Origin: Mytilus edulis
Lineage: Eukaryota
DNA length: 64,000 bases
Assembly (NCBI RefSeq): GCF_963676685.1
Contig: NC_092349.1
Span: 63,326,924-63,390,923, forward strand
Direction of reading: 5' to 3'
The notes below the pieces were generated by a model that saw only the letters and a program-made list of their open reading frames with translations, ran no database searches and was not told the DNA's origin. Positions within the stretch are counted from its first letter, which is position 1. The number at the start of each line of letters is the position of its first letter. Shown one piece after another: positions 1-64,000 of the stretch. The position numbers and the translations under genes were made by a program.

Positions 1-762
1 CGTTTCGTGACGCTCATATCAAAATATTTATAAAGCCAAACAAGTAAAAAGTTGAAGAGCATTGAGGATCCAAAAATTCTAAAAAATTGTGCCAAATATG
101 GCTAAGGTAATCTATGCCTGATACAAGAAAATCCTTAGTTTTTCGAAAAAATTCAAAGTTTTGTAAACAGGAAATTTATAAAAATGACCATATTATTGAT
201 ATTCATGTCAACACCGAAGTGTTGTCTACTGGGCTGGTGATACCCTCAGGGACGAAACGTCCACCAGCAGTGGCATCGACCTAGTGGTATAAATAGTTAT
301 CAAAGGTACCAGGATTATAAAATTTAGTATGCCAGACGCGCGTTTCGTCTACATAAGACTCATCAGTGACGCTCATATCAAAATATTTATAAAGCCAAAC
401 AATTTAAAAGTTGAAGAGTATTGAGGATCCAAAATTCCAAAAAATTGTGCCAAATACGGCTAAGGTAATCTATGCCTGATACAAGAAAATCCTTAGTTTT
501 TCGAAAAAATTCAAAGTTTTGTAAACAGGAAATTTATAAAAATGACCACATTATTGATATTCATGTCAACACCGAAGTGTTGTCTACTGGGCTGGTGATA
601 CCCTCAGGGACGAAACGTCCACCAGCAGTGGCATCGACCCAGTGGTGTAAATAGTTATCAAAGGTCCCAGGATTATAAAATTTAGTATGCCAGACGCGCG
701 TTTCGTCTACATAAGACTCATCAGTGACGCTCATATCAAAATATTTATAAAGCCAAACAAGT
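1..762. repeat. Tandem satellite-like repeat, unit about 359 bp, about 2.1 copies, running off the window start
   Basis: tgacgctcatatcaaaatatttataaagccaaacaa recurs at 8, 367 and 726. ORF 472..654 lies inside the repeat unit. Confidence 0.85.
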
Positions 763-956
763 AAAGAACATTTTATATGCAATTTTTTTGTTTTATGGTT
801 CAGTGTCAAATTTAAAGGCTAATTAATATACATTGGGGCTGCTTCAAATACATTTTCAAGTGTTTGCCTTATTGAAATCTTATATTCAATTAACAAAAAA
901 TGATTAGCTTACATTAAACATATCATTATTCTAAACCTGTCACTTTGTATTATTAC

Positions 957-1152
957 CCATGGGTCCTCCCATACATCAGGATGGTGATGAGCATGATATA
1001 TAGCCATATCTATAAAACTTCCTTTAGGTATCTCTACGCCTTCAATAACACATGGTTCATCTAGCATCCTACTGATAACTGGTACTGGAGTGTGGTGTCT
1101 CATTACCTCCTTCAGGAAACAGCTCAAATATTTCATTTTCTGTATGTCTTCA
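957..1152 (-). CDS. CYP4-like gene A, exon 9 (SEDIQKMKYLSCFLKEVMRHHTPVPVISRMLDEPCVIEGVEIPKGSFIDMAIYHAHHHPDVWEDPW)
   Basis: ORF track 909..1226 on the minus strand. Acceptor tttcag, donor gtaata. 196 nt as in the paralogs. The downstream exons (PERF, haem loop, C-terminus) are not in the window. Confidence 0.75.
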
Positions 1153-2673
1153 CTGAAATAAAATATTTGAAAGATTAGAAACAAGAATGTGTCCCAAGTA
1201 CACAGATGCCCCATCTGCACTATCATTTTCTATGTTCAGTGGATCATGAAAATAGGATAAAATCTCTAATTTGGCATTAAAATTATAAAGATCATATCAT
1301 AGGGAACATGTTTACTAAGTTTCAAATTGATTGGACTTCAACTTCACCAAAAACTACCTCCACCAAAAACTTTAACCTGAAGCGGGACGAATGGATGGAC
1401 GGACGAACGGAGCAACGTTAATGGGCATAAAAAACAACATGAACATGATGAATATAAGATGAAAAAAAATATGACATTTTTTGTTATTTTTTGTTGTATG
1501 ATATGTACACAGCCAACTTTCATTATATTGAAACTGATGGGACATGATAACATTTTTAATTATATGAAATTTGACCAAAAAGGAGCTTACCTACAAACAA
1601 TCAAGAGGAGAACACTAGATTTTGAACATAATTAAACCAGTATTGCTCATTATGATGTATTGTAATGGACAACTATCAAATTCATATCCTGTTTTAGCAG
1701 ATGTTATTATTTTTAGTAGTTGTTTAAATACTCTATGATTTCTTTTAAGTTCGGCTTTGAAAGATATCTACAATGAATCATTTTTAGACTCAGGCAAATA
1801 TTAAGTCAACTGAGATAGAGGCAAAGAACTAGGCTGTTTAGTTTATATCCACATTTCTTAACCTTGCCTAGGCATCTAATTATCTAACTCTGTTTAAAGA
1901 GTTCATTCTATTCTTTTAGGGCTTTCTTTTCTTTTGGTTTGTATATTTAAATGGATAAATAAGTTTCTGATAATAGAAAACTACATCCTCTAATTTTCTA
2001 AATTAACATTTGTAAACACTTCATAATAGTGTTTACAAAACAAATTTATTAGCCATTTTATCTACAAATGTGGCATACCACAAGCTTCTTTCATAAAATT
2101 ATAGAAAGGTTTAAACACAAAGGAAACAGCTTATCATTATTTTATTCCAAACTATAAGTATAAAAATATATTTAGAAAGGTTATACTTCAATTTGCCTTG
2201 AGTGCAGGTGAGTGCAGGAGGTCATGGGTTCAAATCCTGGCCGGGTCAAACCAAAGATTTTAAAATTGGTGTTTGCTGCTTCTATTATTATCACGTGACA
2301 TTAAGGAGTAAGAGTAGAGACTAGTCAGCATCTGAGTCAAAATATTGGCGGCTGAAAATTTTCATTCATGAAATACTTCATACACGGGAGTTTTTTCTCC
2401 TAAACGGGAGGACGGGAGGAGACCCCTGAAAACGGGATTATTGTACTCCCGTCGGGAGGTTCACATGTATGACTAGTCAGCATCTGAGTCAAAATATTGT
2501 GTTCTGGTAGTCTTCCTACGGACTGTTACCTTGTGAACTAGCATGTTGGTCTAGTTAAAAACAGGGTTAATATTTATATTACATGTTCTCGTCCTGAATA
2601 TGCATATCAATTTGCCGCTGGATGTTAAGCAATCATCCATCATCATTATCAATTAATTAAGCCTTTTACTTAC

Positions 2674-2797
2674 CAATCAACATACTGTTTATCCCCAATG
2701 ACCCCTCTGACCTCTTCATAAACTTTGTCCTGTATATCTTTGTGTTTGCCTAAACTGTATATACTCCAGCTCAACACACTGGATGTTGTGTCATGAC
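2674..2797 (-). CDS. CYP4-like gene A, exon 8 (GHDTTSSVLSWSIYSLGKHKDIQDKVYEEVRGVIGDKQYVD)
   Basis: 124 nt as in the paralogs. Donor gtaagt. Confidence 0.7.
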
Positions 2798-3545
2798 CTT
2801 TATTTCATGAAGAGACAAATTATCATTATGACCATCATTTCATGAGTTTAAAATTAGATGTTAACAAATAGACAGAGCTGTTCAAAAATAGCCATCAAGA
2901 GCTGAGCACATAGATGAATTATGGAAGAATCTGACTTAATAGGTTTAAAACTGTAGATATTATTCATTAATCTGATTCTGTTTCATCAACTTTTATTATC
3001 ATTTTAACTTTATAAACAGTATTAACATACAATATCTTTCTCAAAATAACTTAAAATACTAAAAAAGGTTTACATATAAGTTCATTGAATTTTGATACAT
3101 AGATAAAATGCATACAGCAGAGGTTCAAAATTAATCTTAAATCAAAAAGGTTCAGGACTTATGGAACTAACAACTCAAAGGTCGTGCTGTGAAAATCAAA
3201 GGTTAGAACTCAGGTGTTTAAAAGAACTATTTTCAGGGGTCATTTAGGATCAGGACTCTTGATTTCTTTACATTTAAGTTTGTAGACTTAGGACATACAG
3301 AATTCAGAACATCTGATACACGATTGGAATACATCGACTAACATATAAAATGCTGGATATTCAATCAAGTAAATGTATAGCTTGCTGTTCCGTGTGAGCC
3401 AAGGCCAGATGTCGAAAACCGTTATTTAACCTATAATGGTTAACTTTTACAAATTAAAAATTGGATTGAGAGTTGTCTTATTGACACTCATACCACATCA
3501 TCTTATATCTATATATAAGCTTTAATTCTAAACATAATACTTTAC

Positions 3546-3678
3546 CAGCAAACATAAACGTATCCACCTCAGATCTAATCTCTTCATTAGTCAATCCTTT
3601 ACCAGATTCATCTCTCGCTGTTAACAAAATATCCAGAAAATCCAACTGTCTTTTCTTCTTTGTTTCAGAACCGTCCTT
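3546..3678 (-). CDS. CYP4-like gene A, exon 7 (…[34 protein letters not shown])
   Basis: 133 nt as in the paralogs. Contains the first half of the CYP4 I-helix signature. Donor gtaaag. Confidence 0.7.
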
Positions 3679-4147
3679 CTATAAAAGTATTAAGTTATAA
3701 TCATTTCAGTTCTAATGGTGAAAAAATTAAAGAAAAAAAAATGAAATACTCAACCAATGGGAATTTCATTTCAGGTATAAGCTTTGTTTTTATTTTTTTT
3801 GTTTGTTTAATTTTGATTTATAAAAAACATGACAAAATGTAGCACAAGTTGATTTATCCATATTAACTGTCACATAGAAGAACAAATAAAAATACTATGA
3901 ATATTCTCCATTTTACATAACAAAATTTGATCTGCAGATTTTCTGAAATCAGTATATTTATAAATGGGTACCTTATGAATGACATAGTATCATTTATTGT
4001 TCACTATATCATATATGTTGTATATCGATTAAGGCATGATCATTCCAGAGGTATTACAAATAGGGCTTAGATACAGAATATGTGATGAATGTATGCAATC
4101 TTAGATATACAAATAAGGTTTCAAAGTATCATCTATATTTGATTTTC

Positions 4148-4330
4148 AAAACAATATTGGAAATTAGTATGGCGTTCATTATCACTGGACTAGTATATAT
4201 TTGTTTAGGGGCCAGCTGAAGGACGCCTCCGGGTGCGGGAATTTCTCGCTACATTGAAGACCTGTTGGTGACCCTCTGCTGTTGTTTTTTATTTGGTCGG
4301 GTTGTTGTCTCTTTGACACATTCCCCATTT
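4148..4330 (+). repeat. Interspersed SINE/MITE-like repeat, family R-A, 5'-truncated copy
   Basis: ggaaattagtatggcgttcattatcact…ggccagctgaaggacgcctccgggtgcgggaa…gacacattccccatttcc is shared with 55040-55215 and 61440-61640. Confidence 0.8.
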
Positions 4331-4450
4331 CCATTCTCAATTTTATCAACATCTTAAAACTGTTTTAATAAAGGATATAAAGGTATTATATCACACCATT
4401 TGAATAAAATTCTAGTGAAAACGGTTTATAATTGATATAATATATCATAC

Positions 4451-4574
4451 CAAATCTTCTTTTCTCTTCAAAATAATATCTTCTGAAAACTCATGAACAT
4501 AATCACAGAGCTTGAAAAATTCTTTACCACTAGGTGATAGCTTGAATAGAAATTCTGGATACAAATTAATGTTT
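4451..4574 (-). CDS. CYP4-like gene A, exon 6 (NINLYPEFLFKLSPSGKEFFKLCDYVHEFSEDIILKRKEDL)
   Basis: Acceptor ttttgtag, donor gtatga. One codon shorter than paralog exon 6. Confidence 0.7.
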
Positions 4575-5207
4575 CTACAAAATAAAGGCATTGCTTGTCA
4601 GTTACATATAAAAGTTTGAAATCAATATATCAAAGCCAAAATAATTCAACTTAAGTATGTGTTATCATGGTTATGTTGTAAGATACTGTATGAATGGCTA
4701 TAATATTGTATTGAAACCAAGTGGCATCCATTTTAATGATTAATTTCAGTACATGTATGAACAAACAAAGTAAATGTTGGTGCCAATACAGTGTAATGAA
4801 TTATTCCAAATGAAAGTTGTTACTTTTTGGGCACCCAATTATTAACTTTCCTTTCTCACCCAACAAATATGAATGATTTTGTTTCAAGTGAGTCAAATCA
4901 TGATCCTTACCTTTAACCTTTAACATTTATTTGCACAAATGAGTTTCATATTCAATTTGCAATTGGTACTATTAGCGTACTGAATGTGTTGAAGCAACTG
5001 AACATCGTCTTCATATTTTGTCTTCAGGGATTCTCAAAAGCAGCAAATGAGGAATCAAACATAAACTGCACATATACATGTTCTTACACCATGATGAAAC
5101 AAAAGTATGCAAGCATGAATCAAAACTTTTTTTATTCAAATAACAATTTTTAAAAGGCTTCAAGCTATTTCAAATAACTTTGGTTCAGAATATTTTTCAT
5201 AACTTAC

Positions 5208-5270
5208 AGACATCTATGTAGCATAAGCTCAATCATTCTTTTAACTGCTTTAACATATGGATGGCTCTCA
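5208..5270 (-). CDS. CYP4-like gene A, exon 5 (ESHPYVKAVKRMIELMLHRC)
   Basis: 63 nt, phase 2 to 2, donor gtaagt. Matches paralog exon 5 (HPYV.AVNRLG). Confidence 0.7.
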
Positions 5271-5446
5271 CTGTAAAGATTAAATGTAATTTTAACAAAG
5301 TATACAAAATGTATGTACAAATAGGAATCATTAGTACCTGTATATCACATATTTGTTATCTTTTTAATCTAATAATACATAACTTCCTATAAATGCTTTC
5401 AAATTAAAGATGAATCTTACTAATTTCTTTGACATAATTTCTTACC

Positions 5447-5571
5447 CTACATCTTGTATATTTCCTTTGTATGACAGAGCACACTGTAACAAGATATCTA
5501 ATGTTGCCAGTCCTGAATATTGAAACACCTCCACATGTTTTCCATTCTTACTTCCCTCTGCAAACTTTACC
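5447..5571 (-). CDS. CYP4-like gene A, exon 4 (VKFAEGSKNGKHVEVFQYSGLATLDILLQCALSYKGNIQDVG)
   Basis: Reverse-complement translation matches paralog exon 4. 125 nt, donor gtaaga. Confidence 0.7.
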
Positions 5572-5915
5572 TGTTAAAGAAAATAGAATATTAGACCTTA
5601 CATATTTGATTATTTCACCTTTTGAGGTTTATCTAAAGACAATTATGTACATATTATAGTTTTCAAAAAAAAATATTTTCATAATATAAAACCCTTGTCT
5701 CCTCTTTAAATTATAAGTTGAATTTGAGGCAGATGTGTTTTTTACTGAGAAAATTTGTGTTCAAAGGTCAATTTCAAATATTTGTTGTGTTCATTTGCTG
5801 CCCTAGCTAATGAAAGTAAACTTTTCAGCCATCAGATTTAGAAACTCAAATCAATGTTTTTTTTTATGTTGACTTACAAATTTAACATAATAAGGTTATA
5901 TGAAATATTACTTAC

Positions 5916-6043
5916 TAATAATGTATCTGTCACATCATTGTAGATTTTGAAGTACCCATTCAAAATGGAGAAATGAAAAGCTGGTGTTAACAATCTTCTA
6001 TTTCTTTCCCACTTTGGTCCATCTGCTACCAGTAAACTTTCAC
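5916..6043 (-). CDS. CYP4-like gene A, exon 3 ([30 protein letters not shown])
   Basis: Acceptor cag, donor gtaagt, 128 nt as in the paralogs. Confidence 0.75.
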
Positions 6044-6619
6044 CTGTCCATAAATATAAGGATACCATATTTTTTAATTTTCAACTTTTGGTTACGGTAG
6101 ATTATTGCGTGCATTTATTATTGCCATTTTGTCATTTTAGAATGACTTAAATGCGGTTTTAAATTTAACAATTTTGAGAAAAATCCTGTTTAATTCATAT
6201 AAAATATTTCAAAATGAGAGTTTATATTATTGCGTTTACAACTCTGTCGCATTTTTCGCAATAACAAAAATCTTGCATTGATTTCTGAATTTACCATTGT
6301 TTACAGTATGTAAAATTTTGTATCAAAAGACATTCAAATGAGTGATTTTCATTTCAGTTTGAAAATTTAACAGATAAGAGTTGAGTTGTCTTGTAGCCTA
6401 TATAATGGTTAAATCTTTTGCTTCTATTTATTTTTACAGAGTTGTTTACATCATGCATTAAATGCAGACATTTTATAGGGATCAACAGTTTGTTAATATC
6501 ATCACTGGTATGGTTGCCTTTTTTCCAACTGAATTTATAAATCCATGACACAGTCTAAGAGAACTTTGTTTTGTGAACCTTGTCTAGTTATTACAATATT
6601 ATTGCAAATGCAACAATGG

Positions 6620-6870
6620 TACTGCAGATTGATTCATTATTATTCGTTGGATACCAATTGTTGTCAGTTTCATGGGTACATGTATAGGTGAACCACAAAA
6701 TTCAAATGTTCAACAAATTACAATTTTCTATAGGCTTTGTACATGTCATGCATGTTGTATGCAGAGATTGGCAAAACCAAAAACCATGAAATCAAATATC
6801 CATGAAAATATAAGTTTTCCTCAATACACAAAAATTTATACCAACAAAAATAAATGACTTCACAGTATAC
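6620..6870 (+). mobile_element. MITE family with TIR CTGTGGATTCATT, about 250 bp
   Basis: Starts ctgcagattgattcattattattcgttggataccaatt and ends …aaataaatgacttcacagtat. Homologous copies are at 35335-35525, 50575-50700, 53610-53700, 57035-57215 and 61985-62060 (reverse orientation). Confidence 0.7.
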
Positions 6871-6919
6871 ACATACACAAATTATCTGCCCCTTATATGA
6901 ACTCATTTGCATAACTCAC

Positions 6920-7121
6920 CAATCCATGGTAACATAAAGGCAATTCCTGCCCCTTTTCTAGACTTTGGTGCAGTTGACTTCATTACAACCTTTATAGTGT
7001 CTGGATGGGTCAAGGTCAGTAAAGGTCGTACAACAAATAACCAGTAGACGAAAGCTTTACATCTTTTATCTTCTACATATTCCTTATACATCTGTTTGAA
7101 AAATCCATCAAAGGATTCAAT
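6920..7121 (-). CDS. CYP4-like gene A, exon 2 (…FVYWL…HPDTIKVVM…PWIG)
   Basis: Acceptor tttgtag, donor gtgagt, phase 0 to 1, 202 nt, the same length as gene C exon 2. ORF track 6903..7091 on the minus strand. Confidence 0.75.
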
Positions 7122-8113
7122 CTACAAATAATGAATGTTAGGTGTGATAAGGTGGATGACATTGGGTGCTCATTATCAAATCTGTTTTTTTTTGTCATTT
7201 TTTCATATGTATATTCTTTTTTCCTTTTTTTTGCCCAGATGCCACCTTTTTCCCCACTATATCCCAAATCCCTACTTTTTTACTCCTTATATCCCAAAAA
7301 CCAAAAGCCTTTCATTCCCCTTTTTGTGATGTTTTGAAAAAATAAAGATAATGTCCAACAGAATAGGTCTATACAGGCCTTAGAAAACGAAAACTACAGA
7401 AATTTTGAATTACCTTTTTCTCAATTCTTCAACACAGGACAAATTAATGTACCAGCAAAAAAATGTTATAATGTCTTTGATAGTTTTTGTTAAATTTCTT
7501 TTGATTTGTATTTTATTTTTGTACCATTGGATTGCCATCTTCATTGGCATCATACCCACATCTTTAAATGTTTAACCCTGCTTCATTATTTAATGTCCCT
7601 GTCTGGACATTTTGTTGTCTTGGTGCCTTTAAATTTATAGCTTATCAAAGATATGGAATTCCTCATTGTTACAGACTGTACAGTCATGACAGTGACATAT
7701 ATAGTTCTTAACGTCCTTGTCCAATTGTCAACTTTCGAGTTCGATGCATTTCCGTCAAAAACTTTGTTGTCAGTGAACATTATTCGTGCGTTTAAGGGCA
7801 TTGTCACTTCAGTTGCCATGTTGAGCTAGTGGTTAGAAAACTATAAAGCTATATTTCATAAATTATTCTGCAAATTGAATAATCATAATTGACCATCAGA
7901 ATTGATGTCATTAGAGAATTGTGATTAAGTACCTACAGAACAAACATTGTTTCTTGTTTTATCCAAAACAATGACAATCACTAAGGTGCTTGATGAACGT
8001 TAATAGTGCAGGGATACAGGCAATCCCCTCTTTCTGGAAAATGAGGCCATAAAGACGAGCATAATTGGTGAGTTTTTTCCTGTGAAGGACAAACTCAAGA
8101 GTGGTCTATTTAA

Positions 8114-8273
8114 GAAATAATTCATGGGGGCTTGAATATATCGTGATTTTACCACGGGTTGGCCCTTTATGACAAATATTTTACCCCTGAGCGATAGCGA
8201 GGGGTAAAATATCGGCATAAAGGGACAACCCGTGGTAAAATCTAGATATATTCAAGCCCCCATGAATTATTTC
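8114..8273. repeat. 160-bp near-perfect palindrome (about 74-bp arms, 12-nt loop) in intron 1 of gene A
   Basis: gaaataattcatgggggcttgaatatat…ttttacccct | gagcgatagcg | aggggtaaaa…atatattcaagcccccatgaattatttc. Arm identity is about 93 percent. Confidence 0.85.
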
Positions 8274-8871
8274 GATTCTGATAGGACACATACAGCAATT
8301 CTTTTGGATCGAAGCGCTCTAGGTGTAGGCAAATATTTGCCGTTCCCATAAATAAACGCACTAATAAACTAGCGTAAAAGAACGGAGCAAACTGCATTAG
8401 TGACATGCTTAAACTATTTAAAATAATGTATTTAGACAGTTTTGGATGAATTTGAATGATAATTTATTTATATGTCTTATATGATGTACAATAAAGTGCT
8501 TTTGCCACATTTTAGCATCATTTGTGTATGTTTCCTTGTGATGATTTTCGGATTCACAAGCGTGTATTTTCCCGTAAAATGCTTACATTCTAACGTCATT
8601 GTTCTATGACGTCGGGTATCTCATTCATAAAAAAGCATATGACGTGGGAGTACAATCGGAACAGCACTGGCAATATATTCATATTTTACCAAGGGTGTGT
8701 ACTCAAAGCGTTTGAAGGACGTCATGTTAGAATAATTCTTATAGAATAGTTGTATCAATGGCAATTATGTCCTATCTCTAAATTGTATACTTGTGTATTT
8801 AATTTCTTAATATATTAGAATAAATTATCATGATTATTGTACAGTAAATATCTTTTGTAAGCCAAAAATAC

Positions 8872-9036
8872 CTGGAGTGCATTTCCAAACAACCAATGTG
8901 CTTTAGGTCCTGGGAAATGAGACAGTGCCTTGACCATATTTCCATGCCATTTTAAGAACTTAATGAGGTTTATAATGATAACTGTGAGAATCAACACACC
9001 TACACCAATCACTATTGTCATCAACACAGCTGCCAT
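8872..9036 (-). CDS. CYP4-like P450 gene A, exon 1 (signal anchor plus PGPKAHWLFGNALQ)
   Basis: ATG at 9036 (minus). Translation MAAVLMTIVIGVGVLILTVIIINLIKFLKWHGNMVKALSHFPGPKAHWLFGNALQ, followed by a GT donor (gtattt). Parallels exon 1 of genes B and C. Confidence 0.75.
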
Positions 9037-10087
9037 GGTTACACTGTTTTTTTACTCTATATGTATCTGAAATTTTACAGTATAAAATTATCTTTATATA
9101 TATCAATACATGTTTTTGCATTGACACAAGTCTGTACCACTAGTTCAATGGCTCAGACTAGTAAAATTTCATTCGGACTAGTAAGTTTTTGCAAAAAAAT
9201 GTCAGAATATTTTTCTTTTGGACTAGTACATGTAGTTGAAAAAGTTTTTGGTGCCGACTGTGGCATTATCATGATTATTTTATCTTCTGATCCAGTGAGA
9301 TAAGATGAGATGAGATGAGACATATGTAACTGTGATCTATGCACTTCTTACCTCTGCAGATATAAAAGAATTGTGTGCTTTTTGAATGTGAATAAAATGC
9401 TGCCCAATGCAATCAATTGTTGTCTTTTGTAGCTACATGTTTATCTGCAATAATCATGGTAATGTTCTCTCTTCAAGCTATTAATCAATATACATGTTCA
9501 TGTATCAGGGAAATTGATTAGATTGACTTAGACAACTTGCATCTCAGGACAAGTTCTCAAGTTATCATTACTTAAGTATACATGTATGTCATGTATCTGG
9601 GTTTATTTTAGTACAAATATTAGGCATTTTGTGTAGACCTACATCATTTTTACATCTGAATATGTATGCAACTTGCATTGTGCAAATCTTTATATTTTAA
9701 ACAAAATGCCAACTAAAAAATTGTGCAAATCAATGTGAATATACTTAACATGCTAAAGTTATTATCTGGAAACCATCCGATTTTGGACGACGATGACGCC
9801 GACGACGATGACGACGTGATACCAATATACGACCAAAAAATTTTTTGCAGTCCTATAAAAATAACAACGCCAAGAAATAGCACTTTTATGAAAGTGGCGT
9901 TGAAGCACCAACCAATCAATCAATCAATCTGATGAGTAAAACCTTTTTCAAATGATTCATGTGATTTGTATTGTTTGGTTTTTACATGCTAGTTGTGCTG
10001 TTACATCATTGTTCAAGTTTGGTTAGACACTAGAACCTTAGATTACCTGCAAAATTAAATTGTTTAATCCTATATACATATCTATAA

Positions 10088-10254
10088 TCAGTGGCGGATC
10101 CAGAAATTTTCATAAGTGGGGGCCCACTGACTGACCTAAGAGGGGGCCCGCTCTAGTCACGCTTCAGTGATTCCCTATATAAGCAATCAAATTTTTTCCC
10201 AAAAAGGGGGGGCTTGGGTCCCCTGGCCCCCCCCTAAATCCGCCTCTGATAATT
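10088..10254. mobile_element. GC-rich MITE with TIR CAGTGGCGGATCCAG, copy 1
   Basis: Starts tcagtggcggatccagaa and ends ccgcctctga. A second copy lies at 11889-12052. Confidence 0.75.
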
Positions 10255-10479
10255 TAAGTCGGTATTATACAATATTAATATTTAGACAGTGGTTGCCATT
10301 TGCTGAACATTGTATATCTTATTTGTTTTTCATTGTACATTAACCATTAACCATATTGTCAGCTAATTCTTGTGTTACATTTTTTATGCTGAGGACAAGG
10401 CGTCCCAGAAAAAAATTAAAATAGCCTTGCCAGACATCATAATTATTTGGACTAGTTAGCTTCTAAAACAATGTGTCAA

Positions 10480-11140
10480 AGAGCAGTCAGAGCTCAGACA
10501 TAAATAAGTCTGAATCTGCTTTTGACTCATAGAGGTCTAAATTTGTAAGTTTTAGGATTTGTATATCTTTAATGCAAGACAAAATACGACTTAAATAAGT
10601 ACGTCAAATATTGTTAAGCAAGAAATAATTGACCAGAATCAAAAAGTTGCAAATATCGACTCCTACAAGTCGATAAGTTATCAAAATTGGTTAACTTCAA
10701 GACTTATAAGGAGGTCATGCATCTAAATCAAATAATGACAACATTGAAAGCCAATGCTTTGTCTTCTAAAGAAAAATATGAATGAGAGTCTAAAAAATCG
10801 GAGATAATGTTAATTAACCTTACAATGCAACCAACTGGAATCACACTTAATGAGGTAAAACATCTGTGTTTAGTAAGGATGTTCAATTAGATAATTAAAT
10901 ATAGATAGCTCAAGTCCTTGTGAACTCTCAGACAGGTTTTTGCTGTCATAGGTGGTGTACTTTGGCCACCAAGTCAAATTAGGTTTTTTCATCAACATAA
11001 ATAGACCTAAACAAGTCTGTCATTTTGTGACTTAGATAAGTCTAAAATTGAAAACACATTTTTATAATAAATACATGTTTTGACTTCTTTAAGTCAAAAA
11101 CAGAAATCGACTTGTTTATGTCTGAGCTCTGACTGAAGAG
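10480..11140. mobile_element. Non-autonomous DNA-transposon-like element, about 650 bp, with about 25-bp TIRs
   Basis: Left end cagtcagagctcagacataaataagtctga. Right end tcgacttgtttatgtctgagctctgactg. There are internal taagtc/gacttaaataagt sub-repeats. Confidence 0.6.
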
Positions 11141-11888
11141 ATGAATACCCAACCAAAGAGCAGCATGCAGAAAACAGCCAAAGGCCATATTCTAGGTCAT
11201 TCAGAAGTCATTTCTCCTTGTCATACCAATCTTATAACAGGGCAAATATGATACGTAAACAACAAATCACAATAGGATTTGATCAAGTCATTTTGCCCTC
11301 CCCCCTTTCTTTTAGAATTATATCCATCTTCAAAGATAGCAAATTAAAATGAACCATAACCATGCAATCATGATGAAAAAAATAATTATAATAAGTTTAC
11401 CTGAACGAATAATAAAAATCTAGCAAGCAAATATGTAGATTTTTTATATTTTATCCTTTTCGGTAACTGCACGTTTCATAATTGACCCCATAATTTGTGT
11501 TTACATTATTTCCGAATTGAAATTCGACGCTGTCGTTCCCCTCCCTTATCCACTACATCCCCGAATTAATGGCAATGATAAAAGTTAATCAACTGACATG
11601 AGTCGACTATGGGGCATCCTTTCGTCTGTTCTTGGAACTTCTGTTGTGCTTTTAATGGAAATTAAGTACAAAATTGTTCATTCTGAATTATGAGAGGTAT
11701 TTATGCTGAAAAATAACATGACATCCTCGATTAAATTGCATTAAACAGTTAAAATTTAAAACTGGACATGTACATTGTAGCTTTCAGTCTTTTTTTGATA
11801 TAAAACAGACATTCAAAGAGTATATTCGTTTTAGAATGTTATAAATTGAATATGAGAATTAATGCAGCTAACATTATATCATGCATAT

Positions 11889-12052
11889 TCAGTGGCGGAT
11901 CCAGAACTTTTCCTAAGGGAGGGCCCGCTGACTGACCTAAGGGGGGCCCTGCTCCAGTCACGCTTCAATGATTCCCTATATAATCAACCAAATTTTTCAC
12001 ACGAAAGGGGGGGGCCCAGGCCCCCCCCCCCCGCCTGGATCCGCCTATGATA
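11889..12052. mobile_element. GC-rich MITE with TIR CAGTGGCGGATCCAG, copy 2
   Basis: Starts tcagtggcggatccagaac and ends cctggatccgcctatga. TIR is about 16 bp. Confidence 0.75.
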
Positions 12053-13659
12053 TTGAGCCCTGATATTCTATTAGTAAATTTGTGTTAAAACAGACAAAAA
12101 ATGTTGAAAAAGTAGTCCTATTAAGGGCATACGATACAGTTACAGGGGAGGTAATAACGTTGCTTACGTAAAATGTTATTTTCACGACGTCAAACTATGA
12201 CACATCGGGAAAAGATGCATTTTTCGACTGATTTTTATCATTAAAACTGATTTAATTTGAAAACGAGTGCATGGACCCCTATGTTTTAAAATGACATTTT
12301 GTTTCATTTTGCAGGGAGATTATATGGACCAAATTTTATAAAACTGTAAATAGTGCAATTTTTTTAATTTTGAAAAATATACCTGTAGCTAAAAAATACT
12401 TTTTTCCCAATTCATGACCATTTGATAAATATGAGTTATTTCTGAATAAAAAATGCATACATTTTTAGGATACTTATAAAATACAGAAATTACAAATTAT
12501 TTAACAAAAAACAATATGTGTTTATCTTTTGAAACAAAAAACTTATGGCTTTCTTTCGAAAGGGAAAATTCGGCCACAAATCTGAATTTTAAACAAATAT
12601 ACAAATTTTCGACCTCATTTAACTCAAAAAGTAGCACATGAAGGAAGATTTTTTATTACATATTTGAATTAATCAGCCAAAAAATAGCCTATATGGAAAT
12701 TTTTATTAAACTGTAAATAAGGGATCAAAACTATACATATGACTCACATATGTATCGTATGCCCTTAATGATGTCTTGCAAGGCTATTTTAATTTTAGAA
12801 AAAAAAAAATTAAATAGCTTTGCTAGACGTCATTATTATTTGGACTTAGACAAAAAGATATGCAGAGATTGCAACTCTGTAAAATTAAATCATGTGCATG
12901 CAGCCTGAAATGAGAACTCTAGCTGATGAGTTACTCTACAAATGAGGGGAGAATTATTTAAACCTTTGATAGCTAACCGTAAATATATATATGTCTCTGG
13001 ACATTGAGACTCCATAGATATGCTAGCTAGTGTGATGCACCTCACTTATATTAAAAGACAAAGAAATGTTTTTTTGTAATGTAAATGATGTAGTTTTCTT
13101 CCATTATATATATATAATTGTGTCATTTTCCTGTGAGATGATGTTTGTGTTATCATGGTCATGATAGTTATGATATAAGTTGATACCAGAGACATATATA
13201 CATGTATAATGCTTGTATGACTATTCATTGTATACCGGTATGTTATTGAACACTAAACATGCTAAATAGGAATCATGGGAATTATAACTGTATAAGGACA
13301 GCCACTAGCTACATTTGTAGCTATCACAGAAGCTAGACAAAAGTTCTAACTTAAACAGCCCTTTGATGTTGATTTGTGTATTGATTTTCATTGACTTACC
13401 AATAGTTAAGATTGATGTTTAAAGGCCTTATCTATAAATACCCTATTATACACATGTACGTTTTTATAATACAACGAATTAAAGAGTGTCCTTTTTCATT
13501 ATAAGGCTTGTCTGTGAGCGTATTCCTGGTAAAGTTAGACTTTTAATAATCCAATACACTGTATCTACTATGGCTTTTGTAATAACTTCAGATTGAAAAA
13601 TAAAAACCATTCTTGATCTTGTTGGATTGAAAATGTCTGAAACCCATGATTCTTTCATT

Positions 13660-16325
13660 TTTAGCTCACCTGGCCCAAAGGGCCAAGTGAGCTTTTCCCA
13701 TCATTTGGCGTCCGTCGTCGTTAACTTTTACAAAAATCTTCTCCTCTGAAACTACTGGGCCAAATTAAACCAAACTTGGCCACAATCATCATTGGGGTAT
13801 CTAGTTTAAAAAATGTGTGGCGTGACCTGGCCAACCAACCAAGATGGCCGCCATGGCTTAAAATAGAACATAGGGGTAAAATGCATTTTTTGGCTTATAA
13901 CTCAAAAACCAAAGCATTTAGAGCAAATCTGACATGGGGTAAAATTGTTTATCAGGTCAAGATCTTTCTGTCCTCAAATTTTCAGATGAATCCGACAACC
14001 CTTTGTTGGGTTGCTGCCCCTGAATTGGTAATTTTAGAGATTTTTTGCTGTTTTTATACGACCGCAAAAATTTTAATTTTTTGGTCGTATATTGCTATCA
14101 CGTTGGCGTCGTCGTCGTCGTCCGAATACTTTTAGTTTTCGCACTCTAACATTAGTAAAAGTGAATAGAAATCAATGAAATTTTAACACAAGGTTTATGA
14201 CCACAAAAGGAAGGTTTGGATTGATTTTGGGAGTTTTGGTCCCAACATTTTAGGAATTAGGGGCCAAAAAGGGCCCAAATAAGCATTTTCTTGGTTTTCG
14301 CACTATAACTTTAGTTTAAGTAAATAGAAATCTATGAAATTTTGACACAAGGTTTATGACCACAAATGGAAGGTTGGGATTGATTTTGGGAGTTTTGGTT
14401 CCAACAGTTTAGGAATTAAGGGCCAAAAAAGGGCCCAAATAAGCATTATTCTTGGTTTTCGCACAATAACTTTAGTATAAGTAAATAGAAATCAATGAAA
14501 TTTTAACACAAGGTTTATGACCACAAAAGGAAGGTTGGGATTGAATTTTGGAGATGAGGTCACAACAGTTTATGAATTAGGGGCCAAAAAGGGGCCCAAA
14601 TAAGCATTATTTTTGGTTTTTGCACCATAACTTTAGTATAAGTAAATAGAAATCTATGAAATTTAAACACAAGGTTTATGACCATAAAAGGAAGGTTGGG
14701 TTTGATTTTGGGAGTTTTGGTCCTAACAGTTTAGGAATAAGGGGCCCAAAGGGTCCAAAATTGAACTTTGTGTGATTTCATCAAAAATTGAATAATTGGG
14801 GTTCTTTGATATGCCGAATCTAACTATGTATGTAGATTCTTAATTTTTGGTCCCGTTTTCAAATTGGTGTACATTAAGGTCCAAAGGGTCCAAAATTAAA
14901 CTTAGTTTGATTTTAACAAAAATTGAATCCTTGGGGTTCTTTGATATGCTGAATTTAAAAATGTACTTAGATTTTTAATTATTGGCCTAGTTTTCAAGTT
15001 GGTCCAAATGGGGGTCCAAAATTAAACTTTGTTTGATTTCATCAAAAATTGAATAAATGGGTTCTTTGATATGCCAAATCTAACTGTGTATGTAGATTCT
15101 TAATTTTTGGTCCAGTTTTCAAATTGGTCTACATTAAGGTCCAAAGGGTCCAAAATTAAACTAAGTTTGATTTTAACAAAAATTAAATTCTTGGGCTTAT
15201 TTGATATGCTTGATATGCATATGTAAATATGTACTTTGATTTTTGATTATGGGCCCAGTTTTCAAGTTGGATCAGGATTCCATATCAAGTATTGTGCAAT
15301 AGCAAGAAATTTTCAATTGCACAGTATTGCACAATAGCAAGAAATATCTAATTGCACAAAATTGCACAATATTGTGCAATAGCAATTAATTTTCAATTGG
15401 AGTTATCTTTCTTTGTATAGAATAGTAGTTGATAATATATGTTGGAAATTTGCCAGACATGACTATGATGTCATTTTCTATTTTTATTTGCCAATAACTT
15501 TATGTAAATAACTTCATTGGAAATTTGCCAATATAAAATGTTGCTGATGAAGCTTTTTTTTCCTTATCTTATCTAAAATGTTTTTAGATAATGTATGTTG
15601 GACATTTGCCAGACATGACTATGATGTCATTTTCTATTTTTATTTGCCAATAACTTTATGTAAATAACTTCATTGGAAATTTGCCAATATAAAATGTTGC
15701 TGATGAAGTTTTTTTTATTGTTTTATACAATAAACAATGTATATTCACTTTTACTACCAACCAATCTTTACCATTCAGTGATAACAAGCACTTTATTTTA
15801 CATTTTAATATTTTATGATGTATTTAAAAGAGTAGTTGTTGTTGCAAACTCCATTAGAAATTTGAATTGATATCAGTTTTGGAAAAAGGGAAACGGGGAT
15901 GTGAAAAAAAAGGGGGGGGGGGGGGTTAAATTTTTCTCATTTCAGATTTCATAAATAAAAAGAAAATTTCTTCAAACATTTTTTTGAGAGGATTAATATT
16001 CAACAGCATAGTGAATTGCTCAAAGGCAAAAAAAAACTTTTAAGTTCATTAGACCACATTCATTCTGTGTCAGAAACCTATGCTGTGTCAACTTTTTAAT
16101 TTTAGATTTAAAAAGTTTGAAGAAGAAATCTTTAATTGATTTGTAAAATCTTGACATTTGTTTTGTGTAAAAAAAACCCATGTAATGTCAAAAATTTGAT
16201 CACAATCCAAATTCAGAGCTGTATCACGCTTGAATGTTTTGTCCATACTTGCCCCAACTGTTCAGGGTTCGACCTCTGCGGTCGTATAAAGCTGCGCCCT
16301 GCGGAGCACCTGGTTGGTTATTATC
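13660..16325 (+). repeat. Composite macro-repeat: terminal hairpin, 490-bp unit, (CGT)n, 165-bp satellite x4, 120-bp satellite x4, 37-bp and 170-bp tandems, poly-G element
   Basis: The hairpin is agctcacctggccc-aaa-gggccaagtgagct at 13663-13693. Sub-arrays lie at 14140-14760, 14755-15235, 15290-15400, 15410-15720 and 15860-16325. Paralogous partial copies are at 18290-19600, 32440-33690 and 47150-48260. Confidence 0.8.
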
Positions 16326-18200
16326 TTGAATATTGTTATAAACAGAGATAAACTGTAAACAGCAATAATGTTCAGCAAAGTTAGATTTACAAATAAGTCA
16401 ACATGACCAAAATGGTCAGTTGACCCCTTTAGGAGTTATTGACCTTTATAGTCAATTTTTAACCATTTTTCGTAAATCTTAGAAATCTTTTACAAAAATC
16501 TTCTCCTCTGAAACTGCTGGGCCAAATTAATCCAAACTTGGCCACAATCATCTTTGGGGTATGTAGTTTAAAAAATGTGTGGCGTGACCCGGCCAACCAA
16601 CCAAGATGGCCGCCATGGCTAAAAATAGAACATAGGTGTAAAATGCAGTTTTTGGCTTATAACTCAAAAACCAAAGCATTTAGAGCAAATCTGACATGGT
16701 TAAAAGTGTTTATCAGGTCAAGATCTATCTGTCCTGAAATTTTCAGATGAATCCGACAACCTGTTGTTGGGTTGCTGCCCCTGAATTGGTATTTTTAAGG
16801 AAATTTTGCTGTTTTTGGTTATTATCTTGAATATTATTATAGATAGAGATAAACTGTAAACAGCAATAATGTTCAGCAAAGTAAGATTTACAAATACGTC
16901 AACACGAATGAAATGGTCAGTTGACCCCTTTAGGAGTTATTGCCCTTTATAGTCAAATTTTAACCATTTTTTTCGTAAATCTTAGTAATCTTTTACAAAA
17001 ATCTTCTACTCTGAAACTACTGGGCCAAATTAAACAAAACTTGGCCACAATCATCATTGGGGTATTTAATTAAAAAATGTGTGGCGTGACCCGGCCAACC
17101 AACCAAGATGGCCACCATGGCTAAAAATAGAACATAGGGGTAAAATGCAGATTTTGGCTTATAACTCAAAAACCAGAGCATTTAGAGCAAATCTGACAGA
17201 GTAAATTTGTTTATCAGGTCAAGATCTTTCTGCCCTCGAATTTTCAGATGAATCCGACAACCCGTTGTTGGGTTGCTGCCCCTGAATTGGTAATTTTAGG
17301 GAATTTTTGCTGTTTTTGGTTATTATCTTGAATATTATTATAGATAGAGATAAACTGTAAACAGCAATAATGTTCAGCAAAGTAAGATTTACAAATAAGT
17401 CAACAGGACCGAAATGGTCAGTTGACCCCTTTAGGAGTTATTGCCCTTTATAGTCAATTTTTAACCATTTTTCGTAAATCTTAGAAATCTTTTACAAAAA
17501 TCTTCTCCTCTGAAACTACTGGGCCTAATTAATCCAAACTTGGCCACAATCATCTTTGGGGTATTTAATTGAAAAAAATGTGTCCGGTGACCCGGCCATC
17601 CAACCAAAATGGCTGCCACGGCTAAAAATAGAACATAGGGGTAAAATGCAGTTTTTGGCTTATAACTCAAAAACCGAAGCATTTAGAGAAAATCTGACAG
17701 GGTTAAATTGTCTATCAGGTCAAGATCTATCTGCCCTGATATTTTCACATGGATCGGACAACCCGTTGTTAGGTTACTGCCCTGAGTTGGTAATTTTAAG
17801 GAAATTTTGCCGTTTTTTGTTATTATCTTGAATATTATTATAGATAGAGATAAACTGTAAACAGCAATAATGTTCAGCAAAACAAGATCTACAAATAAGT
17901 TTCATGACCAAAATAGTCAATTGACCCCTTAAGGAGTTATTGCCCTTTATAGTTAATTTTTAGCATTTTTCATAAATTTATGTAAATTTTTAGAAAAATA
18001 TTTTCCACTGTAATTACTGGGCCAAGTTCATTATAGATAGAGATAATTGTAGCAACAAGAATGTTCAGTAAAGTAAGATCTACAAACACATCACCATCAC
18101 CAAAACACAATTATGTCATGAATTTATCTGTGTCCATTGTTTAATATGCACATAGACCAAGGTGAGCGACACAGGCTCTTGAGAGCCTCTAGTCTCTTAA
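16325..18200 (+). repeat. Tandem array of about 490-bp units (about 3.6 copies) with a terminal ggctcttgagagcc hairpin
   Basis: The unit holds tacaaaaatcttctcctctgaaactactgggccaaatt…ccaagatggccgccatggct…ttgctgcccctgaattgg. The track ORFs at 16538..16750 and 17556..17831 are repeat-encoded. Confidence 0.85.
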
Positions 18201-18289
18201 AGTTGTTGTGTCAGAAAATAGTGTGAAGTACTAGTGTTTCAATTTGAAATGATTAAGCCTGTTGCTCCTAATCATTGTACCATTAAGCA

Positions 18290-19600
18290 TGTTTAGTATA
18301 AGTAAATAGAAATCAATAAAATTTTAACACAATGTTTATAACCACAAAAGGACGCTTGGGATTGATTTTAGGAGTTATGGTCCCTAAGGTTTAGGAATGA
18401 GGGGTCCAAAGGGGCCCAAAACAAGCATTTATCTAGTGTCAGTACAAAAAGTTGAGTATAAGTATTTTAAATGTTCTGAAATTGTACCACAATGTTTAAT
18501 ACCATAAGTAGGTTGGAATATATTTTGTGGGTTATGAGGCAAACAGTCTAGGAATAAACATGATAGAGGGCCAAAAACAAGCATTTTTTGTAGTTTCAAG
18601 ACAATAAATTGGAGTTATCTTTCTTTGTCCAGAATGGTTGTTGAATCACCTAAAACCAATGCTTTATGAAATCTTCTTTAAAAATTGGAGTTATCTTTCT
18701 TTGTCCATGCAGAATAGTAGTTGAATCAACTTAAATCAATGCTATATACAACATGTATACAATGCAATATTCACTTTACTACTAACTGATAAGTAAAAGC
18801 AGTCTTTACCATTCAGTGATTACAAGCACTTTGATTACCATTCTAGGGTTATGCCCCTTTACAAATGGAAAAATTGAAGATTTTTTTAGTTTCTGTTCTC
18901 TTAACTTAAGTTTGTCTCAACTAAATTTAATGAAATGTGTGTATAATGCTTATTACCTCTAAACATAGTTTAAGTTAAGTTTTTGGCAGCTTCACTTTTA
19001 CAGTTCTTGAGTTATGTCCCTTTATAATGTTATATGCTAGCGGGGGCATCATCTGTGTCCCTTTGGACACATTCCCAATTTAATTTTTTAGAAGTTGAAT
19101 ATACTATTAATTAATATTAATTTTAACCATGACTGTATGCCATTTTATATTTTAAATTTTAATATTTTATGATGTATTTAAATGAGTAGTTATTGTTGCA
19201 AACTCCATTAGAAATTTGAATTGAGATTGTTTTTTGAATAAGGAAAAGGGGAAGGTGAAAAAAATTGGGGGGGGGGGGGGGGGTTTCAATTTTTCTCTAT
19301 TTCAGATTTCAGAAATTTAAAAACAAAATTTCTTCAAATATTTTTTTTTTTTGAGAGGATTAATGTAATATATTCAACAGCATAGTGAATTGCTCAAAAG
19401 CAAAAAAAAAAAACTTTTTAAGTTCATTAGACCACATTCATTCTGTGTCAGAAACCTATGCTGTGTCATCTATTTAATCACAATCCAAATTCAGAGCTGT
19501 ATCCAGCTTAAATGTTGTGTCCGCATACTAGCCCCAACCGTTCAAGATTCGACCTCTGTGGTCGTATAAAGCTGCACCCTGCGGAACATCTGGTTATAGT
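18290..19600 (+). repeat. Duplicated block paralogous to 14140-16325 (165-bp satellite units, 75-bp tandem, poly-G element)
   Basis: 18770-19600 aligns with 15725-16325, including the G(13-15) tract and the terminal ggttcgacctctgcggtcgtataaagctgc. Confidence 0.75.
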
Positions 19601-20382
19601 TGGAGGAAGCTGTAGTGCCCAGATAGAACCACCAACTTTCTGTAGGAAAACTGACAATCCTTAAGTCAATTCAGGTAAGAGTCAAGTACACAGATGCCAC
19701 ATGAAGGATTTGATCTCACAACCCCCGTGAGTATTGACAGGCTATAGTGATCATACATAATGTAGTTTAAAGTAGACAACATAGACCTGTAACTCCACCA
19801 TGGTTGGGCCCAATTGACTCATTAGACCAACACAAAGCACCCAAAAATCAATTATAGCAGAAAGATTTAAGACACATATTATATATAAGCATCAATCAGA
19901 GAGTATTCACATCTTAAATTCTTCCACATGTTCATAAAAGGACTATAATATAACATGTTCAGTGGTAAAATATATATATTTCTTGAGAAAGTAAAATTTT
20001 CTTAGCATTAAGGTTTATAATGTTTTTCTCTAGACTGCATGCAAGGTATTTTTCACATGTATATCATACCAATCCTGAACATTTATAAAATTTTAAAATA
20101 ATAAAACTGAATGTTACATACCCTACAATGGTCATGCAGCTAGTTGATTTCGACTGAAAATAATAATCTTTAAGATAATTAATTTCTCAGAAATGGTATG
20201 ATGTTAGGGTACATTGTTGTAAAATGTGTTAAAATCCTAGTTGTCTTAAGTCCAAATTATAAAATGCATTGCTAATTCCATTTATCATTATTTTAATTAG
20301 TTCCAGGAAGATTTATATTGAATATAAAATTGACAATCACAGTGGAGTCTGAAATAAAATTTGATGAATATGACTACAACAT

Positions 20383-20618
20383 GTACATCAATAGGGCTCT
20401 TCACAGTTAGTTCGGCCATATTGGATAGGGGGTAGATTTTCATAATAGATGGAAAAAGGGTGTGAAAAATACGAGAAAACATCATTAAATTAGAGCAGTA
20501 TGTTGCTTGGAAACATGCATAGGATTTCCTATACTTTCATACTACTTCCACCTCTTTCAAAAAAATCTACCCCCTATCCAATATGACCCAACTAACTGTG
20601 AAGAGCCCTATTGATGTA
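20383..20618. mobile_element. Tc1/mariner-like MITE, about 236 bp, with 45-bp TIRs and TA target duplication
   Basis: ta|catcaatagggctcttcacagttagtt…aactagttgggtcatattgg…gaagagccctattgatg|ta. Confidence 0.75.
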
Positions 20619-21315
20619 AGGAAATAAATTACAAAATATTAGATGCTCTTGATTAATAGTTTATCTATATATATATACAATTGTGATTACAAGTATATGT
20701 TTATGACAGCCTTTGACAACATGGACAAAACAGCATATTTTATTCAGTATTCAGAAAAAATAAAAATTACAAAAATACCAAACTCAGAGGACAAGTCAAA
20801 ATGAAATATTGGACTTCATCCCACCATACAATATCTGTGACAAAATCCATTCTGCTGTTAATTCAGTGTTCTATTTTAGGATATATATATATATATATAA
20901 TAGTTGTTGACAGTGTACATATTTATATATAATAGTCATACTCATTTATTGCATGTGCTTTATTTTGTAATCCATTTGATAGTATAGCTCAAATTTGGGC
21001 ACCATGATTGGTAAATAAAATTATCTTATCTTATTTAAGAATGATTTAAAGAAACTTTGCATGTATTTAAAGAATATAATTATTAAATGTGTTTTAATCA
21101 TGTTCAAAATATATATCTTATAATGTCATATGCCTTTTAATATCTAAATCTACATTACCTATTTATAAATTCAGCAGAATATATGTTTTAACGGAGCCTC
21201 AAGACTATGTCTAGATTTTAAAAGATTTAACACTGGACATTTATCAGGACAGGTAAACTTTATGTTTGAATGCATTCTACTTCCACGTTATGTTGATTAA
21301 ACATTAGTGTAGTAC

Positions 21316-21352
<37 letters not shown>

Positions 21353-21693
21353 GGGACATACAAATGTAAACTTCATACTGTTATTTTATCAAACACTTGG
21401 GATATTACACCTTATTTCAGGTAAAACTAAGTGGTCAAGCTTATAATCACTGGTCAGTAGGTACATCATAAGATTTTATACTTATCTTGCTTATTATAAG
21501 CATTGATTATAGATTATATCCCTTTGGTTGAAAGGTTATAAAGTAACTGGACTTTAATTTTTATAAAACTTATTTTCCATGTAGTTTTCAGTGAGTTAAA
21601 TATATTCTTGTAAAAGTTTGCATGGTAGTTCTACTCCCATTATTTGCATAAATTCAGACTGAACTTTTCAATTGACCGACATAATAGTAGATA

Positions 21694-21694
<1 letters not shown>

Positions 21695-21747
<53 letters not shown>

Positions 21748-21767
21748 ATATATATATATATATATAG
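21695..21767. repeat. (AT)n microsatellite
   Basis: About 70 bp of alternating AT, interrupted by catg. Other (AT)n runs lie at 20881-20900, 21311-21350 and 52951-52985. Confidence 0.9.
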
Positions 21768-22517
21768 ATCACTGCATGCAGTAAATTTACTTGTAAGATA
21801 ATCTGGTGCGAGTCCATACATTTAAACATTAACATGATTAAAATGGCTTGAAAATATTTTATCCGTGTTAAAATGGTCATCCAATGAAGTTTTTTAAACA
21901 TTGATATTGATGGATAATCAAAAGGCTTTTTCAAAATTAATCTTGCTATGCGCTTTTGTAGTTTATGAATCCGCTCAATGTTGCAATTTGCGGTAAAACC
22001 CCATATGGTGCAACAATAATCAATTATTGATAATATATAACTGTTTTAATAACTGTTATATCTTTGTGTTAACTGCAGTTTATAATTTATAATCTTATGT
22101 AGATTTGTTTTCAAAAGTAGTAAATATAGTGAGTGAGCCTTAAAATTAGCCTTATTGAATGTTACTTAAGCTTTATAGAATTATTTTCCTTCCTAGTACT
22201 TGTTGTTTAAAAGTTTGGTTGGCTAGCTTGCTTTATTAGTATAAATGTTTGCTTGAAATCATTTTAATTAAGATTGACATGTACAATCAAAAGATAGGAG
22301 GGGCTTAACAGCTAGTATATAATATATACTCTGCATCATACTTGACACATTTCTATAAAATTATAAAAGCTGAAGCCCTGTCTTAATAATGCAGAAGGCA
22401 ATCATGATTAAATACTAGAGCAAATTTAACATATACACAAATATAGCACTGAACGTTTCTCACTTTTTTAATTGTAGGAAATATACTTTGAGAAACAGTT
22501 AGCAGCAGATAAGAACT

Positions 22518-22682
22518 ATGGGTACATTAACTTGGACATTTATAGTTGGTGCTGTGACCTTGGTGGTGACCTATGCTGCTATAAGAATATTTAAATATTT
22601 GAAATGGCTGAGACTTGTGATAACGTTGGTTTCAAAACTTCCAGGTCCAAAGCCACATTGGTTCTTTGGAAATATATTTCAT
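22518..22682 (+). CDS. CYP4-like P450 gene B, exon 1 (MGTLTWTFIVGAVTLVVTYAAIRIFKYLKWLRLVITLVSKLPGPKPHWFFGNIFH)
   Basis: ATG at 22518, donor gtaata at 22683. ORF track 22518..22703. Confidence 0.85.
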
Positions 22683-22938
22683 GTAATAAGTATTTTATGT
22701 TGAATTTAATATGATAGCTTAACCCTTTCCTCCATTATGACGCCTTTTGACGCCACCCCTTTACTCCATAATGATGCCTTTTGACGCCTGTGTAGTACCT
22801 CAGTTGAAACGCTTTGACTAAGAAATGTTTACATCAGACTTGGAAAAAATTGTATCCAATATAAAAAGAATATCTGACTTCAATTTTATTTATGAAATAT
22901 TTGTTTTCACAATGCATTTATACTTTAAACCTGACGAT

Positions 22939-22994
<56 letters not shown>

Positions 22995-23012
22995 CGTCCG
23001 TCAGTCCTGTTT

Positions 23013-23640
23013 CTTGTCATCGCAACTCCTCTCAAACCACACAACAGAATTTCACGAAACCTTTTCAGATAATAAGAACATACTATGTAGTTGTGCATAT
23101 CGACGGGAAATTGCGATTCAATTTTTTTTCTAGGAGTTACGCCCCTTTGAACTTATTTACTTTAATGTACTACTGCAACAGTTTGTCATCGCAACTCCTC
23201 TCAAACCACACAACAGAATTTCACGAAACCTTTTCAGATAATAAGGACATACTATGTAGTTGTGCATATCAACGGGAAATTGCGATTCAATTTTTTTTCT
23301 AGGAGTTACGCCCCTTTGAACTTATTTACTTTAATGTACTACTGTAACAGTTTGTCATCGCAACTCCTCTCAAACCACCAAACAGAATTTCACGAAACCT
23401 TTTCAGATAATAAGGACATACTATGTAGTTGTGCACATCGACAGGAAATTGCGATTCAATTTTTTTTCTAGGAGTTACGCCCCTTTGAACTTATTTACTT
23501 TAATGTACTACTGCAACAGTTTGTCATCGCAACTCCTTTGAAACCACACAACAGAATTTCATGAAACTTTGTAGATAATAAGGACATACTACGTAGATGT
23601 GCATATCGACAGGATATTATGATTCAATTCAAAAAAAGGG
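23013..23640 (+). repeat. 169-bp tandem repeat, about 3.7 copies, in intron 1 of gene B
   Basis: tgtcatcgcaactcctctcaaaccacacaacagaatttcacgaaacc… recurs at 23014, 23183, 23352 and 23521. Track ORFs 22825..23471 are artefacts of the repeat. Confidence 0.85.
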
Positions 23641-24572
23641 CGAAAGATACCAGAGAGAAATTCAAACTCATAGATCTAAAATAAACTGACAACGCAATGG
23701 CTAAAAAAGAAAAAGACAGACAAATAATAGTACCCAAGACACAACATAGAAAACTAAAGACTAAGCAACACGAACCTCAGTAAAACCTGGAGGTGATCTC
23801 AGGTGCTCTGAAGGTAGATCATAAGTAAATGTTTTTTGAGACAGAATTTTCTTATAATTTGCCAAAATGAAGATTTTACTATGCTTTTTTCAAAAATATA
23901 ATAAAAAGTATGGGTCACTGTGCTATTTTTCAAGCTATGAGTCGTTGAAAATTGCCTAAATTTGGTTTGTTTGTTCATAAAAAAACATATAAGAGTGCAT
24001 AGAATTTTGAAATAAATTGTAAGAAGATAGGTTTCATAATGTGTTTTAAGAAAATAAAAAGAAAACATGATGTCACCGAACTTGTTTTCTTGCCACAAGT
24101 AAAAATTAAAAAAATCCCTATTAGCCCAGTATAAATTTTGTATTAAAAGAGTTATCTCCCCTGAAATGGCTCATTTGTAAAAATAATTTTAAAACCAAAA
24201 AGGTTGATATTTGTTAAAATATTTTGAATAATACAATAAATTAACAAGTTTTCTTTATATAAATATACAGTCTAACCATTAAATTGCAAACCTGTTTCCA
24301 AATTTGCTGATTTGGGCAAATAACTAGACCAATTTTGTACTGTGATTGTACAATCCAAGATGGCGGTATACCATGAATCTACCTTAAGGGTAAGCAGATC
24401 CTGCTCCACATGTGGCACCCTTTGTGTTGCTCATGTTATTACAAACCGTGAAAATAGTCTAATTCAGTAGGTCAACTAACCATATTGCATGCTTAGTAAA
24501 ACCCTGTAATAATAAAGTAGTGTTGTTGTTTTAGTTGTCGGTATAATATACGGTACATAAATTTATTTTCAG

Positions 24573-24771
24573 ATAAAAGATTTCAGTGACCTGATGTTTA
24601 GGATGCATGAGGAATGTATAGCAAAGGGAGACAAACTATATGTGTTTTGGTTGTTTCGATTCCAACCAATTATTATCCTGGCACATCCAGACACCATGAA
24701 AGTAGTAATGAGATCTAATGCTCCAAAGACAATGATTGGTCCAGGGTATCCTTTTCTTGTTCCATGGCTAG
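24573..24771 (+). CDS. CYP4-like gene B, exon 2 (IKDFSDLMFRMHEECIAKGDKLYVFWLFRFQPIIILAHPDTMKVVMRSNAPKTMIGPGYPFLVPWLG)
   Basis: Acceptor ttattttcag, donor g|gtgagt. Phase 0 to 1. Confidence 0.85.
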
Positions 24772-24856
24772 GTGAGTTGTAATGAGATATAATGCTCCAA
24801 AGACAATGATAGGTCCAGGATATCCTTTTCTTGTTCCATGGCTAGGTAAGTTGTGA
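24709..24856 (+). repeat. 74-bp tandem duplication covering the 3' end of gene B exon 2 and its splice donor
   Basis: atgagatctaatgctccaaagacaatgattggtccagggtatccttttcttgttccatggctaggtgagttgta is repeated directly with 6 mismatches. Confidence 0.85.
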
Positions 24857-25839
24857 TAATTATAGATTTATTTATCGTTGATCATCTCAATGAGATTTAT
24901 TTTCCAACTTGAGCCGGTACGGTGAAAGTGAGAAGAGCAATTATGGTGTTGCGATGACCAATGATAATCTGTTTAAATCGCTATTTTACCTTTGATGATG
25001 TTGTTAATTTCATTGACAACGAGCATGTGCGCCCTTAGTTTCTAGTGATTATTTTTCATATCACTATACTGTGATGAGAAAGGAAATTATAAGTTGATCA
25101 ATAAGCAAGGGTGTGGAATTATTTGTTGTGAGCACTTGTCCCTGGGCAAGTAAAACTGTAAATTTTACTCGTCCGGAAAAAAAGTTACTTGCGCTGATGG
25201 TCCCAATAAATATTGTAGTATTTTATTGTTAGCTAATATATGATTCTTAGCACTGTTTTGCATCCCAAACAAATCAGTGAAATCAATTGGTTTATATGTT
25301 TAAAAAATTTAGGAATGTTGGAAATGGGTTTTATAACATCTATGGGACAGAAACTCAAAAGCAAACCAACTAAATGAAATGACATGTAAAGGACAAGTTT
25401 GCAGCATTGTTTTGTAATAAAAATTGTAGCCAGTAGGTACACTACATATACTAAATTTAGAGGACAGTGAGTGAAGAAATGGAAACTAAATTAAATAATA
25501 GATAAACTAATTAATTCTATCAACTGACACACTTGGTTTTTTCTTGGTAGTTGAATACTTCTATTTACCACTTAGAAAACACATAAGGTTGCCTTTGATC
25601 TATAAATAAGACAAAAACAAAACTTATTATCTGAATTTCTTTCCAAGGGCCTTAGGGGTAATCTGATATTCACGATGTCTGATATTCTCGCTTCCGTATT
25701 TTTTTTATATACACCTTGACCATCTCCGTTTGCGTTTCATGCTTTCGACTTGACTCGTCATTCTTTTTGTCTTGCTTGCCTGATGTTTTATTTTAAAAGT
25801 ATTCATCAATATGAATCTTGATTCAAAATGTTAAGATAT

Positions 25840-26305
25840 GACACTTCCGGTGAATAGTGGATAAAACATAATCGACTCAAATTTGAAACTGGGAGATATT
25901 CCAAATTAGAAGTTCATCAAAGAATTTGTGTTAAATGCAATTTAAATAAAATGGAAGATGAACTTCATTTTCTTATAGAATGTCCTGTATACTCTAAGGA
26001 TAGAGACCTGTTATTTGATCTGATATTTAAAGAATGTAAAAAATTTTACTCCTTAGATATGGTCAATAAATTTATTTGGTTATTAAACTGTTAGTCTATA
26101 AATATTTTGAAACAACTTGGCTTATCAAAACACCTGCCTGGAGTAAACATTTATTACCGTATATAACACTGGGATACAGTTTGTAAGCAATATTTATGAT
26201 GTCTAACTTTAGCATACTGTTAAATATAATTATAACTTTATATTATCATATATGTATATGCTCTATGCCCCTTGAGGGTACCTCTTATGGAAATAAAAGA
26301 TATTC
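25840..26305 (+). mobile_element. 5'-truncated LINE 3' end (ORF2 C-terminal Cys-rich tail), ending in (ATTCT)n
   Basis: Translation …ICVKCNLNKMEDELHFLIECPVYSKDRDLLFDLIF…LLNC* is the same CxxC…HFLxECxxY module as the C-terminus of the intact LINE ORF2. The tail is tattctattctattctatt at about 26283-26305. Lies in intron 2 of gene B. Confidence 0.6.
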
Positions 26306-27040
26306 TATTCTATTCTATTTATAATCGACGATCCAGGGTCAATAGACAAAGCCAATGCAATATTACGCGACTCGGTTTTGCATACTTATTTCCTCATTTT
26401 GGTATTCATCTATTTCTGGAGTTATGTAATATTTATCGTCATGAACATTGATGTTTATACTTAAATATATGTTTTTACTCGCGTATTATTGGTTTCATTT
26501 ACATAAATTAAACATCTTTATACGTTTTGAAATTAATCCTATATTTTGCTGAACTGATTTGAACTTTGTCTTGAATATTATTTCACTTGTCCACGGGCAA
26601 CCAAGACAAAAATGATCACTTGTCCGCGTGATAAAATGTACGAGTTGGGCAAGTCGGGCATAGCATTTCCACACCCCTGATAAGATCAAAAGAAAATTTC
26701 GTAAAATAGCGATGAATAAAAGTATTACCTTATAATGTTGCAATGAATTATAGTGATTTAGTCAGGTATAGATACGAACCCTGAAATACAATGCTCAACT
26801 AAGTACAAAATAAAAGTTTTATATGAATGCAAAATCACTAAATAATATATATTTATCAAAATAAAAATGTTTTAACAATCCATAAAAATAGGTTTTTAGG
26901 AAATTAAAAGAAATTGCACAGTGTAAAAGCTATGTAACATAATTTATGAACCCTAGTTTTTCTCAAATTCCAAAAGAATTTTTTCAATGTGATACTCTTA
27001 ACAGACGTTTTATTAATGAGCTATTTTGATTGTTTTTAAG

Positions 27041-27168
27041 GTCAAAGTTTGTTAATAGCTAATGGACCAAAATGGGAGAGAAATCGTAAATTGCTGACAC
27101 CAGCTTTCCACTTCAGTATACTGACAGGGTATTTTAAACTGTACAATGAGGTAGCTGATGTATTATTG
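27041..27168 (+). CDS. CYP4-like gene B, exon 3 ([43 protein letters not shown])
   Basis: Acceptor tttttaag, donor gtatgt. 128 nt. Confidence 0.85.
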
Positions 27169-27320
27169 GTATGTACTGTTAACACCTAGATTCCACTACA
27201 AATGTATACTCACTCTACATCGATTCTGTGAAAAAAATCACAGGGAACAGGGTGCATGCTGCTATAAAGATAGCTGTAGTGCTAGTTGAAGGTGTTGATA
27301 TCTTTAATGTTGTTATATAT

Positions 27321-28409
27321 GTAGGACTCTAAAGTGCGATGGTACTCTAAAGTGCCATGGTCTCGCTAAAGTGCGATGGTCACCCTAAAGTGCCTTGGTG
27401 TATCACGCTAAAGTGCGATGGTCACCCTAAAGTGCCTTGGTGTATCACGCTAAAGTGCGATGGCTGTTTGTTCGGTAAAGTACGATGGTTTATCATGCTA
27501 AAGTGCGATGGACTAAAAGGGTAATATTAAAGGACTTAAAGTATTAAAGAACACGGATTTAAAAAATAGTCTTCTTGCGAAAGCTAGTACAAGGTTTTGT
27601 GACATATTTGATAGGCTTTATAATTACCGGTAGTCTTAAGTGATCATTGTTTTAAATTAAGAAGAACGACCATGTAATAATTGCTAAAATGGTAATTAAG
27701 GTGTGACAAAAATCTATATATCCTGTATATGTTTTTTTTTTTTTAAATTCAGGCTGGTATCACATATTTGAATAATTGGTGTAGCTTGCTGTTCACACAG
27801 TCTATCACTAATGTGAACATCTCCTCTCAAAGTCGTCATTGTAAATTACAAATACAAAATTTGTTCTAATTTTTTAGCAGACATTTTATGATTTACACAA
27901 GCAAACATGACGTACCTTTATTTTGACTTTACTTTTCATTAAAATCGACAATGTTTGAACGGGGACGGCAAAGTAAACTGCAACATAAACAATGATTTCA
28001 ATGTATCCGTTAGCTTCAAATAGAAACAGGATAAAGGATATTTATGCGTATACTTTTGTATCTGTATAGTAAGATGGTCGACTGCAGGACAAAAGTCCTT
28101 CATTTAGCACCGAAGAAAACTCACATTTGCTTCAGCCGACAATACACAGTTATCATGTTTAAATTGAGTAAGTCATGGACATTTGCTCTAAATTTGTTAA
28201 TCAAATATTCTACATTTATCTTTCGGCATGTTCAATTTTTTGTTTGTATAAAAGACTGTTCACGTCATAATCCATAGTACGTTTATTACGTCTATACCTT
28301 CACAGACCATCGCACTTTAGCATGTGTAGGCATCGTACTTTAGCGTAGACCATCGCACTTTAGCGTGACCATCGTACTTTAGCGCCCCCATCACACTTTA
28401 GAGTCCTAC
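27321..28409. mobile_element. Foldback-like non-autonomous DNA transposon, about 1.09 kb, with TIRs built from ctaaagtgcgatggt subrepeats
   Basis: Left end gtaggactctaaagtgcgatgg, followed by about 200 bp of about 24-bp tandem units. Right end ccatcacactttagagtcctac with the inverted units. Flanked by atatat on both sides. Confidence 0.7.
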
Positions 28410-29487
28410 ATATATAGCTATGATCTTGGTGAAAGACAACTGTAACTAGGTTTTTGTATCCATCTGCATTTTACCCTTCCACACAATCACTTCAGGTGTT
28501 GGTTTGCCATATATGATTTTATTTGTTAGTATGGCTGAACAGAAATAAAATTAAGATAATCTGATTGTCAAAAAATCATTACATACTAGTCTTTTTATAA
28601 TAGCTCACTTGATTGTCACATCAACTTTTTATATATCATAATGCATGTGGGTCGTAATGGGGGTACCTTCATGACAAATAACGGAAAAAAATCTTTCCAA
28701 ATGACGTTAATGTAAATTTTAGATGTATGACAATAAAATGTAGACATTCTTTCAGACGATAAAAACATCAACTGATTTTGATGAATCACGTTAATTTTTT
28801 TTCCAAAAATAACAGAAACAATCATGGTAAAATTTTAACCAATTTGACGCTAACAGTAGCGGAAAATGACTGTTTGACGCCTCACGTTAAAGGGTATTAC
28901 TACCCTCATGCATAGGTGATGATACAGACATCAGAGATTCTTATAGCTAAAGTTTAAGATCCACAAGCACCAGTTAAACAATTTATTAACTCTCAAGAAC
29001 CTATAGATCTGTTAGTTTTAGTTAAGTATCATTTTTAGCATGGATATAAACAAATACAATGGACATTGGTATAAAACTATTAGACTGCATTATTATATAC
29101 AACACTTATTGTTCATTTATAAGAGGGGCGTAAAGTGGGGTATCTGAATGGAAGAACGCAAAATAAAATTGCCATTTCACGATGAACGTACAATTAAAAC
29201 TGTCTTGCGCATTGATCTTTTTACCAATGTCACGATTTCGATGAATAGAGAACTTTTTTGCACGTGAAATAAAAATGGCAAAACAAAAAATAACCCTTTA
29301 CCACCCTCTTATAAGTTAATGTTATAAATGTTATAAATAATTTGGTGAAAAGTTTATTGAAAATTATAGATTGTCAATATAGTGATTGAATTTTCCATTT
29401 ATATTGGTACAAATGTAAGAAGCTATGTTACATATGAAATAAAGGAAGTTTTTGATTCATTTTTTTTTTTATTTTATTTTTCAACAG

Positions 29488-29612
29488 GATAAGCTAGCCA
29501 GTGGTAGTAAAGATGGGAAATATTTAGACATTTTTAAACCAGCAAGTATGGCTACTCTAGATACTTTGTTACAGTGCTCACTTGGTTACAAAGGAAATGT
29601 ACAACTTGTGGG
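29488..29612 (+). CDS. CYP4-like gene B, exon 4 (DKLASGSKDGKYLDIFKPASMATLDTLLQCSLGYKGNVQLVG)
   Basis: Acceptor tcaacag, donor gtaagt. 125 nt. Confidence 0.85.
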
Positions 29613-30455
29613 GTAAGTGGTACTGTAAATGTGGGAAAAGTAAAAAAAAAAACATAATTTGTAGCCAAATCTTAGATTTTACATGAAACTATGTACATTG
29701 TATTGGATATATATTATAGCCTTTTTTGTTTGAAAAAGAGAGAAAAGACACCTTTGCCAAAGCCTACAGCGAGGTTAGTAGTAAAATTGACTGAAAATTG
29801 TTACTTGGATGGAGAGTTGTCTCATTGGCACTCATCTTCCTATATCTATAAAAAGTAAGCATGACTAACAACACATTAAAAACATTCAGATAACTTTAAA
29901 TTTATTATATGAACTTCACCAAAATAAAACTTTTGTACAAATGAGAAATGACAAAAAATACAGTAATTAAACCCTGAAAAGTTCTTCCAAGACATACAAT
30001 GGGCTATGAGGGAACATATATGTGCTATGAGCCTATGAGGGAACAGATTAACAAATTTTTACATAGATTGATAAACAGAAAACTTTGTTATAAGATTAAC
30101 CAAATTTCAAATTTTAAATCGTTCATTCAGGTATAGTACACAACTTATTTGTAAATGTTCAGTCTTAGTAGGAAATTCTTTATTGATGATTTTATTTATA
30201 TTGATATCTTTCAACTTACAGAATCTAAAGGATTATGAGTTGTTTCGTTGTTTGTACACCAATGTGAAACACAATCCTATTGGTTGAATCTCTATTAATG
30301 TGTAAGACTTTTTAACAAATGACAAAAAAATATTGAATGTTTTTACACATACATGACATATGTCCATAAATACATTTGATTCTGAACCAGTGAATTTACG
30401 TTGACTCTTTTAAGAATTAAACTCCCTTTAATTGTTTATAATTTGTAATTTTTAG

Positions 30456-30518
30456 AGACAGTCATCCGTATGTGACAGCAGTAAATCGCCTGGGACATCT
30501 GATTGATAAAAGAAGTTT
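30456..30518 (+). CDS. CYP4-like gene B, exon 5 (DSHPYVTAVNRLGHLIDKRS)
   Basis: Acceptor tttttag, donor gtaagt. 63 nt. Confidence 0.8.
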
Positions 30519-31471
30519 GTAAGTTCATCAGAAGCTTGATACTTTTACTTCATGGTACATGTATATAGTATAAGCAGCTTTGTTTATGTTATTTATATTA
30601 CAATTGTACTAAGATAAATATGAATAATTTGGAGTTAATGCCATCAAGACAGTATCCCAACAATACATTTAAACAAACAATATAGACATGTAGGGGTTGG
30701 CATTTCAGGAAGACACCCTAAATTTGTTCACAATTATTTAGAGATTTTGTTTATCAACTAATCCTAAATGTTATCAATTGACACACCTCCATGCTTCATG
30801 TCAATCTTCTTTTAATCCTGAGGTATTACCACATGATAAAGTATGTTTCATGGTATGGAATACTTTTTATGTCACATTTGCAACAAAACTTTAAATCTAA
30901 ATCAGGCAATTGGTTTTCTCATTTCAACTGTTTCACATTTTGTCACATCAGAGACTTATATTGCTGTCAGACTATCCAGTATGGATTTGTAATTGAAGGT
31001 TGAACAATGAATTATAGAACTTCAACATCTTTGGGCTAGGTTGGTAATTGTATGATGAGAAATCTTACCATATCTTCTTTTTTATTTACCCATCAGCTTT
31101 CTAATAATGCTTAAACGGTGTAAGATTTAAATTCATAGCTGAAATAGAAATATTCAGAGATTTAATATATTGCCTATAGTTGTACCATAGAGCCCAACAG
31201 AGACACAAATCAGAGATTTTTCGACCAGAATGTGCCTAACTATGATATTCTTATTGTGTTTTGCTCTAACGGGAAAGTAAAAATTTAATCAAAATTAGAA
31301 ATTAAAAGTGTGCATAATTTGATATGCATATTATTGACCTCACACATTTGTTTCTGCACTGTCTGCCCTAAATTAATTATTATGATTGTTCCCCTTTAAT
31401 ATCTTCTTCTTATAACAATTCACCAAGTTTGATTAAGCAAGTACCAGTACATTTAGTGTTTTTCTTTGTAG

Positions 31472-31598
31472 CCATTTTCATCATTATGCAGAGTTCATAT
31501 ACAGACATTTTACTGCTGATGGTAAAGAATTCTTCAAGATTTGTGATTATGTTCATAAATTCTCGAAAGACATAATATCTAAAAGACGAAAAGAGTTG
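31472..31598 (+). CDS. CYP4-like gene B, exon 6 (HFHHYAEFIYRHFTADGKEFFKICDYVHKFSKDIISKRRKEL)
   Basis: Acceptor ctttgtag, donor gtaggt. 127 nt. Confidence 0.85.
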
Positions 31599-31899
31599 GT
31601 AGGTTATATTGTGTACTAATTGTGTATAAGTAGTATAAAGAAGTAGTTTTTTTTAGCTAAACATATAAATATATGGAGAGGCTGGAACATGCCAATGAAA
31701 CAAACTAAAAGACATAATAGTAGTGGAAGACATACAGTTTTTAACAATAGACTGATGTGATGTCCATATACATATGTTCTAAATCTTTAGAGTTTGTTTT
31801 AAATAAGCCCATCATAATGGTCGTCTAGGGGAAACACCTATGCTATGAAAGTAATGATATGTAGAAATTCAGTTAAAAAAAAATAAGAGTGGAGGAGGA

Positions 31900-32410
31900 G
31901 GGTATAGATACCTTGTTTTCTATGATAAATCCTAATTTTTTTGTGATAGTTGCCAAATTGAAGATGAAAAACACTTTCTTTTTAATTGTTGTTTTTACTC
32001 TGATATCAGACATGAATTATATGCCAAAGCCTGTCTTTTAAACGTTGATTTTGAGTATTTATGCGATATTGAAAAACTTCGTTATCTTATGTGTAATGAG
32101 AATATGGTTCCTCTTTTAGCTAGTTCCCTTTATCATATGTTTTATCGACGAAAACATGTTATCTAGAAATTATATATGTTTTTTTATTTTTTTTTTTTTA
32201 TTTACGAAATACTTTTTAAATGTAACAAAGCTGTCCTTTTATGTATGTATTAGATGTTTGTTTTTATGATAGTGTCTCATAAGTCGTTTTCGGCTGGCAT
32301 CCTTTTACTTAAATGTTAGGTTCTTATGACTTTATGTATATATATATATATTGATATTGTAATGGATGGTGACACTTTAATAAAATAAATCTTATCTTAT
32401 CTTATCTATT
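31900..32410 (+). mobile_element. 5'-truncated LINE 3' end ending in (TTATC)n microsatellite
   Basis: Translation CDSCQIEDEKHFLFNCCFYSDIRHELY… stop, then a T-rich 3' UTR and cttatcttatcttatctatt at 32388-32410. Lies in intron 6 of gene B. Confidence 0.6.
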
Positions 32411-32439
32411 AATAACAAACAACATTGTTTACTGAAATG

Positions 32440-33690
32440 TGGAAACCTTTGCTCTATGAGTGGTATTTTGTGGTCGTATATTGGTATGACGTTGTCGTCT
32501 TCGTCATCCGAAGACACATTGGTTTTCGCACAATATCTTGAGTTTAAGTTAAATGGATCTCTATGAAATTTTACCATAAAGTTCAATACCACAAAAGGAA
32601 GGTTGGGATTGATTTTGGGGGTTATGGTACTAACAGTTAAGGAATTAGGGGCCAAAAATAAGCATTTTTGTAACTTCCAGACAATAACTTGTGTGTTAGT
32701 GTATGGATCTCTCTGACACTGTCCCACAAGGTTCCATATCTCAAAGGGAATGCTGGGATTGATTTTGGGGGTAATTACCTCAAAATTTTAAGAGCTAAGG
32801 GCCAAAAAAAGGGGCAAAAAACATGCATTTTTCTAGTTTCATGACAATAACTTCTGTGTAAATGTATGGATCGTTCTGAAATTGTACTACAAGGTTCCAT
32901 ATCACAAAGGGAAAGCTGGAATTTAGTTTGGGGATAATTGCCCAAAACGTTCAGGAATTAGGGGCCAAAAAGGGGCCAAAAATAAGCATTTTTCTAGTTT
33001 CCAGACAATAACTTGTGTTTAAGTGTACGAATCTCTCTGAAATAGTAGTGCAAGGTACCATACCACAAAGGGAAGGCTGGGATTAATTTTGGGGGTAATG
33101 CCTCAAAATTTTAGGAATTAGGGGCCAAAAAGGGGCAAAAACAAGAATTTTTCTAGTTTCAGGACAATAACTTGTGTGTAAGTGTATGGATCTTTATAAA
33201 ATTGTTCTACAAGGTTCAATACCATAAAGGGAAAGCTGGGTTTGAGTTTGGGGGTAATTGCCCTAAAGGTTTAGGAATTTGGGGCCAAAAAACAAGCATT
33301 TTTCTAGTTTCCAGACAATAACTTGTGTTCAAGTGTATGGATCTCTCTGAAATTGTACTGCAAGGTACCATACCACAAAGGAAGGCTTGGATTGAGTTTG
33401 GGGTGATGAATCATAAGGGGGTTCAAAAAATTTGGTTGGGGGATTTTTTTTTTTTTTTTTCTTTTTTTTTCCTTTTTGGATATTGGACGATAATAGGTAA
33501 ATTAAAAAAAAATTAGTTCTTAGACCACATTCATTCTGTGTCAGAAACCTATGCTGTGTCAAATATTTAATCACAATCCAAATTCAGAGCTGTATCAAGC
33601 TTAAATGTTGTGTCCATACTTGCCCCAACTGTTCAGGGTTCAACCTCTGCAGTCGTATCAAGCTGCACCCAGCGGAGCATTTTATTGTGA
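32440..33690 (+). repeat. Partial copy of the composite macro-repeat: (CGT)n junction, 160-bp satellite x about 5.5, poly-T/poly-G element
   Basis: ggtcgtatattggtatgacgttgtcgtcttcgtc… is followed by units ttttcgcac…aggaattaggggccaaaaa. 33480-33690 matches 16000-16325. Lies in intron 6 of gene B. Confidence 0.8.
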
Positions 33691-34118
33691 CTTTTATTAT
33701 CTATAGAAAATCAAATGAAAGATCATGAAAGGAGAATGCTTTCAGAATCCTGCCCTTAAAGGGTTAACTAAATAGTATTTGGAATTGAAATTATAAGAAC
33801 TTAGAACTAAGAATTATACATGTTCTGTGTTGAAATTTTTTTTAAATCTCAATCAGTGGACTTCAAAAGTTGCATAAAAGAACTTCCAAGTAAGGGTGAG
33901 GCACCATTGTCTTGAACATGCATGAAATATTTGCCACTGGACATTTAAAAAAACCAAATCAGTACAGAATAGAGATAACAAAGACATAAGTCCATTTTGC
34001 AAACCAAATTTTTTTCATAGTATGATACTGTATCAAAGTTTGCTCACATTTACTGAAAGCAAGCTTTAATTGCTTAGCCTGCTGATATAAAATCATGCCA
34101 TTCTACAAATCTTTTTAG

Positions 34119-34251
34119 AATGAAAGTACAGAAACAGAGACAAAGAAACACTTGGACTTCCTGGATATTTTAATAACAGCCAAAGATGATAACGGTGAAG
34201 GACTGACAGATGATGAAATCAGGGCTGAAGTTGATACCTTCCTTTTTGCTG
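34119..34251 (+). CDS. CYP4-like gene B, exon 7 ([45 protein letters not shown])
   Basis: Acceptor ctttttag, donor gtacat. 133 nt. First half of the CYP4 signature EVDTFxFxGHDTT. Confidence 0.85.
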
Positions 34252-35334
34252 GTACATGTAGTTGATTTTGTTTATAAAATATTTACATGTAGTTTACATA
34301 ATGTGTGTTTACTAAGATCACCCAGAGTACAGAAAAGGACACATGTATACATGTGTAAGACTGTGCTTGATATTCCAACATTCAAATATGAAATAAGAGA
34401 TGAATTTTAATTTGGTTTGCTTTGTAGGGTTCTTATATCTCAATTATCAAACAGTTACAGACTTTACATGGAGATTTTTTCAATCTTAAATAGTTTAACA
34501 GATGTTTTGATATTTATTAACATAAGGTTGATTTCTATTCCAAGCAGCTCATATTTGCAGGATCTGCTTACCCTTCTGGAGCACCTCAGATCACCCCTAG
34601 TTTTTTGGTGGGGTTCCTGTTGTTTATTCTTTAGTTTTTCTATGTAGTGTCATGTGTGCTGTTGTTTGTTTGTCTTTTTCATTTTTAGCCATGGCGTTGT
34701 CAGTTTGTTTTATATTTATGAGTTTGACTGTCCCTTTGGTATCTTTTGTCTATCTTTCATATATTGTATACCCAAAAATTTGTTTATTACAAGTGTTTTT
34801 AGGTAATATTTATTCAGTGGACCATAAAAGATTATTACACAGAAATAGGATTGATTGCTCACAATAACTACTTATTTTCTTTTGCAAAACAAATTATATC
34901 TCAATTAAAAGTATGCACTACTTGATCATTCAAAATATCACATAGATACAAGTTATCAACGTAGCAGCAATTTTATACAAATAAAAATATATCTAACAAT
35001 GGTCTTTACACTGTCATATAAAAAAGAAGATGCAGTATGATTGCCAATGAGACAACTCTTCACAAGAGACCAAGTGACACAGAAATTTACAACTATAGGT
35101 CACTGTCGGGCCTTTAACATTGTGCAATGCCCATACCACATAGCATTCCTGCCAACTTTTCAAAATGCTCATGGGGGTTTTATGTGCAAGATGGCCCCTA
35201 TAGTCCGACAAAACCTTCATTACTGATTAGGGGCCTTCAAATATATTTTAATGTTGTTTTTTTGGCTTCTTTATACTTTTACAAGCCTATAGCCATTGTA
35301 AAATTAATTGTTTTGTTTTAATTGTGGACATACT

Positions 35335-35525
35335 GTGGATTCATTATTATTCGTTAGATACCAATTTTAGTGGATTTCATGGGTTCAGATAAACCACGAA
35401 ATTAAATGTTTTCTAGAGGGTTGTATGCAGACTTAAGCAAAACCACGAAATTAAATATCTACGAATATACAAGTTTTCCTTTATCCACGAAAATTGGAAC
35501 CTACGAAAATAAATGAACCACAGTA
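35335..35525 (+). mobile_element. MITE (CTGTGGATTCATT TIR family) copy
   Basis: ctgtggattcattattattcgttagataccaatt … aaataaatgaaccacag. The termini are reverse complements of each other. Confidence 0.75.
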
Positions 35526-36558
35526 ATTGCTCTTTTAAAATTTCTATTTGGGAGCCTCCATGGGGGAAATCCCCCGCAAATAGTGACAGTTGACAGGTAT
35601 TACATAGTCAGCTATAATATTTATTTTTAGGCAGTTAAGCTACCTTATGCGAGCACCCTGGTTTTATGTGCTACCCAATAAATGCTGAAATACGTGCCAT
35701 TGTTATCATCTAGCTGGCTACTATATTATTTATAACTTATTGGACAGTTTTTTCATACTTTTCATTCTGGATTACAAAAAATATGACCAGAAAAACCTTA
35801 AATGATCGTCGATTTTCCCAAAAGTTTTGAAGTTGCACATAGGAAGTAGAGCACATTAGGAATCCTTATGTAGTTCATTATCCCCTGAGCTTTTGGCTAA
35901 GATGTCAAACAACAAATGTATGCAATATTTAATCGCCGAAAATCTCTAAAGACAAGTAGTTAAGATTTCTCAAATTGCAAAAGTCGTAGGAATATTGTTT
36001 GTCGTCAATACGTAGTCAACTACGTATATATACGTCAGTATAAGTTCAACTGATCACGCTGTTGGCGGCAATTTTGAATTAGAAGACGAAATTTTTGTAT
36101 CTTTTCAATTTGGACGCAGGGGTTCAAATTAGCCGTGGTCCGAGGTCTGCGACCTTCCACTTTTGCAGTCGGACTTTCTACTTGGTTACTAGCTACGCCC
36201 GACATGCCCGACGGAAATTGAAAGAAAAACAATAACTTTGCAAACATTTTTACCAGTTTCCTAATAAACAATCTCAAACTTATTTTCATCATTACTATTC
36301 ATGACAGCGATGTTCAATTTGTTCAACCGCTAGCTTTATACAGAAAATCGCCGATAAATAATGTGTAAATCCGAGCAATATCGTATTTCACTATCTGTCA
36401 AAACAACATTGAAAATAAAATGGCTGCCGCGAGAAGACATCCTCAATCCTCAATCTTAAGGCCTGTTGGCACGAATTGTCCCAATGTACGGTTTTACTCT
36501 CTGGTGCGTTTTCCTCGATGTATTTTCTTCTCTGTGCTTTAAATTTGGTATGCGCTGG

Positions 36559-38259
36559 TTAAGATTGGGATTGAGGAACAGCAGTATTAAATCTGCCCGT
36601 TCTGTCAATGAAATGTGCCACTGTTTGTAATTTGGCTTTTGTCTCTTCTGTGTTTTCGCCGTCCAGTCTTGTCAGCATAGTAGCTAAATTCAAGTTTCTG
36701 ACCCCGACCTCTTTGGATATTTGGTGTAGCATATCTTCTCGTTCTTTTTCATAGTAGGGACACTCCAGAAGGAAATGTTGAGGCGTTTCAGGTGCTCCAC
36801 AGTTGCATGACTCTATGGCGTTGGTTTGGCCTACTCGGTTCTTGTAGTAATTCAGTTCTGTATAGCCAGTTCTTAGTTGGGCGAATATACTGAAATGTCT
36901 CTTAGTTGGGAAATCATACATAATTGAGTGTTTTGTAGTTGGTATTTTTTCATAAAGGTCCCTGCCTCTCTCAGATATTTCCCATCTTCTCTGCCATTTA
37001 TTTCCTGTACTTTTGTATGCTGCTTGTTTGACGTCCTGTAGTGTTATGACGTTATTTTCCGGTGGTAATTCTTTTGCTTCCTCTGCCGCTGTTTTTGCAA
37101 GGATGTCAGCCTCATCATTACCAACTATGTTGGCATGTCCTGGTGTCCATGCTACAATTACATTGAGTCCTTTTTGCCTAAGATGTTCAATATTTTCTTT
37201 TATTTCTCTTATTATGGAGATGTAGCTGTTTGGGGCCCAGTTCAGTGTAAGTAATCCCACGGCGCTTTGACTGTCAGAGAAAATTTTGATTCTTTGTATT
37301 GCATTGTAAATGTTTTCTGTAATGCAGTATTCTAGGACCATGAGAATTGCTATGAGTTCCGCTAGAAGGATGGATCCTCTTTGTGCCACAGGTCTATGTA
37401 ATCTGGTAGCAGGTTTAATGTGTTCAGCATAGATAATTGCACCTGCTCCACAGGGTCCTGGGTTCCCTAGGCATGATCCATCTGTAAACGATATTGCTTG
37501 TTCTTGTGTGCAGTCTCCCATGAGTTGGTTAATGGTTTCCTGGCAAAGTTCCTGTTGCTCATTTGTCCTTGATTTTGAGTTGCCTAGTTGACTCCAATAT
37601 AAAGGTTTTGATTGAGTCATTTGAGTTTCTCCCAGTCTGTAGGTAAACTCTGGTTCTATAAGATTGATGTTTATCTTTGTCTGTTTTTCCATTTCTGCTG
37701 CTTGGCTTAGTGCTTTGCCCATTGGTGTTGGATACTTGTCATATGCGTCATGTTCTTCATACCTCACAAGTTGCTGTTTGATTGGTTCCTGTGCAGATTT
37801 GGATTTAATCTTTGCAATCTCTTTAATGGCTATTTGTTCTAGTCTCAGGTCTATTGGCATAACTCCTGATTCCACTTCTAGTGCTTCTCTGCCAGATGTT
37901 GTAGGCATATCCATGCATAGGATAAGTGCTTTTCTCTGTACTCTGTCAAGTTTTTGCAGGTCTTTTGGTTCTGCTATTTGCCAGGCCGGACTACAATATT
38001 CCATGACTGATCTGACTAGACTGTAGTATAATTGTAATAACTTTTCTGTCTTTAATTTGCTGATCTGTCGCACTTCTCTCAGAATAGTTAAGTTACGGTT
38101 TGCTCTCTTTTCGATTGCATCAATGTGTTTACTGAAGGTCATTTTCTCGTCCATAATGATTCCAAGAAGCTTTGGTGTTGAGTTGTATTTCAGTTCTTTA
38201 CCTTGAATCAAAATGCGTTTGTCCTCTTCATCGATGTTTTTTTTTTTGAAAAGATGCAT
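36559..38259 (-). CDS. LINE ORF2, C-terminal part (RT thumb, RNase H, Cys-rich tail), out of frame with the N-terminal part
   Basis: 566-aa ORF. The RNase H domain includes FTDGSCLGNPGPCGAGAIIYAEH, with the DE..D residues present. The C-terminal tail CNCGAPETPQHFLLECPYYEKER is typical of LINE ORF2 ends. The ORF overlaps the 751-aa ORF around the poly-A tract at 38226-38236. Confidence 0.8.
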   Translation of the reverse strand: MHLFKKKNIDEEDKRILIQGKELKYNSTPKLLGIIMDEKMTFSKHIDAIEKRANRNLTILREVRQISKLKTEKLLQLYYSLVRSVMEYCSPAWQIAEPKDLQKLDRVQRKALILCMDMPTTSGREALEVESGVMPIDLRLEQIAIKEIAKIKSKSAQEPIKQQLVRYEEHDAYDKYPTPMGKALSQAAEMEKQTKININLIEPEFTYRLGETQMTQSKPLYWSQLGNSKSRTNEQQELCQETINQLMGDCTQEQAISFTDGSCLGNPGPCGAGAIIYAEHIKPATRLHRPVAQRGSILLAELIAILMVLEYCITENIYNAIQRIKIFSDSQSAVGLLTLNWAPNSYISIIREIKENIEHLRQKGLNVIVAWTPGHANIVGNDEADILAKTAAEEAKELPPENNVITLQDVKQAAYKSTGNKWQRRWEISERGRDLYEKIPTTKHSIMYDFPTKRHFSIFAQLRTGYTELNYYKNRVGQTNAIESCNCGAPETPQHFLLECPYYEKEREDMLHQISKEVGVRNLNLATMLTRLDGENTEETKAKLQTVAHFIDRTGRFNTAVPQSQS

Positions 38260-40463
38260 ATTTCAGTTTTGTCTAGGTTGATGTTTACTCTCCACTTTTG
38301 AGTCCATTTCACTGCCTTTGTGATGTCATCCTTCATTCTATCTTTGAGTTCCAGTATCTGGTCTGGTTGAGCCGTTTGCCAGAGTGTTCCGTCATCAGCA
38401 AATTTGGTGTAGTCTCCTAGAATGTCTCCCAGTAGGTCGTTGATAAAGATGTTGAATAATGTGGGAGCCAGAACTGATCCTTGTGGTAGCCCTATCTTTG
38501 TTTCAAATTCTTCACCTACATAGTTTTCGAAGATGCATCTTGCCATTCTGTTATTTAGGAAATCTTTAATCCAGGCCCATGTTTTTCCTCTTATACCCAA
38601 ATGGTGTAGTTTTACTAGTAGTCCCTCTCGCCAGATTGAATCGTATGCCTTTTCAAGATCAATAAGACATGCAAGGGTGATTTCTCCTTTATTGAATTTT
38701 TCTATTGTGTTCTGAATAAACCTGATCAGGCAGTTTGATGTTGAGTGTTTTTTCCTGAATCCTTCTTGTTTTTCTTCTATAAGCTTCATTCCTTCTATGA
38801 ACGCTGCCAGCCTGTTAAGAACAATTCTTTCAGTAATTTTGCACATGACACTGGTTAGACTTATTGGTCGGTATGATGATGGTGAGTAGTAATTGGTTTT
38901 TCCTTGTTTCCTCAGGAATTTTATGTTTGCTGTCTTCCATTCCTGTGGTAGCCGGCCATGTTTTAGTGTGAGGTTCACCATAGTTCGTATTGCTTCTATG
39001 AGGTTTTCTCCGGCAAACTTAAATAGTTCTGGGAAGTGGCCGTCAGCTCCAGGCGATTTACCTATTTCTAGTAGGTATATTGCTGCCTCAACTTCATCCG
39101 TGGTAACCTCATAGTCCAATTTATGTTCTCTTTTTGTCAATCTTTTCTCTAATTCACATATTCTTTTGTATTCCTCTTGAGTCTGTTTGTAGAACTCTTC
39201 GTCAAATTCATCAGTCTTTAGATGCTTACCCTCAAAAAATGTTTTTTGCAAAATTTTACATTTTTCTTGATTTGAAAAGGCTGGTGGGTCGTCTTGGTCT
39301 ATTAGTGGTAGGATGGTATTGCAATCTTTCTTTTTGGTCAATTTCTTATAAGTTGTCCATACCTCTTTTGAGTTTCTTGATGTATTGATCTGGTCTACTA
39401 GGTGTTCACTCCAATCATTCATAGCTTTTTCTTTCTCATTTTCAAACTTTTCTTCTGCTGTAACAAGGGCTTCTTTATTTTGTGGGATGTTTCTCTTCCT
39501 ATATTGCCTTTGTTTATAGTTTAAGTTTTTCTTTGCCTGATTAACATCATAATTCCACCATGGAGGTTTAGTTGATTTTTTTTCTTTCATCTCTTTTTGG
39601 CAGATAACTTCCTGCATCGTTTTATCAATAGCCGCTTTAAGTGATTGGTATACTTCATCTACATTATCATTGCTTGGATTGTTCAGTAGCCATTCTTCCA
39701 TGTTCTTTTCTGCCTGTTCTTTCCATTTATTCCAGTCTACTTTGTTAATTTGCCATACTTTCCTTTTTGTTAAGTTGTTTTGTTCCTTTTTGCATACATC
39801 AAGTTCTGTTAGTATACATATATGGTCAGATCGTATGTTTTCATGGACTAGTGTTGAACAGTTGTGCACTTTACTAATAGTGCTGGGTGTTATAATGACT
39901 AAGTCAATGACACTTTTGGTATTTCGTCTTGTAGGCTGGCCATCATTAACGCACAGCATGTCTGTTTTGGTCAAGAAGTTTTCAATTATTTCTCCTGCCT
40001 TGTTTGTCTTGTCATTGTTCCATTCTAAGCTTTTAGCATTAAGGTCTCCCATTATAATCAGTTCATGCTTGTTGTTTTGTTGTACCTTTTGAACTTTGGT
40101 AGTTAGTTCTTCAAGTTGTTTTGTTTCTTCTGGTGGAATGTAGGGTACTAGCAGATTGAATATGATGTTGTTATCTGTGTGTATGGTAGCTGCTACACTT
40201 TCATAGTTTGTGTCTTCAAAGTCTGTGCATTTAGTGACTGTGAAATTGGTTTTGTGAGTGTTGATGCAAATAGCCACGCCCCCGCCTTTTCTTCCTTTAC
40301 GTGGTTTATCAAACACTTGCCAGTCTAAAAAAGTTAGTTTTTTATTCTCTTCTTGGTGTGTTTCATTTAAACAAACAATATCTACATCATAACTATTTAC
40401 AATATGTACAAGTTGCTGATAGGCCGTACTAATGGCCTGTGCATTCAGGAAGAGGAGTTTCAT
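38208..40463 (-). CDS. LINE ORF2, N-terminal part (APE-type endonuclease plus reverse transcriptase)
   Basis: 751-aa ORF. The N-terminus LNAQAISTAYQQL…VDIVCLNETH is an exo/endo/phosphatase fold. RT motifs follow, including LIDLEKAYDSI and FADDGTLW. The ORF terminates inside an A11 run. Confidence 0.8.
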   Translation of the reverse strand: MKLLFLNAQAISTAYQQLVHIVNSYDVDIVCLNETHQEENKKLTFLDWQVFDKPRKGRKGGGVAICINTHKTNFTVTKCTDFEDTNYESVAATIHTDNNIIFNLLVPYIPPEETKQLEELTTKVQKVQQNNKHELIIMGDLNAKSLEWNNDKTNKAGEIIENFLTKTDMLCVNDGQPTRRNTKSVIDLVIITPSTISKVHNCSTLVHENIRSDHICILTELDVCKKEQNNLTKRKVWQINKVDWNKWKEQAEKNMEEWLLNNPSNDNVDEVYQSLKAAIDKTMQEVICQKEMKEKKSTKPPWWNYDVNQAKKNLNYKQRQYRKRNIPQNKEALVTAEEKFENEKEKAMNDWSEHLVDQINTSRNSKEVWTTYKKLTKKKDCNTILPLIDQDDPPAFSNQEKCKILQKTFFEGKHLKTDEFDEEFYKQTQEEYKRICELEKRLTKREHKLDYEVTTDEVEAAIYLLEIGKSPGADGHFPELFKFAGENLIEAIRTMVNLTLKHGRLPQEWKTANIKFLRKQGKTNYYSPSSYRPISLTSVMCKITERIVLNRLAAFIEGMKLIEEKQEGFRKKHSTSNCLIRFIQNTIEKFNKGEITLACLIDLEKAYDSIWREGLLVKLHHLGIRGKTWAWIKDFLNNRMARCIFENYVGEEFETKIGLPQGSVLAPTLFNIFINDLLGDILGDYTKFADDGTLWQTAQPDQILELKDRMKDDITKAVKWTQKWRVNINLDKTEICIFSKKKTSMKRTNAF

Positions 40464-41514
40464 TCTGTGTATTCAGTATGCTGTAAAGTCTCCTCTTGTT
40501 GATTATTTCAAGATATTTTTCGCACTTTGTTGATGTTGCTTGGTGTATGTTCCCACAGTTTACGCAACACGGGGTGTTTTTGCAGTCTTTAATCTTGCAG
40601 TTTTCTTTCCCACAGTTTGAACAGGTAGCTATGTTTAGACAGCGCTTGCCAATGTGTCCAAATTTGTTGCAATTGTAGCACCTAACAACTTTAACAGGTT
40701 GTTCTGCTTGAAATTTAGAGTATGTTGTTGTGCCGGGGTGGCAGTATCCTTTCGAGGTGATAGCTTTTTTAACTTCCCCGTGGTCAGTAAAGGTTACTTT
40801 TACTACTGGCATAAGTTTCCCAGTGTCTCTGTACTTTTTTCTCTTCACTTCTTTTATTTTATATAGGTGTGACAGATCTAATGATAGATTTTCTTCTGAT
40901 AGATGGACAGGAATATTATGTAGGTAACAAGAGTTTGTTCCGTGGTTTATAGATCTTGGTTTGTGTGCCACAGACTTTTCGCCAAATACGGATGTATTTA
41001 TTGGCCAGGATTTAATGATTATGTCCCTTGTTTTTTGGTCTTTCAGGTGGATAGCTATTCCCCCTTTTGGTAGGCTATACGCCTCTTCTATTTGATCTTC
41101 AAGTGCTTTGATTTTTGTTAACTCTTTTCTAATTGTTGTACTGTCTATAGCTGTGTTTGGCTGTTCTATGTTGTCTATAATTATAATTTTTTCTGGGTCT
41201 TTCTTCTCTCTTAGTGCCCTTGGTAGTTTTCCTTCTGTATTCTGCTTATGGTTATTACTTTGCAGATAGCCTTGTCCTATTGTTTTTGTGATCTCTAGTA
41301 ATTTATCAATTTTCTGGTCTGTTTTGGTATCACTAGTTGTTTGATGATACTCAGCTGTTAGTAGTATATATGGTTGCTTTATGATGCAGAGTGCACATGG
41401 GAATTTAATACCTGTACTTATAATTTTTCCTGCATCCTCTGTTGTGTATCCTGCACATACACTGTGCCACCACTTATTGCACAGATCGCATTCAAGCCAG
41501 GTGATTTCTTTCAC
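40429..41514 (-). CDS. LINE ORF1 gag-like protein with N-terminal PHD-type zinc finger and three CCHC zinc knuckles
   Basis: 361-aa ORF. The PHD-type finger is WLECDLCNKWWHSVCAGY…CALC. The zinc knuckles are CYNCNKFGHIGKRC, CSNCGKENCKIKDC and CCVNCGNIHQATSTKC. The ORF overlaps the ORF2 start by about 35 nt. Confidence 0.8.
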   Translation of the reverse strand: MKEITWLECDLCNKWWHSVCAGYTTEDAGKIISTGIKFPCALCIIKQPYILLTAEYHQTTSDTKTDQKIDKLLEITKTIGQGYLQSNNHKQNTEGKLPRALREKKDPEKIIIIDNIEQPNTAIDSTTIRKELTKIKALEDQIEEAYSLPKGGIAIHLKDQKTRDIIIKSWPINTSVFGEKSVAHKPRSINHGTNSCYLHNIPVHLSEENLSLDLSHLYKIKEVKRKKYRDTGKLMPVVKVTFTDHGEVKKAITSKGYCHPGTTTYSKFQAEQPVKVVRCYNCNKFGHIGKRCLNIATCSNCGKENCKIKDCKNTPCCVNCGNIHQATSTKCEKYLEIINKRRLYSILNTQNETPLPECTGH

Positions 41515-41974
41515 AGTACTTATAGTTTTTGGTGGTTCGTCTCTACAACATCCGACATTACAATATCGGATCCGATTCCGGAAGCGGATAAGGGTAATCT
41601 CGGGTTTTGGCTTTCAACTAAAAAAATCCAGACAGGTGACAAAATACATTTATGAATGGTAAATAAATATAAACACTAGAATTGAAAACCAAAAGAAAGA
41701 AAAAGCAGAAAATATTTTGTACACCAATTTTAATGTGACAGCTAGGAACAGTTTATCTAACAATATATATGTTCCTGGTAACAGTATAAATTTTCTTTAT
41801 CAGTGATAAATGTTGGTAATGCATGTTAAATGCTTTTCAAGTTAAACATATTTCTGCAATTGCAAGGGGTATTTTTTTTCTTCTCAATTTTGATAGGCTG
41901 GAAGTTTCTTATACAAAAAAAAGATGTGGTATGATTGCCAATGAGACAACTATCCACAAGAGACCAAAATGACC

Positions 41975-42830
41975 AAAACTTGGTAACGGTCAAGATCCCC
42001 CACCCTAAACCATATATATTCATGTATGGGACAATATAACAAATCATATGAAATATAGGTGGAGGTCGTGGGAGAATTTATAACGGTCGAGATCCACAAT
42101 CTTAAACAATATATATTTATGTATGGGACAATATTACAAATCAAATGAATTATAAGGGGTCCCTATGGTCACTGTACACCCTCCTGTTTGAGAACTCGGA
42201 AAAATTCCAGATCATCACCCCTTGACCATATATACTCATGTATAAGACTATATATATAATAAATCAAATGAAATATAGGGGAAGTCCCTGTGGTCACCCT
42301 ACCCCTCATGTTTAAAAACTTTGAAACAGATGGGATCCCCAACTCTAAATTAAATGAAATATAGGGGGAGTCCCTGCAGTCACCCTACCCCTCCTGATTG
42401 AGAAATTGGAAACAGTCGAGCTCCCACCTTTAAATTAAACCATATATATTCATGTATGAGAACTAATCAAATGAAATATAGGGAGAGTCCTTAGGGTCAC
42501 CCTACCCACTCCTGTTTGATAACTTAGAAACAGATGAGATCCCCACCCCTCAACCATATATATTTACGTATTGGACAATATAACAAATCAAATGAAATAT
42601 AGGGGAAGTCACTGGGGCCCCCACCCCTCCTGTTTGAAAACTTGATAACGGTCGAGATCCCCACCCATAAACCATATATATTCATGTATGGGACAATATA
42701 AAAAATCAAATGAAAAATAGGGGTAGTCCCTAGGATCACCCCACACCCTCTTGTGTGTGTTTTGAGAACTTGTAAAAGATTGAGATACCAACGCCTAAAC
42801 CATATTCATTCCTGTTTGTCATTTCAAAAA
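41975..42830 (+). repeat. About 125-bp satellite, about 6.5 copies, abutting the LINE 5' end
   Basis: Units contain ccatatatattcatgtatgggacaatataacaaatcaaatgaaatataggggaagtccct…cctgtttga. Confidence 0.85.
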
Positions 42831-43470
42831 AGATTGAATGACATACAAGGTCAATCTCATAGGCGACACATATGCATATCACTTTGCTAGACCCTAACAC
42901 CTGTCATTTTATTCCAAACTTAGACATTATGGACTTGGGGTGAAGGTGGGAGTCATTTACATTTACTATGGACAGGTCAGTCAGACCTCACCGTTGATCC
43001 CTGTAGTAGTAAACATTTGTCTGATTTGTGTCTCATAACTTTTGTACTGTACAACACAAACTTAGTTTCTTTCCAGGGAAGCAAGTCTATTCATACTTTT
43101 ACAAGCTCGTACTAAAGTCAACTTGAACTACTATCATGTACTAACAGTCAACTAATAAGAACAATTACGATCAACTAGAAGAACTGCAATCATTGCAAAT
43201 TTGTACCACTGCTGACTCATGAAAGAGGCATGACCATTCATGGTCATGTGCGTTGCTATTGAAAACCTTGATAAAATATGAATTATTTGCCTTAATGATT
43301 AATTCATTAAATGAACATAAATGTACAATTATATATGAATGTTTAATGTCTGTTCTTTTAAATCTTTAAAAAAAAGTTGAAGCAACATTGCCACAGTTTT
43401 CATAATTATGTTTGCCTTGGTTTTTGGTTAACTGCCTACAGTGCTTACAGCGCTTTGATTGATATTCCAG

Positions 43471-43594
43471 GCCATGATACAACATCCAGTGTGTTGAGCT
43501 GGAGTATGTATTGTTTAGGTAAATACAAAGATATACAAGACAAAGTTTACCAGGAGGTCAAAGAGGTCGCAGGCAGCAAAAGAATTATTGAAAG
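43471..43594 (+). CDS. CYP4-like gene B, exon 8 (GHDTTSSVLSWSMYCLGKYKDIQDKVYQEVKEVAGSKRIIE)
   Basis: Acceptor attccag, donor gtatgg. 124 nt. The preceding intron is 9.2 kb and contains the LINE. Confidence 0.85.
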
Positions 43595-44014
43595 GTATGG
43601 GTTAATAATGTATAATTCCCCAAATTCAACTGTACCGATGCAATGGTATTTTACTTATATTTCTAATAGCTTGTAACAGCAATGATTATGAGGCAATGCA
43701 AATCTGTAAATTAATAGATACAGTCTTTAGATTTGTGTTATGTTGTCATGGAGAGCACATACAGTTATGCATCGTATTGGGACATAAAGCATCACTTTTG
43801 AATATCATGGATTGTTGCAAATAGGACAATGGAGTTCATATGAAACATTTATTTTGTTATAAAAAAAATTAACAGATAGGTACCGCAAAGTCTTCTTGAG
43901 ACATAAGTATAAAAATGTAAAGGTAGAGATCAAGTTCTTAAATTCTTGTTTCCAAAGAAAGAAGTTGAATACTTGTTGCACATACAAATTATATTTTTTA
44001 TTTTCCATGTATAG

Positions 44015-44210
44015 TGAAGATCTATCAAAGTTGAAATACTTGACCTGTTTCCTGAAGGAAGTAATGAGAGTACATACACCGGTACCAGTCACAAATAGGA
44101 CATTAGATGAACCCATTGTTTTGGATGGGTATGACATCCCTGCTGGAGTTATGGTGGACTTTGGTATTTATCATTGTCATAATCATCCCGATGTTTGGGA
44201 AAATCCAACT
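44015..44210 (+). CDS. CYP4-like gene B, exon 9 (EDLSKLKYLTCFLKEVMRVHTPVPVTNRTLDEPIVLDGYDIPAGVMVDFGIYHCHNHPDVWENPT)
   Basis: ORF track 43896..44231. Acceptor tgtatag, donor gtaagt. 196 nt. K-helix ExxR is present. Confidence 0.85.
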
Positions 44211-44923
44211 GTAAGTTTAAGTAATAAATAACTTGATGATTAGTATTGTGCACTGTGCTTACAACATATGTTTATTTTTTATGGTTTGGTTAATATACAG
44301 AAAAAAAATTAAATTTATAACACTATCTCTGTCAGGTTTGAAGTTTTTGCACAAAAGGTAGTTTTTCCTTATTTCTGATGAAGCTCAAACTAGATGTAAA
44401 ATATCTGAAATAATATGTCCATTTTTTTTAAGCATCCTCAAATTAATTATTTCTTTTCATGTTATTTTTCAAAATATTCAAGGCAAACACAATGTAACTG
44501 ATGAAACTTGTTTTATTATTTTAAAAGCTTAATTATAAATGCAAAATTGTAAAGTTTCACACTTGTGCACCTACACTAACATTTTTTTTAAATATGTCAA
44601 TGCTTATAGTTCTTCAAAACCTTTCTAATACGATAAGTTTGAATAATGTTCTGGCAAAATTAATTAGTTGTTGCTAAAGTTATTCATTTGCAGACTATTT
44701 AAAAAGGACTTTAAAAAATACTGATCAAAGTCCAGTCCAATAGTTGTTTCCTGTCTAGATGGACAAATATTTAAAAGAAACAGCTAAGTACAGAGACTAT
44801 GATCGATTGCTATGGTCATCCTGACCCATTGATTGTGAACAATTTTTCCTAATTGAGTCAGGGCCATGGAAATGAACCACATTAGTTTCTAGTTTCTATA
44901 AAAGTTGTATATTTGATTTTCAG

Positions 44924-45006
44924 GAGTTTAAACCAGAGAGATTTGAGGGAGACAAACATCATGAGATGGATCCTTACAGCTTTACTCCATTTTCAGCTGG
45001 ACCAAG
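44924..45006 (+). CDS. CYP4-like gene B, exon 10 (EFKPERFEGDKHHEMDPYSFTPFSAGP)
   Basis: Acceptor ttttcag, donor gtaaat. 83 nt. PERF motif and the start of the haem-binding loop. Confidence 0.85.
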
Positions 45007-45340
45007 GTAAATGTGAAGTATCTCCCTTGTTTAGCAGAAAGATTTAAAGGAGCCACACATTTATGAGATGAATCCTTCTAGTTTTACTCTATTTTCTGTT
45101 GGACCAAGGAAAATATGTATTATCCCCCTTTGCTGCAGGGAGATTTGAGGGAGACATTTTTTAACTTCATGAGATGGATCCTTTTAGTTTAACTTCATGT
45201 TCTCCTGGACCAAGTTAAATATGAATTATCTCCCCTATATTGCAGGGACTAGATCACCTTGAAACAGATTCATAGTTCTACTTCATTTTTATGGAACCAG
45301 TTATCTCCCTTATAATGCAGGGAGATGAACATCATTAAGA
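45007..45340 (+). repeat. Array of about 3 decayed tandem copies of gene B exon 10 with its flanking splice signals
   Basis: Units of about 88 bp: gtaaatatgaattatctccc…tgcagggagatttgagggagaca…atgagatggatcc…ctggaccaag. All copies after the first have lost the ORF. Confidence 0.8.
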
Positions 45341-45644
45341 CAAACCCTAATACAGATAAAACACATTTAGTTTTACACCTTTTTTCGCAGACAGACATAC
45401 ATGGTCTTTCCTTATAAAATGGTTTCTCAAGCATCTCTACAAATTACTCACTTTTCTGCTGAAATGAGGATATTAAACCAGATTCATATTAATTTTAGAA
45501 CTGGCTTGCTCTCATCAGAACATATTTGAAATGTACATCAAGGCAACTTAAGCTAGTGTAATTTTTTTATAGAAAGAAAGACAATTTTAGAAATTTCCTT
45601 GTGATTGTATCTGTATTAGCTTCTTATACATATTTTTTTTTCAG

Positions 45645-45710
45645 AAATTGTATTGGATTAAATTTTGCACAGAATGAAGAGAAAGTGTTGATAGCAAGAA
45701 TTGTAGAAAG
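45645..45710 (+). CDS. CYP4-like gene B, exon 11 (RNCIGLNFAQNEEKVLIARIVE)
   Basis: Completes FSAGPRNCIG, the Cys-ligand loop. Acceptor ttttttcag, donor gtatgc. Confidence 0.85.
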
Positions 45711-46353
45711 GTATGCCATTTAAGTTGTATATACAGATTCTTGTGAATATATACCCTTTACTTTTTGCTAACAGATTCTCCAATTAACTATTTCACCAAT
45801 TTCATGTTCAATGATACATGCGTAACTCATAAAACATAAGACTTTTTTTTTTTCATTGAATTTCAAAATGAATGAAAATCAATGTTGGATCAGAATCAAT
45901 GATCAATGAGACAGCAACCCTACATCACAAATTAAACTCAACATTTAATCAATGATAAAAAAAAATGCACAGAAACCTCTTTTCAAATTACTAAGTTTCA
46001 CTTACTGTAAGTTAAGGAATTGTTGCGCTGTTTTTATTATTGCGAAAAATGTGACAGGATTATATACACAATAATTAAAAATCCCATTTTGAAATTTTTA
46101 TGGAATTTTCTCAATATTACAAAAATTAAAATCAAATTTTAGTCTAAAATGATGAAATGACAATAACAAATGCACACAATAATTTCTCATTTTACAGTCA
46201 ACATTCTGGTTTGATTGTTTTTGAGACCATAGAAAAGGAAAACATTTTAACAATTTATGATCAAAATAGTTGATGTATTTTCTTTAATCATCAATCTGAA
46301 TTATGTTATTGATTCACATCACTAAATCTTGGTATAATTTATTCTTTTTAAAG

Positions 46354-46459
46354 GTTTGAAATTTCCTTGGATCCAGACCATACAGTGATACCATTTCTTG
46401 AGGTTGTAATGAGAGCCAAAACTGGTATCATGGTCAACTTTAAACAAAGAAGCTCCTAA
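46354..46459 (+). CDS. CYP4-like gene B, exon 12 with stop (RFEISLDPDHTVIPFLEVVMRAKTGIMVNFKQRSS*)
   Basis: Acceptor tttttaaag, TAA at 46457-46459. Summed CDS is 1515 nt, giving 504 aa. Confidence 0.85.
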
Positions 46460-47149
46460 GTTACCAAGAAGATGTGAAAAGTGAAATTTAAAACAGAGGC
46501 TTCTCATAATTTATTTCATCGATTTTAATGAAAGAAATGAAGAAACATTAAGCCATTGGTATTTGGTGTTTCTAAGAATTTATGTTAGCAGACAGGACAA
46601 TATAGCACATGTTTTATTATCTTAAAAAAAAATGTTTATTTGATTAACTTAAACAATCATGTCCAATTTTTTATACATTTATTCAATGAATTGGGCAATT
46701 GGCAGATGGATAATATACAATTACTTACTGTCTTTTGATGAGGTAAATGTGTGGTTTTATTGACTTTTGAAAAACTCATATTCACTAAGGCCAACGGCCA
46801 TATTCCAAGAGAAATGTCTGTAATGCTAATTATTTATCAAAACCAATTGTATATTACATGGTTTTTTTACCAAAATTATACATGTAAAAGCATGCAATAT
46901 TTTCTGCAGTGAATATGCTAGTTTTAGCAATATGGAATAATAATAATTATCTCCCCTATATATTTTTAGATTTTTTTTTATTAGATGAAGGTTTTGCACA
47001 ACTTTCTACCTATCCTTTTTTTTTTAATTTAATTGCAACCACTGGTGCATTAGTAAAATTGAATTATCTCCGCTGTTGTAATGTTGGATTGAAATTTTGT
47101 TATGTATTTTATGCAAATTTTTTAAGTAGATTATCCATCAAGTATTATT

Positions 47150-48260
47150 TTTAGCTCACATGGCCCGAAGGGCCAAGTGAGCTTATGCCATCACTTGGCA
47201 TCCGTCGTCGTCCGTCGTCGTCTGTCGTCGTCCGTCGTTGTCTGTCGTCGTCTGTCGTCGTAAACTATTTCAAGAATCTTCTCCTCTGAAACTACTAGGC
47301 CAAATACTTCCAAACTTTAACTGAATGTTCCTTAGGGTATCTAGTTTATAAATGTATACCCGTTGTTTGGTTGCTTCCCCTGAATTGGAAATTTTAAGGA
47401 AATTTTGCTGTTTTTGGTTATTATCATGAATATTATTATAGGTAGAGATAAACTGTAAACAGCAAAAATGTTCAGCAAAGTAAGACCTAAAAATAAGTCA
47501 ACATGACTGAAATGGTCAGTTGACCCCTTTAGGAGTTATTGCCCTTTATAGTCAATTTTTAACCATTTTTCATAAATCTTAGTTATCTTTTACAAAAATC
47601 TTCTCCTCTGAAACTACTGGGCCAAATTGAACTAAACTTGGCCACAACCATCATTGGGGTATCTAGTTTGAAAATTTTGTCCGGTGACCTGGCCAACCAA
47701 CCAAAATGGCTGCTGTTACTTAAAATAGAACATAGGGGTCAAATGCAGTTTTTGGCTTATATCTCAAAAACTAAAGCATTTAAAGCAAATCTGACGGAGT
47801 AAAAATGTTCATTAGGTCAAGATCTATCAGCCCTGAAATTTTCAGATGAATCAAACAACCCATTGTTGGGTTGCTGCCACTTAATTGGTAATTTTAAGGA
47901 AATTTTGCAGATTTTGGTCATTATCTTGAATATTATTATAGATAAAGATAAACTGTAAACAGCAAAAATGATCAGCAAAGTAAGATCTACAAATAAGTTA
48001 ATATGACCAAAATTGTCAATTGACCCCTTAAGGGGTTATTGTCCTTTAATGACAATTTTTCACAATTTGTTCATCATATTTGCTAACTTTAAAAAATCTT
48101 CTTCTCTAAAACTACTCAACCAAATTCAACCAAACTTCATTTGAATGATCAGTAGGGTGTATAAAATAAAGTTTGTGTTTTATTTTCTATTTCGTCAAAA
48201 AACATGGCTGAAGGCATTGTTTACCAGGTGAGCGATTCAGGCTCTTGAGAGCCTCTTGTT
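47150..48260 (+). repeat. Partial copy of the composite macro-repeat: hairpin, (CGT)n, 490-bp units, ggctcttgagagcc tail
   Basis: agctcacatggcccgaagggccaagtgagct at 47157-47187, (cgt/cgtctgt)n at 47200-47270, and units at 47590-47910. Lies between genes B and C. Confidence 0.8.
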
Positions 48261-50079
48261 AATTTATCTAGTTACAGAGGGTTTTTTCACCATTGGGTAC
48301 CACCATTTAAATTGTGAAAAGTTTTAGTTTAAACATATTTATTTATAGTGGATTGGGAAACAAGTTTTGCAACTTATATTAATCCCTTTCCACTTTGCGG
48401 GTGCAAGTGCTGCCTTGTAGCGGCATTAGCCTACTCTTTTTCGAAATCTACAACGGTGATTTTAACGTGCAAGAGATATGGCTCTCTCCTAACATGGGTC
48501 AGCCATTTATCGTCCCCTTCCGACGAACTATCATCGTTTCCTCAAGACCATACTCGCAGATGGATGGCTGAAAATTGAGTTCCTGAAATTTTCATCCCAA
48601 ACGGGAATCGAAGTTTTAAAGATCTGTTTTAGTATGTGTTTATATACCCAGTCCATATTTTGGTAGAATCAATATTGAAAAGAAGATATATAATTTTTTG
48701 TTGTTACAGTTAATCAGTTATCACATATATATAAGAAAATTCTTGGACAAAAAAATAAGTTGAATGGATTATCAACAATCAATAAACAATGATTTCAAGA
48801 TTTGAACAACAGAAAATTTATCTACTACTTGGTAAAAATTGATAATTGGTAATTTTGATATGAGAGAGTAGGCATTTTTAATATTGATTTGTTCTATTTT
48901 AAATGGTCTTATTATTTAGATTAGACACACAAAGTGCTACCCTTTATAGTACTACATGTATATAGATGGAAACATTTTTACAGCTTATTATACAGTATTA
49001 GTTTTGCTCAATGTTGAAGACTTATGGTAATCTGTTATTTGTTCACTTCTTTGTCTTCTGGTCTTCATGGATTGTTTTCTAGATGGAAACTATACCACAT
49101 CTTTTGGTTTGTTATTCCATAGTTATTGTTAGATATGGTTGTACATAAAGTAGTATATTATTTTATATTATACATTTTATAATCATTTAATAATCAAAGC
49201 AATACAGTATTACCAATGCAATTTATTATGTGTCTGTTATACTGCATTATTTATAACTCTTATATTGATATTAAACATATCTTGGGAAGAGGTTGTGATT
49301 ATTTTACAGTGCCACATTTTTTTTCAGACCTTTATATAAGACATCATTTAGAGTCATGTATCTGCAATTTCAACTTTTAATTGCCTAAATGACAGACATT
49401 TTTGTTTTCAAAATTTACTATCAGAAAAATGTTGTAGAATCTTTTTGTAAATTTTGTTGTTGTTTTTTTAATGTTGATGACACACTATTTTAAATCAGTA
49501 AGAAAATTTACATTATTATTAGATCAAGTACTTCTGATTTGTAACAATTAGATTAATTAGATACAGATTAAATGAATTATAAGTCGTACATACTTTCTGA
49601 CAAACCTGGATGCAAATACCCTTTTTAAGGTGATACCTAACACTACAGGGAGATAACTATGTAAAATCAGCTAAACGTTTTAATTACGTTGTGTTGTTAA
49701 TGGAATATTAAACATCTCAATGATCAAAATTAGTGTTTGTCAAACTGCTATATAACCAGTGTAATTTTCTGATAAATTGGTTGATTCAATTTTTTGGAAA
49801 TTTTTATATTTTTGTCAAAGGGTCAAAGTAAATATTTTGTCAAAATTTTATGAAAATTAAACGAGCCAAATAAATTTTAGTCAAGGTGTTGGGTACCACC
49901 TTAAGGCAGAAATAATCATACAGCGCAAAAAATATTATTTGTGTCAATCTGAATAGTTTCGATAGAGTCAATGAAGTGGATACCTTAGTATGCTAAGTTG
50001 TCAAATGACTATGCGGCATGGGCTATGCTCATTGTTGGAGGCCGTACGGTGACCTATAGTTGTTAATGTCTGTGTCATT

Positions 50080-50835
50080 TTGGTCTCTTGTGGACAGTTG
50101 TCTCATTGGCAATCATACCACATCTTCTTTTTTATAAATTATGCAAATAAATGCAACTCTCAAATACTAAGCAAAATTGACAACAACACTTAAAATTTCC
50201 TGCAAATCACCATCCTTTAAATGTTGAATAATATGAATTATGATTGACAAACATACTTTAACCCATTTGTTTATTAATGTCAACAATCTGTATTTCTCTT
50301 GAAATCCATTGTAATCACCTTCTTGTAAATTTTTACTTTTATTTGTATAAAGATCTATAAAGTAGACACCATACAGGAGTTTCTTAAGCAGCTTAAAATG
50401 GTAACATCAATTTCACAGCCTGCTATGAAGATGTTGTATCTTCACAAATACTTACAGAAAACAATTATGCCATATCTACACAAACAGGAGGGTGCAATTA
50501 GGTGCTACAGAAAAGTGTTACAAATCCCTGCTCTGACTATAAGTTTTTTAAAACAACCTTGACTGGGTATATTTATTGGCTACTGTGGATGTATTGTTAA
50601 TCATGGGTAACCAAATTTTGTTGATTTCGTGGGTATAGGATAACCTCGAATTTAAATATTCAAATAAGAACATATGTTTTCTAGAGGATCGATCATTATT
50701 TGTAAAGAACAAAATCGTAGTTATCTGTCTCGGTTATTTTAATCAAAATCCCTAAAAAGAAAAAAATCAGAAGATGTTGTATGCCTGCCAATGAGACAAC
50801 TATACTCAAGAGACTTAATGATGTACATATAATCA
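50080..50835. mobile_element. About 750-bp element bounded by inverted copies of the 55-bp gatgtggtatgattgccaatgagacaact motif
   Basis: 50085-50135 is the reverse complement of 50775-50830. The same motif also occurs at 29805-29840, 35025-35100, 41918-41975 and 57925-57990. Confidence 0.5.
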
Positions 50836-52766
50836 ACTATTCATCTCCATTTGGCCTTCAACAATGAGCAAATTTCGTACCACATAATAAACTTTGTTTG
50901 GTTTAATATTAATTTATAAGTACAGTCTTTTGGTATGTATTGTGCACATTTGTGTATAATGCACACACCCCTTTATGGCTAAAGAATTAAGAGAAAAAAA
51001 GTCAATTTAGAACCAAAAGGAAAAGATATTTAATTACCTGTATTACTGTGGATTTCCCTTTATTTTTTTCAATGACAGTAAGATAATAGACATTCCGGAA
51101 TAATATATTTGTTTAATCAAATTGTTATTCATAAGAACTTCAGGAAAACTGTTCAAGTTTAAAAGGTGGCCAGCTGAGCAGCAATCCTTAAAAAAAACTT
51201 CATAAAAAATCAAGTGATTGAGCAACAGTTACCCCACCAAACATTCCAGAGGGAGAACTCAGGTGATCCTGAATGTGAAACAGTTTCAGCTCTATACTGA
51301 TGCACCTGTCTTTATACTAATCCCAATTAAATATTTGTTAATAATAATTAGTCATATTTGAGATAAGTATAAGACTTGAGATTAATTAAAATTTAACATT
51401 GAGAACCCTAATGATTGATGATTCCAAAGCTTCATTTAATGCATCAACCATCAATCAACTAGGAACCCCAAGCCCTCGAATATCAACACACCCATAGCCA
51501 GGAGGTTTGGATGACCCTCTAAAATACTATGACAGGCTATTCAAGATAGGACCAGGAACAACTTTGAACATCTGATCTTGAAGTCAATTATCTTAAAAAA
51601 ATCCACGAAGAATAGTGTTACTTAGAGTTACATATCATTACTCAAATTATTCAACATAGAAATGGAAAATTCACAAAGGAAAATAATAGCTTTAACCCCA
51701 TTCTTGTAAATTTTTGTTCTCAACTAACCATCTGTGTCAAGTATGGATAAAAGCACTGGCCATTTATATGTATTTGCTTAGCTAAAAACTAATAATTAAA
51801 GTTGTGAAAACTGTGCAATAAAATAAATCTGGGTTTAAAAAAGTATTTCAAGAAATCTGAAGTGAATTTTGTTTTTATCACTTATATAAACTTATATAAT
51901 TTGTCTGATATACATTATCATATAAGCAGTGAATGCATGGAGCCTCTTGTTCTAATAAATTAAGAATACAAAGTTACTTAGAATCATCACCAATTTAAGA
52001 CAATTTTATCAACCCCTACAAAATCTTAATTTTTAAACAAAATGTTTTAAAGAATTTAGTCCTGGATACTACTGAAATATTGTAAGTAAACTATAAATAG
52101 AATACATTTATTAACAGATGCATTCATGTGTAATATATTTGGGAATATGTTATGGCTTTAAATGTCATTATATAGGACATTGAAGGCAGATCTATGTTTT
52201 CTACAGTTTGACATTAGATTGTGCTGCAGAAGTGTGAAAACAACATGACGTACTATAGCTATAACAGAAGAAAATTGCAGAATTGTGTATTATGATTTCA
52301 TTGATTATAGATATATATAGTTTAAAAGTACCATTAGTTTGCAGGTATGTTACAATTACTGTGTTAATGAAAAACAACTCTACAAAATACATTTTTTTTA
52401 TTACAGTCTTTGATAGTATTACATGTACAAGTTTCACAACATATTTAACATATACTATTTACACTAAAAGGATAAAGGATTAAATGTATTAGGTATGAAA
52501 GGATAGAATGTAGTTGACAGTTCATTTAATATTGTATTTTAGTATTTACTCAAATGCATGAGGGTCTAGCTGTTTGGAGGTTATTCATTTTTTTTGCCAT
52601 ATATTTTCTATATTCTTTCTTTTATCTTCTATAATTATCTTTTATATATTTTTCAAGACATCATTGCAATTATTAACTTGTTATTTTCTCATTAACATGC
52701 TTCATGTGCTTTAATCACAATTGTACTTCATAATTCTATTTCAAGAGACAACATTAAGTAAGAGCG

Positions 52767-52931
52767 ATGGGTACTATAACATGGACGTTTGTAGTTGGTA
52801 CCGTTACCTTGGTGATGACATACATTGGAATAAGGCTGTACAGATATTTGAAATGGCTGAGATATGTCCATAAAACTTTATCCAAATTACCCGGTCCAAA
52901 ACCACACTGGTTATTTGGAAATATTTTCCAG
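52767..52931 (+). CDS. CYP4-like P450 gene C, exon 1 (MGTITWTFVVGTVTLVMTYIGIRLYRYLKWLRYVHKTLSKLPGPKPHWLFGNIFQ)
   Basis: ATG at 52767, donor gtaatt. ORF track 52767..53024. Confidence 0.85.
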
Positions 52932-53366
52932 GTAATTTATAAACAATTCAGGATAATAATATATATATATATATATATCATACATTTTGAAATGTCATCT
53001 CTTAAATTTGTCTTTTGTTATTAAAAAAAAAGGATAATAGCTATAAGTAGTAGCATGTTGCTTTGTAATCATGTAAAAAAATATACTTTTGTTGGCAGGC
53101 AGGAAACCAATATCGTTCATTATAGCGTTCATTATTTTAGGTATATGTCATTTAGGCAGCAAATCAATCAGATAATTTAGGAAAAAGGGGGAGGGGTCAT
53201 GGGTTTTAACCTTCTTTTAAAAACATTTGGATGTGCCCCCGCAATTAAAGCATAGTTATAATTAGAGTAAAATTTTGTTGGTCTCTTCTTGATTCCTTGC
53301 ATTTTGGGTTGAGACACAATTCAATTTATAGAGTCAACTTCATGTTTCATTTTTTGTGTTTTGCAG

Positions 53367-53568
53367 ATAGGAAATTTTAGTGAATTCCATTATAAATGTC
53401 ATGAAGAATTCATTGTGCAGAAAAAAGTGAAGATATATGTGTTTTGGTTGTCAACATTCTTTCCAACTGTGATGCTGGCACATCCAGATACCATCAAAGA
53501 AGTCATGAGGTCTAATTCACCAAAGCCTACGGTAGGACCAGGGTATCCATTCCTTGTACCATGGCTAG
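53367..53568 (+). CDS. CYP4-like gene C, exon 2 (IGNFSEFHYKCHEEFIVQKKVKIYVFWLSTFFPTVMLAHPDTIKEVMRSNSPKPTVGPGYPFLVPWLG)
   Basis: Acceptor ttttgcag, donor g|gtataa (weak). 202 nt. Confidence 0.8.
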
Positions 53569-54904
53569 GTATAAAAATATTTCAGATCCTTTCAATAGTA
53601 TTGTTTTTTCAAGTGTTCTGTACAGGTGGATTCATTATTTTTCGTGGGTTACCATTTTTTGTGGATTTTATGGGTATTGATAAACCACAAAGGAGTAGGT
53701 CTGGTAAGGGCCGATTTTGGCCTAAAATTTCAGGTTTATTTAACGAATGTTTTTGGACACTTTTTAAACACTTAAGTGTCTATTTCAATTGATTCGATTA
53801 GTTTATGTGAAAGATTTTTACTGATTTAGTCATAAAAAACGCTCTGATTCAAGCTTAAATATGAAAAATCTATCAAATATGCAAAAAAACGTCACTTTTC
53901 AGATGGTTTTTGTTAAAAATGAAAGTGGCCGCATCCTTGTTCATCCTCAACCTTTATATATGTTTTGTATTATCATCAAATACTTACATTTCAATATTAT
54001 GAATGAACACGAATGCGGCCAATTTCATTTTTACACCGTCTAAAAATTAACCTAAATGCTAAAAGTTTGAAGAGTTCAGTAATTTAGCATGACTTAATGA
54101 TGCTAGAACGCGATATCTGTGCATTGTATTGTCAAAAAAACAGCTCATATTTATGAAGCAGAAGCATTTTACTTTCCAAAATATAGCTTAAAGATAACAT
54201 TTTCACAATTTTCTAAAACTGCCATATTTTGGGGCCAAAAAGGGGTCTTACTGAACCTACTCCTTTTCATGTTTTTAACAAATCACGAACTTTCTATTGG
54301 TTTGAATCCAGACTTTCACTTACCGCTATATCAAATATCATTGTTAGGAAAATACTTTTTTTAGTATCAGCTAAAATAAATGAATCTACAGTACCTTAAG
54401 GGAAAAAGGTGATATGGGGTGACAAACTTAATGAGATCGATGGAAAGAGGCTCTGGACAGGGAATTTTGAATATTTTTATTTTTTAATTTCTTTACATTT
54501 TTTGTTCTACTAAACATGCTTTCAAATATGTTTTGCCTATTTTGGCGTTAATATTGATTCACTTATAGGGTCTTTGCATCGGAACTAAACACATTTATTA
54601 AAAAACCAGTTGTTGGCATGACACGGGTTATGTTCTTCTCATATATGTTATGATGGTATGATACTAAACCCCTAACGGGAAGGATTGTGCCTGATATTCA
54701 TATGATGAAATCATAATCTTTCAATCAGTTTAATTGAAGTCTGGAGCTGGCATGTCAGTTAACTGCTAGTAGTCTGTTGTTATTTATGTATTATTGTCAT
54801 TTTGTTTATTTTCTTTGGTTACATCTTCTGACATCAGACTCAGACTTCTCTTGAATTGAATTTTAAATGTGCGTATTGTTATGCATTTACTTTTCTACAT
54901 TGGC

Positions 54905-55215
54905 TAGAGGTATAGGGGGAGGGTTGAGATCTCATAAACATGTTTAACCCCGCCGCATTTTTGTGCCTGTCCCAAGTCAGGAGCCTCTGGCCTTTGTTAG
55001 TCTTGTATTTTTTTAATTTTAGCTTCTTGTGTACAATTTGGAAATTAGTATGGCGTTCATTATCACTGAACTAGTATATATTTGTTTAGGGGCCAGCTGA
55101 AGGACGCCTCCGGGTGCGGGAATGTCTCGCTACATTGAAGACCTGTTAGTGACCTTCTGCTGTTGTTCTTTGTATGGTCGGGTTGTTGTCTCTTTGACAC
55201 ATTCCCCATTTCCAT
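54905..55215 (+). repeat. Interspersed repeat family R-A, full copy (about 320 bp)
   Basis: Nearly identical to 61305-61640. Starts gaggtatagggggagggttgagatctcataaacatg. Confidence 0.85.
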
Positions 55216-55627
55216 TCTCAATTTTATTTGGTCTTTTCAATTGAATATTCTTTATAATTTGGCATCTAATAATTTTTATTCGATATTCTCGGCCAAATTT
55301 TTCTCTATATCTTCAATTTTTCACCCATTGTTCTTGATTCTAAAAACCCCATATAGACCCCCATCTAACAATACAACATGTACAATTTTATGTAAAAATG
55401 ATAAAGTTTGATTATTATGAAATTCTTTTAATGTGTTCATTTCAGGGGGAGATAATTTAAGGAAATGTGAATCAGTTTTATTTTTTAATAGTATTTTGCA
55501 ATATATCAAGAAAACAAGAGCTGGTACCTCCATTTTTATTTTATTTTCTAAAATAAATTAGTTTCATAAAATAATATTAATACCTTAGCTATATTAAATA
55601 CATTTTTGTTTATGATTGTCTTGCATT

Positions 55628-55750
55628 AAAAACATATTTAATTATCTCCCCCTGAATTAAACATATTAGTTATCTCCCCCTGAATTAAACATATTAAATT
55701 ATCTCCCCCTGAATTAAACATATTAATTATCTCCCCCTGAATTAAACATA
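55628..55750 (+). repeat. 33-bp tandem repeat x4 (ttaattatctccccctgaattaaacata)
   Basis: Four direct copies, lying in intron 2 of gene C. Confidence 0.85.
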
Positions 55751-55940
55751 TTAATTTAAATGATACATTCTTAGGTTAAATCAAAGATACTTGTGTCTAT
55801 ATAAATAAAGCAATACATGTACTTGTTCATTCCTTAAGTTTAGTATAGAAATATTGAATTTCTAAGATTATATAATTGAATTCTTTGTAACACATCAAAA
55901 TTTGACATATCTTACGAAATGTAAAAGATATTGACAAATA

Positions 55941-56396
55941 TAGAATGAAATTCAAAACAGTGTAGCTGTGGCCATTGGTTGACACATTAAAATCATCCAT
56001 TGACTGGGACAATTTAGGTGAACGTTTGTATGTAACGACCAATGCTCACTATGTACTTTTTAAAGACATTTAAACTATGGGGTCACCAAAGGTTCTCAAC
56101 ACCTAAATAAAGTAATTCGAAAAATTAATCAGAAATAACACGATATTTTGATTTATATCAATTATATAAATCAAAACACAAAGGTTATTCCTGATTAATT
56201 TTTCGAATTATTTTATAATTAAAGGCGTTAAGAAACCTTTGGTGACCCCACAGTTTAAATGTCTATCGTAGGTACGTCGTGAACAGTGGTCGTTACAGAC
56301 AAACGTTCACGTAAATTGTCCCAGTCAATGGATGATTTTAATGTGTCAATCAATGGCCACAGCTACACTGTTTTAAATTTCATTCTACTTCAGATT
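55941..56396. repeat. 456-bp foldback hairpin with about 225-bp arms at about 90 percent identity, in intron 2 of gene C
   Basis: tagaatgaaattcaaaacagtgtagctgtggccattggttgacacat… | centre near 56165 | …atgtgtcaatcaatggccacagctacactgttttaaatttcattcta. Confidence 0.85.
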
Positions 56397-56871
56397 TATA
56401 TTATTTTGTAAAATGAAAGAATAGACTGGCATTGCAAATTTCAATAGAAATACTGGAGTGAAATTTTTACTAATAGTTTTGACATTGCAACAGGGAACAA
56501 TGATTGTGTTGAGCAAAGACAATTTATGAAACTATCAGGACTTTCTTTATCTAATGTTCATTTTAACAGAAAACTTAAGATTGACAGAATTCCTCGAGAA
56601 GCATTTATATCAGATATATAAAACTGAAATTGGAAATGGGGAATGTGTCAAAGAGACAACTACTGACCAAAAAGTAGAAAATCCAGCATGGGGAGGCAAG
56701 CTTCAGCTTCAGAAAACATTCTTTTAAGAAAATGCATAAAGTATAAAGATAAATCTATTCTATTATCTTCATTGCTGCATTATTATCAGAGTAAAATGAA
56801 AAATTTGTACATTTCTTCTTTCATTTAGTCCTACAGATTGTTTTCATTTTTCATTCCTATTCATTTTATAG

Positions 56872-56999
56872 GTCAAAGTCTTCTATTATCAAATGGAGCT
56901 AAATGGGAGAGAAATCGTCGATTGTTGACGCCAGCATTCCACTTCAGTATATTGACAGGGTATTTTAAGATTTACAACGAAGTCACAGATGTATTAATG
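56872..56999 (+). CDS. CYP4-like gene C, exon 3 ([43 protein letters not shown])
   Basis: Acceptor ttttatag, donor gtgagt. 128 nt. Confidence 0.85.
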
Positions 57000-57034
57000 G
57001 TGAGTAAAACATGAATGACTTTCTTCAATACTGT

Positions 57035-57215
57035 GGATTCATTATTATTTGTTGGATACCAATTTTTCGTGGGTTTCGTAGATACAGGTGAACCACAAAA
57101 TCAACTGTTCAATACAACTGTTTTAATAGGCTTTGTATACAGATATTGTCAAAACCACGAAATCAAGTTTTCAGCAATCTACGAAAATTAATACCCTAGA
57201 AAATAAATGAATTCC
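57035..57215 (+). mobile_element. MITE (CTGTGGATTCATT TIR family) copy immediately 3' of gene C exon 3
   Basis: ctgtggattcattattatttgttggataccaatt…aaataaatgaattcccagtat. Confidence 0.75.
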
Positions 57216-57708
57216 CAGTATTCCATTATTAAATAGAATTAATGATTTAACCAATAAAAATAAAAAAAAGATGTGGTATAATTTTCCACATAGTCATTTA
57301 TAAAAGGCCCTATTTAATGAAAAATATAAAACAATTCAAGTAAGATAACTAACAGCCTAATTGATGCAAACATAATGTCTAGTAAATGAATGATAAGCTT
57401 TTTAATAAAAGTAGTTTCAATTGAATCTCTGATACGATATAGGAGTTTAAGTAAAGATTTGAGGAATTTTAGAAAATATTACTGTTGAGAAATAAACATA
57501 GGAGAAGCTGTTCCTATCTAGTTTTATCATGTTGATAAAGTAGTACATTTGTTAAATATAAGAAGATTTTCAAGGTACTATTATTATGCTTATTCAAATC
57601 AAACATGCTGAAGTATACAATCGAAAAACAAAAAAAAAACAAATATAAAATCCTTACTGATTTGATCACATAGCTTCCACATAATTCTTTTGAACACATT
57701 TATTTTAG

Positions 57709-57833
57709 GATAAATTGTCAACTATGTGTGAAAAGAGAAAATACATAGATATATTCAAACCAGCTAGCATGGCTACATTAGACACTCTACTTCAGTGTGC
57801 CTTGGGATATAAGGGAGATGTACAACAAGTTGG
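57709..57833 (+). CDS. CYP4-like gene C, exon 4 (DKLSTMCEKRKYIDIFKPASMATLDTLLQCALGYKGDVQQVG)
   Basis: Acceptor tattttag, donor gtatgt. 125 nt. Confidence 0.85.
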
Positions 57834-58347
57834 GTATGTAAAATATTTTGTTAATAATTCTATAAAATTGTAGTACGTATATGATATTACTTTTCATCTT
57901 CAATTGATCAAAAATTGATAGAAAAAAAATATTCTTGTACAAAAGATATAGGAAGATGGGTTATGAGTGCCAATGTGACAACTCTCCATCAAAGTCTCAA
58001 TTTTTAAAAGTAAACTATATAGCTATTATATGTCAAAGTACGGTCTTCAACATGGAGCCTAGGCTCATACTGAACAACAAGCTATATAGTGCCCCAAAAA
58101 TCATTTTAAACGATTCAAATAGGAAAACTACGGAAGCGTATTAGGGACATAGTAAAAATAAAATTGACAGTGAACTTTTTTTTCAAAGTCGATAGCCGTA
58201 GAAAAGGAGTCTAAAAACGAGAAACAAGAAACACTTGTGTTTTAAATACACTAATAAACAACAATCACTGAACAACAGGCTTCTGACTTATGACAAGTGC
58301 ATAAAAAGTTAGCAGGTTTAACGTAATAGTTGCTTCCTTATTTACAG

Positions 58348-58410
58348 AGAACACCATCCATATGTAATAGCAGTGAATCGACTTGGTTTTCACATTCAGG
58401 AAAGATGTTT
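58348..58410 (+). CDS. CYP4-like gene C, exon 5 (EHHPYVIAVNRLGFHIQERC)
   Basis: Acceptor tttacag, donor gtgagt. 63 nt. Confidence 0.8.
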
Positions 58411-59155
58411 GTGAGTATTATCAATTAATATAACTATACAAAATTCTTTGGAAGATGTTGTCTTTTTTCTTTCTGAAAATAAAGGGCAATATTTTATAAT
58501 TTAATATTTCTATCAAGAAATTAAGATTGAAACAATAAAATAAAAAAATTAATTCAATGGAATCCAATTGTAATGAATATTTCATTGAGAATTTTTAAAT
58601 TCTTTGATTTACCATTAAAAACCTTGTATTAGACTTTGTGGTTTTGATTAACTGTCGTGAGTACAGATTGGGGAGGGGGTTCTTCACTCCTGTACTCCAT
58701 CAACATACCAAAATTGAATGAAAACAATGAATAAAAGAACTTTCATTTCTAGAGACTTCGTTTTCTTTTAGGGCAAAGATATATAAAACAGTTTTTATGC
58801 CCCATTGATGGGCATTATGTTTTCTGGTCTGTGTGTCCGTCTGTTTGTTTGTTCGTTAGTCCATCTGTTGGTCCGTTCGTCCTGCTTCAGGTTTTTAATC
58901 GAGGTAGGTTAAAGTTTTTGGTCAAGGTAGTTTTTGATGAAGTGGAAGTCTAATCAACTTGAAACTTAGTATACATGTTCCCTATGATATGATCTTTCTA
59001 ATTTTAATGCCAAATTAGAGATTCTACCCCATTTTCACGGTCCACTGAACATAGAAAATGATAGTGTGGATGGGGCATTCGTGTACGGTACTTAGGACCA
59101 ATCTTTTTGCATATCTATTATGTACATGTTTAACTTTAATGAATATTTTGGTTAG

Positions 59156-59282
59156 ATATATTCACCACTACCCAGAGTTCATATACAGATACCTTACAGC
59201 CAATGGCAGAGAATTCTTCAAACTTTGTGATTATGTTCATAAATTCTCAAAAGATATCATCTCTACAAGAAGAAAAGAACTG
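59156..59282 (+). CDS. CYP4-like gene C, exon 6 (YIHHYPEFIYRYLTANGREFFKLCDYVHKFSKDIISTRRKEL)
   Basis: ORF track 59058..59315. Acceptor tggttag, donor gtaggt. 127 nt. Confidence 0.85.
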
Positions 59283-59639
59283 GTAGGTACTCTCATTGGG
59301 GTATTTGGAGGATAAATGTTAATACAAAATCAAATGTTTAACGATGAATATTTTTTAAAGGTTTGTTCATGCAGGCTTTGGCAGAACCATGAACACAAAT
59401 ATCAACACTATAAAAAAATTCCTAAATCAAAGAAAATTGATGAAAATAAATAAATCCACAGTATACATAGTTAAAAAAAAACATTTCTTTTAAATTTCAA
59501 AATTAGCAAAGCTAGGGTTTATTTGTCTATTACAATTTCTACATGATTTAATAAAGAAAAACATTTTTTTTTGGCAGGGGAGATAATTGAAACTATTAGA
59601 TACTAAATAAAAGTATGATGTTATATTATAAGTTATATG

Positions 59640-59900
59640 GTTCGCTACTGACCCCATACGGATCCATAGAGGGTGAGGCCGGAGGATCCGTAGGGGGTCA
59701 GTAGTTAACCGTATAACGAATTTATCGGACGCTGGACTTTTTCTGCGGCGTTTTGTTGAAAAATAAACAATGAAACACAACAACATTAATAGATGACGTC
59801 GCCATTAACGCGTCATGAACCCCATATGAAACTTACTAACCCCATACGGTCTCATAGGGGGTCACCACGTGACGGCATTTAACCAATCACAACGTAATAA
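59640..59900. other. GC-rich island with an 18-bp perfect hairpin and clustered CRE, E-box and CCAAT motifs, in intron 6 of gene C
   Basis: ctgaccccatacggatcc…ggatccgtagggggtcag. tgacgtc at about 59796, cacgtg at about 59865 and ccaat at about 59882. Confidence 0.5.
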
Positions 59901-60142
59901 TTCATCTGTGGTCTGATAAAATGCAATATTTTCTTTTGTCTTGATTTGACAGAACCTTATCATTGTATGTTTGATCAATTTGCATAGAAACTATTTTGAC
60001 CTATTTTTTACTATGATTATCAACCTATGATAGATTTAAGATGAAAATCTAATATATTTTATAAATGATCATCTAAGAAAGCAAATTTAATGTATACTCA
60101 AACTGAAGATATGAATTCATGCAATTCTACTCTTCTTTTTAG

Positions 60143-60275
60143 ATTGAAAATAAAGAAACAGAGAAGAAGAAACACTTGGATTTCCTGGATATATTAATAA
60201 CAGCCAAAGATGACAATGGTGTCGGACTGACGGATGATGAAATCAGGGCAGAAGTCGATACCTTCCTTTTTGCTG
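60143..60275 (+). CDS. CYP4-like gene C, exon 7 ([45 protein letters not shown])
   Basis: Acceptor ctttttag, donor gtaatt. 133 nt. Confidence 0.85.
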
Positions 60276-60912
60276 GTAATTTTTTAACAAAAAAGTTCAA
60301 CTTATATTGAATTTAGTATTGCCGGTAACCACCAATTGTTTGCCTGTTGTATATATGTAAATTAATATTCCCATATGCTGCCATTCTGTGTGATCTACCT
60401 AAAGTTTTAAGTTGAAGAAAACTTAACTTTTGATAGATTTGTGATTGTCATTTCTATTCTTCTCAACGATTATTTCTGATTGAATATGATTACTAGTAGC
60501 TAAGATATGTCTTCCATTTCATGTTGAGTCATGTGCAAGGAAAAGAGTTTGCCAGTATATCTTATGTAATAAAATTAAAAAAACTAAAGTAAAGAGAAAC
60601 TGTTCACTATGCCATTAACAAATATGATTTAAAGGAGAAGCGGGGTATACATTAATGATACAGAAACCCAACCAAAAAAATAACCGAAAGACATCTGAAG
60701 GGCAACAAAGTCTTCAACAACAAACAGATGTCTTAACAATATCATAGTCAACCTCAAAATCGTCCAGAGTCGATAAAACTTGTGATTTATTTTTAAGCAT
60801 TTAATTATTTCTTTGTGTTTGATATCTAGATCCTTATAGAAGTAGAAGTTATAAAACTCAGATCTTAACTATATTTTGCATACCGCTTTATATGGAAGAG
60901 TTTATGTTCTAG

Positions 60913-61036
60913 GTCATGACACAACATCTTGTGTGCTTAGTTGGAGTATGTATTGTTTGGGTAAATTCAAAGCTATCCAGGACAAAGTTTATCAGGAAAT
61001 TAAACAGGTCATTGGCAGCAAAAATACTGTTGACAG
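60913..61036 (+). CDS. CYP4-like gene C, exon 8 (GHDTTSCVLSWSMYCLGKFKAIQDKVYQEIKQVIGSKNTVD)
   Basis: Acceptor tgttctag, donor gtaaaa. 124 nt. Confidence 0.85.
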
Positions 61037-61304
61037 GTAAAATTATATTTTATTTTAGTTCTCTTTCTATAAAGTTGCATAAAAATACCTGTACCTTTGA
61101 TTACAAAGCATGTCATTTTGTTCACAATTTGTAGCTTGAAAACAAGTTTTACATGGTGACTGAATTTATTTTTTTTATAATTTATTAGATATAGTATTAG
61201 AAAATTACATTTTTGCAAATGAATATAAAATTATGTCATCATATAGTTATACACCTACTGTGGATTATTTATTTTTGAGCGTACCATTTTTCGTTGATTG
61301 AGGA

Positions 61305-61640
61305 AGACTATAGCTAGAGGTATAGGGGGAGGGTTGAGATCTCATAAACATGTTTAACCCCGCCGCAATTTTGCGCCTGTCCCAAGTCAGGAGCCTCTGG
61401 CCTTTGTTAGTCTTGTATGATTTTAAATTTTAGTTTCTTGTGTATAATTCGGAGTTTAGTATGACGTCCATTATCACTGTACTATTATGCATATTTTAGG
61501 GGCCAGCTGAAGGACACCTACGGGTGCGGGAATTCTCGCTACATTGAAGACCCATTGGTTGCCTTCGGCTGTTGTTTGCTCTATGGTCGGGTGGTTGTCG
61601 CTTTGACATATTCACCATTTCCTTTCTCGATTTTATTGTA
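61305..61640 (+). repeat. Interspersed repeat family R-A, full copy
   Basis: Same element as 54905-55215, lying in intron 8 of gene C. Confidence 0.85.
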
Positions 61641-62183
61641 ATTTTGTGGATATTTGATTTCATGGTTTTACCAAAGTCTGAATATATTCTTATAGAAAAA
61701 TCATTTAAGGTACCTTCACTAAAATAAATTTGGCTCCTTTAATTTTCACAAAATTTTAACAAAGTATTTACTTTGACCCTCTAACAAAAATGTAAAAATT
61801 TCAAAAAATTTGAACCAACCGTTTTATCAGGAAAATTACACTGGTTATATAGCAGTTTGACCAACCCTTATTTTGATCATTGAGAAGCTTAATATTCCAT
61901 AAACAACACAAAGTAATTAAAACGTTTAGCTGATTTTACAGAGTTATTTCCCTGTAGTGTTAGGTACCACATTAATTCATCTTACAATGAAATATGGGAT
62001 TTTCAGGTTACCATGAAATCCACTAAAATTGGTATCAAATGAATAATAATGAATCCTCAGTATACAAGTTATCAGTTAAAAAAAAAATTTCATTGGAATT
62101 ATTTTTGTAATAAAAGCTCTATTATCATAAACATTCTTTCTAAAATATTATTTTTAAGTCTACAGTTCTTTTATTTTATTTAG

Positions 62184-62379
62184 TGAAGATCTATCAAATT
62201 TGAGATACTTGACGTGTTTCCTAAAGGAAGTAATGAGATTACATTCACCTGTATCCATAGTCAACAGAATGCTAGATCAACCTGTTGTTACCAATGGTGT
62301 AGAGATACCTGCTGGAATATTAATAGATCTGGGTATTTACCATGCTCAAAATCATCCTGATGTCTGGCAAAATCCTACA
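62184..62379 (+). CDS. CYP4-like gene C, exon 9 (EDLSNLRYLTCFLKEVMRLHSPVSIVNRMLDQPVVTNGVEIPAGILIDLGIYHAQNHPDVWQNPT)
   Basis: ORF track 62200..62451. Acceptor tttag, donor gtaggt. 196 nt. Confidence 0.85.
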
Positions 62380-62866
62380 GTAGGTCTTACAATATACAGA
62401 ACATATTTTTTTAGCCTTCCCTGGTTTTCTTACTACCATGTAATCTCTTAGTTTGTAAAAACATCTTCCTTTTAATCTTTACATAAAGTAGTGTAATTAT
62501 TACAAATGTGTAAATTCTAATTCCATGAGAGCATAGTTTGAATTTTATATACATTTTTAAAAGTACATGTAAACTGCTTCATAATTTGAACATGATTTTT
62601 AGATGAGCAGAAATGATGTTCCTACATAAAGATTAAAAATAAATGGTGGTGCAAATCTGAGAACAGCTGAGTCTTAATGTTTCTGTAAGGCTGTTCATTA
62701 TATTTAATTACACTAATACAATTTGTTAATTTAAATTGGTCCTTTTCTTATTGTTGTTAATGTGTATAAAAAATCAGATAATTTTATTATGTGACAGTAA
62801 TGATAGCAAATAATGAAAAACAAAAGGTTATATTGTGATCACAGCTTTGTTTATTTTCATTTCTAG

Positions 62867-62949
62867 GAGTTTAGACCAGAGAGATTTGAGGGAGACAAAC
62901 ATCATGAAATGGATCCATATAGCTTTACTCCATTTTCAGCTGGACCAAG
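62867..62949 (+). CDS. CYP4-like gene C, exon 10 (EFRPERFEGDKHHEMDPYSFTPFSAGP)
   Basis: Acceptor tttctag, donor gtaaat. 83 nt. The NCIG exon and the terminal exon are not found before 64000. Confidence 0.85.
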
Positions 62950-63700
62950 GTAAATATTTATCTGACCTTGATATGGGAGATAACTCATTACTGGTAATTA
63001 ATTTATACCTTTTTCTTCAAACTTTTTTCTTTTGGGAACAAGTTAATAAAAACTGCTTCTGTAATAAACCATGAGATTTGAGGGAAAAAGCACTATTGGA
63101 AAGATCTGTATAATAAGACATGTTTTGAGAAAAGGTGCCAAGTTATAAATGAGTTGTCTCCCATATCAATAAGGATAATCTCCCAAATTCACATCAGATC
63201 CTTGAACTTTAACTTCATTATTTGTTGGCTCCAGTAAGATATGTATCATCTCCAATATATACTGCATAAACCCCTGACTTAGATCAAGTGAATCTTACCC
63301 TGATTTTCAGCTCTTTCTTTCTCCAATACTAATCAGAGAAAGAAGAGCTTAAAACACAATACTTACTTGCCATGAAATTCTAAGCTAATAAAAAAATATT
63401 ATAATTCCAATTTTTATCTTCAAAAACCATCATGAAAGTTTTCTAAAACTTCAGTTGATTCAAGTGAAATATGAGTTATCTGCCATGTAAAGCAGAGATA
63501 TTTGTGCAAAATACTCCTTATTTGACATCTCCTTATAGTTGTGCTCCTATTTCTATGGTTAAAAGGTAAATATGAGTTAACTATTTAATAAACCAAAGAG
63601 ATATGAGGGATGCAGCTTTATGAGATGGATCCATATAGTTTGACCAAATATTTTTATTCAATAATGAGTTATCTCCCATATCAAGTATGGGATATATTGA
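62950..63700 (+). repeat. Decayed copies of gene C exon 10 plus flanks, scattered through the downstream intron
   Basis: 63060-63100 ccatgagatttgagggaaaaagcact. 63160-63260 ttgtctcccatatcaataag…ctccagtaagatatgtatcatctcc. 63597-63650 aaagagatatgagggatgcagctttatgagatggatccatatagtttgacc. 63660-63740 ttatctcccatatcaag…gtgaccaaggtaaaat. Confidence 0.7.
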
Positions 63701-64000
63701 GTTCTACACCAGGTTTTTTTTTTGTGACCAAGGTAAAATTCAATGCATTGGGATGTTGAGGAGAGAAATTTGAAAGCAAAAAATTTAAGAGCTTAGTCAC
63801 ACAATATTAAAAAAAAAAAAACAATCACACTAACTGTAGTCTGTACTCAAGGGAAATGTTCTTCCATTGGACTAAATATAAATTTCACATACTATAAATA
63901 TTACATTTAATTGAGCACACAATTACCAGTACACCCTCATAAAGAATATACATGCAATATTTACCACTAATACTAAGCAAACATCAAATAAGCAATGCAT

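Follow-up and report, generated by a model that had tools for sequence, protein, structure and literature searches.

A 5′-truncated and frameshifted LINE copy of an RNase H-bearing Mytilus family, antisense in a cytochrome P450 intron

The window, a stretch of 64,000 nucleotides of the Mytilus edulis genome, carries on its plus strand a CYP4B1-like gene (gene B), for which a 12-exon map was obtained via protein P0098 (Pfam p450 precomputed). With M. edulis XP_071179999 (P0119) the exons share 87.5–100% identity (mean 97.6%), and this close identity to annotated CYP4B1-like proteins identifies the host gene as a member of cytochrome P450 family 4. Its intron 7 contains a minus-strand LINE, as the initial annotation had reported (Table 1). 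The equivalent introns, delimited by exact GT/AG junctions, measure 637 bp in gene C (60276–60912) and 748 bp in gene A (3545–2798) versus 9,219 bp in gene B, and the proposal that the insertion postdates the paralog duplication is thereby upheld. The idea that the LINE inflates the intron to 9.2 kb is only partly right: the intron sizes were correct, but the LINE contributes 5.1 kb and the other 4.1 kb consist of other repeats. In the closest counterpart genes, intron 7 does not contain the LINE and spans ~0.94 kb in M. trossulus and ~1.35 kb in another M. galloprovincialis assembly. No exact empty site was recovered from these two counterparts, whose introns do not align with that of the window. 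With a DNA identity of 74–93%, the counterpart loci might be something other than strict orthologs or alleles.

Table 1. Features of the LINE copy and its host intron (window coordinates).
Feature	Position	Strand	Details
Intron 7 of CYP4B1-like gene B, LINE host	34252–43470	plus	9,219 bp; tblastn exon map with P0098 and P0119, GT/AG junctions
LINE copy	36440–41553	minus	5,114 bp, 5′-truncated; collinear by blastn with L001 and L002, flanks unrelated on both sides
LINE 3′ UTR	36440–36558	minus	119 bp past the ORF2 stop; ends ...GGCCTTAAGATTGAGGATTGAGGA, a (GATTGAG)2 tail
ORF1 remnant	40432–41553	minus	374 of 419 family codons; ATG and codons 1–45 missing; stop 40429–40431
PHD finger (C4HC3)	41386–41562	minus	first Cys codon (41562–41560) is flanking DNA; LINE starts at 41553
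Two tandem RRM-like domains, ORF1	40693–41187	minus	AlphaFold model m4a3c44f8872b and Foldseek
Three zinc knuckles, ORF1	40522–40680	minus	regex coordinates; Pfam zf-CCHC E = 0.02
ORF2 (APE-RT-RNase H-CCHC)	36559–40463	minus	interrupted by frameshift; ATG overlaps ORF1 end by 35 nt
APE-type endonuclease	39813–40424	minus	Pfam Exo_endo_phos 2e-13, Exo_endo_phos_2 5e-19; residues 14–217 of 751-aa ORF
Reverse transcriptase, FADD active site	37980–38903	minus	Pfam RVT_1 1.4e-35; residues 521–737 of 751-aa ORF; crosses frameshift
RNase H	37084–37503	minus	Pfam RNase_H 1.2e-17 (566-aa ORF); profile positions 2–140 of 141
ORF2 C-terminal CCHC motif, C-x-C-x7-H-x4-C	36760–36807	minus	CNCGAPETPQHFLLEC
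A11 homopolymer (T11 on plus strand)	38237–38247	minus	+2 versus A9 in both sister copies; shifts ORF2 to −1 frame

Three copies of the element were compared: that of the window, one at a different M. edulis locus (L001) and one in M. galloprovincialis (L002). All share the same 3′ boundary, immediately beyond which their sequences diverge. Their 5′ ends differ: that of the window copy is at 41553, the alignment of L002 begins only at window position 41313, 240 nt inside it, and L001 exceeds the window copy by at least 135 nt, reaching the ORF1 ATG and passing it; this upstream sequence of L001 (the 135 nt to the ATG and beyond) is absent from the whole window. A fixed 3′ end combined with variable 5′ truncation, among dispersed copies with unrelated flanks, is the pattern that defines a LINE. 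The span of 36050–41650 assigned at first therefore has to be narrowed, by ~390 bp at the 3′ end and ~100 bp at the 5′ end. Nor does the accompanying description of a near-intact element with a single frameshift survive, because a copy that is 5′-truncated has more than this one lesion: the 5′ UTR, the ORF1 ATG, 45 codons and the first PHD cysteine are missing, so the copy has been non-autonomous since insertion, whatever the state of its homopolymer. Autonomy calls for a complete 5′ UTR with a promoter and for intact ORF1 and ORF2; here the 5′ parts are absent and ORF2 is frameshifted.

The ORF listing gives three minus-strand frames (40429–41514, 38208–40463 and 36559–38259). The 361-aa ORF1 described initially does exist as an open reading frame, but its start is a GTG admitted under table 11 (the bacterial code). 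No ATG was found near the 5′ end of this frame, and the ORF1 product of L001 (P0072) begins MPPIRRSNRLTS..., 45 codons upstream of the first match in the window. At full length the family ORF1p (419 aa) combines a PHD finger with a pair of RRMs and three zinc knuckles. The finger follows the pattern C-x2-C-x19-C-x2-C-x4-H-x2-C-x19-C-x2-C with invariant Trp residues, and all eight zinc ligands are invariant among eight aligned ORF1 homologs. When the PDB was searched with a profile of this finger, the matches were almost exclusively PHD fingers, with BPTF best (1.1e-5) and DIDO1, PHF2/8 and KDM5B also among them. The Pfam PHD profile stays under its cutoff (E = 0.003 in the window copy, E ≤ 0.01 in 7 of 12 homologs), with scores of 17.9–20.5 bits against a gathering threshold of 24. 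By its Cys4-His-Cys3 signature, canonical spacing and profile similarity, the family does carry a PHD finger, and the type named at first was right, except that in the window copy the finger is truncated and its first Cys gone.

Downstream of the finger, the AlphaFold model of ORF1 predicts two beta-alpha-beta-beta-alpha-beta units (pLDDT ~80–93), and its best Foldseek matches are the tandem RRMs of HuR, hnRNP A1/A2B1 and Sxl (E ~1e-8); Pfam RRM_1 gives E = 0.026 in the window ORF1 and 2e-4 in P0073. The three CCHC knuckles reported earlier are present, but just one is canonical, the second reading C-x2-C-x4-C-x4-C and the third C-x2-C-x3-H-x6-C. An N-terminal PHD finger and RRMs directly upstream of CCHC knuckles constitute a type IC ORF1p in the classification of Khazina & Weichenrieder and of Metcalfe & Casane, with its PHD truncated in the window copy.

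The family ORF2p (~1,300 aa) contains an AP endonuclease, a reverse transcriptase (RT), an RNase H and a CCHC motif, and the first three, which had been proposed from the translation, were all found by Pfam profile search across the 751-aa and 566-aa ORFs. Joined across the A tract, the two pieces align end to end with LINE ORF2 proteins of 1,230–1,305 aa from Mytilus and others, the RT alignment carrying on in the −1 frame (...LGIIMDEKMTF...EYCSPAWQ). In the ORF2 alignment, endonuclease residues E34, D140, N142, D213 and H214 are conserved, as are FADD of the RT and FTDGS, E1036 and D1120 of the RNase H; the third acidic residue of the latter (Asp of SDSQS) is present in the window copy and absent from the alignment's list of conserved columns. 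C1220, C1222, H1230 and C1235 of the C-terminal CCHC motif are nearly invariant. The Cys-rich C-terminus noted earlier thus proves to be a CCHC motif, and ORF2 has no other stop or frameshift, but the element as a whole is not free of further lesions, given its 5′ end. An N-terminal AP endonuclease followed by an RT makes this an APE-type non-LTR retrotransposon.

An RNase H downstream of the RT, matched over its full length, is characteristic of the I superfamily. RT BLAST bit scores were 113–164 against Nimb and Ingi references (the four strongest 149–164) and 33–121 against L2, RTE-X, CR1 and Tx1. A neighbor-joining tree places the RT next to the Nimb plus Ingi group yet outside both clades, and its identity is 33–40% to four Nimb-labelled RTs and 35–37% to two Ingi-labelled ones (bivalve and gastropod), with no clear preference. 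The tree covers 11 references over ~250 aa, a small set, so there is modest support for the grouping. The family most likely belongs to the RNase H-bearing I superfamily and is of Nimb or Ingi type. Nimb and Ingi are the only I superfamily clades in molluscs, with seven Nimb and two Ingi clusters in M. edulis, according to PMC10294476.

Two other truncated LINE tails lie in the window, and they do carry different microsatellites, as had been noted: the tail near 26305 ends in (ATTCT)3 and the tail near 32390 in (TCTTA)3, both pentanucleotide repeats. Their supposed relationship to the LINE copy was not borne out, since what they share with it is a generic C-terminal CCHC (27% identity, E = 3e-4). 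Both match the RNase-H-less LINE protein P0061 far better (39–41%, E ~1e-10) and, judged by these matches, appear to resemble an RNase-H-less lineage.

By blastn, the window copy is 99.6% identical to L001 (10136–15249) over 5,117 columns and 98.3% identical to L002 (10212–15072, also at a different locus). The ORF2 of L001 is annotated as a single 1,301-aa product with all four Pfam domains. The youth initially ascribed to the family is thus confirmed: with 99.6% identity between copies and an intact ORF2 in one M. edulis copy, the family is very young and probably retains active members. In a three-way comparison, 13 substitutions in 4,917 sites (0.26%) were private to the window copy; 8 of the 13 are synonymous, which suggests that some of these differences accumulated while the lineage was active and under selection.

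The copy would have been placed antisense in intron 7 by target-primed reverse transcription, the mechanism expected of this type of family, with reverse transcription or 5′ joining halting 135 nt into ORF1. The insert thus lacked from the outset the promoter-bearing 5′ UTR, the start codon of ORF1 and part of the PHD finger. No convincing target-site duplication (TSD) was found at its junctions, both of which are abutted by just (A)TGTC (4–5 bp), and L001 shows a weak 7-bp candidate and nothing else. TSDs of 5′-truncated inserts are commonly short or absent. Independently of the truncation, the A9 run appears as A11 in the window copy, either through a real slippage mutation or through a homopolymer assembly error.

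The frame change between the 751-aa and 566-aa ORFs is real, but the A11 tract lies 11 nt from the 38226–38236 given at first. Alignment columns 3307–3308 are gaps in L001 and L002; with A9 in both sister copies, A11 is either an insertion (+2) private to the window copy or an error of assembly, and in this RT-coding region it splits ORF2 in two. Long homopolymers are classic sites of indel errors, and if the true run were A9, ORF2 would be uninterrupted and, if transcribed, able to provide ORF2p in trans. We consider such an error possible though somewhat unlikely: divergence is otherwise just 0.26% and ORF2 has no further frameshift or stop, but +2 errors are rarer than ±1 errors, and slippage of a polymerase in vivo would account for the tract just as well. 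This question concerns the second lesion alone and is compatible with a truncated copy. That the two halves of ORF2 are linked by programmed −1 ribosomal frameshifting has almost nothing to recommend it beyond the direction of the shift and the fact that A_AAA_AAA is formally a slippery heptamer; it is contradicted by the single continuous ORF2 of the A9-bearing sister copies, the site falls midway through the RT domain, and the nine full-length ORF2 homologs of the alignment all do without a shift at this position.

With a probability of about 0.9, then, the locus holds a recent, dead, 5′-truncated copy of a Mytilus RNase H-bearing LINE family that additionally carries a frameshift. Were it instead a near-full-length element with the homopolymer frameshift as its only defect, it would be retrotransposition-competent if that frameshift were a sequencing error. 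The otherwise uninterrupted ORF2 with its intact catalytic motifs and an ORF1 frame open over 41613–40432 fit such an element, but L001, from the same species, has 135 nt more up to the ATG and beyond, none of it in the window, and upstream of 41553 the open frame has no ATG and runs through DNA that is not homologous although the rest is 99.6% identical. Together with the lost first PHD cysteine, this makes a near-full-length element very improbable. Domestication as a host-exapted retroelement gene is hardly conceivable. Long ORFs and a synonymous excess among private changes might be cited for it, but such an excess is the expected product of an active master lineage before insertion, several near-identical copies turn up at unrelated sites across different assemblies, none of the closest counterpart genes examined contains the LINE, and the copy is truncated, frameshifted and antisense within an intron. 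The truncated LINE copy is without host function and simply lengthens an intron enlarged earlier or later by other repeats.

For annotation, the boundaries of the element are corrected and a supposedly near-intact copy becomes a dead-on-arrival insert, which also provides a dated case of a LINE having been active recently, and of an intron having grown, in a Mytilus CYP4 gene cluster. Extensive structural and presence/absence variation is a known feature of Mytilus. This is routine TE biology that leaves the current understanding of LINEs unchanged, and it is mildly interesting in that the PHD-bearing ORF1 type of CR1/L2 is coupled here to an RNase H-bearing ORF2.

The ORF1 finger shares its C4HC3 spacing with the H3K4me3-reading PHD fingers of BPTF, DIDO1, PHF2/PHF8, KDM5B and ALFIN-like proteins (E 1e-5 to 1e-4). 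Within W-x-x-C-D-x-C-x-x-W-W-H, two Trp residues conserved without exception in the eight aligned ORF1 fingers align with a Tyr and a Trp of BPTF, which we take to be aromatic-cage residues Y23 and W32. It differs from these readers in having an aliphatic residue before the first Cys, a position that in BPTF is presumably also part of the aromatic cage, and in not reaching the Pfam gathering score; in the window copy the first Cys is itself lost. As a speculation to which we give low odds, the type IC ORF1, described so far only in RNase-H-less CR1/L2, could be a stable ancient feature of a bivalve RNase H-bearing I-superfamily lineage, itself the source or another recipient of the module. Part of the same speculation is that the PHD, because its two Trp occupy presumed cage positions, might hold the RNP at active chromatin and skew the choice of integration sites.

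Nimb LINEs (Nimbus/BgI of Biomphalaria glabrata, Nimb-2_DR of zebrafish) have, like the window family, two ORFs, with RRM and zinc knuckles in ORF1 and APE, RT, RNase H and a C-terminal CCHC in ORF2, and in Martelossi et al. 2023 (PMC10294476) the M. edulis clusters M.edulis_1/114/151/252/254/310/322 are assigned to Nimb. RT identity to Nimb is, however, no higher than to Ingi references, no mention of a PHD finger for a Nimb ORF1 turned up in a literature search, and the TSDs of 10–15 bp of zebrafish Nimb-2_DR (PMC4245944) have no equivalent in the window copy. The mollusc Ingi-like LINEs (M.edulis_126/135 in PMC10294476) also belong to the I superfamily and bear an RNase H. The type IC ORF1 that Metcalfe & Casane (2014, PMC4120745) describe for subgroup 3 of CR1 and subgroup 2 of L2 has a PHD, two RRMs and three CCHC motifs, identical in order and number to those of the window family; the Sxl tandem-RRM structure 1b7f_A, the top RRM match for CR1 subgroup 3 (PMC4120745), is also among the fold matches of the window ORF1. 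Horizontal exchange is suspected for the type IC ORF1 of the CR1 and L2 lineages. Both subgroups belong to the Jockey superfamily and lack an RNase H, whereas the ORF2 of the window family has one, and a type IC ORF1 is likewise paired with an RNase H-bearing ORF2 in L006 and L007, divergent relatives whose ORF1s are only ~27% identical.

The insert antisense in intron 7 of CYP4B1-like gene B, at 36440-41553 on the minus strand, is a dead-on-arrival, 5′-truncated copy of a young family of I-superfamily LINEs; the initial annotation, which had described a near-intact element with a single frameshift, spotted the LINE correctly but interpreted it too strongly. A local BLASTP search with ORF1 recovered the Mytilus proteins P0071 and P0072 (99% and 91% identical), whose contigs carry further copies of the family. 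One such copy in M. edulis (L001, GCA_905397895.1) aligns with window positions 41553-36440 at 99.6% identity over 5,117 columns, and one in M. galloprovincialis (L002, GCA_900618805.1) aligns with 41313-36433 at 98.3% identity. The flanks of the three copies are unrelated, so they are independent insertions. All three share the terminus ...GGCCTTAAGATTGAGGATTGAGGA and diverge directly after it, which places the 3′ end of the element at ~36440, 119 bp beyond the ORF2 stop codon, the element ending in a (GATTGAG)2 tail; from there out to 36050, the 3′ limit originally drawn, lie 390 bp of flanking intron.

On the 5′ side, homology to L001 begins abruptly at 41553, and L001 runs a further 135 nt upstream to an ATG (MPPIRRSNRLTS...) and beyond. 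This upstream sequence is absent from the whole 64-kb window, and the window copy is therefore 5′-truncated: the 5′ UTR is missing, as are the start codon and 45 codons of ORF1 and, in the PHD finger, the first cysteine, and the copy can no longer be called near-intact. The frame that remains open upstream of 41553 belongs to the flanking DNA and has no ATG. An internally deleted ORF1 was considered instead of truncation, as the in-frame IRFRNRIRY upstream of 41553 superficially resembles the family N-terminus IRRSNRLTS, but this reading was rejected because there is no DNA similarity upstream of 41553, compared with 99.6% over the remaining element. Self-blastn of the window revealed no additional copies of the LINE; it turned up only an unrelated repeat of ~60 bp at ~41907-41973, recurring at 35014 and 50074.

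Features of the LINE insertion, its host genes and neighboring repeats (window coordinates)
Feature	Position	Strand	Evidence or remark
CYP4B1-like gene A	957-9036	-	tblastn
CYP4B1-like gene B	22518-46456	+	tblastn
CYP4B1-like gene C	52767 to beyond 62950	+	tblastn
Tandem array, period 169 bp	23014-23629		gene B intron 1
Truncated LINE tail, (ATTCT)3 end	25858-26322	+	sense in gene B intron 2
Truncated LINE tail, (TCTTA)3 end	31936-32410	+	sense in gene B intron 6
Tandem array, period 163 bp	32647-33403		gene B intron 6
ORF2 downstream piece, 566 aa	36559-38259	-	Pfam RNase_H 1.2e-17, full-length match
ORF2 upstream piece, 751 aa	38208-40463	-	Pfam Exo_endo_phos_2 5e-19 (AP-type endonuclease), RVT_1 1.4e-35
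ORF1 remnant ORF	40429-41514	-	ORF call
Tandem array, period 118 bp	41990-42800		gene B intron 7

The three long minus-strand ORFs originally noted at ~36.5-41.6 kb are all present, and profile searches bore out the reverse transcriptase (RT), RNase H and APE domains ascribed to ORF2. The joined ORF2 aligns end to end with nine homologs of 1,207-1,305 aa (38-50% identity, the nearest of them a Mytilus edulis protein), with the endonuclease, FADD, RNase H and C-terminal CCHC motifs all conserved. Its two pieces overlap at an A11 run, located by exact count at 38237-38247 (the position first assigned was off by about 11 nt), and the downstream piece lies in the -1 frame. Programmed -1 frameshifting was entertained as a means of joining the pieces and is excluded, since both L001 and L002 carry A9; A11 is thus either a +2 change private to the window copy or a homopolymer assembly error. 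In L001, ORF2 is annotated as one product of 1,301 aa with all four Pfam domains. The frameshift is not the only lesion of the window copy, given its 5′ truncation, and L001, whose ORF2 is intact, carries a 1-bp deletion in ORF1 at its position 10910 (window 40778), which accounts for the abnormal C-terminal end of P0072, the annotated ORF1 protein of L001. None of the three copies examined (window, L001, L002) is fully intact.

At the 4,917 sites where the window copy, L001 and L002 can all be compared, private substitutions number 13 (0.26%) in the window copy, 3 in L001 and 74 in L002. Eight of the 13 in the window copy are synonymous, which is above the expectation under neutral decay (binomial P about 0.006-0.02); part of its divergence probably pre-dates insertion and stems from an active, selected source lineage. 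Overall, the suggestion of a young, possibly still-active family holds at the level of the family, which is young and plausibly still active today, but not for the window copy itself, which is inactive.

The P450 genes were mapped by tblastn with Mytilus CYP4B1-like proteins. Gene A is inverted relative to B and C within the paralog cluster. In genes A and C, most exons match M. galloprovincialis proteins at 96-100% identity, and by exon identities the closest protein to gene B is M. edulis XP_071179999, a pattern indicative of the M. edulis species complex. Reading the splice junctions confirmed the intron 7 sizes given earlier (9.2 kb, 637 bp and about 750 bp), with 9,219 bp in gene B (34252-43470), 637 bp in gene C and 748 bp in gene A. 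The LINE contributes 5,114 bp, and the other 4.1 kb, still several-fold the size of the paralog introns, holds other repeats including the 118-bp tandem array, such that intron 7 is enlarged by other repeats as well as by the LINE. The tandem arrays in introns 1, 6 and 7 add to gene B intron growth independently of the LINE. The 3′ end of gene B exon 2 and its splice donor are also tandemly duplicated at 24700-24854 (74 bp x 2.1, 92% identical), with a second in-frame tblastn HSP at 24776-24850; this duplication could be a source of an alternative donor site.

Gene B spans 23.9 kb, compared with 10.7 kb for its closest counterpart, L004, from a second assembly of M. galloprovincialis, and the DNA identity of only 78-93% suggests that the two are highly divergent haplotypes or paralogs. 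Intron 7 measures about 0.94 kb in the closest M. trossulus counterpart (L003) and about 1.35 kb in L004, both without the LINE. With DNA identity to the window of just 74-93%, these counterparts are perhaps not orthologs or alleles in the strict sense. Neither L003 nor L004 yielded an exact empty site: their intron 7 sequence cannot be aligned with that of the window, which prevents reconstruction of the pre-insertion site. An exact k-mer search for target-site duplications at the junctions of the window copy, L001 and L002 found nothing beyond 4-8 bp, the sole repeat abutting both window junctions being (A)TGTC, of 4-5 bp.

The two truncated LINE tails in introns 2 and 6, originally taken to represent related families, have only a generic CCHC motif in common with the LINE (27% identity, E = 3e-4) and are much more similar to P0061, an RNase-H-less LINE protein (39-41%, E about 1e-10), so neither is closely related to the family of this LINE. 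Pfam searches gave no matches for the ORFs of these tails or for an 87-aa ORF at 36038-36298. Just upstream of gene B, a minus-strand LINE fragment at 21671-22045, adjoining an (AT)n microsatellite (21691-21766), resembles LINE ORF2 C-terminal of the RT domain; several RNase-H-less proteins match it at about 30% identity. An unclassified interspersed repeat family lies between and after the P450 genes (13724-14132, 16462-16747, 17464-17828 and 47563-47799) and carries a conserved ORF-like stretch (LLQKSSPLKLLGQI.PNLATII.GVSSLKNVWRDLANQPRWPPWLKIEHRGKM...).

Martelossi et al. (PMC10294476) report no molluscan clades of the I superfamily other than Nimb and Ingi, and for M. edulis they list 7 clusters of Nimb and 2 of Ingi. 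Against a small set of labelled RT segments from the alignment of that study and from one gastropod study, the window RT has its best matches among those of Nimb and Ingi, at 33-40% identity and, for the top four, 149-164 bits, with CR1, L2 and RTE-X at 103-121 bits and Tx1 at 33 bits. A neighbor-joining tree of this small set puts it beside the Nimb+Ingi group, favoring neither clade. These scores and this position file the LINE in the I superfamily, as a Nimb or Ingi type.

The 361-aa ORF1 initially proposed starts at GTG, a start codon under the bacterial code only; in the family, full-length ORF1 has 419 aa (homologs 410-433 aa). Pfam matches of the window ORF1 are sub-threshold (PHD 0.003, zf-CCHC 0.02, RRM_1 0.026). 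The pattern C-x2-C-x19-C-x2-C-x4-H-x2-C-x19-C-x2-C and three Trp are invariant in 8 homologs, and nearly all PDB entries retrieved by a profile of this segment are PHD fingers (BPTF at 1.1e-5, followed by Pps, CFP1, ALFIN-like, KDM5B, DIDO1 and PHF2/8). An AlphaFold model of ORF1 from a 19-sequence alignment (mean pLDDT 74) contains two beta-alpha-beta-beta-alpha-beta units, which Foldseek matches to tandem RRMs (HuR, hnRNP A1/A2B1, Sxl; E about 1e-8). Three zinc knuckles follow the RRMs, only the first being a canonical CCHC.

Two divergent relatives also combine a PHD-type ORF1 with an RNase H ORF2: L006, with an ORF1 27% identical to that of the window (Pfam PHD 5e-4) and an ORF2 RNase_H match of 1.4e-16, and L007. 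L006 is the whole 6,131-bp contig JBFNJM010001234.1 (GCA_040793965.1), deposited as a 'Candidatus Thiodiazotropha sp.' MAG; this contig and the proteins P0004 and P0091, likewise labelled Thiodiazotropha, represent complete PHD-ORF1/RNase-H-ORF2 LINEs and are almost certainly bivalve-host contamination of the symbiont MAG. Chimeric Mytilus gene models (P0001, P0071, P0077, P0081) join parts of LINE ORF1 and ORF2 to one another or to host genes, and one LINE-containing chimera carries the name GABRA.

A search of published papers found no report of a PHD finger in ORF1s of the I superfamily. The sole modest curiosity of this LINE is the coupling of a PHD-bearing ORF1 to an RNase H ORF2. Its ORF1 is of the same "type IC" known from a single subgroup each of CR1 and L2 (Metcalfe & Casane, PMC4120745); whereas those subgroups are without RNase H, in the window family the type IC ORF1 occurs together with an ORF2 that encodes RNase H.

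Follow-up and report, generated by a model that had tools for sequence, protein, structure and literature searches.

The window, by which we mean the whole stretch of 64,000 nucleotides of Mytilus edulis DNA analysed here, contains three CYP4 genes, referred to as A, B and C. Gene A lies on the minus strand, with exons running from 9036 down to 960 and its PERF exon situated past the left end of the window. Genes B (22518-46459) and C (52767 to the right end of the window) lie on the plus strand. The assignment of the host genes to cytochrome P450 family 4 is made from sequence, on account of the PERF motif, the haem-binding signature FxxGxRxCxG and the CYP4 names borne by their nearest relatives. 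A query with the gene B protein, as assembled, gave Mytilus CYP4B1-like proteins with precomputed Pfam PF00067 as its best matches. Gene B agrees with M. edulis XP_071179999.1 at species-specific residues and is identical to it in the region of exon 10; gene C agrees in the same way with XP_071180002.1.

The exon that encodes the PERF motif and the haem loop is exon 10 of 12 in gene B. Located by tblastn and translation, it covers 83 nt (44924-45006, plus strand), encodes EFKPERFEGDKHHEMDPYSFTPFSAGP followed by the AG of an Arg codon, and ends in phase 2 at the donor AAG|GTAAAT. Exon 11 (45645-45710, plus strand; NCIGLNFAQNEEKVLIARIVE) is spliced directly to exon 10 in all known products. The two exons jointly encode EFKPERF...PFSAGPRNCIG, with the haem signature split as PFSAGPR|NCIG. 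The corresponding exon of gene C (62867-62949, plus strand) encodes EFRPERF...PFSAGP followed by AG, and differs from the gene B exon at 4 of its 83 nt. Intron 10 opens with an in-frame TAA. An alignment of nine loci shows that its start in gene B (45007-45033, plus strand) consists of the real donor GTAAAT and the motif GTGAAGTATCTCCCTTGTTTAG; this segment is the intronic portion of the repeat unit described below, and the source of its pseudo-acceptor pyrimidines. Exon 10 of gene B is both the functional parent copy and the first unit of an array.

This array consists of tandem degenerate copies of the PERF/haem-loop exon directly after exon 10, and it occupies most of intron 10 of gene B. 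A blastn search of the unit at 44934-45037 against the 64-kb window matched 45136-45245 (79%, E 4e-23) and 45035-45130 (80%, E 2e-19), as well as the gene C exon and one gene C copy. A repeat search found three in-register copies in gene B, with spacings of 102 and 106 or of 101 and 101. A profile of exon 10 plus 31 nt downstream, built from nine gene/species loci, identified four clear copies of 101-106 bp and one weak copy. The tandem arrangement proposed in the initial annotation was thus recovered by all three approaches; the array is indeed present over the span given there, 44924-45340, although it extends further, to about 45470.

The individual units of gene B, all on the plus strand, differ in how they are damaged. 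Unit 2 (45034-45130) is 85% identical to the exon consensus; its donor GT is changed to GA, a 1-nt insertion shifts its frame, and PERF is replaced by KDLK. This unit has a seemingly open frame, KDLKEPHIYEMNPSSFTLFSVGPR, whose first third is not in register and which contains no PERF. Unit 3 (45136-45244; 89% to the consensus) carries a 6-nt insertion with an in-frame TAA and a donor changed from GT to TT, and it bears the signature TTTAACTTCAT, common to the third units of genes A and C. Unit 4 (45252-45319) is truncated, with its donor region deleted, and is orthologous to a gene B unit of M. californianus (locus offset 4107) with 86% identity. Unit 5 (45319-45390), also truncated, is of the GGGAGATGAACATCAT type and resembles a 53-bp unit expanded in M. 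californianus. Finally, a last weak unit remnant, TTACTCACTTTTCTGCTGAAATGAGG, is found at 45444-45469 (nhmmer E 0.21; 72% in the repeat search). Gene C is likewise arrayed in a more decayed form, as the annotation had reported: nhmmer detects six units on the plus strand between 63066 and 63743, at 63066-63166, 63197-63258, 63438-63493 (weak), 63488-63578, 63589-63645 and 63682-63743.

The array is specific to its intron. As a control, the profile was applied to both strands of 218.6 kb of CYP4 loci; each of the 40 matches at E <= 0.01 lay on the sense strand within an intron-10 interval, with no match outside intron 10, so that the array greatly exceeds what chance would give. TRF did not report the array in the window because the copies are too diverged. 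An Rfam search of 44000-46600 gave no match at E <= 0.1, and no meaningful open reading frame was found on either strand of the array, the longest antisense one being 54 aa. The window and related loci are also rich in MITE/SINE-like repeats and in satellite repeats of 160-170 bp, some of which are inserted into the array.

The period of the array reveals what is being repeated. With 101-106 nt per period against an exon of 83 nt, only ~20 nt per unit are non-exonic. The period and the alignment of the units show that a unit runs from exon position ~4 to 83 and continues into intron positions +1 to +21, the ~20 non-exonic nucleotides being the start of intron 10, GTAAATATGAATTATCTCCCC. The 5' part of the exon, from about position 4-6 (TAAACCAGAGAGATTT), is still visible in several units of genes B and C and in several species, where it has decayed to TAAACCAAAGAGATAT, TAAAGCAGAGATATTT and similar forms; the unit alignment contains no upstream-intron sequence. 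The copies had been described as carrying the acceptor and polypyrimidine tract of the exon, which this anatomy contradicts. In the alignment, the AG of the pseudo-acceptor falls on a CCAG that lies within the exon, in the Pro-Glu (P-E) codons of PERF, and the pyrimidines before it are intron positions +14 to +22, TATCTCCCC. The 'mini-intron' from a pseudo-donor to the next CAG measures only ~31 nt. Nor is the described gtaaat donor kept in the gene B copies, where copy 2 reads AAG|GAAAAT, copy 3 reads AAG|TTAAAT and the site is deleted from copy 4. The units resemble spliceable exons because each junction reads as pyrimidines plus CAG and because the GTAAAT donor lies inside the unit, to which turnover of the units is added. 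Selection for splicing is not needed to explain these apparent splice signals.

Across the nine gene/species loci, every pseudo-unit contains stops, frameshifts or truncations, and none has an open frame of the right length. Of 28 units, 13 retain the donor GT, where 16.6 would be expected (binomial p = 0.18); of 16 units, 9 retain the pseudo-AG, where 9.5 would be expected (p = 0.80). Both expectations are taken from the mean per-base identity of 0.77. Since neither dinucleotide is retained above its neutral expectation, we rejected selective retention of the splice dinucleotides. Per-column identity is lowest at the donor GT (0.70), about 0.76 in the exon-derived columns and 0.82-0.86 in the intron-start columns. 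Alignment of the copies, which the initial annotation had named as a check, is therefore consistent with neutral decay of the splice sites.

We then compared orthologous and paralogous loci. The comparison covered gene B of M. trossulus, M. californianus and M. coruscus, gene C of M. galloprovincialis and M. californianus, gene A of M. californianus and M. galloprovincialis, a paralog D of M. californianus, which lies 24 Mb away on the same chromosome, and, from the ark clam Tegillarca granosa, one CYP4 gene; it took in neither gene C of M. coruscus nor two additional paralogs of M. edulis. The array is present in Mytilus loci of A, B and C and at the distant D locus, and the exon-10 array is absent from the T. 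granosa CYP4 gene.

Each gene B unit of M. edulis has a single counterpart in M. trossulus. Identity between the two species is 80-89% in the array, 84% in the non-array tail of intron 10 and 93% in the exon. The tail serves here as the neutral baseline, the alignment of intron 9 (67%, many indels) being too poor for this use. Inside the pseudo-exons, the two species differ by an 18-nt deletion, a 6-nt insertion and larger deletions, and a MITE of ~190 bp with perfect 21-nt inverted ends also sits within pseudo-exons. For gene C, the array is 94.5% identical to that of M. galloprovincialis, and the remainder of the intron 94.0%. We rejected the idea that selection conserves the units between species, as the array is no better conserved than other parts of the intron, and the copies show no apparent sign of purifying selection.

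Over larger distances the array has been remodelled. Units can be paired by position between species: unit 4 of M. edulis C is 94% identical to M. galloprovincialis C unit 3 and 81-83% identical to unit 7 of M. californianus C, and a B unit of M. californianus is matched at 86-89% by units 4 and 5 of M. edulis B. The number and type of units differ among M. edulis, M. trossulus, M. coruscus and M. californianus. M. californianus gene B contains a 4-kb minisatellite with ~69 copies of a 53-bp unit, ATCATGAAACATAATAATATGAATTATCTCCCCTATAATGAATGGAGATGAAC, which is a collapsed array unit built from the intron-start sequence and, from the exon, GGAGA..AACATCATGA. A few units of this 53-bp type, together with a TE insertion, are present in gene B of M. 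coruscus. In gene A of M. californianus there are five or more regular units of ~101 nt, with gtaaatatgaattatctcccctataatgcag after each of them, and unit 2 already contains an in-frame TAA. Paralog D retains short remnants that bear D-specific variants of its own intron start, and units within one array have gene-specific variants in common. Judged by these features, the array behaves as a minisatellite, with head-to-tail direct repeats, copy number and structure that vary between lineages, and homogenisation within each array. Its units likewise qualify as exon-derived pseudo-exons, being homologous to the adjacent exon, on the same strand and, in the 218.6 kb searched, confined to the flanking intron.

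The arrays of A, B and C are homologous, as indicated by a derived signature in their third units: two substitutions are common to unit 3 of all three genes, which read TTTAACTTCAT where all real exons read TTTTACTCCAT. This agrees with one half of an earlier claim, that the array predates the duplication that gave rise to B and C. The dating itself does not stand, because gene conversion among clustered paralogs means that shared presence of the array does not date it.

Over exon 10 and the nearest part of the array, the clustered paralogs are far more alike than they are elsewhere. In exon 10, M. edulis B and M. galloprovincialis A differ at 2 of 83 nt, and M. edulis B and C at 4, compared with 5-6 nt for the B orthologs and 13-16 nt for paralog D. 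At the protein level, A is about as far from B as D is (57-59% vs 62% identity). At conserved residues, B and A use identical codons in 25 of 26 cases in exon 10 and in 69 of 123 (56%) in other exons (Fisher p = 3e-5). A similar excess in exon 10 was obtained for M. edulis B-C and for M. californianus A-B and A-C (p = 0.004-0.008), and was not seen for M. californianus B-C (70% vs 66%, p = 0.42). The likeness extends into the array: unit 3 of M. californianus A is 86% identical to unit 4 of M. trossulus B, the latter being the 3' half of a third unit split by the MITE, while synonymous sites elsewhere in the genes are near saturation. The simplest reading is that gene conversion has acted among the clustered genes A, B and C over exon 10 and the nearest part of the array, and the tract appears confined to the ~83 nt of the exon and the adjoining repeat. 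The link between the tract and the intronic repeat is an observation made here, with no established mechanism behind it. The persistence of recognisable splice signals, to which the initial annotation had drawn attention, can be attributed to this putative gene conversion among paralogs. That clustered CYP4 genes evolve in concert is an earlier suggestion for molluscs (PMC3022543); our literature searches found no description of this array or of gene conversion in Mytilus CYP4 genes.

At the level of products, we compared 17 full-length proteins, drawn from the annotations of five Mytilus species (four of them RefSeq, where several transcripts each reduce to a single protein) and from four Logan-assembled proteins of 504 aa. 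The sample represents 90%-identity clusters of B and C proteins, and the Logan proteins come from transcript-sized contigs. All 17 have the canonical junction of exons 10 and 11, EFKPERF...PFSAGPRNCIG, and no isoform using an exon-10 copy occurs among these annotated or assembled full-length proteins. Such protein-level data are compatible with rare splicing into a copy or with use of a retained pseudo-donor, which counts to that extent against a wholly inert array.

Related duplications are found elsewhere. In gene B, the 3' end of exon 2 and its donor form a two-copy tandem duplication of 74 bp (24703-24850, plus strand; 92% matches in TRF, 94% in blastn). This duplication is young; the segment is single-copy by blastn in M. 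trossulus, M. coruscus and M. californianus. The M. edulis isoform X2 (404 aa) starts with MRYNAPK, and because this start is encoded only by the second copy of exon 2, the duplicated donor is used in the annotated X2 model, a model that cannot encode the N-terminus. In T. granosa CYP4, the 3' end of exon 9 and its donor are present in three copies. Duplications of an exon 3' end with its donor therefore seem common as a class.

Taken together, the array is probably an inert, exon-derived intronic minisatellite of pseudo-exons, which is a known kind of element. In this explanation, a segment of ~101-104 bp, which began a little inside the 5' end of CYP4 exon 10 and took in ~21 nt of intron 10, would have been duplicated in tandem by replication slippage or unequal exchange. 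The first copy would keep the whole exon and its native donor, leaving the mRNA unchanged, and further copies, being intronic and without a native acceptor, would be free to decay. Duplication of the complete 83-nt exon, on the other hand, would shift the frame and would be expected to be removed by selection. Units would subsequently be gained, lost, shortened and homogenised within each array, and gene conversion among A, B and C would keep exon 10 and the nearest units alike. The neutral exon-duplication satellite that had been offered as one of two possibilities is thus the one favoured by the decay of the copies, by between-species conservation no higher than in the rest of the intron and by the canonical products. 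What is specific to this case is a 5'-truncated exon-plus-donor unit that has been iterated into a minisatellite in the same intron of at least four paralogs.

Several observations fit this inert reading less well, and they are the ones that would favour a splicing-regulatory array, in which blocks of the 5' splice site plus ATGAGTTATCTCCCC act as decoy donors or as intronic enhancers or silencers. The intron-start motif ATGA(A/G)TTATCTCCCC is slightly better kept in the units than the exon-derived part (0.82-0.86 vs ~0.76). Genes A, B and D have it conserved and C retains it in part; in the other nine introns, by comparison, paralogs show no conservation over the first 30 nt. Its conservation in paralog D despite synonymous divergence of the exon is not predicted by pure neutrality. 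The exon-2 duplicate shows through isoform X2 that a downstream duplicated donor is usable. Relative to shuffled sequence, the RNA of the array also has a slightly more favourable fold (z = -2.15), in which GGGAGA is predicted to pair with UCUCCC. Variants of this proposal could involve regulated unproductive splicing, through the in-frame TAA, or support of the rather weak GTAAAT donor. However, the conservation of the motif in A, B and C is explained by a conversion tract spanning exon 10, and the excess in the units is small, with orthologous units counted more than once. The array has also been remodelled or replaced in M. californianus and M. coruscus without a change in the gene product. 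The pairing between GGGAGA and UCUCCC shows no compensatory changes, and we rejected a stem between the exonic GGGAGA and the UCUCCC at intron +16 to +21 after inspecting 20 units that cover both sides, where only one-sided, pair-breaking changes and no covariation were seen. We consider a regulatory role unlikely.

A different possibility is that the array originated independently and recurrently in each paralog, with the exon-intron junction acting as a slippage hotspot. Duplications of an exon 3' end and donor do recur, at other exons and in another bivalve family; the remnants in paralog D carry D-specific intron-start variants, and the units of each gene have gene-specific variants in common. 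Against this, the third units of A, B and C, which hold one and the same rank in their arrays, all carry the derived TTTAACTTCAT in place of TTTTACTCCAT. Likewise, the 86% identity between the third unit of M. californianus A and the fourth of M. trossulus B stands against genes that are synonymously saturated elsewhere. Separate origins are accordingly improbable. A more far-reaching proposal, which joins the regulatory and the recombinational aspects, is that selection keeps the pseudo-5' splice site plus ATGAGTTATCTCCCC both as a splicing control module for the short 83-nt haem-loop exon, by way of decoy donors or grouped intronic enhancers and perhaps with regulated unproductive splicing, and as a recombination substrate that limits conversion between the clustered genes to exon 10; we regard this as speculative and quite improbable.

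The other possibility offered in the initial annotation was a cluster of mutually exclusive or alternative exons of the Dscam type, active or remnant, in which the copies once substituted for the PERF/haem-loop exon. The copies are indeed derived from a coding exon and lie in tandem and in the same orientation in the adjacent intron of several paralogs, their junctions read as a pyrimidine tract plus CAG, and GT is kept in about half of the units. Tandem exon duplication is moreover a known source of mutually exclusive exons (PMC9013439). The unit, however, has neither the native acceptor nor the branch region, and the spacer from pseudo-donor to pseudo-acceptor is ~31 nt. In all nine loci the units carry stops, frameshifts or truncations and have lost PERF. 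The splice dinucleotides are not preferentially kept, the units show no excess of conservation between species, copy number and unit length vary freely between species, and the 17 full-length products are all canonical, none of them containing a copy. With splice sites decayed and frames broken, such a cluster is very improbable, and we do not retain this part of the annotation. Finally, capture of an exon fragment by a TE or dispersed satellite that was then inserted is hardly credible: MITE/SINE-like and 160-170-bp satellite repeats are abundant and some lie within the array, but both strands of the 218.6 kb of CYP4 loci are free of units except in intron 10, the units always set in right at the parent exon and share its orientation and register, and no terminal repeats or target-site duplications flank the array.

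The intronic minisatellite favoured here can be set beside several known systems. Minisatellites are tandem arrays of units of 10 to 100 or more bp that evolve by unequal exchange and slippage. The mussel units resemble them in their length of 53-106 bp, their head-to-tail arrangement, their variable copy number and unit length and their tolerance of TE insertions. They differ in that the first unit is a functional exon under purifying selection, which anchors the array and can reseed it.

Exon-homologous copies in flanking introns were catalogued in 2002 by Letunic, Copley and Bork, as summarised in PMC9013439, and again in 2022 by Ivanov and Pervouchine (PMC9013439). As in the remnants of tandem exon duplication, the mussel array presents same-orientation copies of a coding exon in the adjacent intron at varied stages of decay. 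Unlike those remnants, the mussel unit is 5'-truncated and includes the donor without the acceptor, and it is iterated 5-70 times, in at least four paralogs, with no coding copy among the iterations.

Within the same enzyme family, exons 3 and 4 of human CYP4F3 are duplicated and mutually exclusive, according to the account in PMC3022543, which cites Christmas et al. 2001. The statement in the initial annotation that no precedent was known in CYP4 genes is therefore too broad on that account, though the precedent concerns a different exon. CYP4F3 and the mussel genes have in common the tandem duplication of an internal exon. As that account describes them, the CYP4F3 copies are intact, have their own splice sites and tissue-specific expression, and alter substrate specificity. 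In the mussel genes, by contrast with CYP4F3 as described there, no copy is intact, none enters the known products, and the exon concerned is the one from PERF to the haem loop. Exon clusters of the Drosophila Dscam1 type, in which docking and selector RNA sequences pair (as outlined in PMC6071210 and PMC1431710), also place many tandem exon copies within one intron-sized interval. The Dscam variants are all coding; their length, phase and selector sequences are conserved, and each variant has complete splice sites. The mussel array shows nothing of the kind, and its one candidate pairing is without covariation.

The array gives no hint of new enzymology or of a new splicing mechanism. It provides instead a caution, namely that exon-like repeats with apparent splice signals can follow simply from the way a tandem duplication is built, here from the 3' part of an exon together with its donor. 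Such arrays can remain recognisable through minisatellite turnover and gene conversion, with no role in alternative splicing being needed. For the annotation of bivalve genomes, they can lead to spurious exon calls and odd isoforms, of which M. edulis X2 is an example. For the family itself, a single 83-nt exon in three clustered CYP4 genes appears to evolve in concert while the rest of the genes diverges, and the tract in which it does so abuts the repeat. The mussel CYP4 cluster may thereby offer a small natural case for how repeats shape gene-conversion tracts.

The 83-nt exon 10, which encodes the PERF/haem-loop region, is nearly identical at the nucleotide level across paralogs A, B and C, while synonymous sites in the rest of their exons are almost saturated. 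We compared the copies of genes B (window 44924-45006) and C (62867-62949) with those of gene A from M. galloprovincialis (locus L007, 11553-11635) and M. californianus (L006, 15158-15240). Exon 10 of B differs from that of A at only 2 of 83 nt; at this exon the paralogs resemble one another more closely than do the B orthologs, which show 5-6 differences. The copy in the paralog lying 24 Mb away, paralog D of M. californianus, differs at 13-16 nt. The pattern in these sequence comparisons is the signature of gene conversion confined to exon 10 and the adjoining repeat. Exon 7 is likewise unusually similar between B and C, with 83-90% of codons identical.

The start of intron 10 is also shared. 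The motif GTAAA(T/C)ATGA(A/G)TTATCTCCCC opens this intron in genes A, B (window 45007-45030) and D (L008, 11947-11975), and it is kept even in paralog D, despite the divergence of exon 10 at synonymous sites in that gene. For the nine remaining introns, the initial 30 nt showed no conservation between paralogs. In the predicted fold, the motif is able to pair with GGGAGA of the exon; a search for covariation supporting this pairing revealed none.

In gene B of M. californianus, intron 10 additionally contains a 4-kb minisatellite of ~69 copies of a 53-bp unit (L003, 20265-24265). It arose from the junction segment of the exon-10 repeat unit, which itself consists of almost all of exon 10 and the first ~21 nt of intron 10. 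M. coruscus has merely a few units of this type, and the minisatellite is an expansion specific to the M. californianus lineage.

Using TRF and blastn, we identified a second exon-derived tandem duplication in gene B, at the boundary of exon 2 and intron 2 (window 24703-24850). Its 74-bp unit combines the 3'-terminal ~68 nt of exon 2 with the donor, and the copies share 92% matches according to TRF and 94% according to blastn. The N-terminus of the M. edulis isoform X2 (XP_071180001.1, 404 aa), MRYNAPK, is encoded solely by the second copy, and the duplicated downstream donor is therefore used in an annotated model. The segment is single-copy in M. trossulus, M. coruscus and M. californianus; a M. 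galloprovincialis fragment with the end ...PWLGEL suggests that this species carries the duplication as well.

Mobile elements and satellites were also found in these loci. On the minus strand of gene B intron 7 (window 36559-41514), three long ORFs (566, 751 and 361 aa) bear the domains of an apurinic-type endonuclease, a reverse transcriptase and an RNase H. They constitute a non-LTR retrotransposon (LINE) that makes up a large share of this 9.2-kb intron. Pseudo-exon unit 3 of M. trossulus gene B is interrupted by a ~190-bp MITE (L001, 20005-20210) whose 21-nt terminal inverted repeats match perfectly (ctgtaaattcagaaattattg ... caataatttctgaatttacag); this MITE is missing from the M. edulis window. 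Introns and intergenic regions of the window also hold several tandem arrays (7-765, 14135-15270, 23014-23629, 32647-33403 and 42461-42744), whose units measure 118-358 bp and which resemble the SINE/MITE-associated satellites typical of Mytilus. The element that forms the array at 7-765 recurs in M. galloprovincialis as a 292-bp insertion within the array of gene C (L002, 12927-13217), an insertion not found in the window.

Finally, the exon-10 array is absent from the CYP4 gene of the ark clam Tegillarca granosa (L009), and the 3' part of exon 9 with its donor is present there in three tandem copies at the exon 9/intron 9 boundary (9536-9811; 84-85% identity, period ~90 nt). This triplication belongs to the same type of event, and it affects a different exon in another bivalve family.

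What the first reader, a model, noticed from the sequence alone, without database searches (positions are those of the whole stretch)
55941..56396. 456-bp near-perfect inverted-repeat hairpin inside gene C intron 2
Arms of about 225 bp at about 90 percent identity flank a palindromic centre. If transcribed with the host pre-mRNA, the structure could fold into a long hairpin RNA and be a source of endo-siRNA. It could also be a foldback or MITE insertion. No homologous copy is visible elsewhere in the window.
Basis: seen in the sequence. Interest (0 to 1): 0.5.

Follow-up and report, generated by a model that had tools for sequence, protein, structure and literature searches.

The report
Palindromic miniature transposon in an intron
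The long hairpin-forming inverted repeat is real, but it is one copy of a short, non-coding, mobile DNA repeat (a foldback-type MITE) found at many unrelated places in the same kind of marine animal genome, so it is an ordinary transposon insertion in an intron, not a special hairpin-RNA gene.

Summary
The inverted repeat exists at window 55941-56387. The two arms are about 220 nt each, 97% complementary over the outer 100 nt and 86.5% overall. The predicted RNA hairpin has an MFE of -282.6 kcal/mol (z = -39). It lies in intron 2 of a CYP4-like P450 gene and has no second copy in the window.

It is not unique. Public metagenome assemblies hold copies 92.6-100% identical to the family consensus. 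At DNA level there are 13 different left-arm junctions and 5 full-length copies, and 27 spurious-ORF sequences sit on about 29 contigs. All copies start and stop at the same bases, with unrelated, AT-rich flanks. Every end is TA (TAGAATGAAATTC...GAATTTCATTCTA), and no longer target-site duplication (TSD) exists. The element has stop codons in all six frames.

The mismatches between the arms are shared by the copies, so all descend from one imperfectly palindromic master. The window copy has 3 private substitutions.

Best reading: a young, non-autonomous foldback-type MITE, probably moved by a TA-targeting (Tc1/mariner-type) transposase. That superfamily assignment is inferred, because no empty site or autonomous partner was found. 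The endo-siRNA idea could not be tested here and is not favoured. Ordinary; low interest.

The parts
55941..56387 (.). Whole foldback element, 447 bp, 33% G+C, non-coding
   Evidence: Homology to L001, L005, L010 and L011 starts and stops exactly here. Stop codons in all six frames.
55941..56159 (.). Left arm. The outer 100 nt (55941-56040) are 97% complementary to 56288-56387.
   Evidence: Arm alignment; fold.
56160..56164 (.). Apical loop (AATTA) at the palindromic centre
   Evidence: MFE and centroid structures.
56165..56387 (.). Right arm. It differs from the left arm at the same positions in all copies.
   Evidence: Same-orientation identity between copies is 91-99%, against 83-86% when flipped.
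55941..55942 (.). Left TA: a putative target-site duplication, or the element's own first two bases
   Evidence: TA precedes GAATGAAATTC (or a one-base variant) at all 13 left-arm junctions.
56386..56387 (.). Right TA: the putative second copy of the target-site duplication
   Evidence: TA closes all 6 right ends recovered. No longer direct repeat links the flanks in any of the 5 full copies.
53569..56871 (+). Host intron 2 of CYP4-like gene C (GT...AG, 3303 bp). The element lies 2372 bp from the donor and 484 bp from the acceptor.
   Evidence: Homology-guided, inferred.

Best explanation
The hairpin is one insertion of a young, non-autonomous class II transposon of the foldback / MITE kind. 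The element is a 447-bp imperfect palindrome with no coding capacity. It must be moved in trans by a transposase encoded elsewhere that recognises the identical ends of its two arms. It landed at a TA inside an AT-rich stretch of intron 2 of a CYP4-like gene, after that gene diverged from its two neighbours in the window. It has since picked up only 3 private substitutions. Shown: the repeat, its exact boundaries, its dispersal to many unrelated loci, the TA at every end, the lack of ORFs, the shared arm asymmetry, and the low divergence. Inferred: that the TA is a target-site duplication, and therefore that the mobilising enzyme is of the Tc1/mariner (IS630-Tc1-mariner) type; and that this insertion is a neutral passenger. 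As a by-product the pre-mRNA will contain an imperfect duplex of about 220 bp. That duplex could be bound by dsRNA enzymes (ADAR, Dicer), but nothing suggests this locus was selected for that.
For: Dispersal and boundaries:
- A 20-mer from the arm found two metagenome contigs. L001 holds a full copy 98.9% identical to the window copy, and L002 a 91% copy. Their flanks are unrelated to the window.
- Translating the arm and searching for spurious ORFs found 15 protein clusters, holding 27 ORF sequences on about 29 ENA contigs. Their N- or C-terminal extensions differ outside the element.
- The loci fetched, plus the window, L001 and L002, give 13 distinct left-arm junctions and 5 full copies. 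All start TAGAATGAAATTC (single-base variants in L002, L008, L011). All ends recovered finish ...TTCATTCTA.
- The copies come from at least six assemblies, including Baltic Sea and Banyuls (SOLA) water samples.

Target site:
- Only TA is shared between left and right flanks.
- The two bases before the TA are A or T in 26 of 26 cases. By my own calculation 0.68^26 is about 4e-5, given 68% A+T.

Nature and age:
- Stops occur in all six frames.
- Copies are 92.6-100% identical to the majority consensus.
- Same-orientation identity (91-99%) exceeds flipped identity (83-86%), so the arm mismatches are inherited from one master copy.
- The window copy has 3 private changes, 2 of which break complementarity between the arms.
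- Neither paralogous CYP4 gene in the window carries the element.
- The window holds other small palindromic TIR elements at 8114-8273, 20384-20618 and 53914-54033, so such insertions are common in this genome.
- Bivalve genomes are reported to be rich in MITEs and Tc1/mariner elements (PMC10294476).
Against: - No empty site was recovered, so TA as a duplication cannot be told apart from TA as the element's own terminal bases.
- No autonomous element with matching ends was found or could be searched for.
- The terminal sequence GAATGAAATTC does not resemble the ends of Tc1, mariner or pogo elements that I recall (own knowledge).
- Metagenome contigs may be chimeric across a repeat, so the paired flanks of L001, L005, L010 and L011 are less certain than those of the window.
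- True genomic copy number is unknown, because no host genome could be searched.
Confidence: 0.8

Rival explanations
1. Mobile foldback element of another kind. The TA belongs to the element, insertion makes no duplication or a very short one, and the mobilising enzyme is not a Tc1/mariner transposase.
For: TA is invariant at all 19 ends recovered, which is equally expected if it is part of the inverted repeat. The first bases TAGAATGAAA loosely recall hAT-type ends such as Ac TAGGGATGAAA (own knowledge). No empty site was found.
Against: There is no 8-bp duplication in any of the 5 full copies, and no TTAA or TWA. That rejects hAT, piggyBac/Kolobok and PIF/Harbinger as usually defined. The arms contain no tandem subrepeats, unlike Drosophila FB elements. 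The strict A/T context around the TA fits TA-targeting transposases.
Confidence: 0.15
2. Hairpin-RNA (hpRNA) locus. The inverted repeat is kept because its transcript is diced into endo-siRNAs, or processed like a long miRNA precursor, that regulate a target or silence the transposon family.
For: The transcript would fold into a duplex of about 195 bp. It sits inside a transcribed gene. Four of 195 pairs show changes on both sides across copies; only 3 of 500 shuffles reach that. MITE-derived small RNAs are known in plants and humans (own knowledge).
Against: The same sequence is dispersed at many loci, so this locus is not special. Most private substitutions break pairs. No match reaches any Rfam threshold; the best is 62.7 bits against a cut-off of 211. 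The arm matches no gene in the window. A survey of molluscs found no dedicated endo-siRNA pathway (PMC12479628), if the host is a mollusc. The double changes come from metagenome assemblies, where collapse of palindromic k-mers can create them.
Confidence: 0.04
3. A local inverted duplication, or an assembly artefact, confined to this intron.
For: There is only one copy in the 64-kb window. Palindromes are a known assembly hazard.
Against: Independent assemblies from several projects contain the same unit with the same ends and different flanks.
Confidence: 0.01

Closest known systems
Tc1/mariner-derived (Stowaway-like) MITEs that are nearly all inverted repeat, e.g. zebrafish Angel and human MADE1 (named from my own knowledge)
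   Same: Short, AT-rich and non-coding. TA at both ends. Arms that pair over most of the length into one hairpin. Many dispersed copies, often in introns. Insertion into AT-rich DNA.
   Different: At 447 bp with arms of about 220 nt it is larger than MADE1 (80 bp). Its terminal sequence resembles none of those families as far as I recall. TA duplication and a Tc1/mariner partner are not demonstrated here.
Bivalve MITEs in general (reported as abundant, mostly unclassified non-autonomous DNA elements; PMC10294476)
   Same: Same class of element, in what is probably the same host group. The window holds several other small TIR elements.
   Different: Membership of a named bivalve family (Pearl, DTC84 and similar tandem-repeat-containing MITEs) could not be checked. 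This element has no internal tandem repeats.
Drosophila Foldback (FB) elements
   Same: Very long inverted arms that fold back on each other.
   Different: FB arms are built of tandem subrepeats, are kilobases long, and make a 9-bp duplication (own knowledge). None of this is seen here.
Drosophila hpRNA loci (endo-siRNA hairpins)
   Same: A long, imperfect, intramolecular RNA duplex if transcribed.
   Different: hpRNA loci are single or few-copy genes with complementarity to a target gene. This is a dispersed repeat with no detected target, and small RNAs were not testable.

Membership tests
MITE (miniature inverted-repeat transposable element) | Small size (under about 800 bp) and no coding capacity | tested here: met
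   447 bp. Stops in all six frames; the longest stop-free stretch is about 36 codons.
MITE (miniature inverted-repeat transposable element) | Terminal inverted repeats | tested here: met
   The arms pair from base 1 to base 447. The outer 100 nt are 97% complementary.
MITE (miniature inverted-repeat transposable element) | Many dispersed copies with the same boundaries and unrelated flanks | tested here: met
   13 distinct left-arm junctions, 5 full copies, and 27 ORF sequences on about 29 contigs. Genome-wide copy number was not measurable.
MITE (miniature inverted-repeat transposable element) | Target-site duplication flanking each copy | tested here: inconclusive
   TA at both ends of 5 of 5 full copies, but no empty site. 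The protein search with reconstructed empty sites found only a LINE homologue. The alignment to the paralogous intron over the junction is weak: 3 of 200 shuffles score as well.
Tc1/mariner-type (Stowaway-like) MITE | TA duplication, and ends shared with an autonomous element encoding a DD(E/D) Tc1/mariner transposase | not testable with these tools
   No host genome or repeat library was available. The TA ends and A/T context are consistent.
hAT-derived MITE | 8-bp target-site duplication | tested here: not met
   The eight bases on either side differ in all 5 full copies.
piggyBac / Kolobok or PIF/Harbinger-derived MITE | TTAA or TWA duplication | tested here: not met
   No TTAA or 3-bp direct repeat at the ends under any register.
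Drosophila-type Foldback element | Arms composed of tandem subrepeats | tested here: not met
   Tandem Repeats Finder reports only a trivial 9-nt repeat at the centre.
hpRNA / endo-siRNA locus | 20-24-nt Dicer products from both arms, and a complementary target | not testable with these tools
   No small-RNA data. No target-like match in the window.
Any curated RNA family (Rfam 15) | Score at or above the family's gathering threshold | tested here: not met
   Nothing at gathering level. The best sub-threshold hit is 62.7 bits against 211, to a long plant miRNA hairpin model.

The most novel reading that the evidence does not exclude
The family may be actively kept palindromic. Positions 4/447, 24/427, 52/399 and 211/234 of the alignment show matched changes in both arms in some copies. 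This would mean the arms correct each other (intrastrand template switching or gene conversion), or that a folded single strand (DNA during transposition, or RNA) is itself the functional form. In that case copies transcribed within genes, like this one, could be a regular source of structured RNA for ADAR or Dicer in an animal group where the fate of long dsRNA is unsettled.
Probability: 0.08. Interest if true: 0.45.

Novelty: new member of a known kind. Interest (0 to 1): 0.15.

Why it matters
The main value is annotation. The striking hairpin should be masked as a transposon copy, not listed as a candidate RNA gene. The family consensus and its TA...TA boundaries can be used to mask the other copies.

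It also gives a dated marker: a very young insertion, absent from the two paralogous CYP4 genes. If the insertion is polymorphic in the population, it would indicate recent DNA-transposon activity in the host.

A broader use is only potential. Intronic copies of such long palindromes are natural test substrates for asking what a mollusc cell does with endogenous long dsRNA: editing, dicing or nothing.

Tried and rejected
- Viral-contig scan with a 22-mer from the arm: no match.
- Genome-contig scan with the 20-mer: one hit, in an Endozoicomonadaceae MAG. It is only a 21-nt match in 45-50% G+C bacterial DNA. About one such hit is expected by chance in 596 Gb, so it is not a copy.
- Exact look-up of the LINE ORF2 from the window, to identify the host: not on record.
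- First protein search with a P450 exon: one unnamed ENA fragment, no taxonomy.
- Cluster look-up: no names.
- Literature search for the sample accessions: only PRJEB22997 (Baltic Sea water) was traceable.
- Empty-site search with translated reconstructed junctions of the window, L001 and L005: one hit, P0017, a LINE ORF2. Its C-terminal 109 residues match L001's right flank at 72%. The left flank is not homologous, so the LINE fragment ends at or near the insertion and the test is uninformative.
- Flanks of the full copies compared with all held sequence: no uninterrupted paralogue.
- Alignment of the reconstructed empty site to the equivalent introns of genes A and B: one 96-column, 66% alignment to gene A that crosses the junction without a gap. 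Its score was reached by 3 of 200 shuffles, so it is suggestive only.
- The larger inverted pair 55182-55227 / 56618-56663 was considered as the ends of a bigger element enclosing the hairpin. It was rejected: the left member is the end of a separate repeat family (54861-55228 = 61313-61637 = 4151-4346).
- Covariation as evidence for a selected structure: the signal is small. It is also unsafe, because palindromic repeats assembled from metagenomes with canonical k-mers can acquire symmetric variants and chimeric arms.

Full report

Yes. The sequence at 55941-56387 is a 447-bp imperfect palindrome.

- The repeat finder reports arms 55941-56094 and 56234-56387 (154 nt, 91% complementary), plus an inner pair at 56107-56139 / 56184-56216.
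- BLAST of the element against the window finds its own reverse complement at 86.5% over 453 columns (E = 6e-149). Nothing else is longer than 31 nt.
- Aligning the left arm with the reverse complement of the right arm shows 3 mismatches in the first 100 nt. A poorly matching patch follows at about 100-125, and a few small indels lie nearer the centre.
- As RNA the element folds into one hairpin of 195 pairs. The MFE is -282.6 kcal/mol, against -85.4 +/- 5.0 for shuffles (z = -39).
- As DNA the MFE is -184 kcal/mol (z = -37).

Otherwise the description holds.

**2. Context**

The window is eukaryotic and 32% G+C. It carries three CYP4-like P450 genes, a non-LTR retrotransposon, many tandem and dispersed repeats, and two type I hammerhead ribozymes in a 359-bp tandem repeat.

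Gene C is on the + strand.
- Exon 1 begins MGTITWTF... near 52767.
- Exon 2 ends ...GYPFLVPWLG at 53568 and is followed by GT.
- Exon 3 starts at 56872 after AG and reads (G)[24 protein letters not shown].

The exon map rests on tblastn with a human CYP4V2 sequence that I wrote from memory, and on the paralogues in the window. It is good enough to place the exons, but it is not an annotation.

**3. Is it unique?**

No, and this decides the case.

*Direct search.* A 20-mer from the part where both arms agree was scanned against metagenome contigs and found two loci.
- L001 carries a full copy, 98.9% identical over 447 bp, with both 20-mer matches in inverted orientation and the same spacing as in the window.
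- L002 carries a 91% copy whose right arm is cut short.
- Neither locus resembles the window outside the element.

*Search through spurious ORFs.* DNA searches of that collection were capped. I therefore translated the two longest stop-free stretches of the arm and searched for ORFs that gene callers might have called in other copies.
- This returned 15 protein clusters, all from ENA metagenome assemblies.
- Together they hold 27 ORF sequences on about 29 contigs.
- Their sequences agree inside the element (RMKFKTVWLWPLIDTL......HSYTVLNFIL) and differ outside it.

*Junctions.* Fetching the contigs and adding the window, L001 and L002 gives 13 distinct left-arm junctions and 5 full-length copies (window, L001, L005, L010, L011).
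- Every left end reads TAGAATGAAATTCAAAACAGTG, with one-base variants in L002, L008 and L011.
- Every right end recovered reads ...GAATTTCATTCTA or a one-base variant.
- All flanks are unrelated.
- Many contigs stop inside the element, at positions 136-341, as expected when an assembler meets a palindromic repeat.

*Provenance.* The copies come from at least six assemblies. These include Baltic Sea water (PRJEB22997) and a sample labelled SOLA.

**4. Anatomy of the family**

- The element has stop codons in all six frames.
- It has no tandem subrepeats in its arms.
- Copies are 92.6-100% identical to the majority consensus. Full copies are 94-99% identical to each other.
- Each copy matches the window copy much better in one orientation (91-99%) than flipped (83-86%). 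The differences between the two arms are therefore inherited. All copies descend from one master that was already an imperfect palindrome, and the hairpins did not form independently.
- The window copy differs from the other copies at 3 private positions. Two of these break complementarity between the arms and one creates a pair. This is what neutral decay of a very recent insertion looks like.

**5. Target site**

In all 5 full copies the only sequence shared by the two flanks is the terminal TA. The eight, four or three bases on either side do not repeat. This rejects hAT (8 bp), piggyBac/Kolobok (TTAA) and PIF/Harbinger (TWA).

The two bases before the left TA are A or T in 26 of 26 cases. 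With 68% A+T in the window, 0.68^26 is about 4e-5 by my own calculation.

TA ends in an AT-rich context are the signature of Tc1/mariner-type insertion (established knowledge). But TA is itself a palindrome, so it can equally be the last two bases of the inverted repeat. Only an empty site can tell the two apart, and I could not obtain one.
- A protein search with reconstructed empty junctions found only a LINE ORF2 homologue. Its similarity to L001 begins at the insertion point and does not continue upstream.
- No uninterrupted paralogue of any flank exists in the sequence held.
- The best alignment of the reconstructed window site to the equivalent intron of gene A crosses the junction without a gap. 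It is only 66% identical, and 3 of 200 shuffles score as well.

The superfamily assignment is therefore an inference. I put it at roughly 0.6-0.65.

**6. Mechanism**

Most likely this is a non-autonomous class II element of the MITE kind, built as a foldback. A transposase encoded by a related autonomous element binds the identical outer parts of the two arms. It excises the unit and reinserts it at TA dinucleotides in AT-rich DNA.

This copy entered intron 2 of gene C after the three CYP4 genes diverged, because neither paralogue carries it. It sits there as a passenger, 484 bp from the acceptor site.

The window contains other small elements with terminal inverted repeats: 8114-8273, 20384-20618 and 53914-54033, the last in the same intron. 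A different window repeat has inserted into one copy of this family, at position 127 of L006. The genome is evidently full of such elements. That fits what is reported for bivalves (PMC10294476).

**7. The hairpin-RNA idea**

The pre-mRNA would contain the duplex; that much follows from the fold. Whether it yields small RNAs cannot be tested here. Several points argue against a dedicated function.
- The sequence is a dispersed repeat.
- Most private changes in the copies break pairs.
- No Rfam family is matched. The best sub-threshold score is 62.7 bits against a cut-off of 211, to a long plant miRNA hairpin model, which reflects shape only.
- The arms match no gene in the window.

If the host is a mollusc, a survey of 32 species found no evidence of a dedicated endo-siRNA pathway, despite abundant inverted repeats. 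It suggested RNA editing as the likelier fate of such duplexes (PMC12479628).

The host was not identified directly. My guess of a Mytilus-type mussel rests on three things: the marine provenance of the copies, the 32% G+C, and the 359-bp hammerhead repeat. That repeat fits the 350-390-bp retrozyme repeats described for M. galloprovincialis (PMC7229834). It remains a guess.

**8. One loose end**

Four of the 195 pairs show changes on both sides in some copy: alignment columns 4/447, 24/427, 52/399 and 211/234. Only 3 of 500 shuffles reach four such pairs, and none of the slid controls shows any.

This could mean the arms correct each other, or that pairing is selected. However, two of the five full copies carry mixed combinations at 24/427 and 52/399. 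The copies also come from metagenome assemblies, in which the two arms share canonical k-mers. Symmetric variants and chimeric arms can therefore be artefacts. I treat this as unresolved and give it a low probability.

**9. Verdict**

- Observation confirmed, with a 9-bp correction.
- The siRNA reading is untested and unlikely to be the reason the sequence exists.
- This is a new member of a known kind: a family I could not match to a named one, because no repeat library was available.
- It is an ordinary feature, of low interest beyond annotation.

Noticed in passing
window 7-760 (hammerheads at 329-372 and 687-730, minus strand): Two 359-bp tandem units, 97.5% identical, each carry a type I hammerhead ribozyme that just passes the Rfam threshold (35 bits against 34). 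The unit size fits the 350-390-bp retrozyme repeats reported for the mussel Mytilus galloprovincialis (PMC7229834). L004 936-1505 holds a 67% relative.
   Followed up: partly
window 960-6050 (minus), 22510-45720 (plus), 52767-62950 (plus): Three CYP4-like cytochrome P450 paralogues lie in a cluster. Their exons are 72-91% identical at DNA level, and their introns are essentially unalignable. Gene C may run past the end of the window.
   Followed up: partly
window 36559-41514, minus strand: A non-LTR retrotransposon lies inside an intron of P450 gene B. ORF1 is Cys-rich (361 aa). ORF2 is split by a frameshift into 751 aa (APE-type endonuclease plus reverse transcriptase) and 566 aa (RNase H).
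   Followed up: partly
window 8114-8273, 20384-20618, 53914-54033: Three further small self-complementary elements with terminal inverted repeats (160, 235 and 120 bp). The last is TA...TA-bounded and lies in the same intron as the finding. They suggest that palindromic MITE-like insertions are common in this genome.
   Followed up: no
window 55630-55756 and 55428-55460: A 28-bp unit (AAACATATTAATTATCTCCCCCTGAATT) is repeated 4.5 times in tandem, with one inverted unit about 200 bp upstream, just left of the foldback. It may be a separate tandem-repeat-containing element.
   Followed up: no
window 54861-55228, 61313-61637, 4151-4346; L006 3162-3320: A dispersed repeat family of about 330 bp ends in ...GACACATTCCCCATTTCCATTCTCAATTTTAT, and a partial inverted copy sits at 56618-56663. 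In L006 this family (94-96% identical) interrupts a copy of the foldback at element position 127.
   Followed up: partly
L001 799-1118: The foldback copy in L001 directly abuts the start of a fragment encoding the last 109 residues of a LINE ORF2 (72% identical to P0017). Upstream LINE sequence is absent, so the insertion sits at or near the 5' truncation point of that LINE copy.
   Followed up: partly
window 14132-15270, 16314-18031, 23014-23629, 32519-33403, 41975-42818, 47358-48137: Several long tandem arrays with periods of roughly 160-500 bp. Some are shared between distant parts of the window (for example 16314-18031 with 47358-48137 at 86-87%).
   Followed up: no
L012 165-185: A 21-nt exact match to the arm lies in a 1.58-Mb contig of an Endozoicomonadaceae MAG. 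The surrounding DNA is 45-50% G+C with no further similarity, so the match is at chance level.
   Followed up: yes
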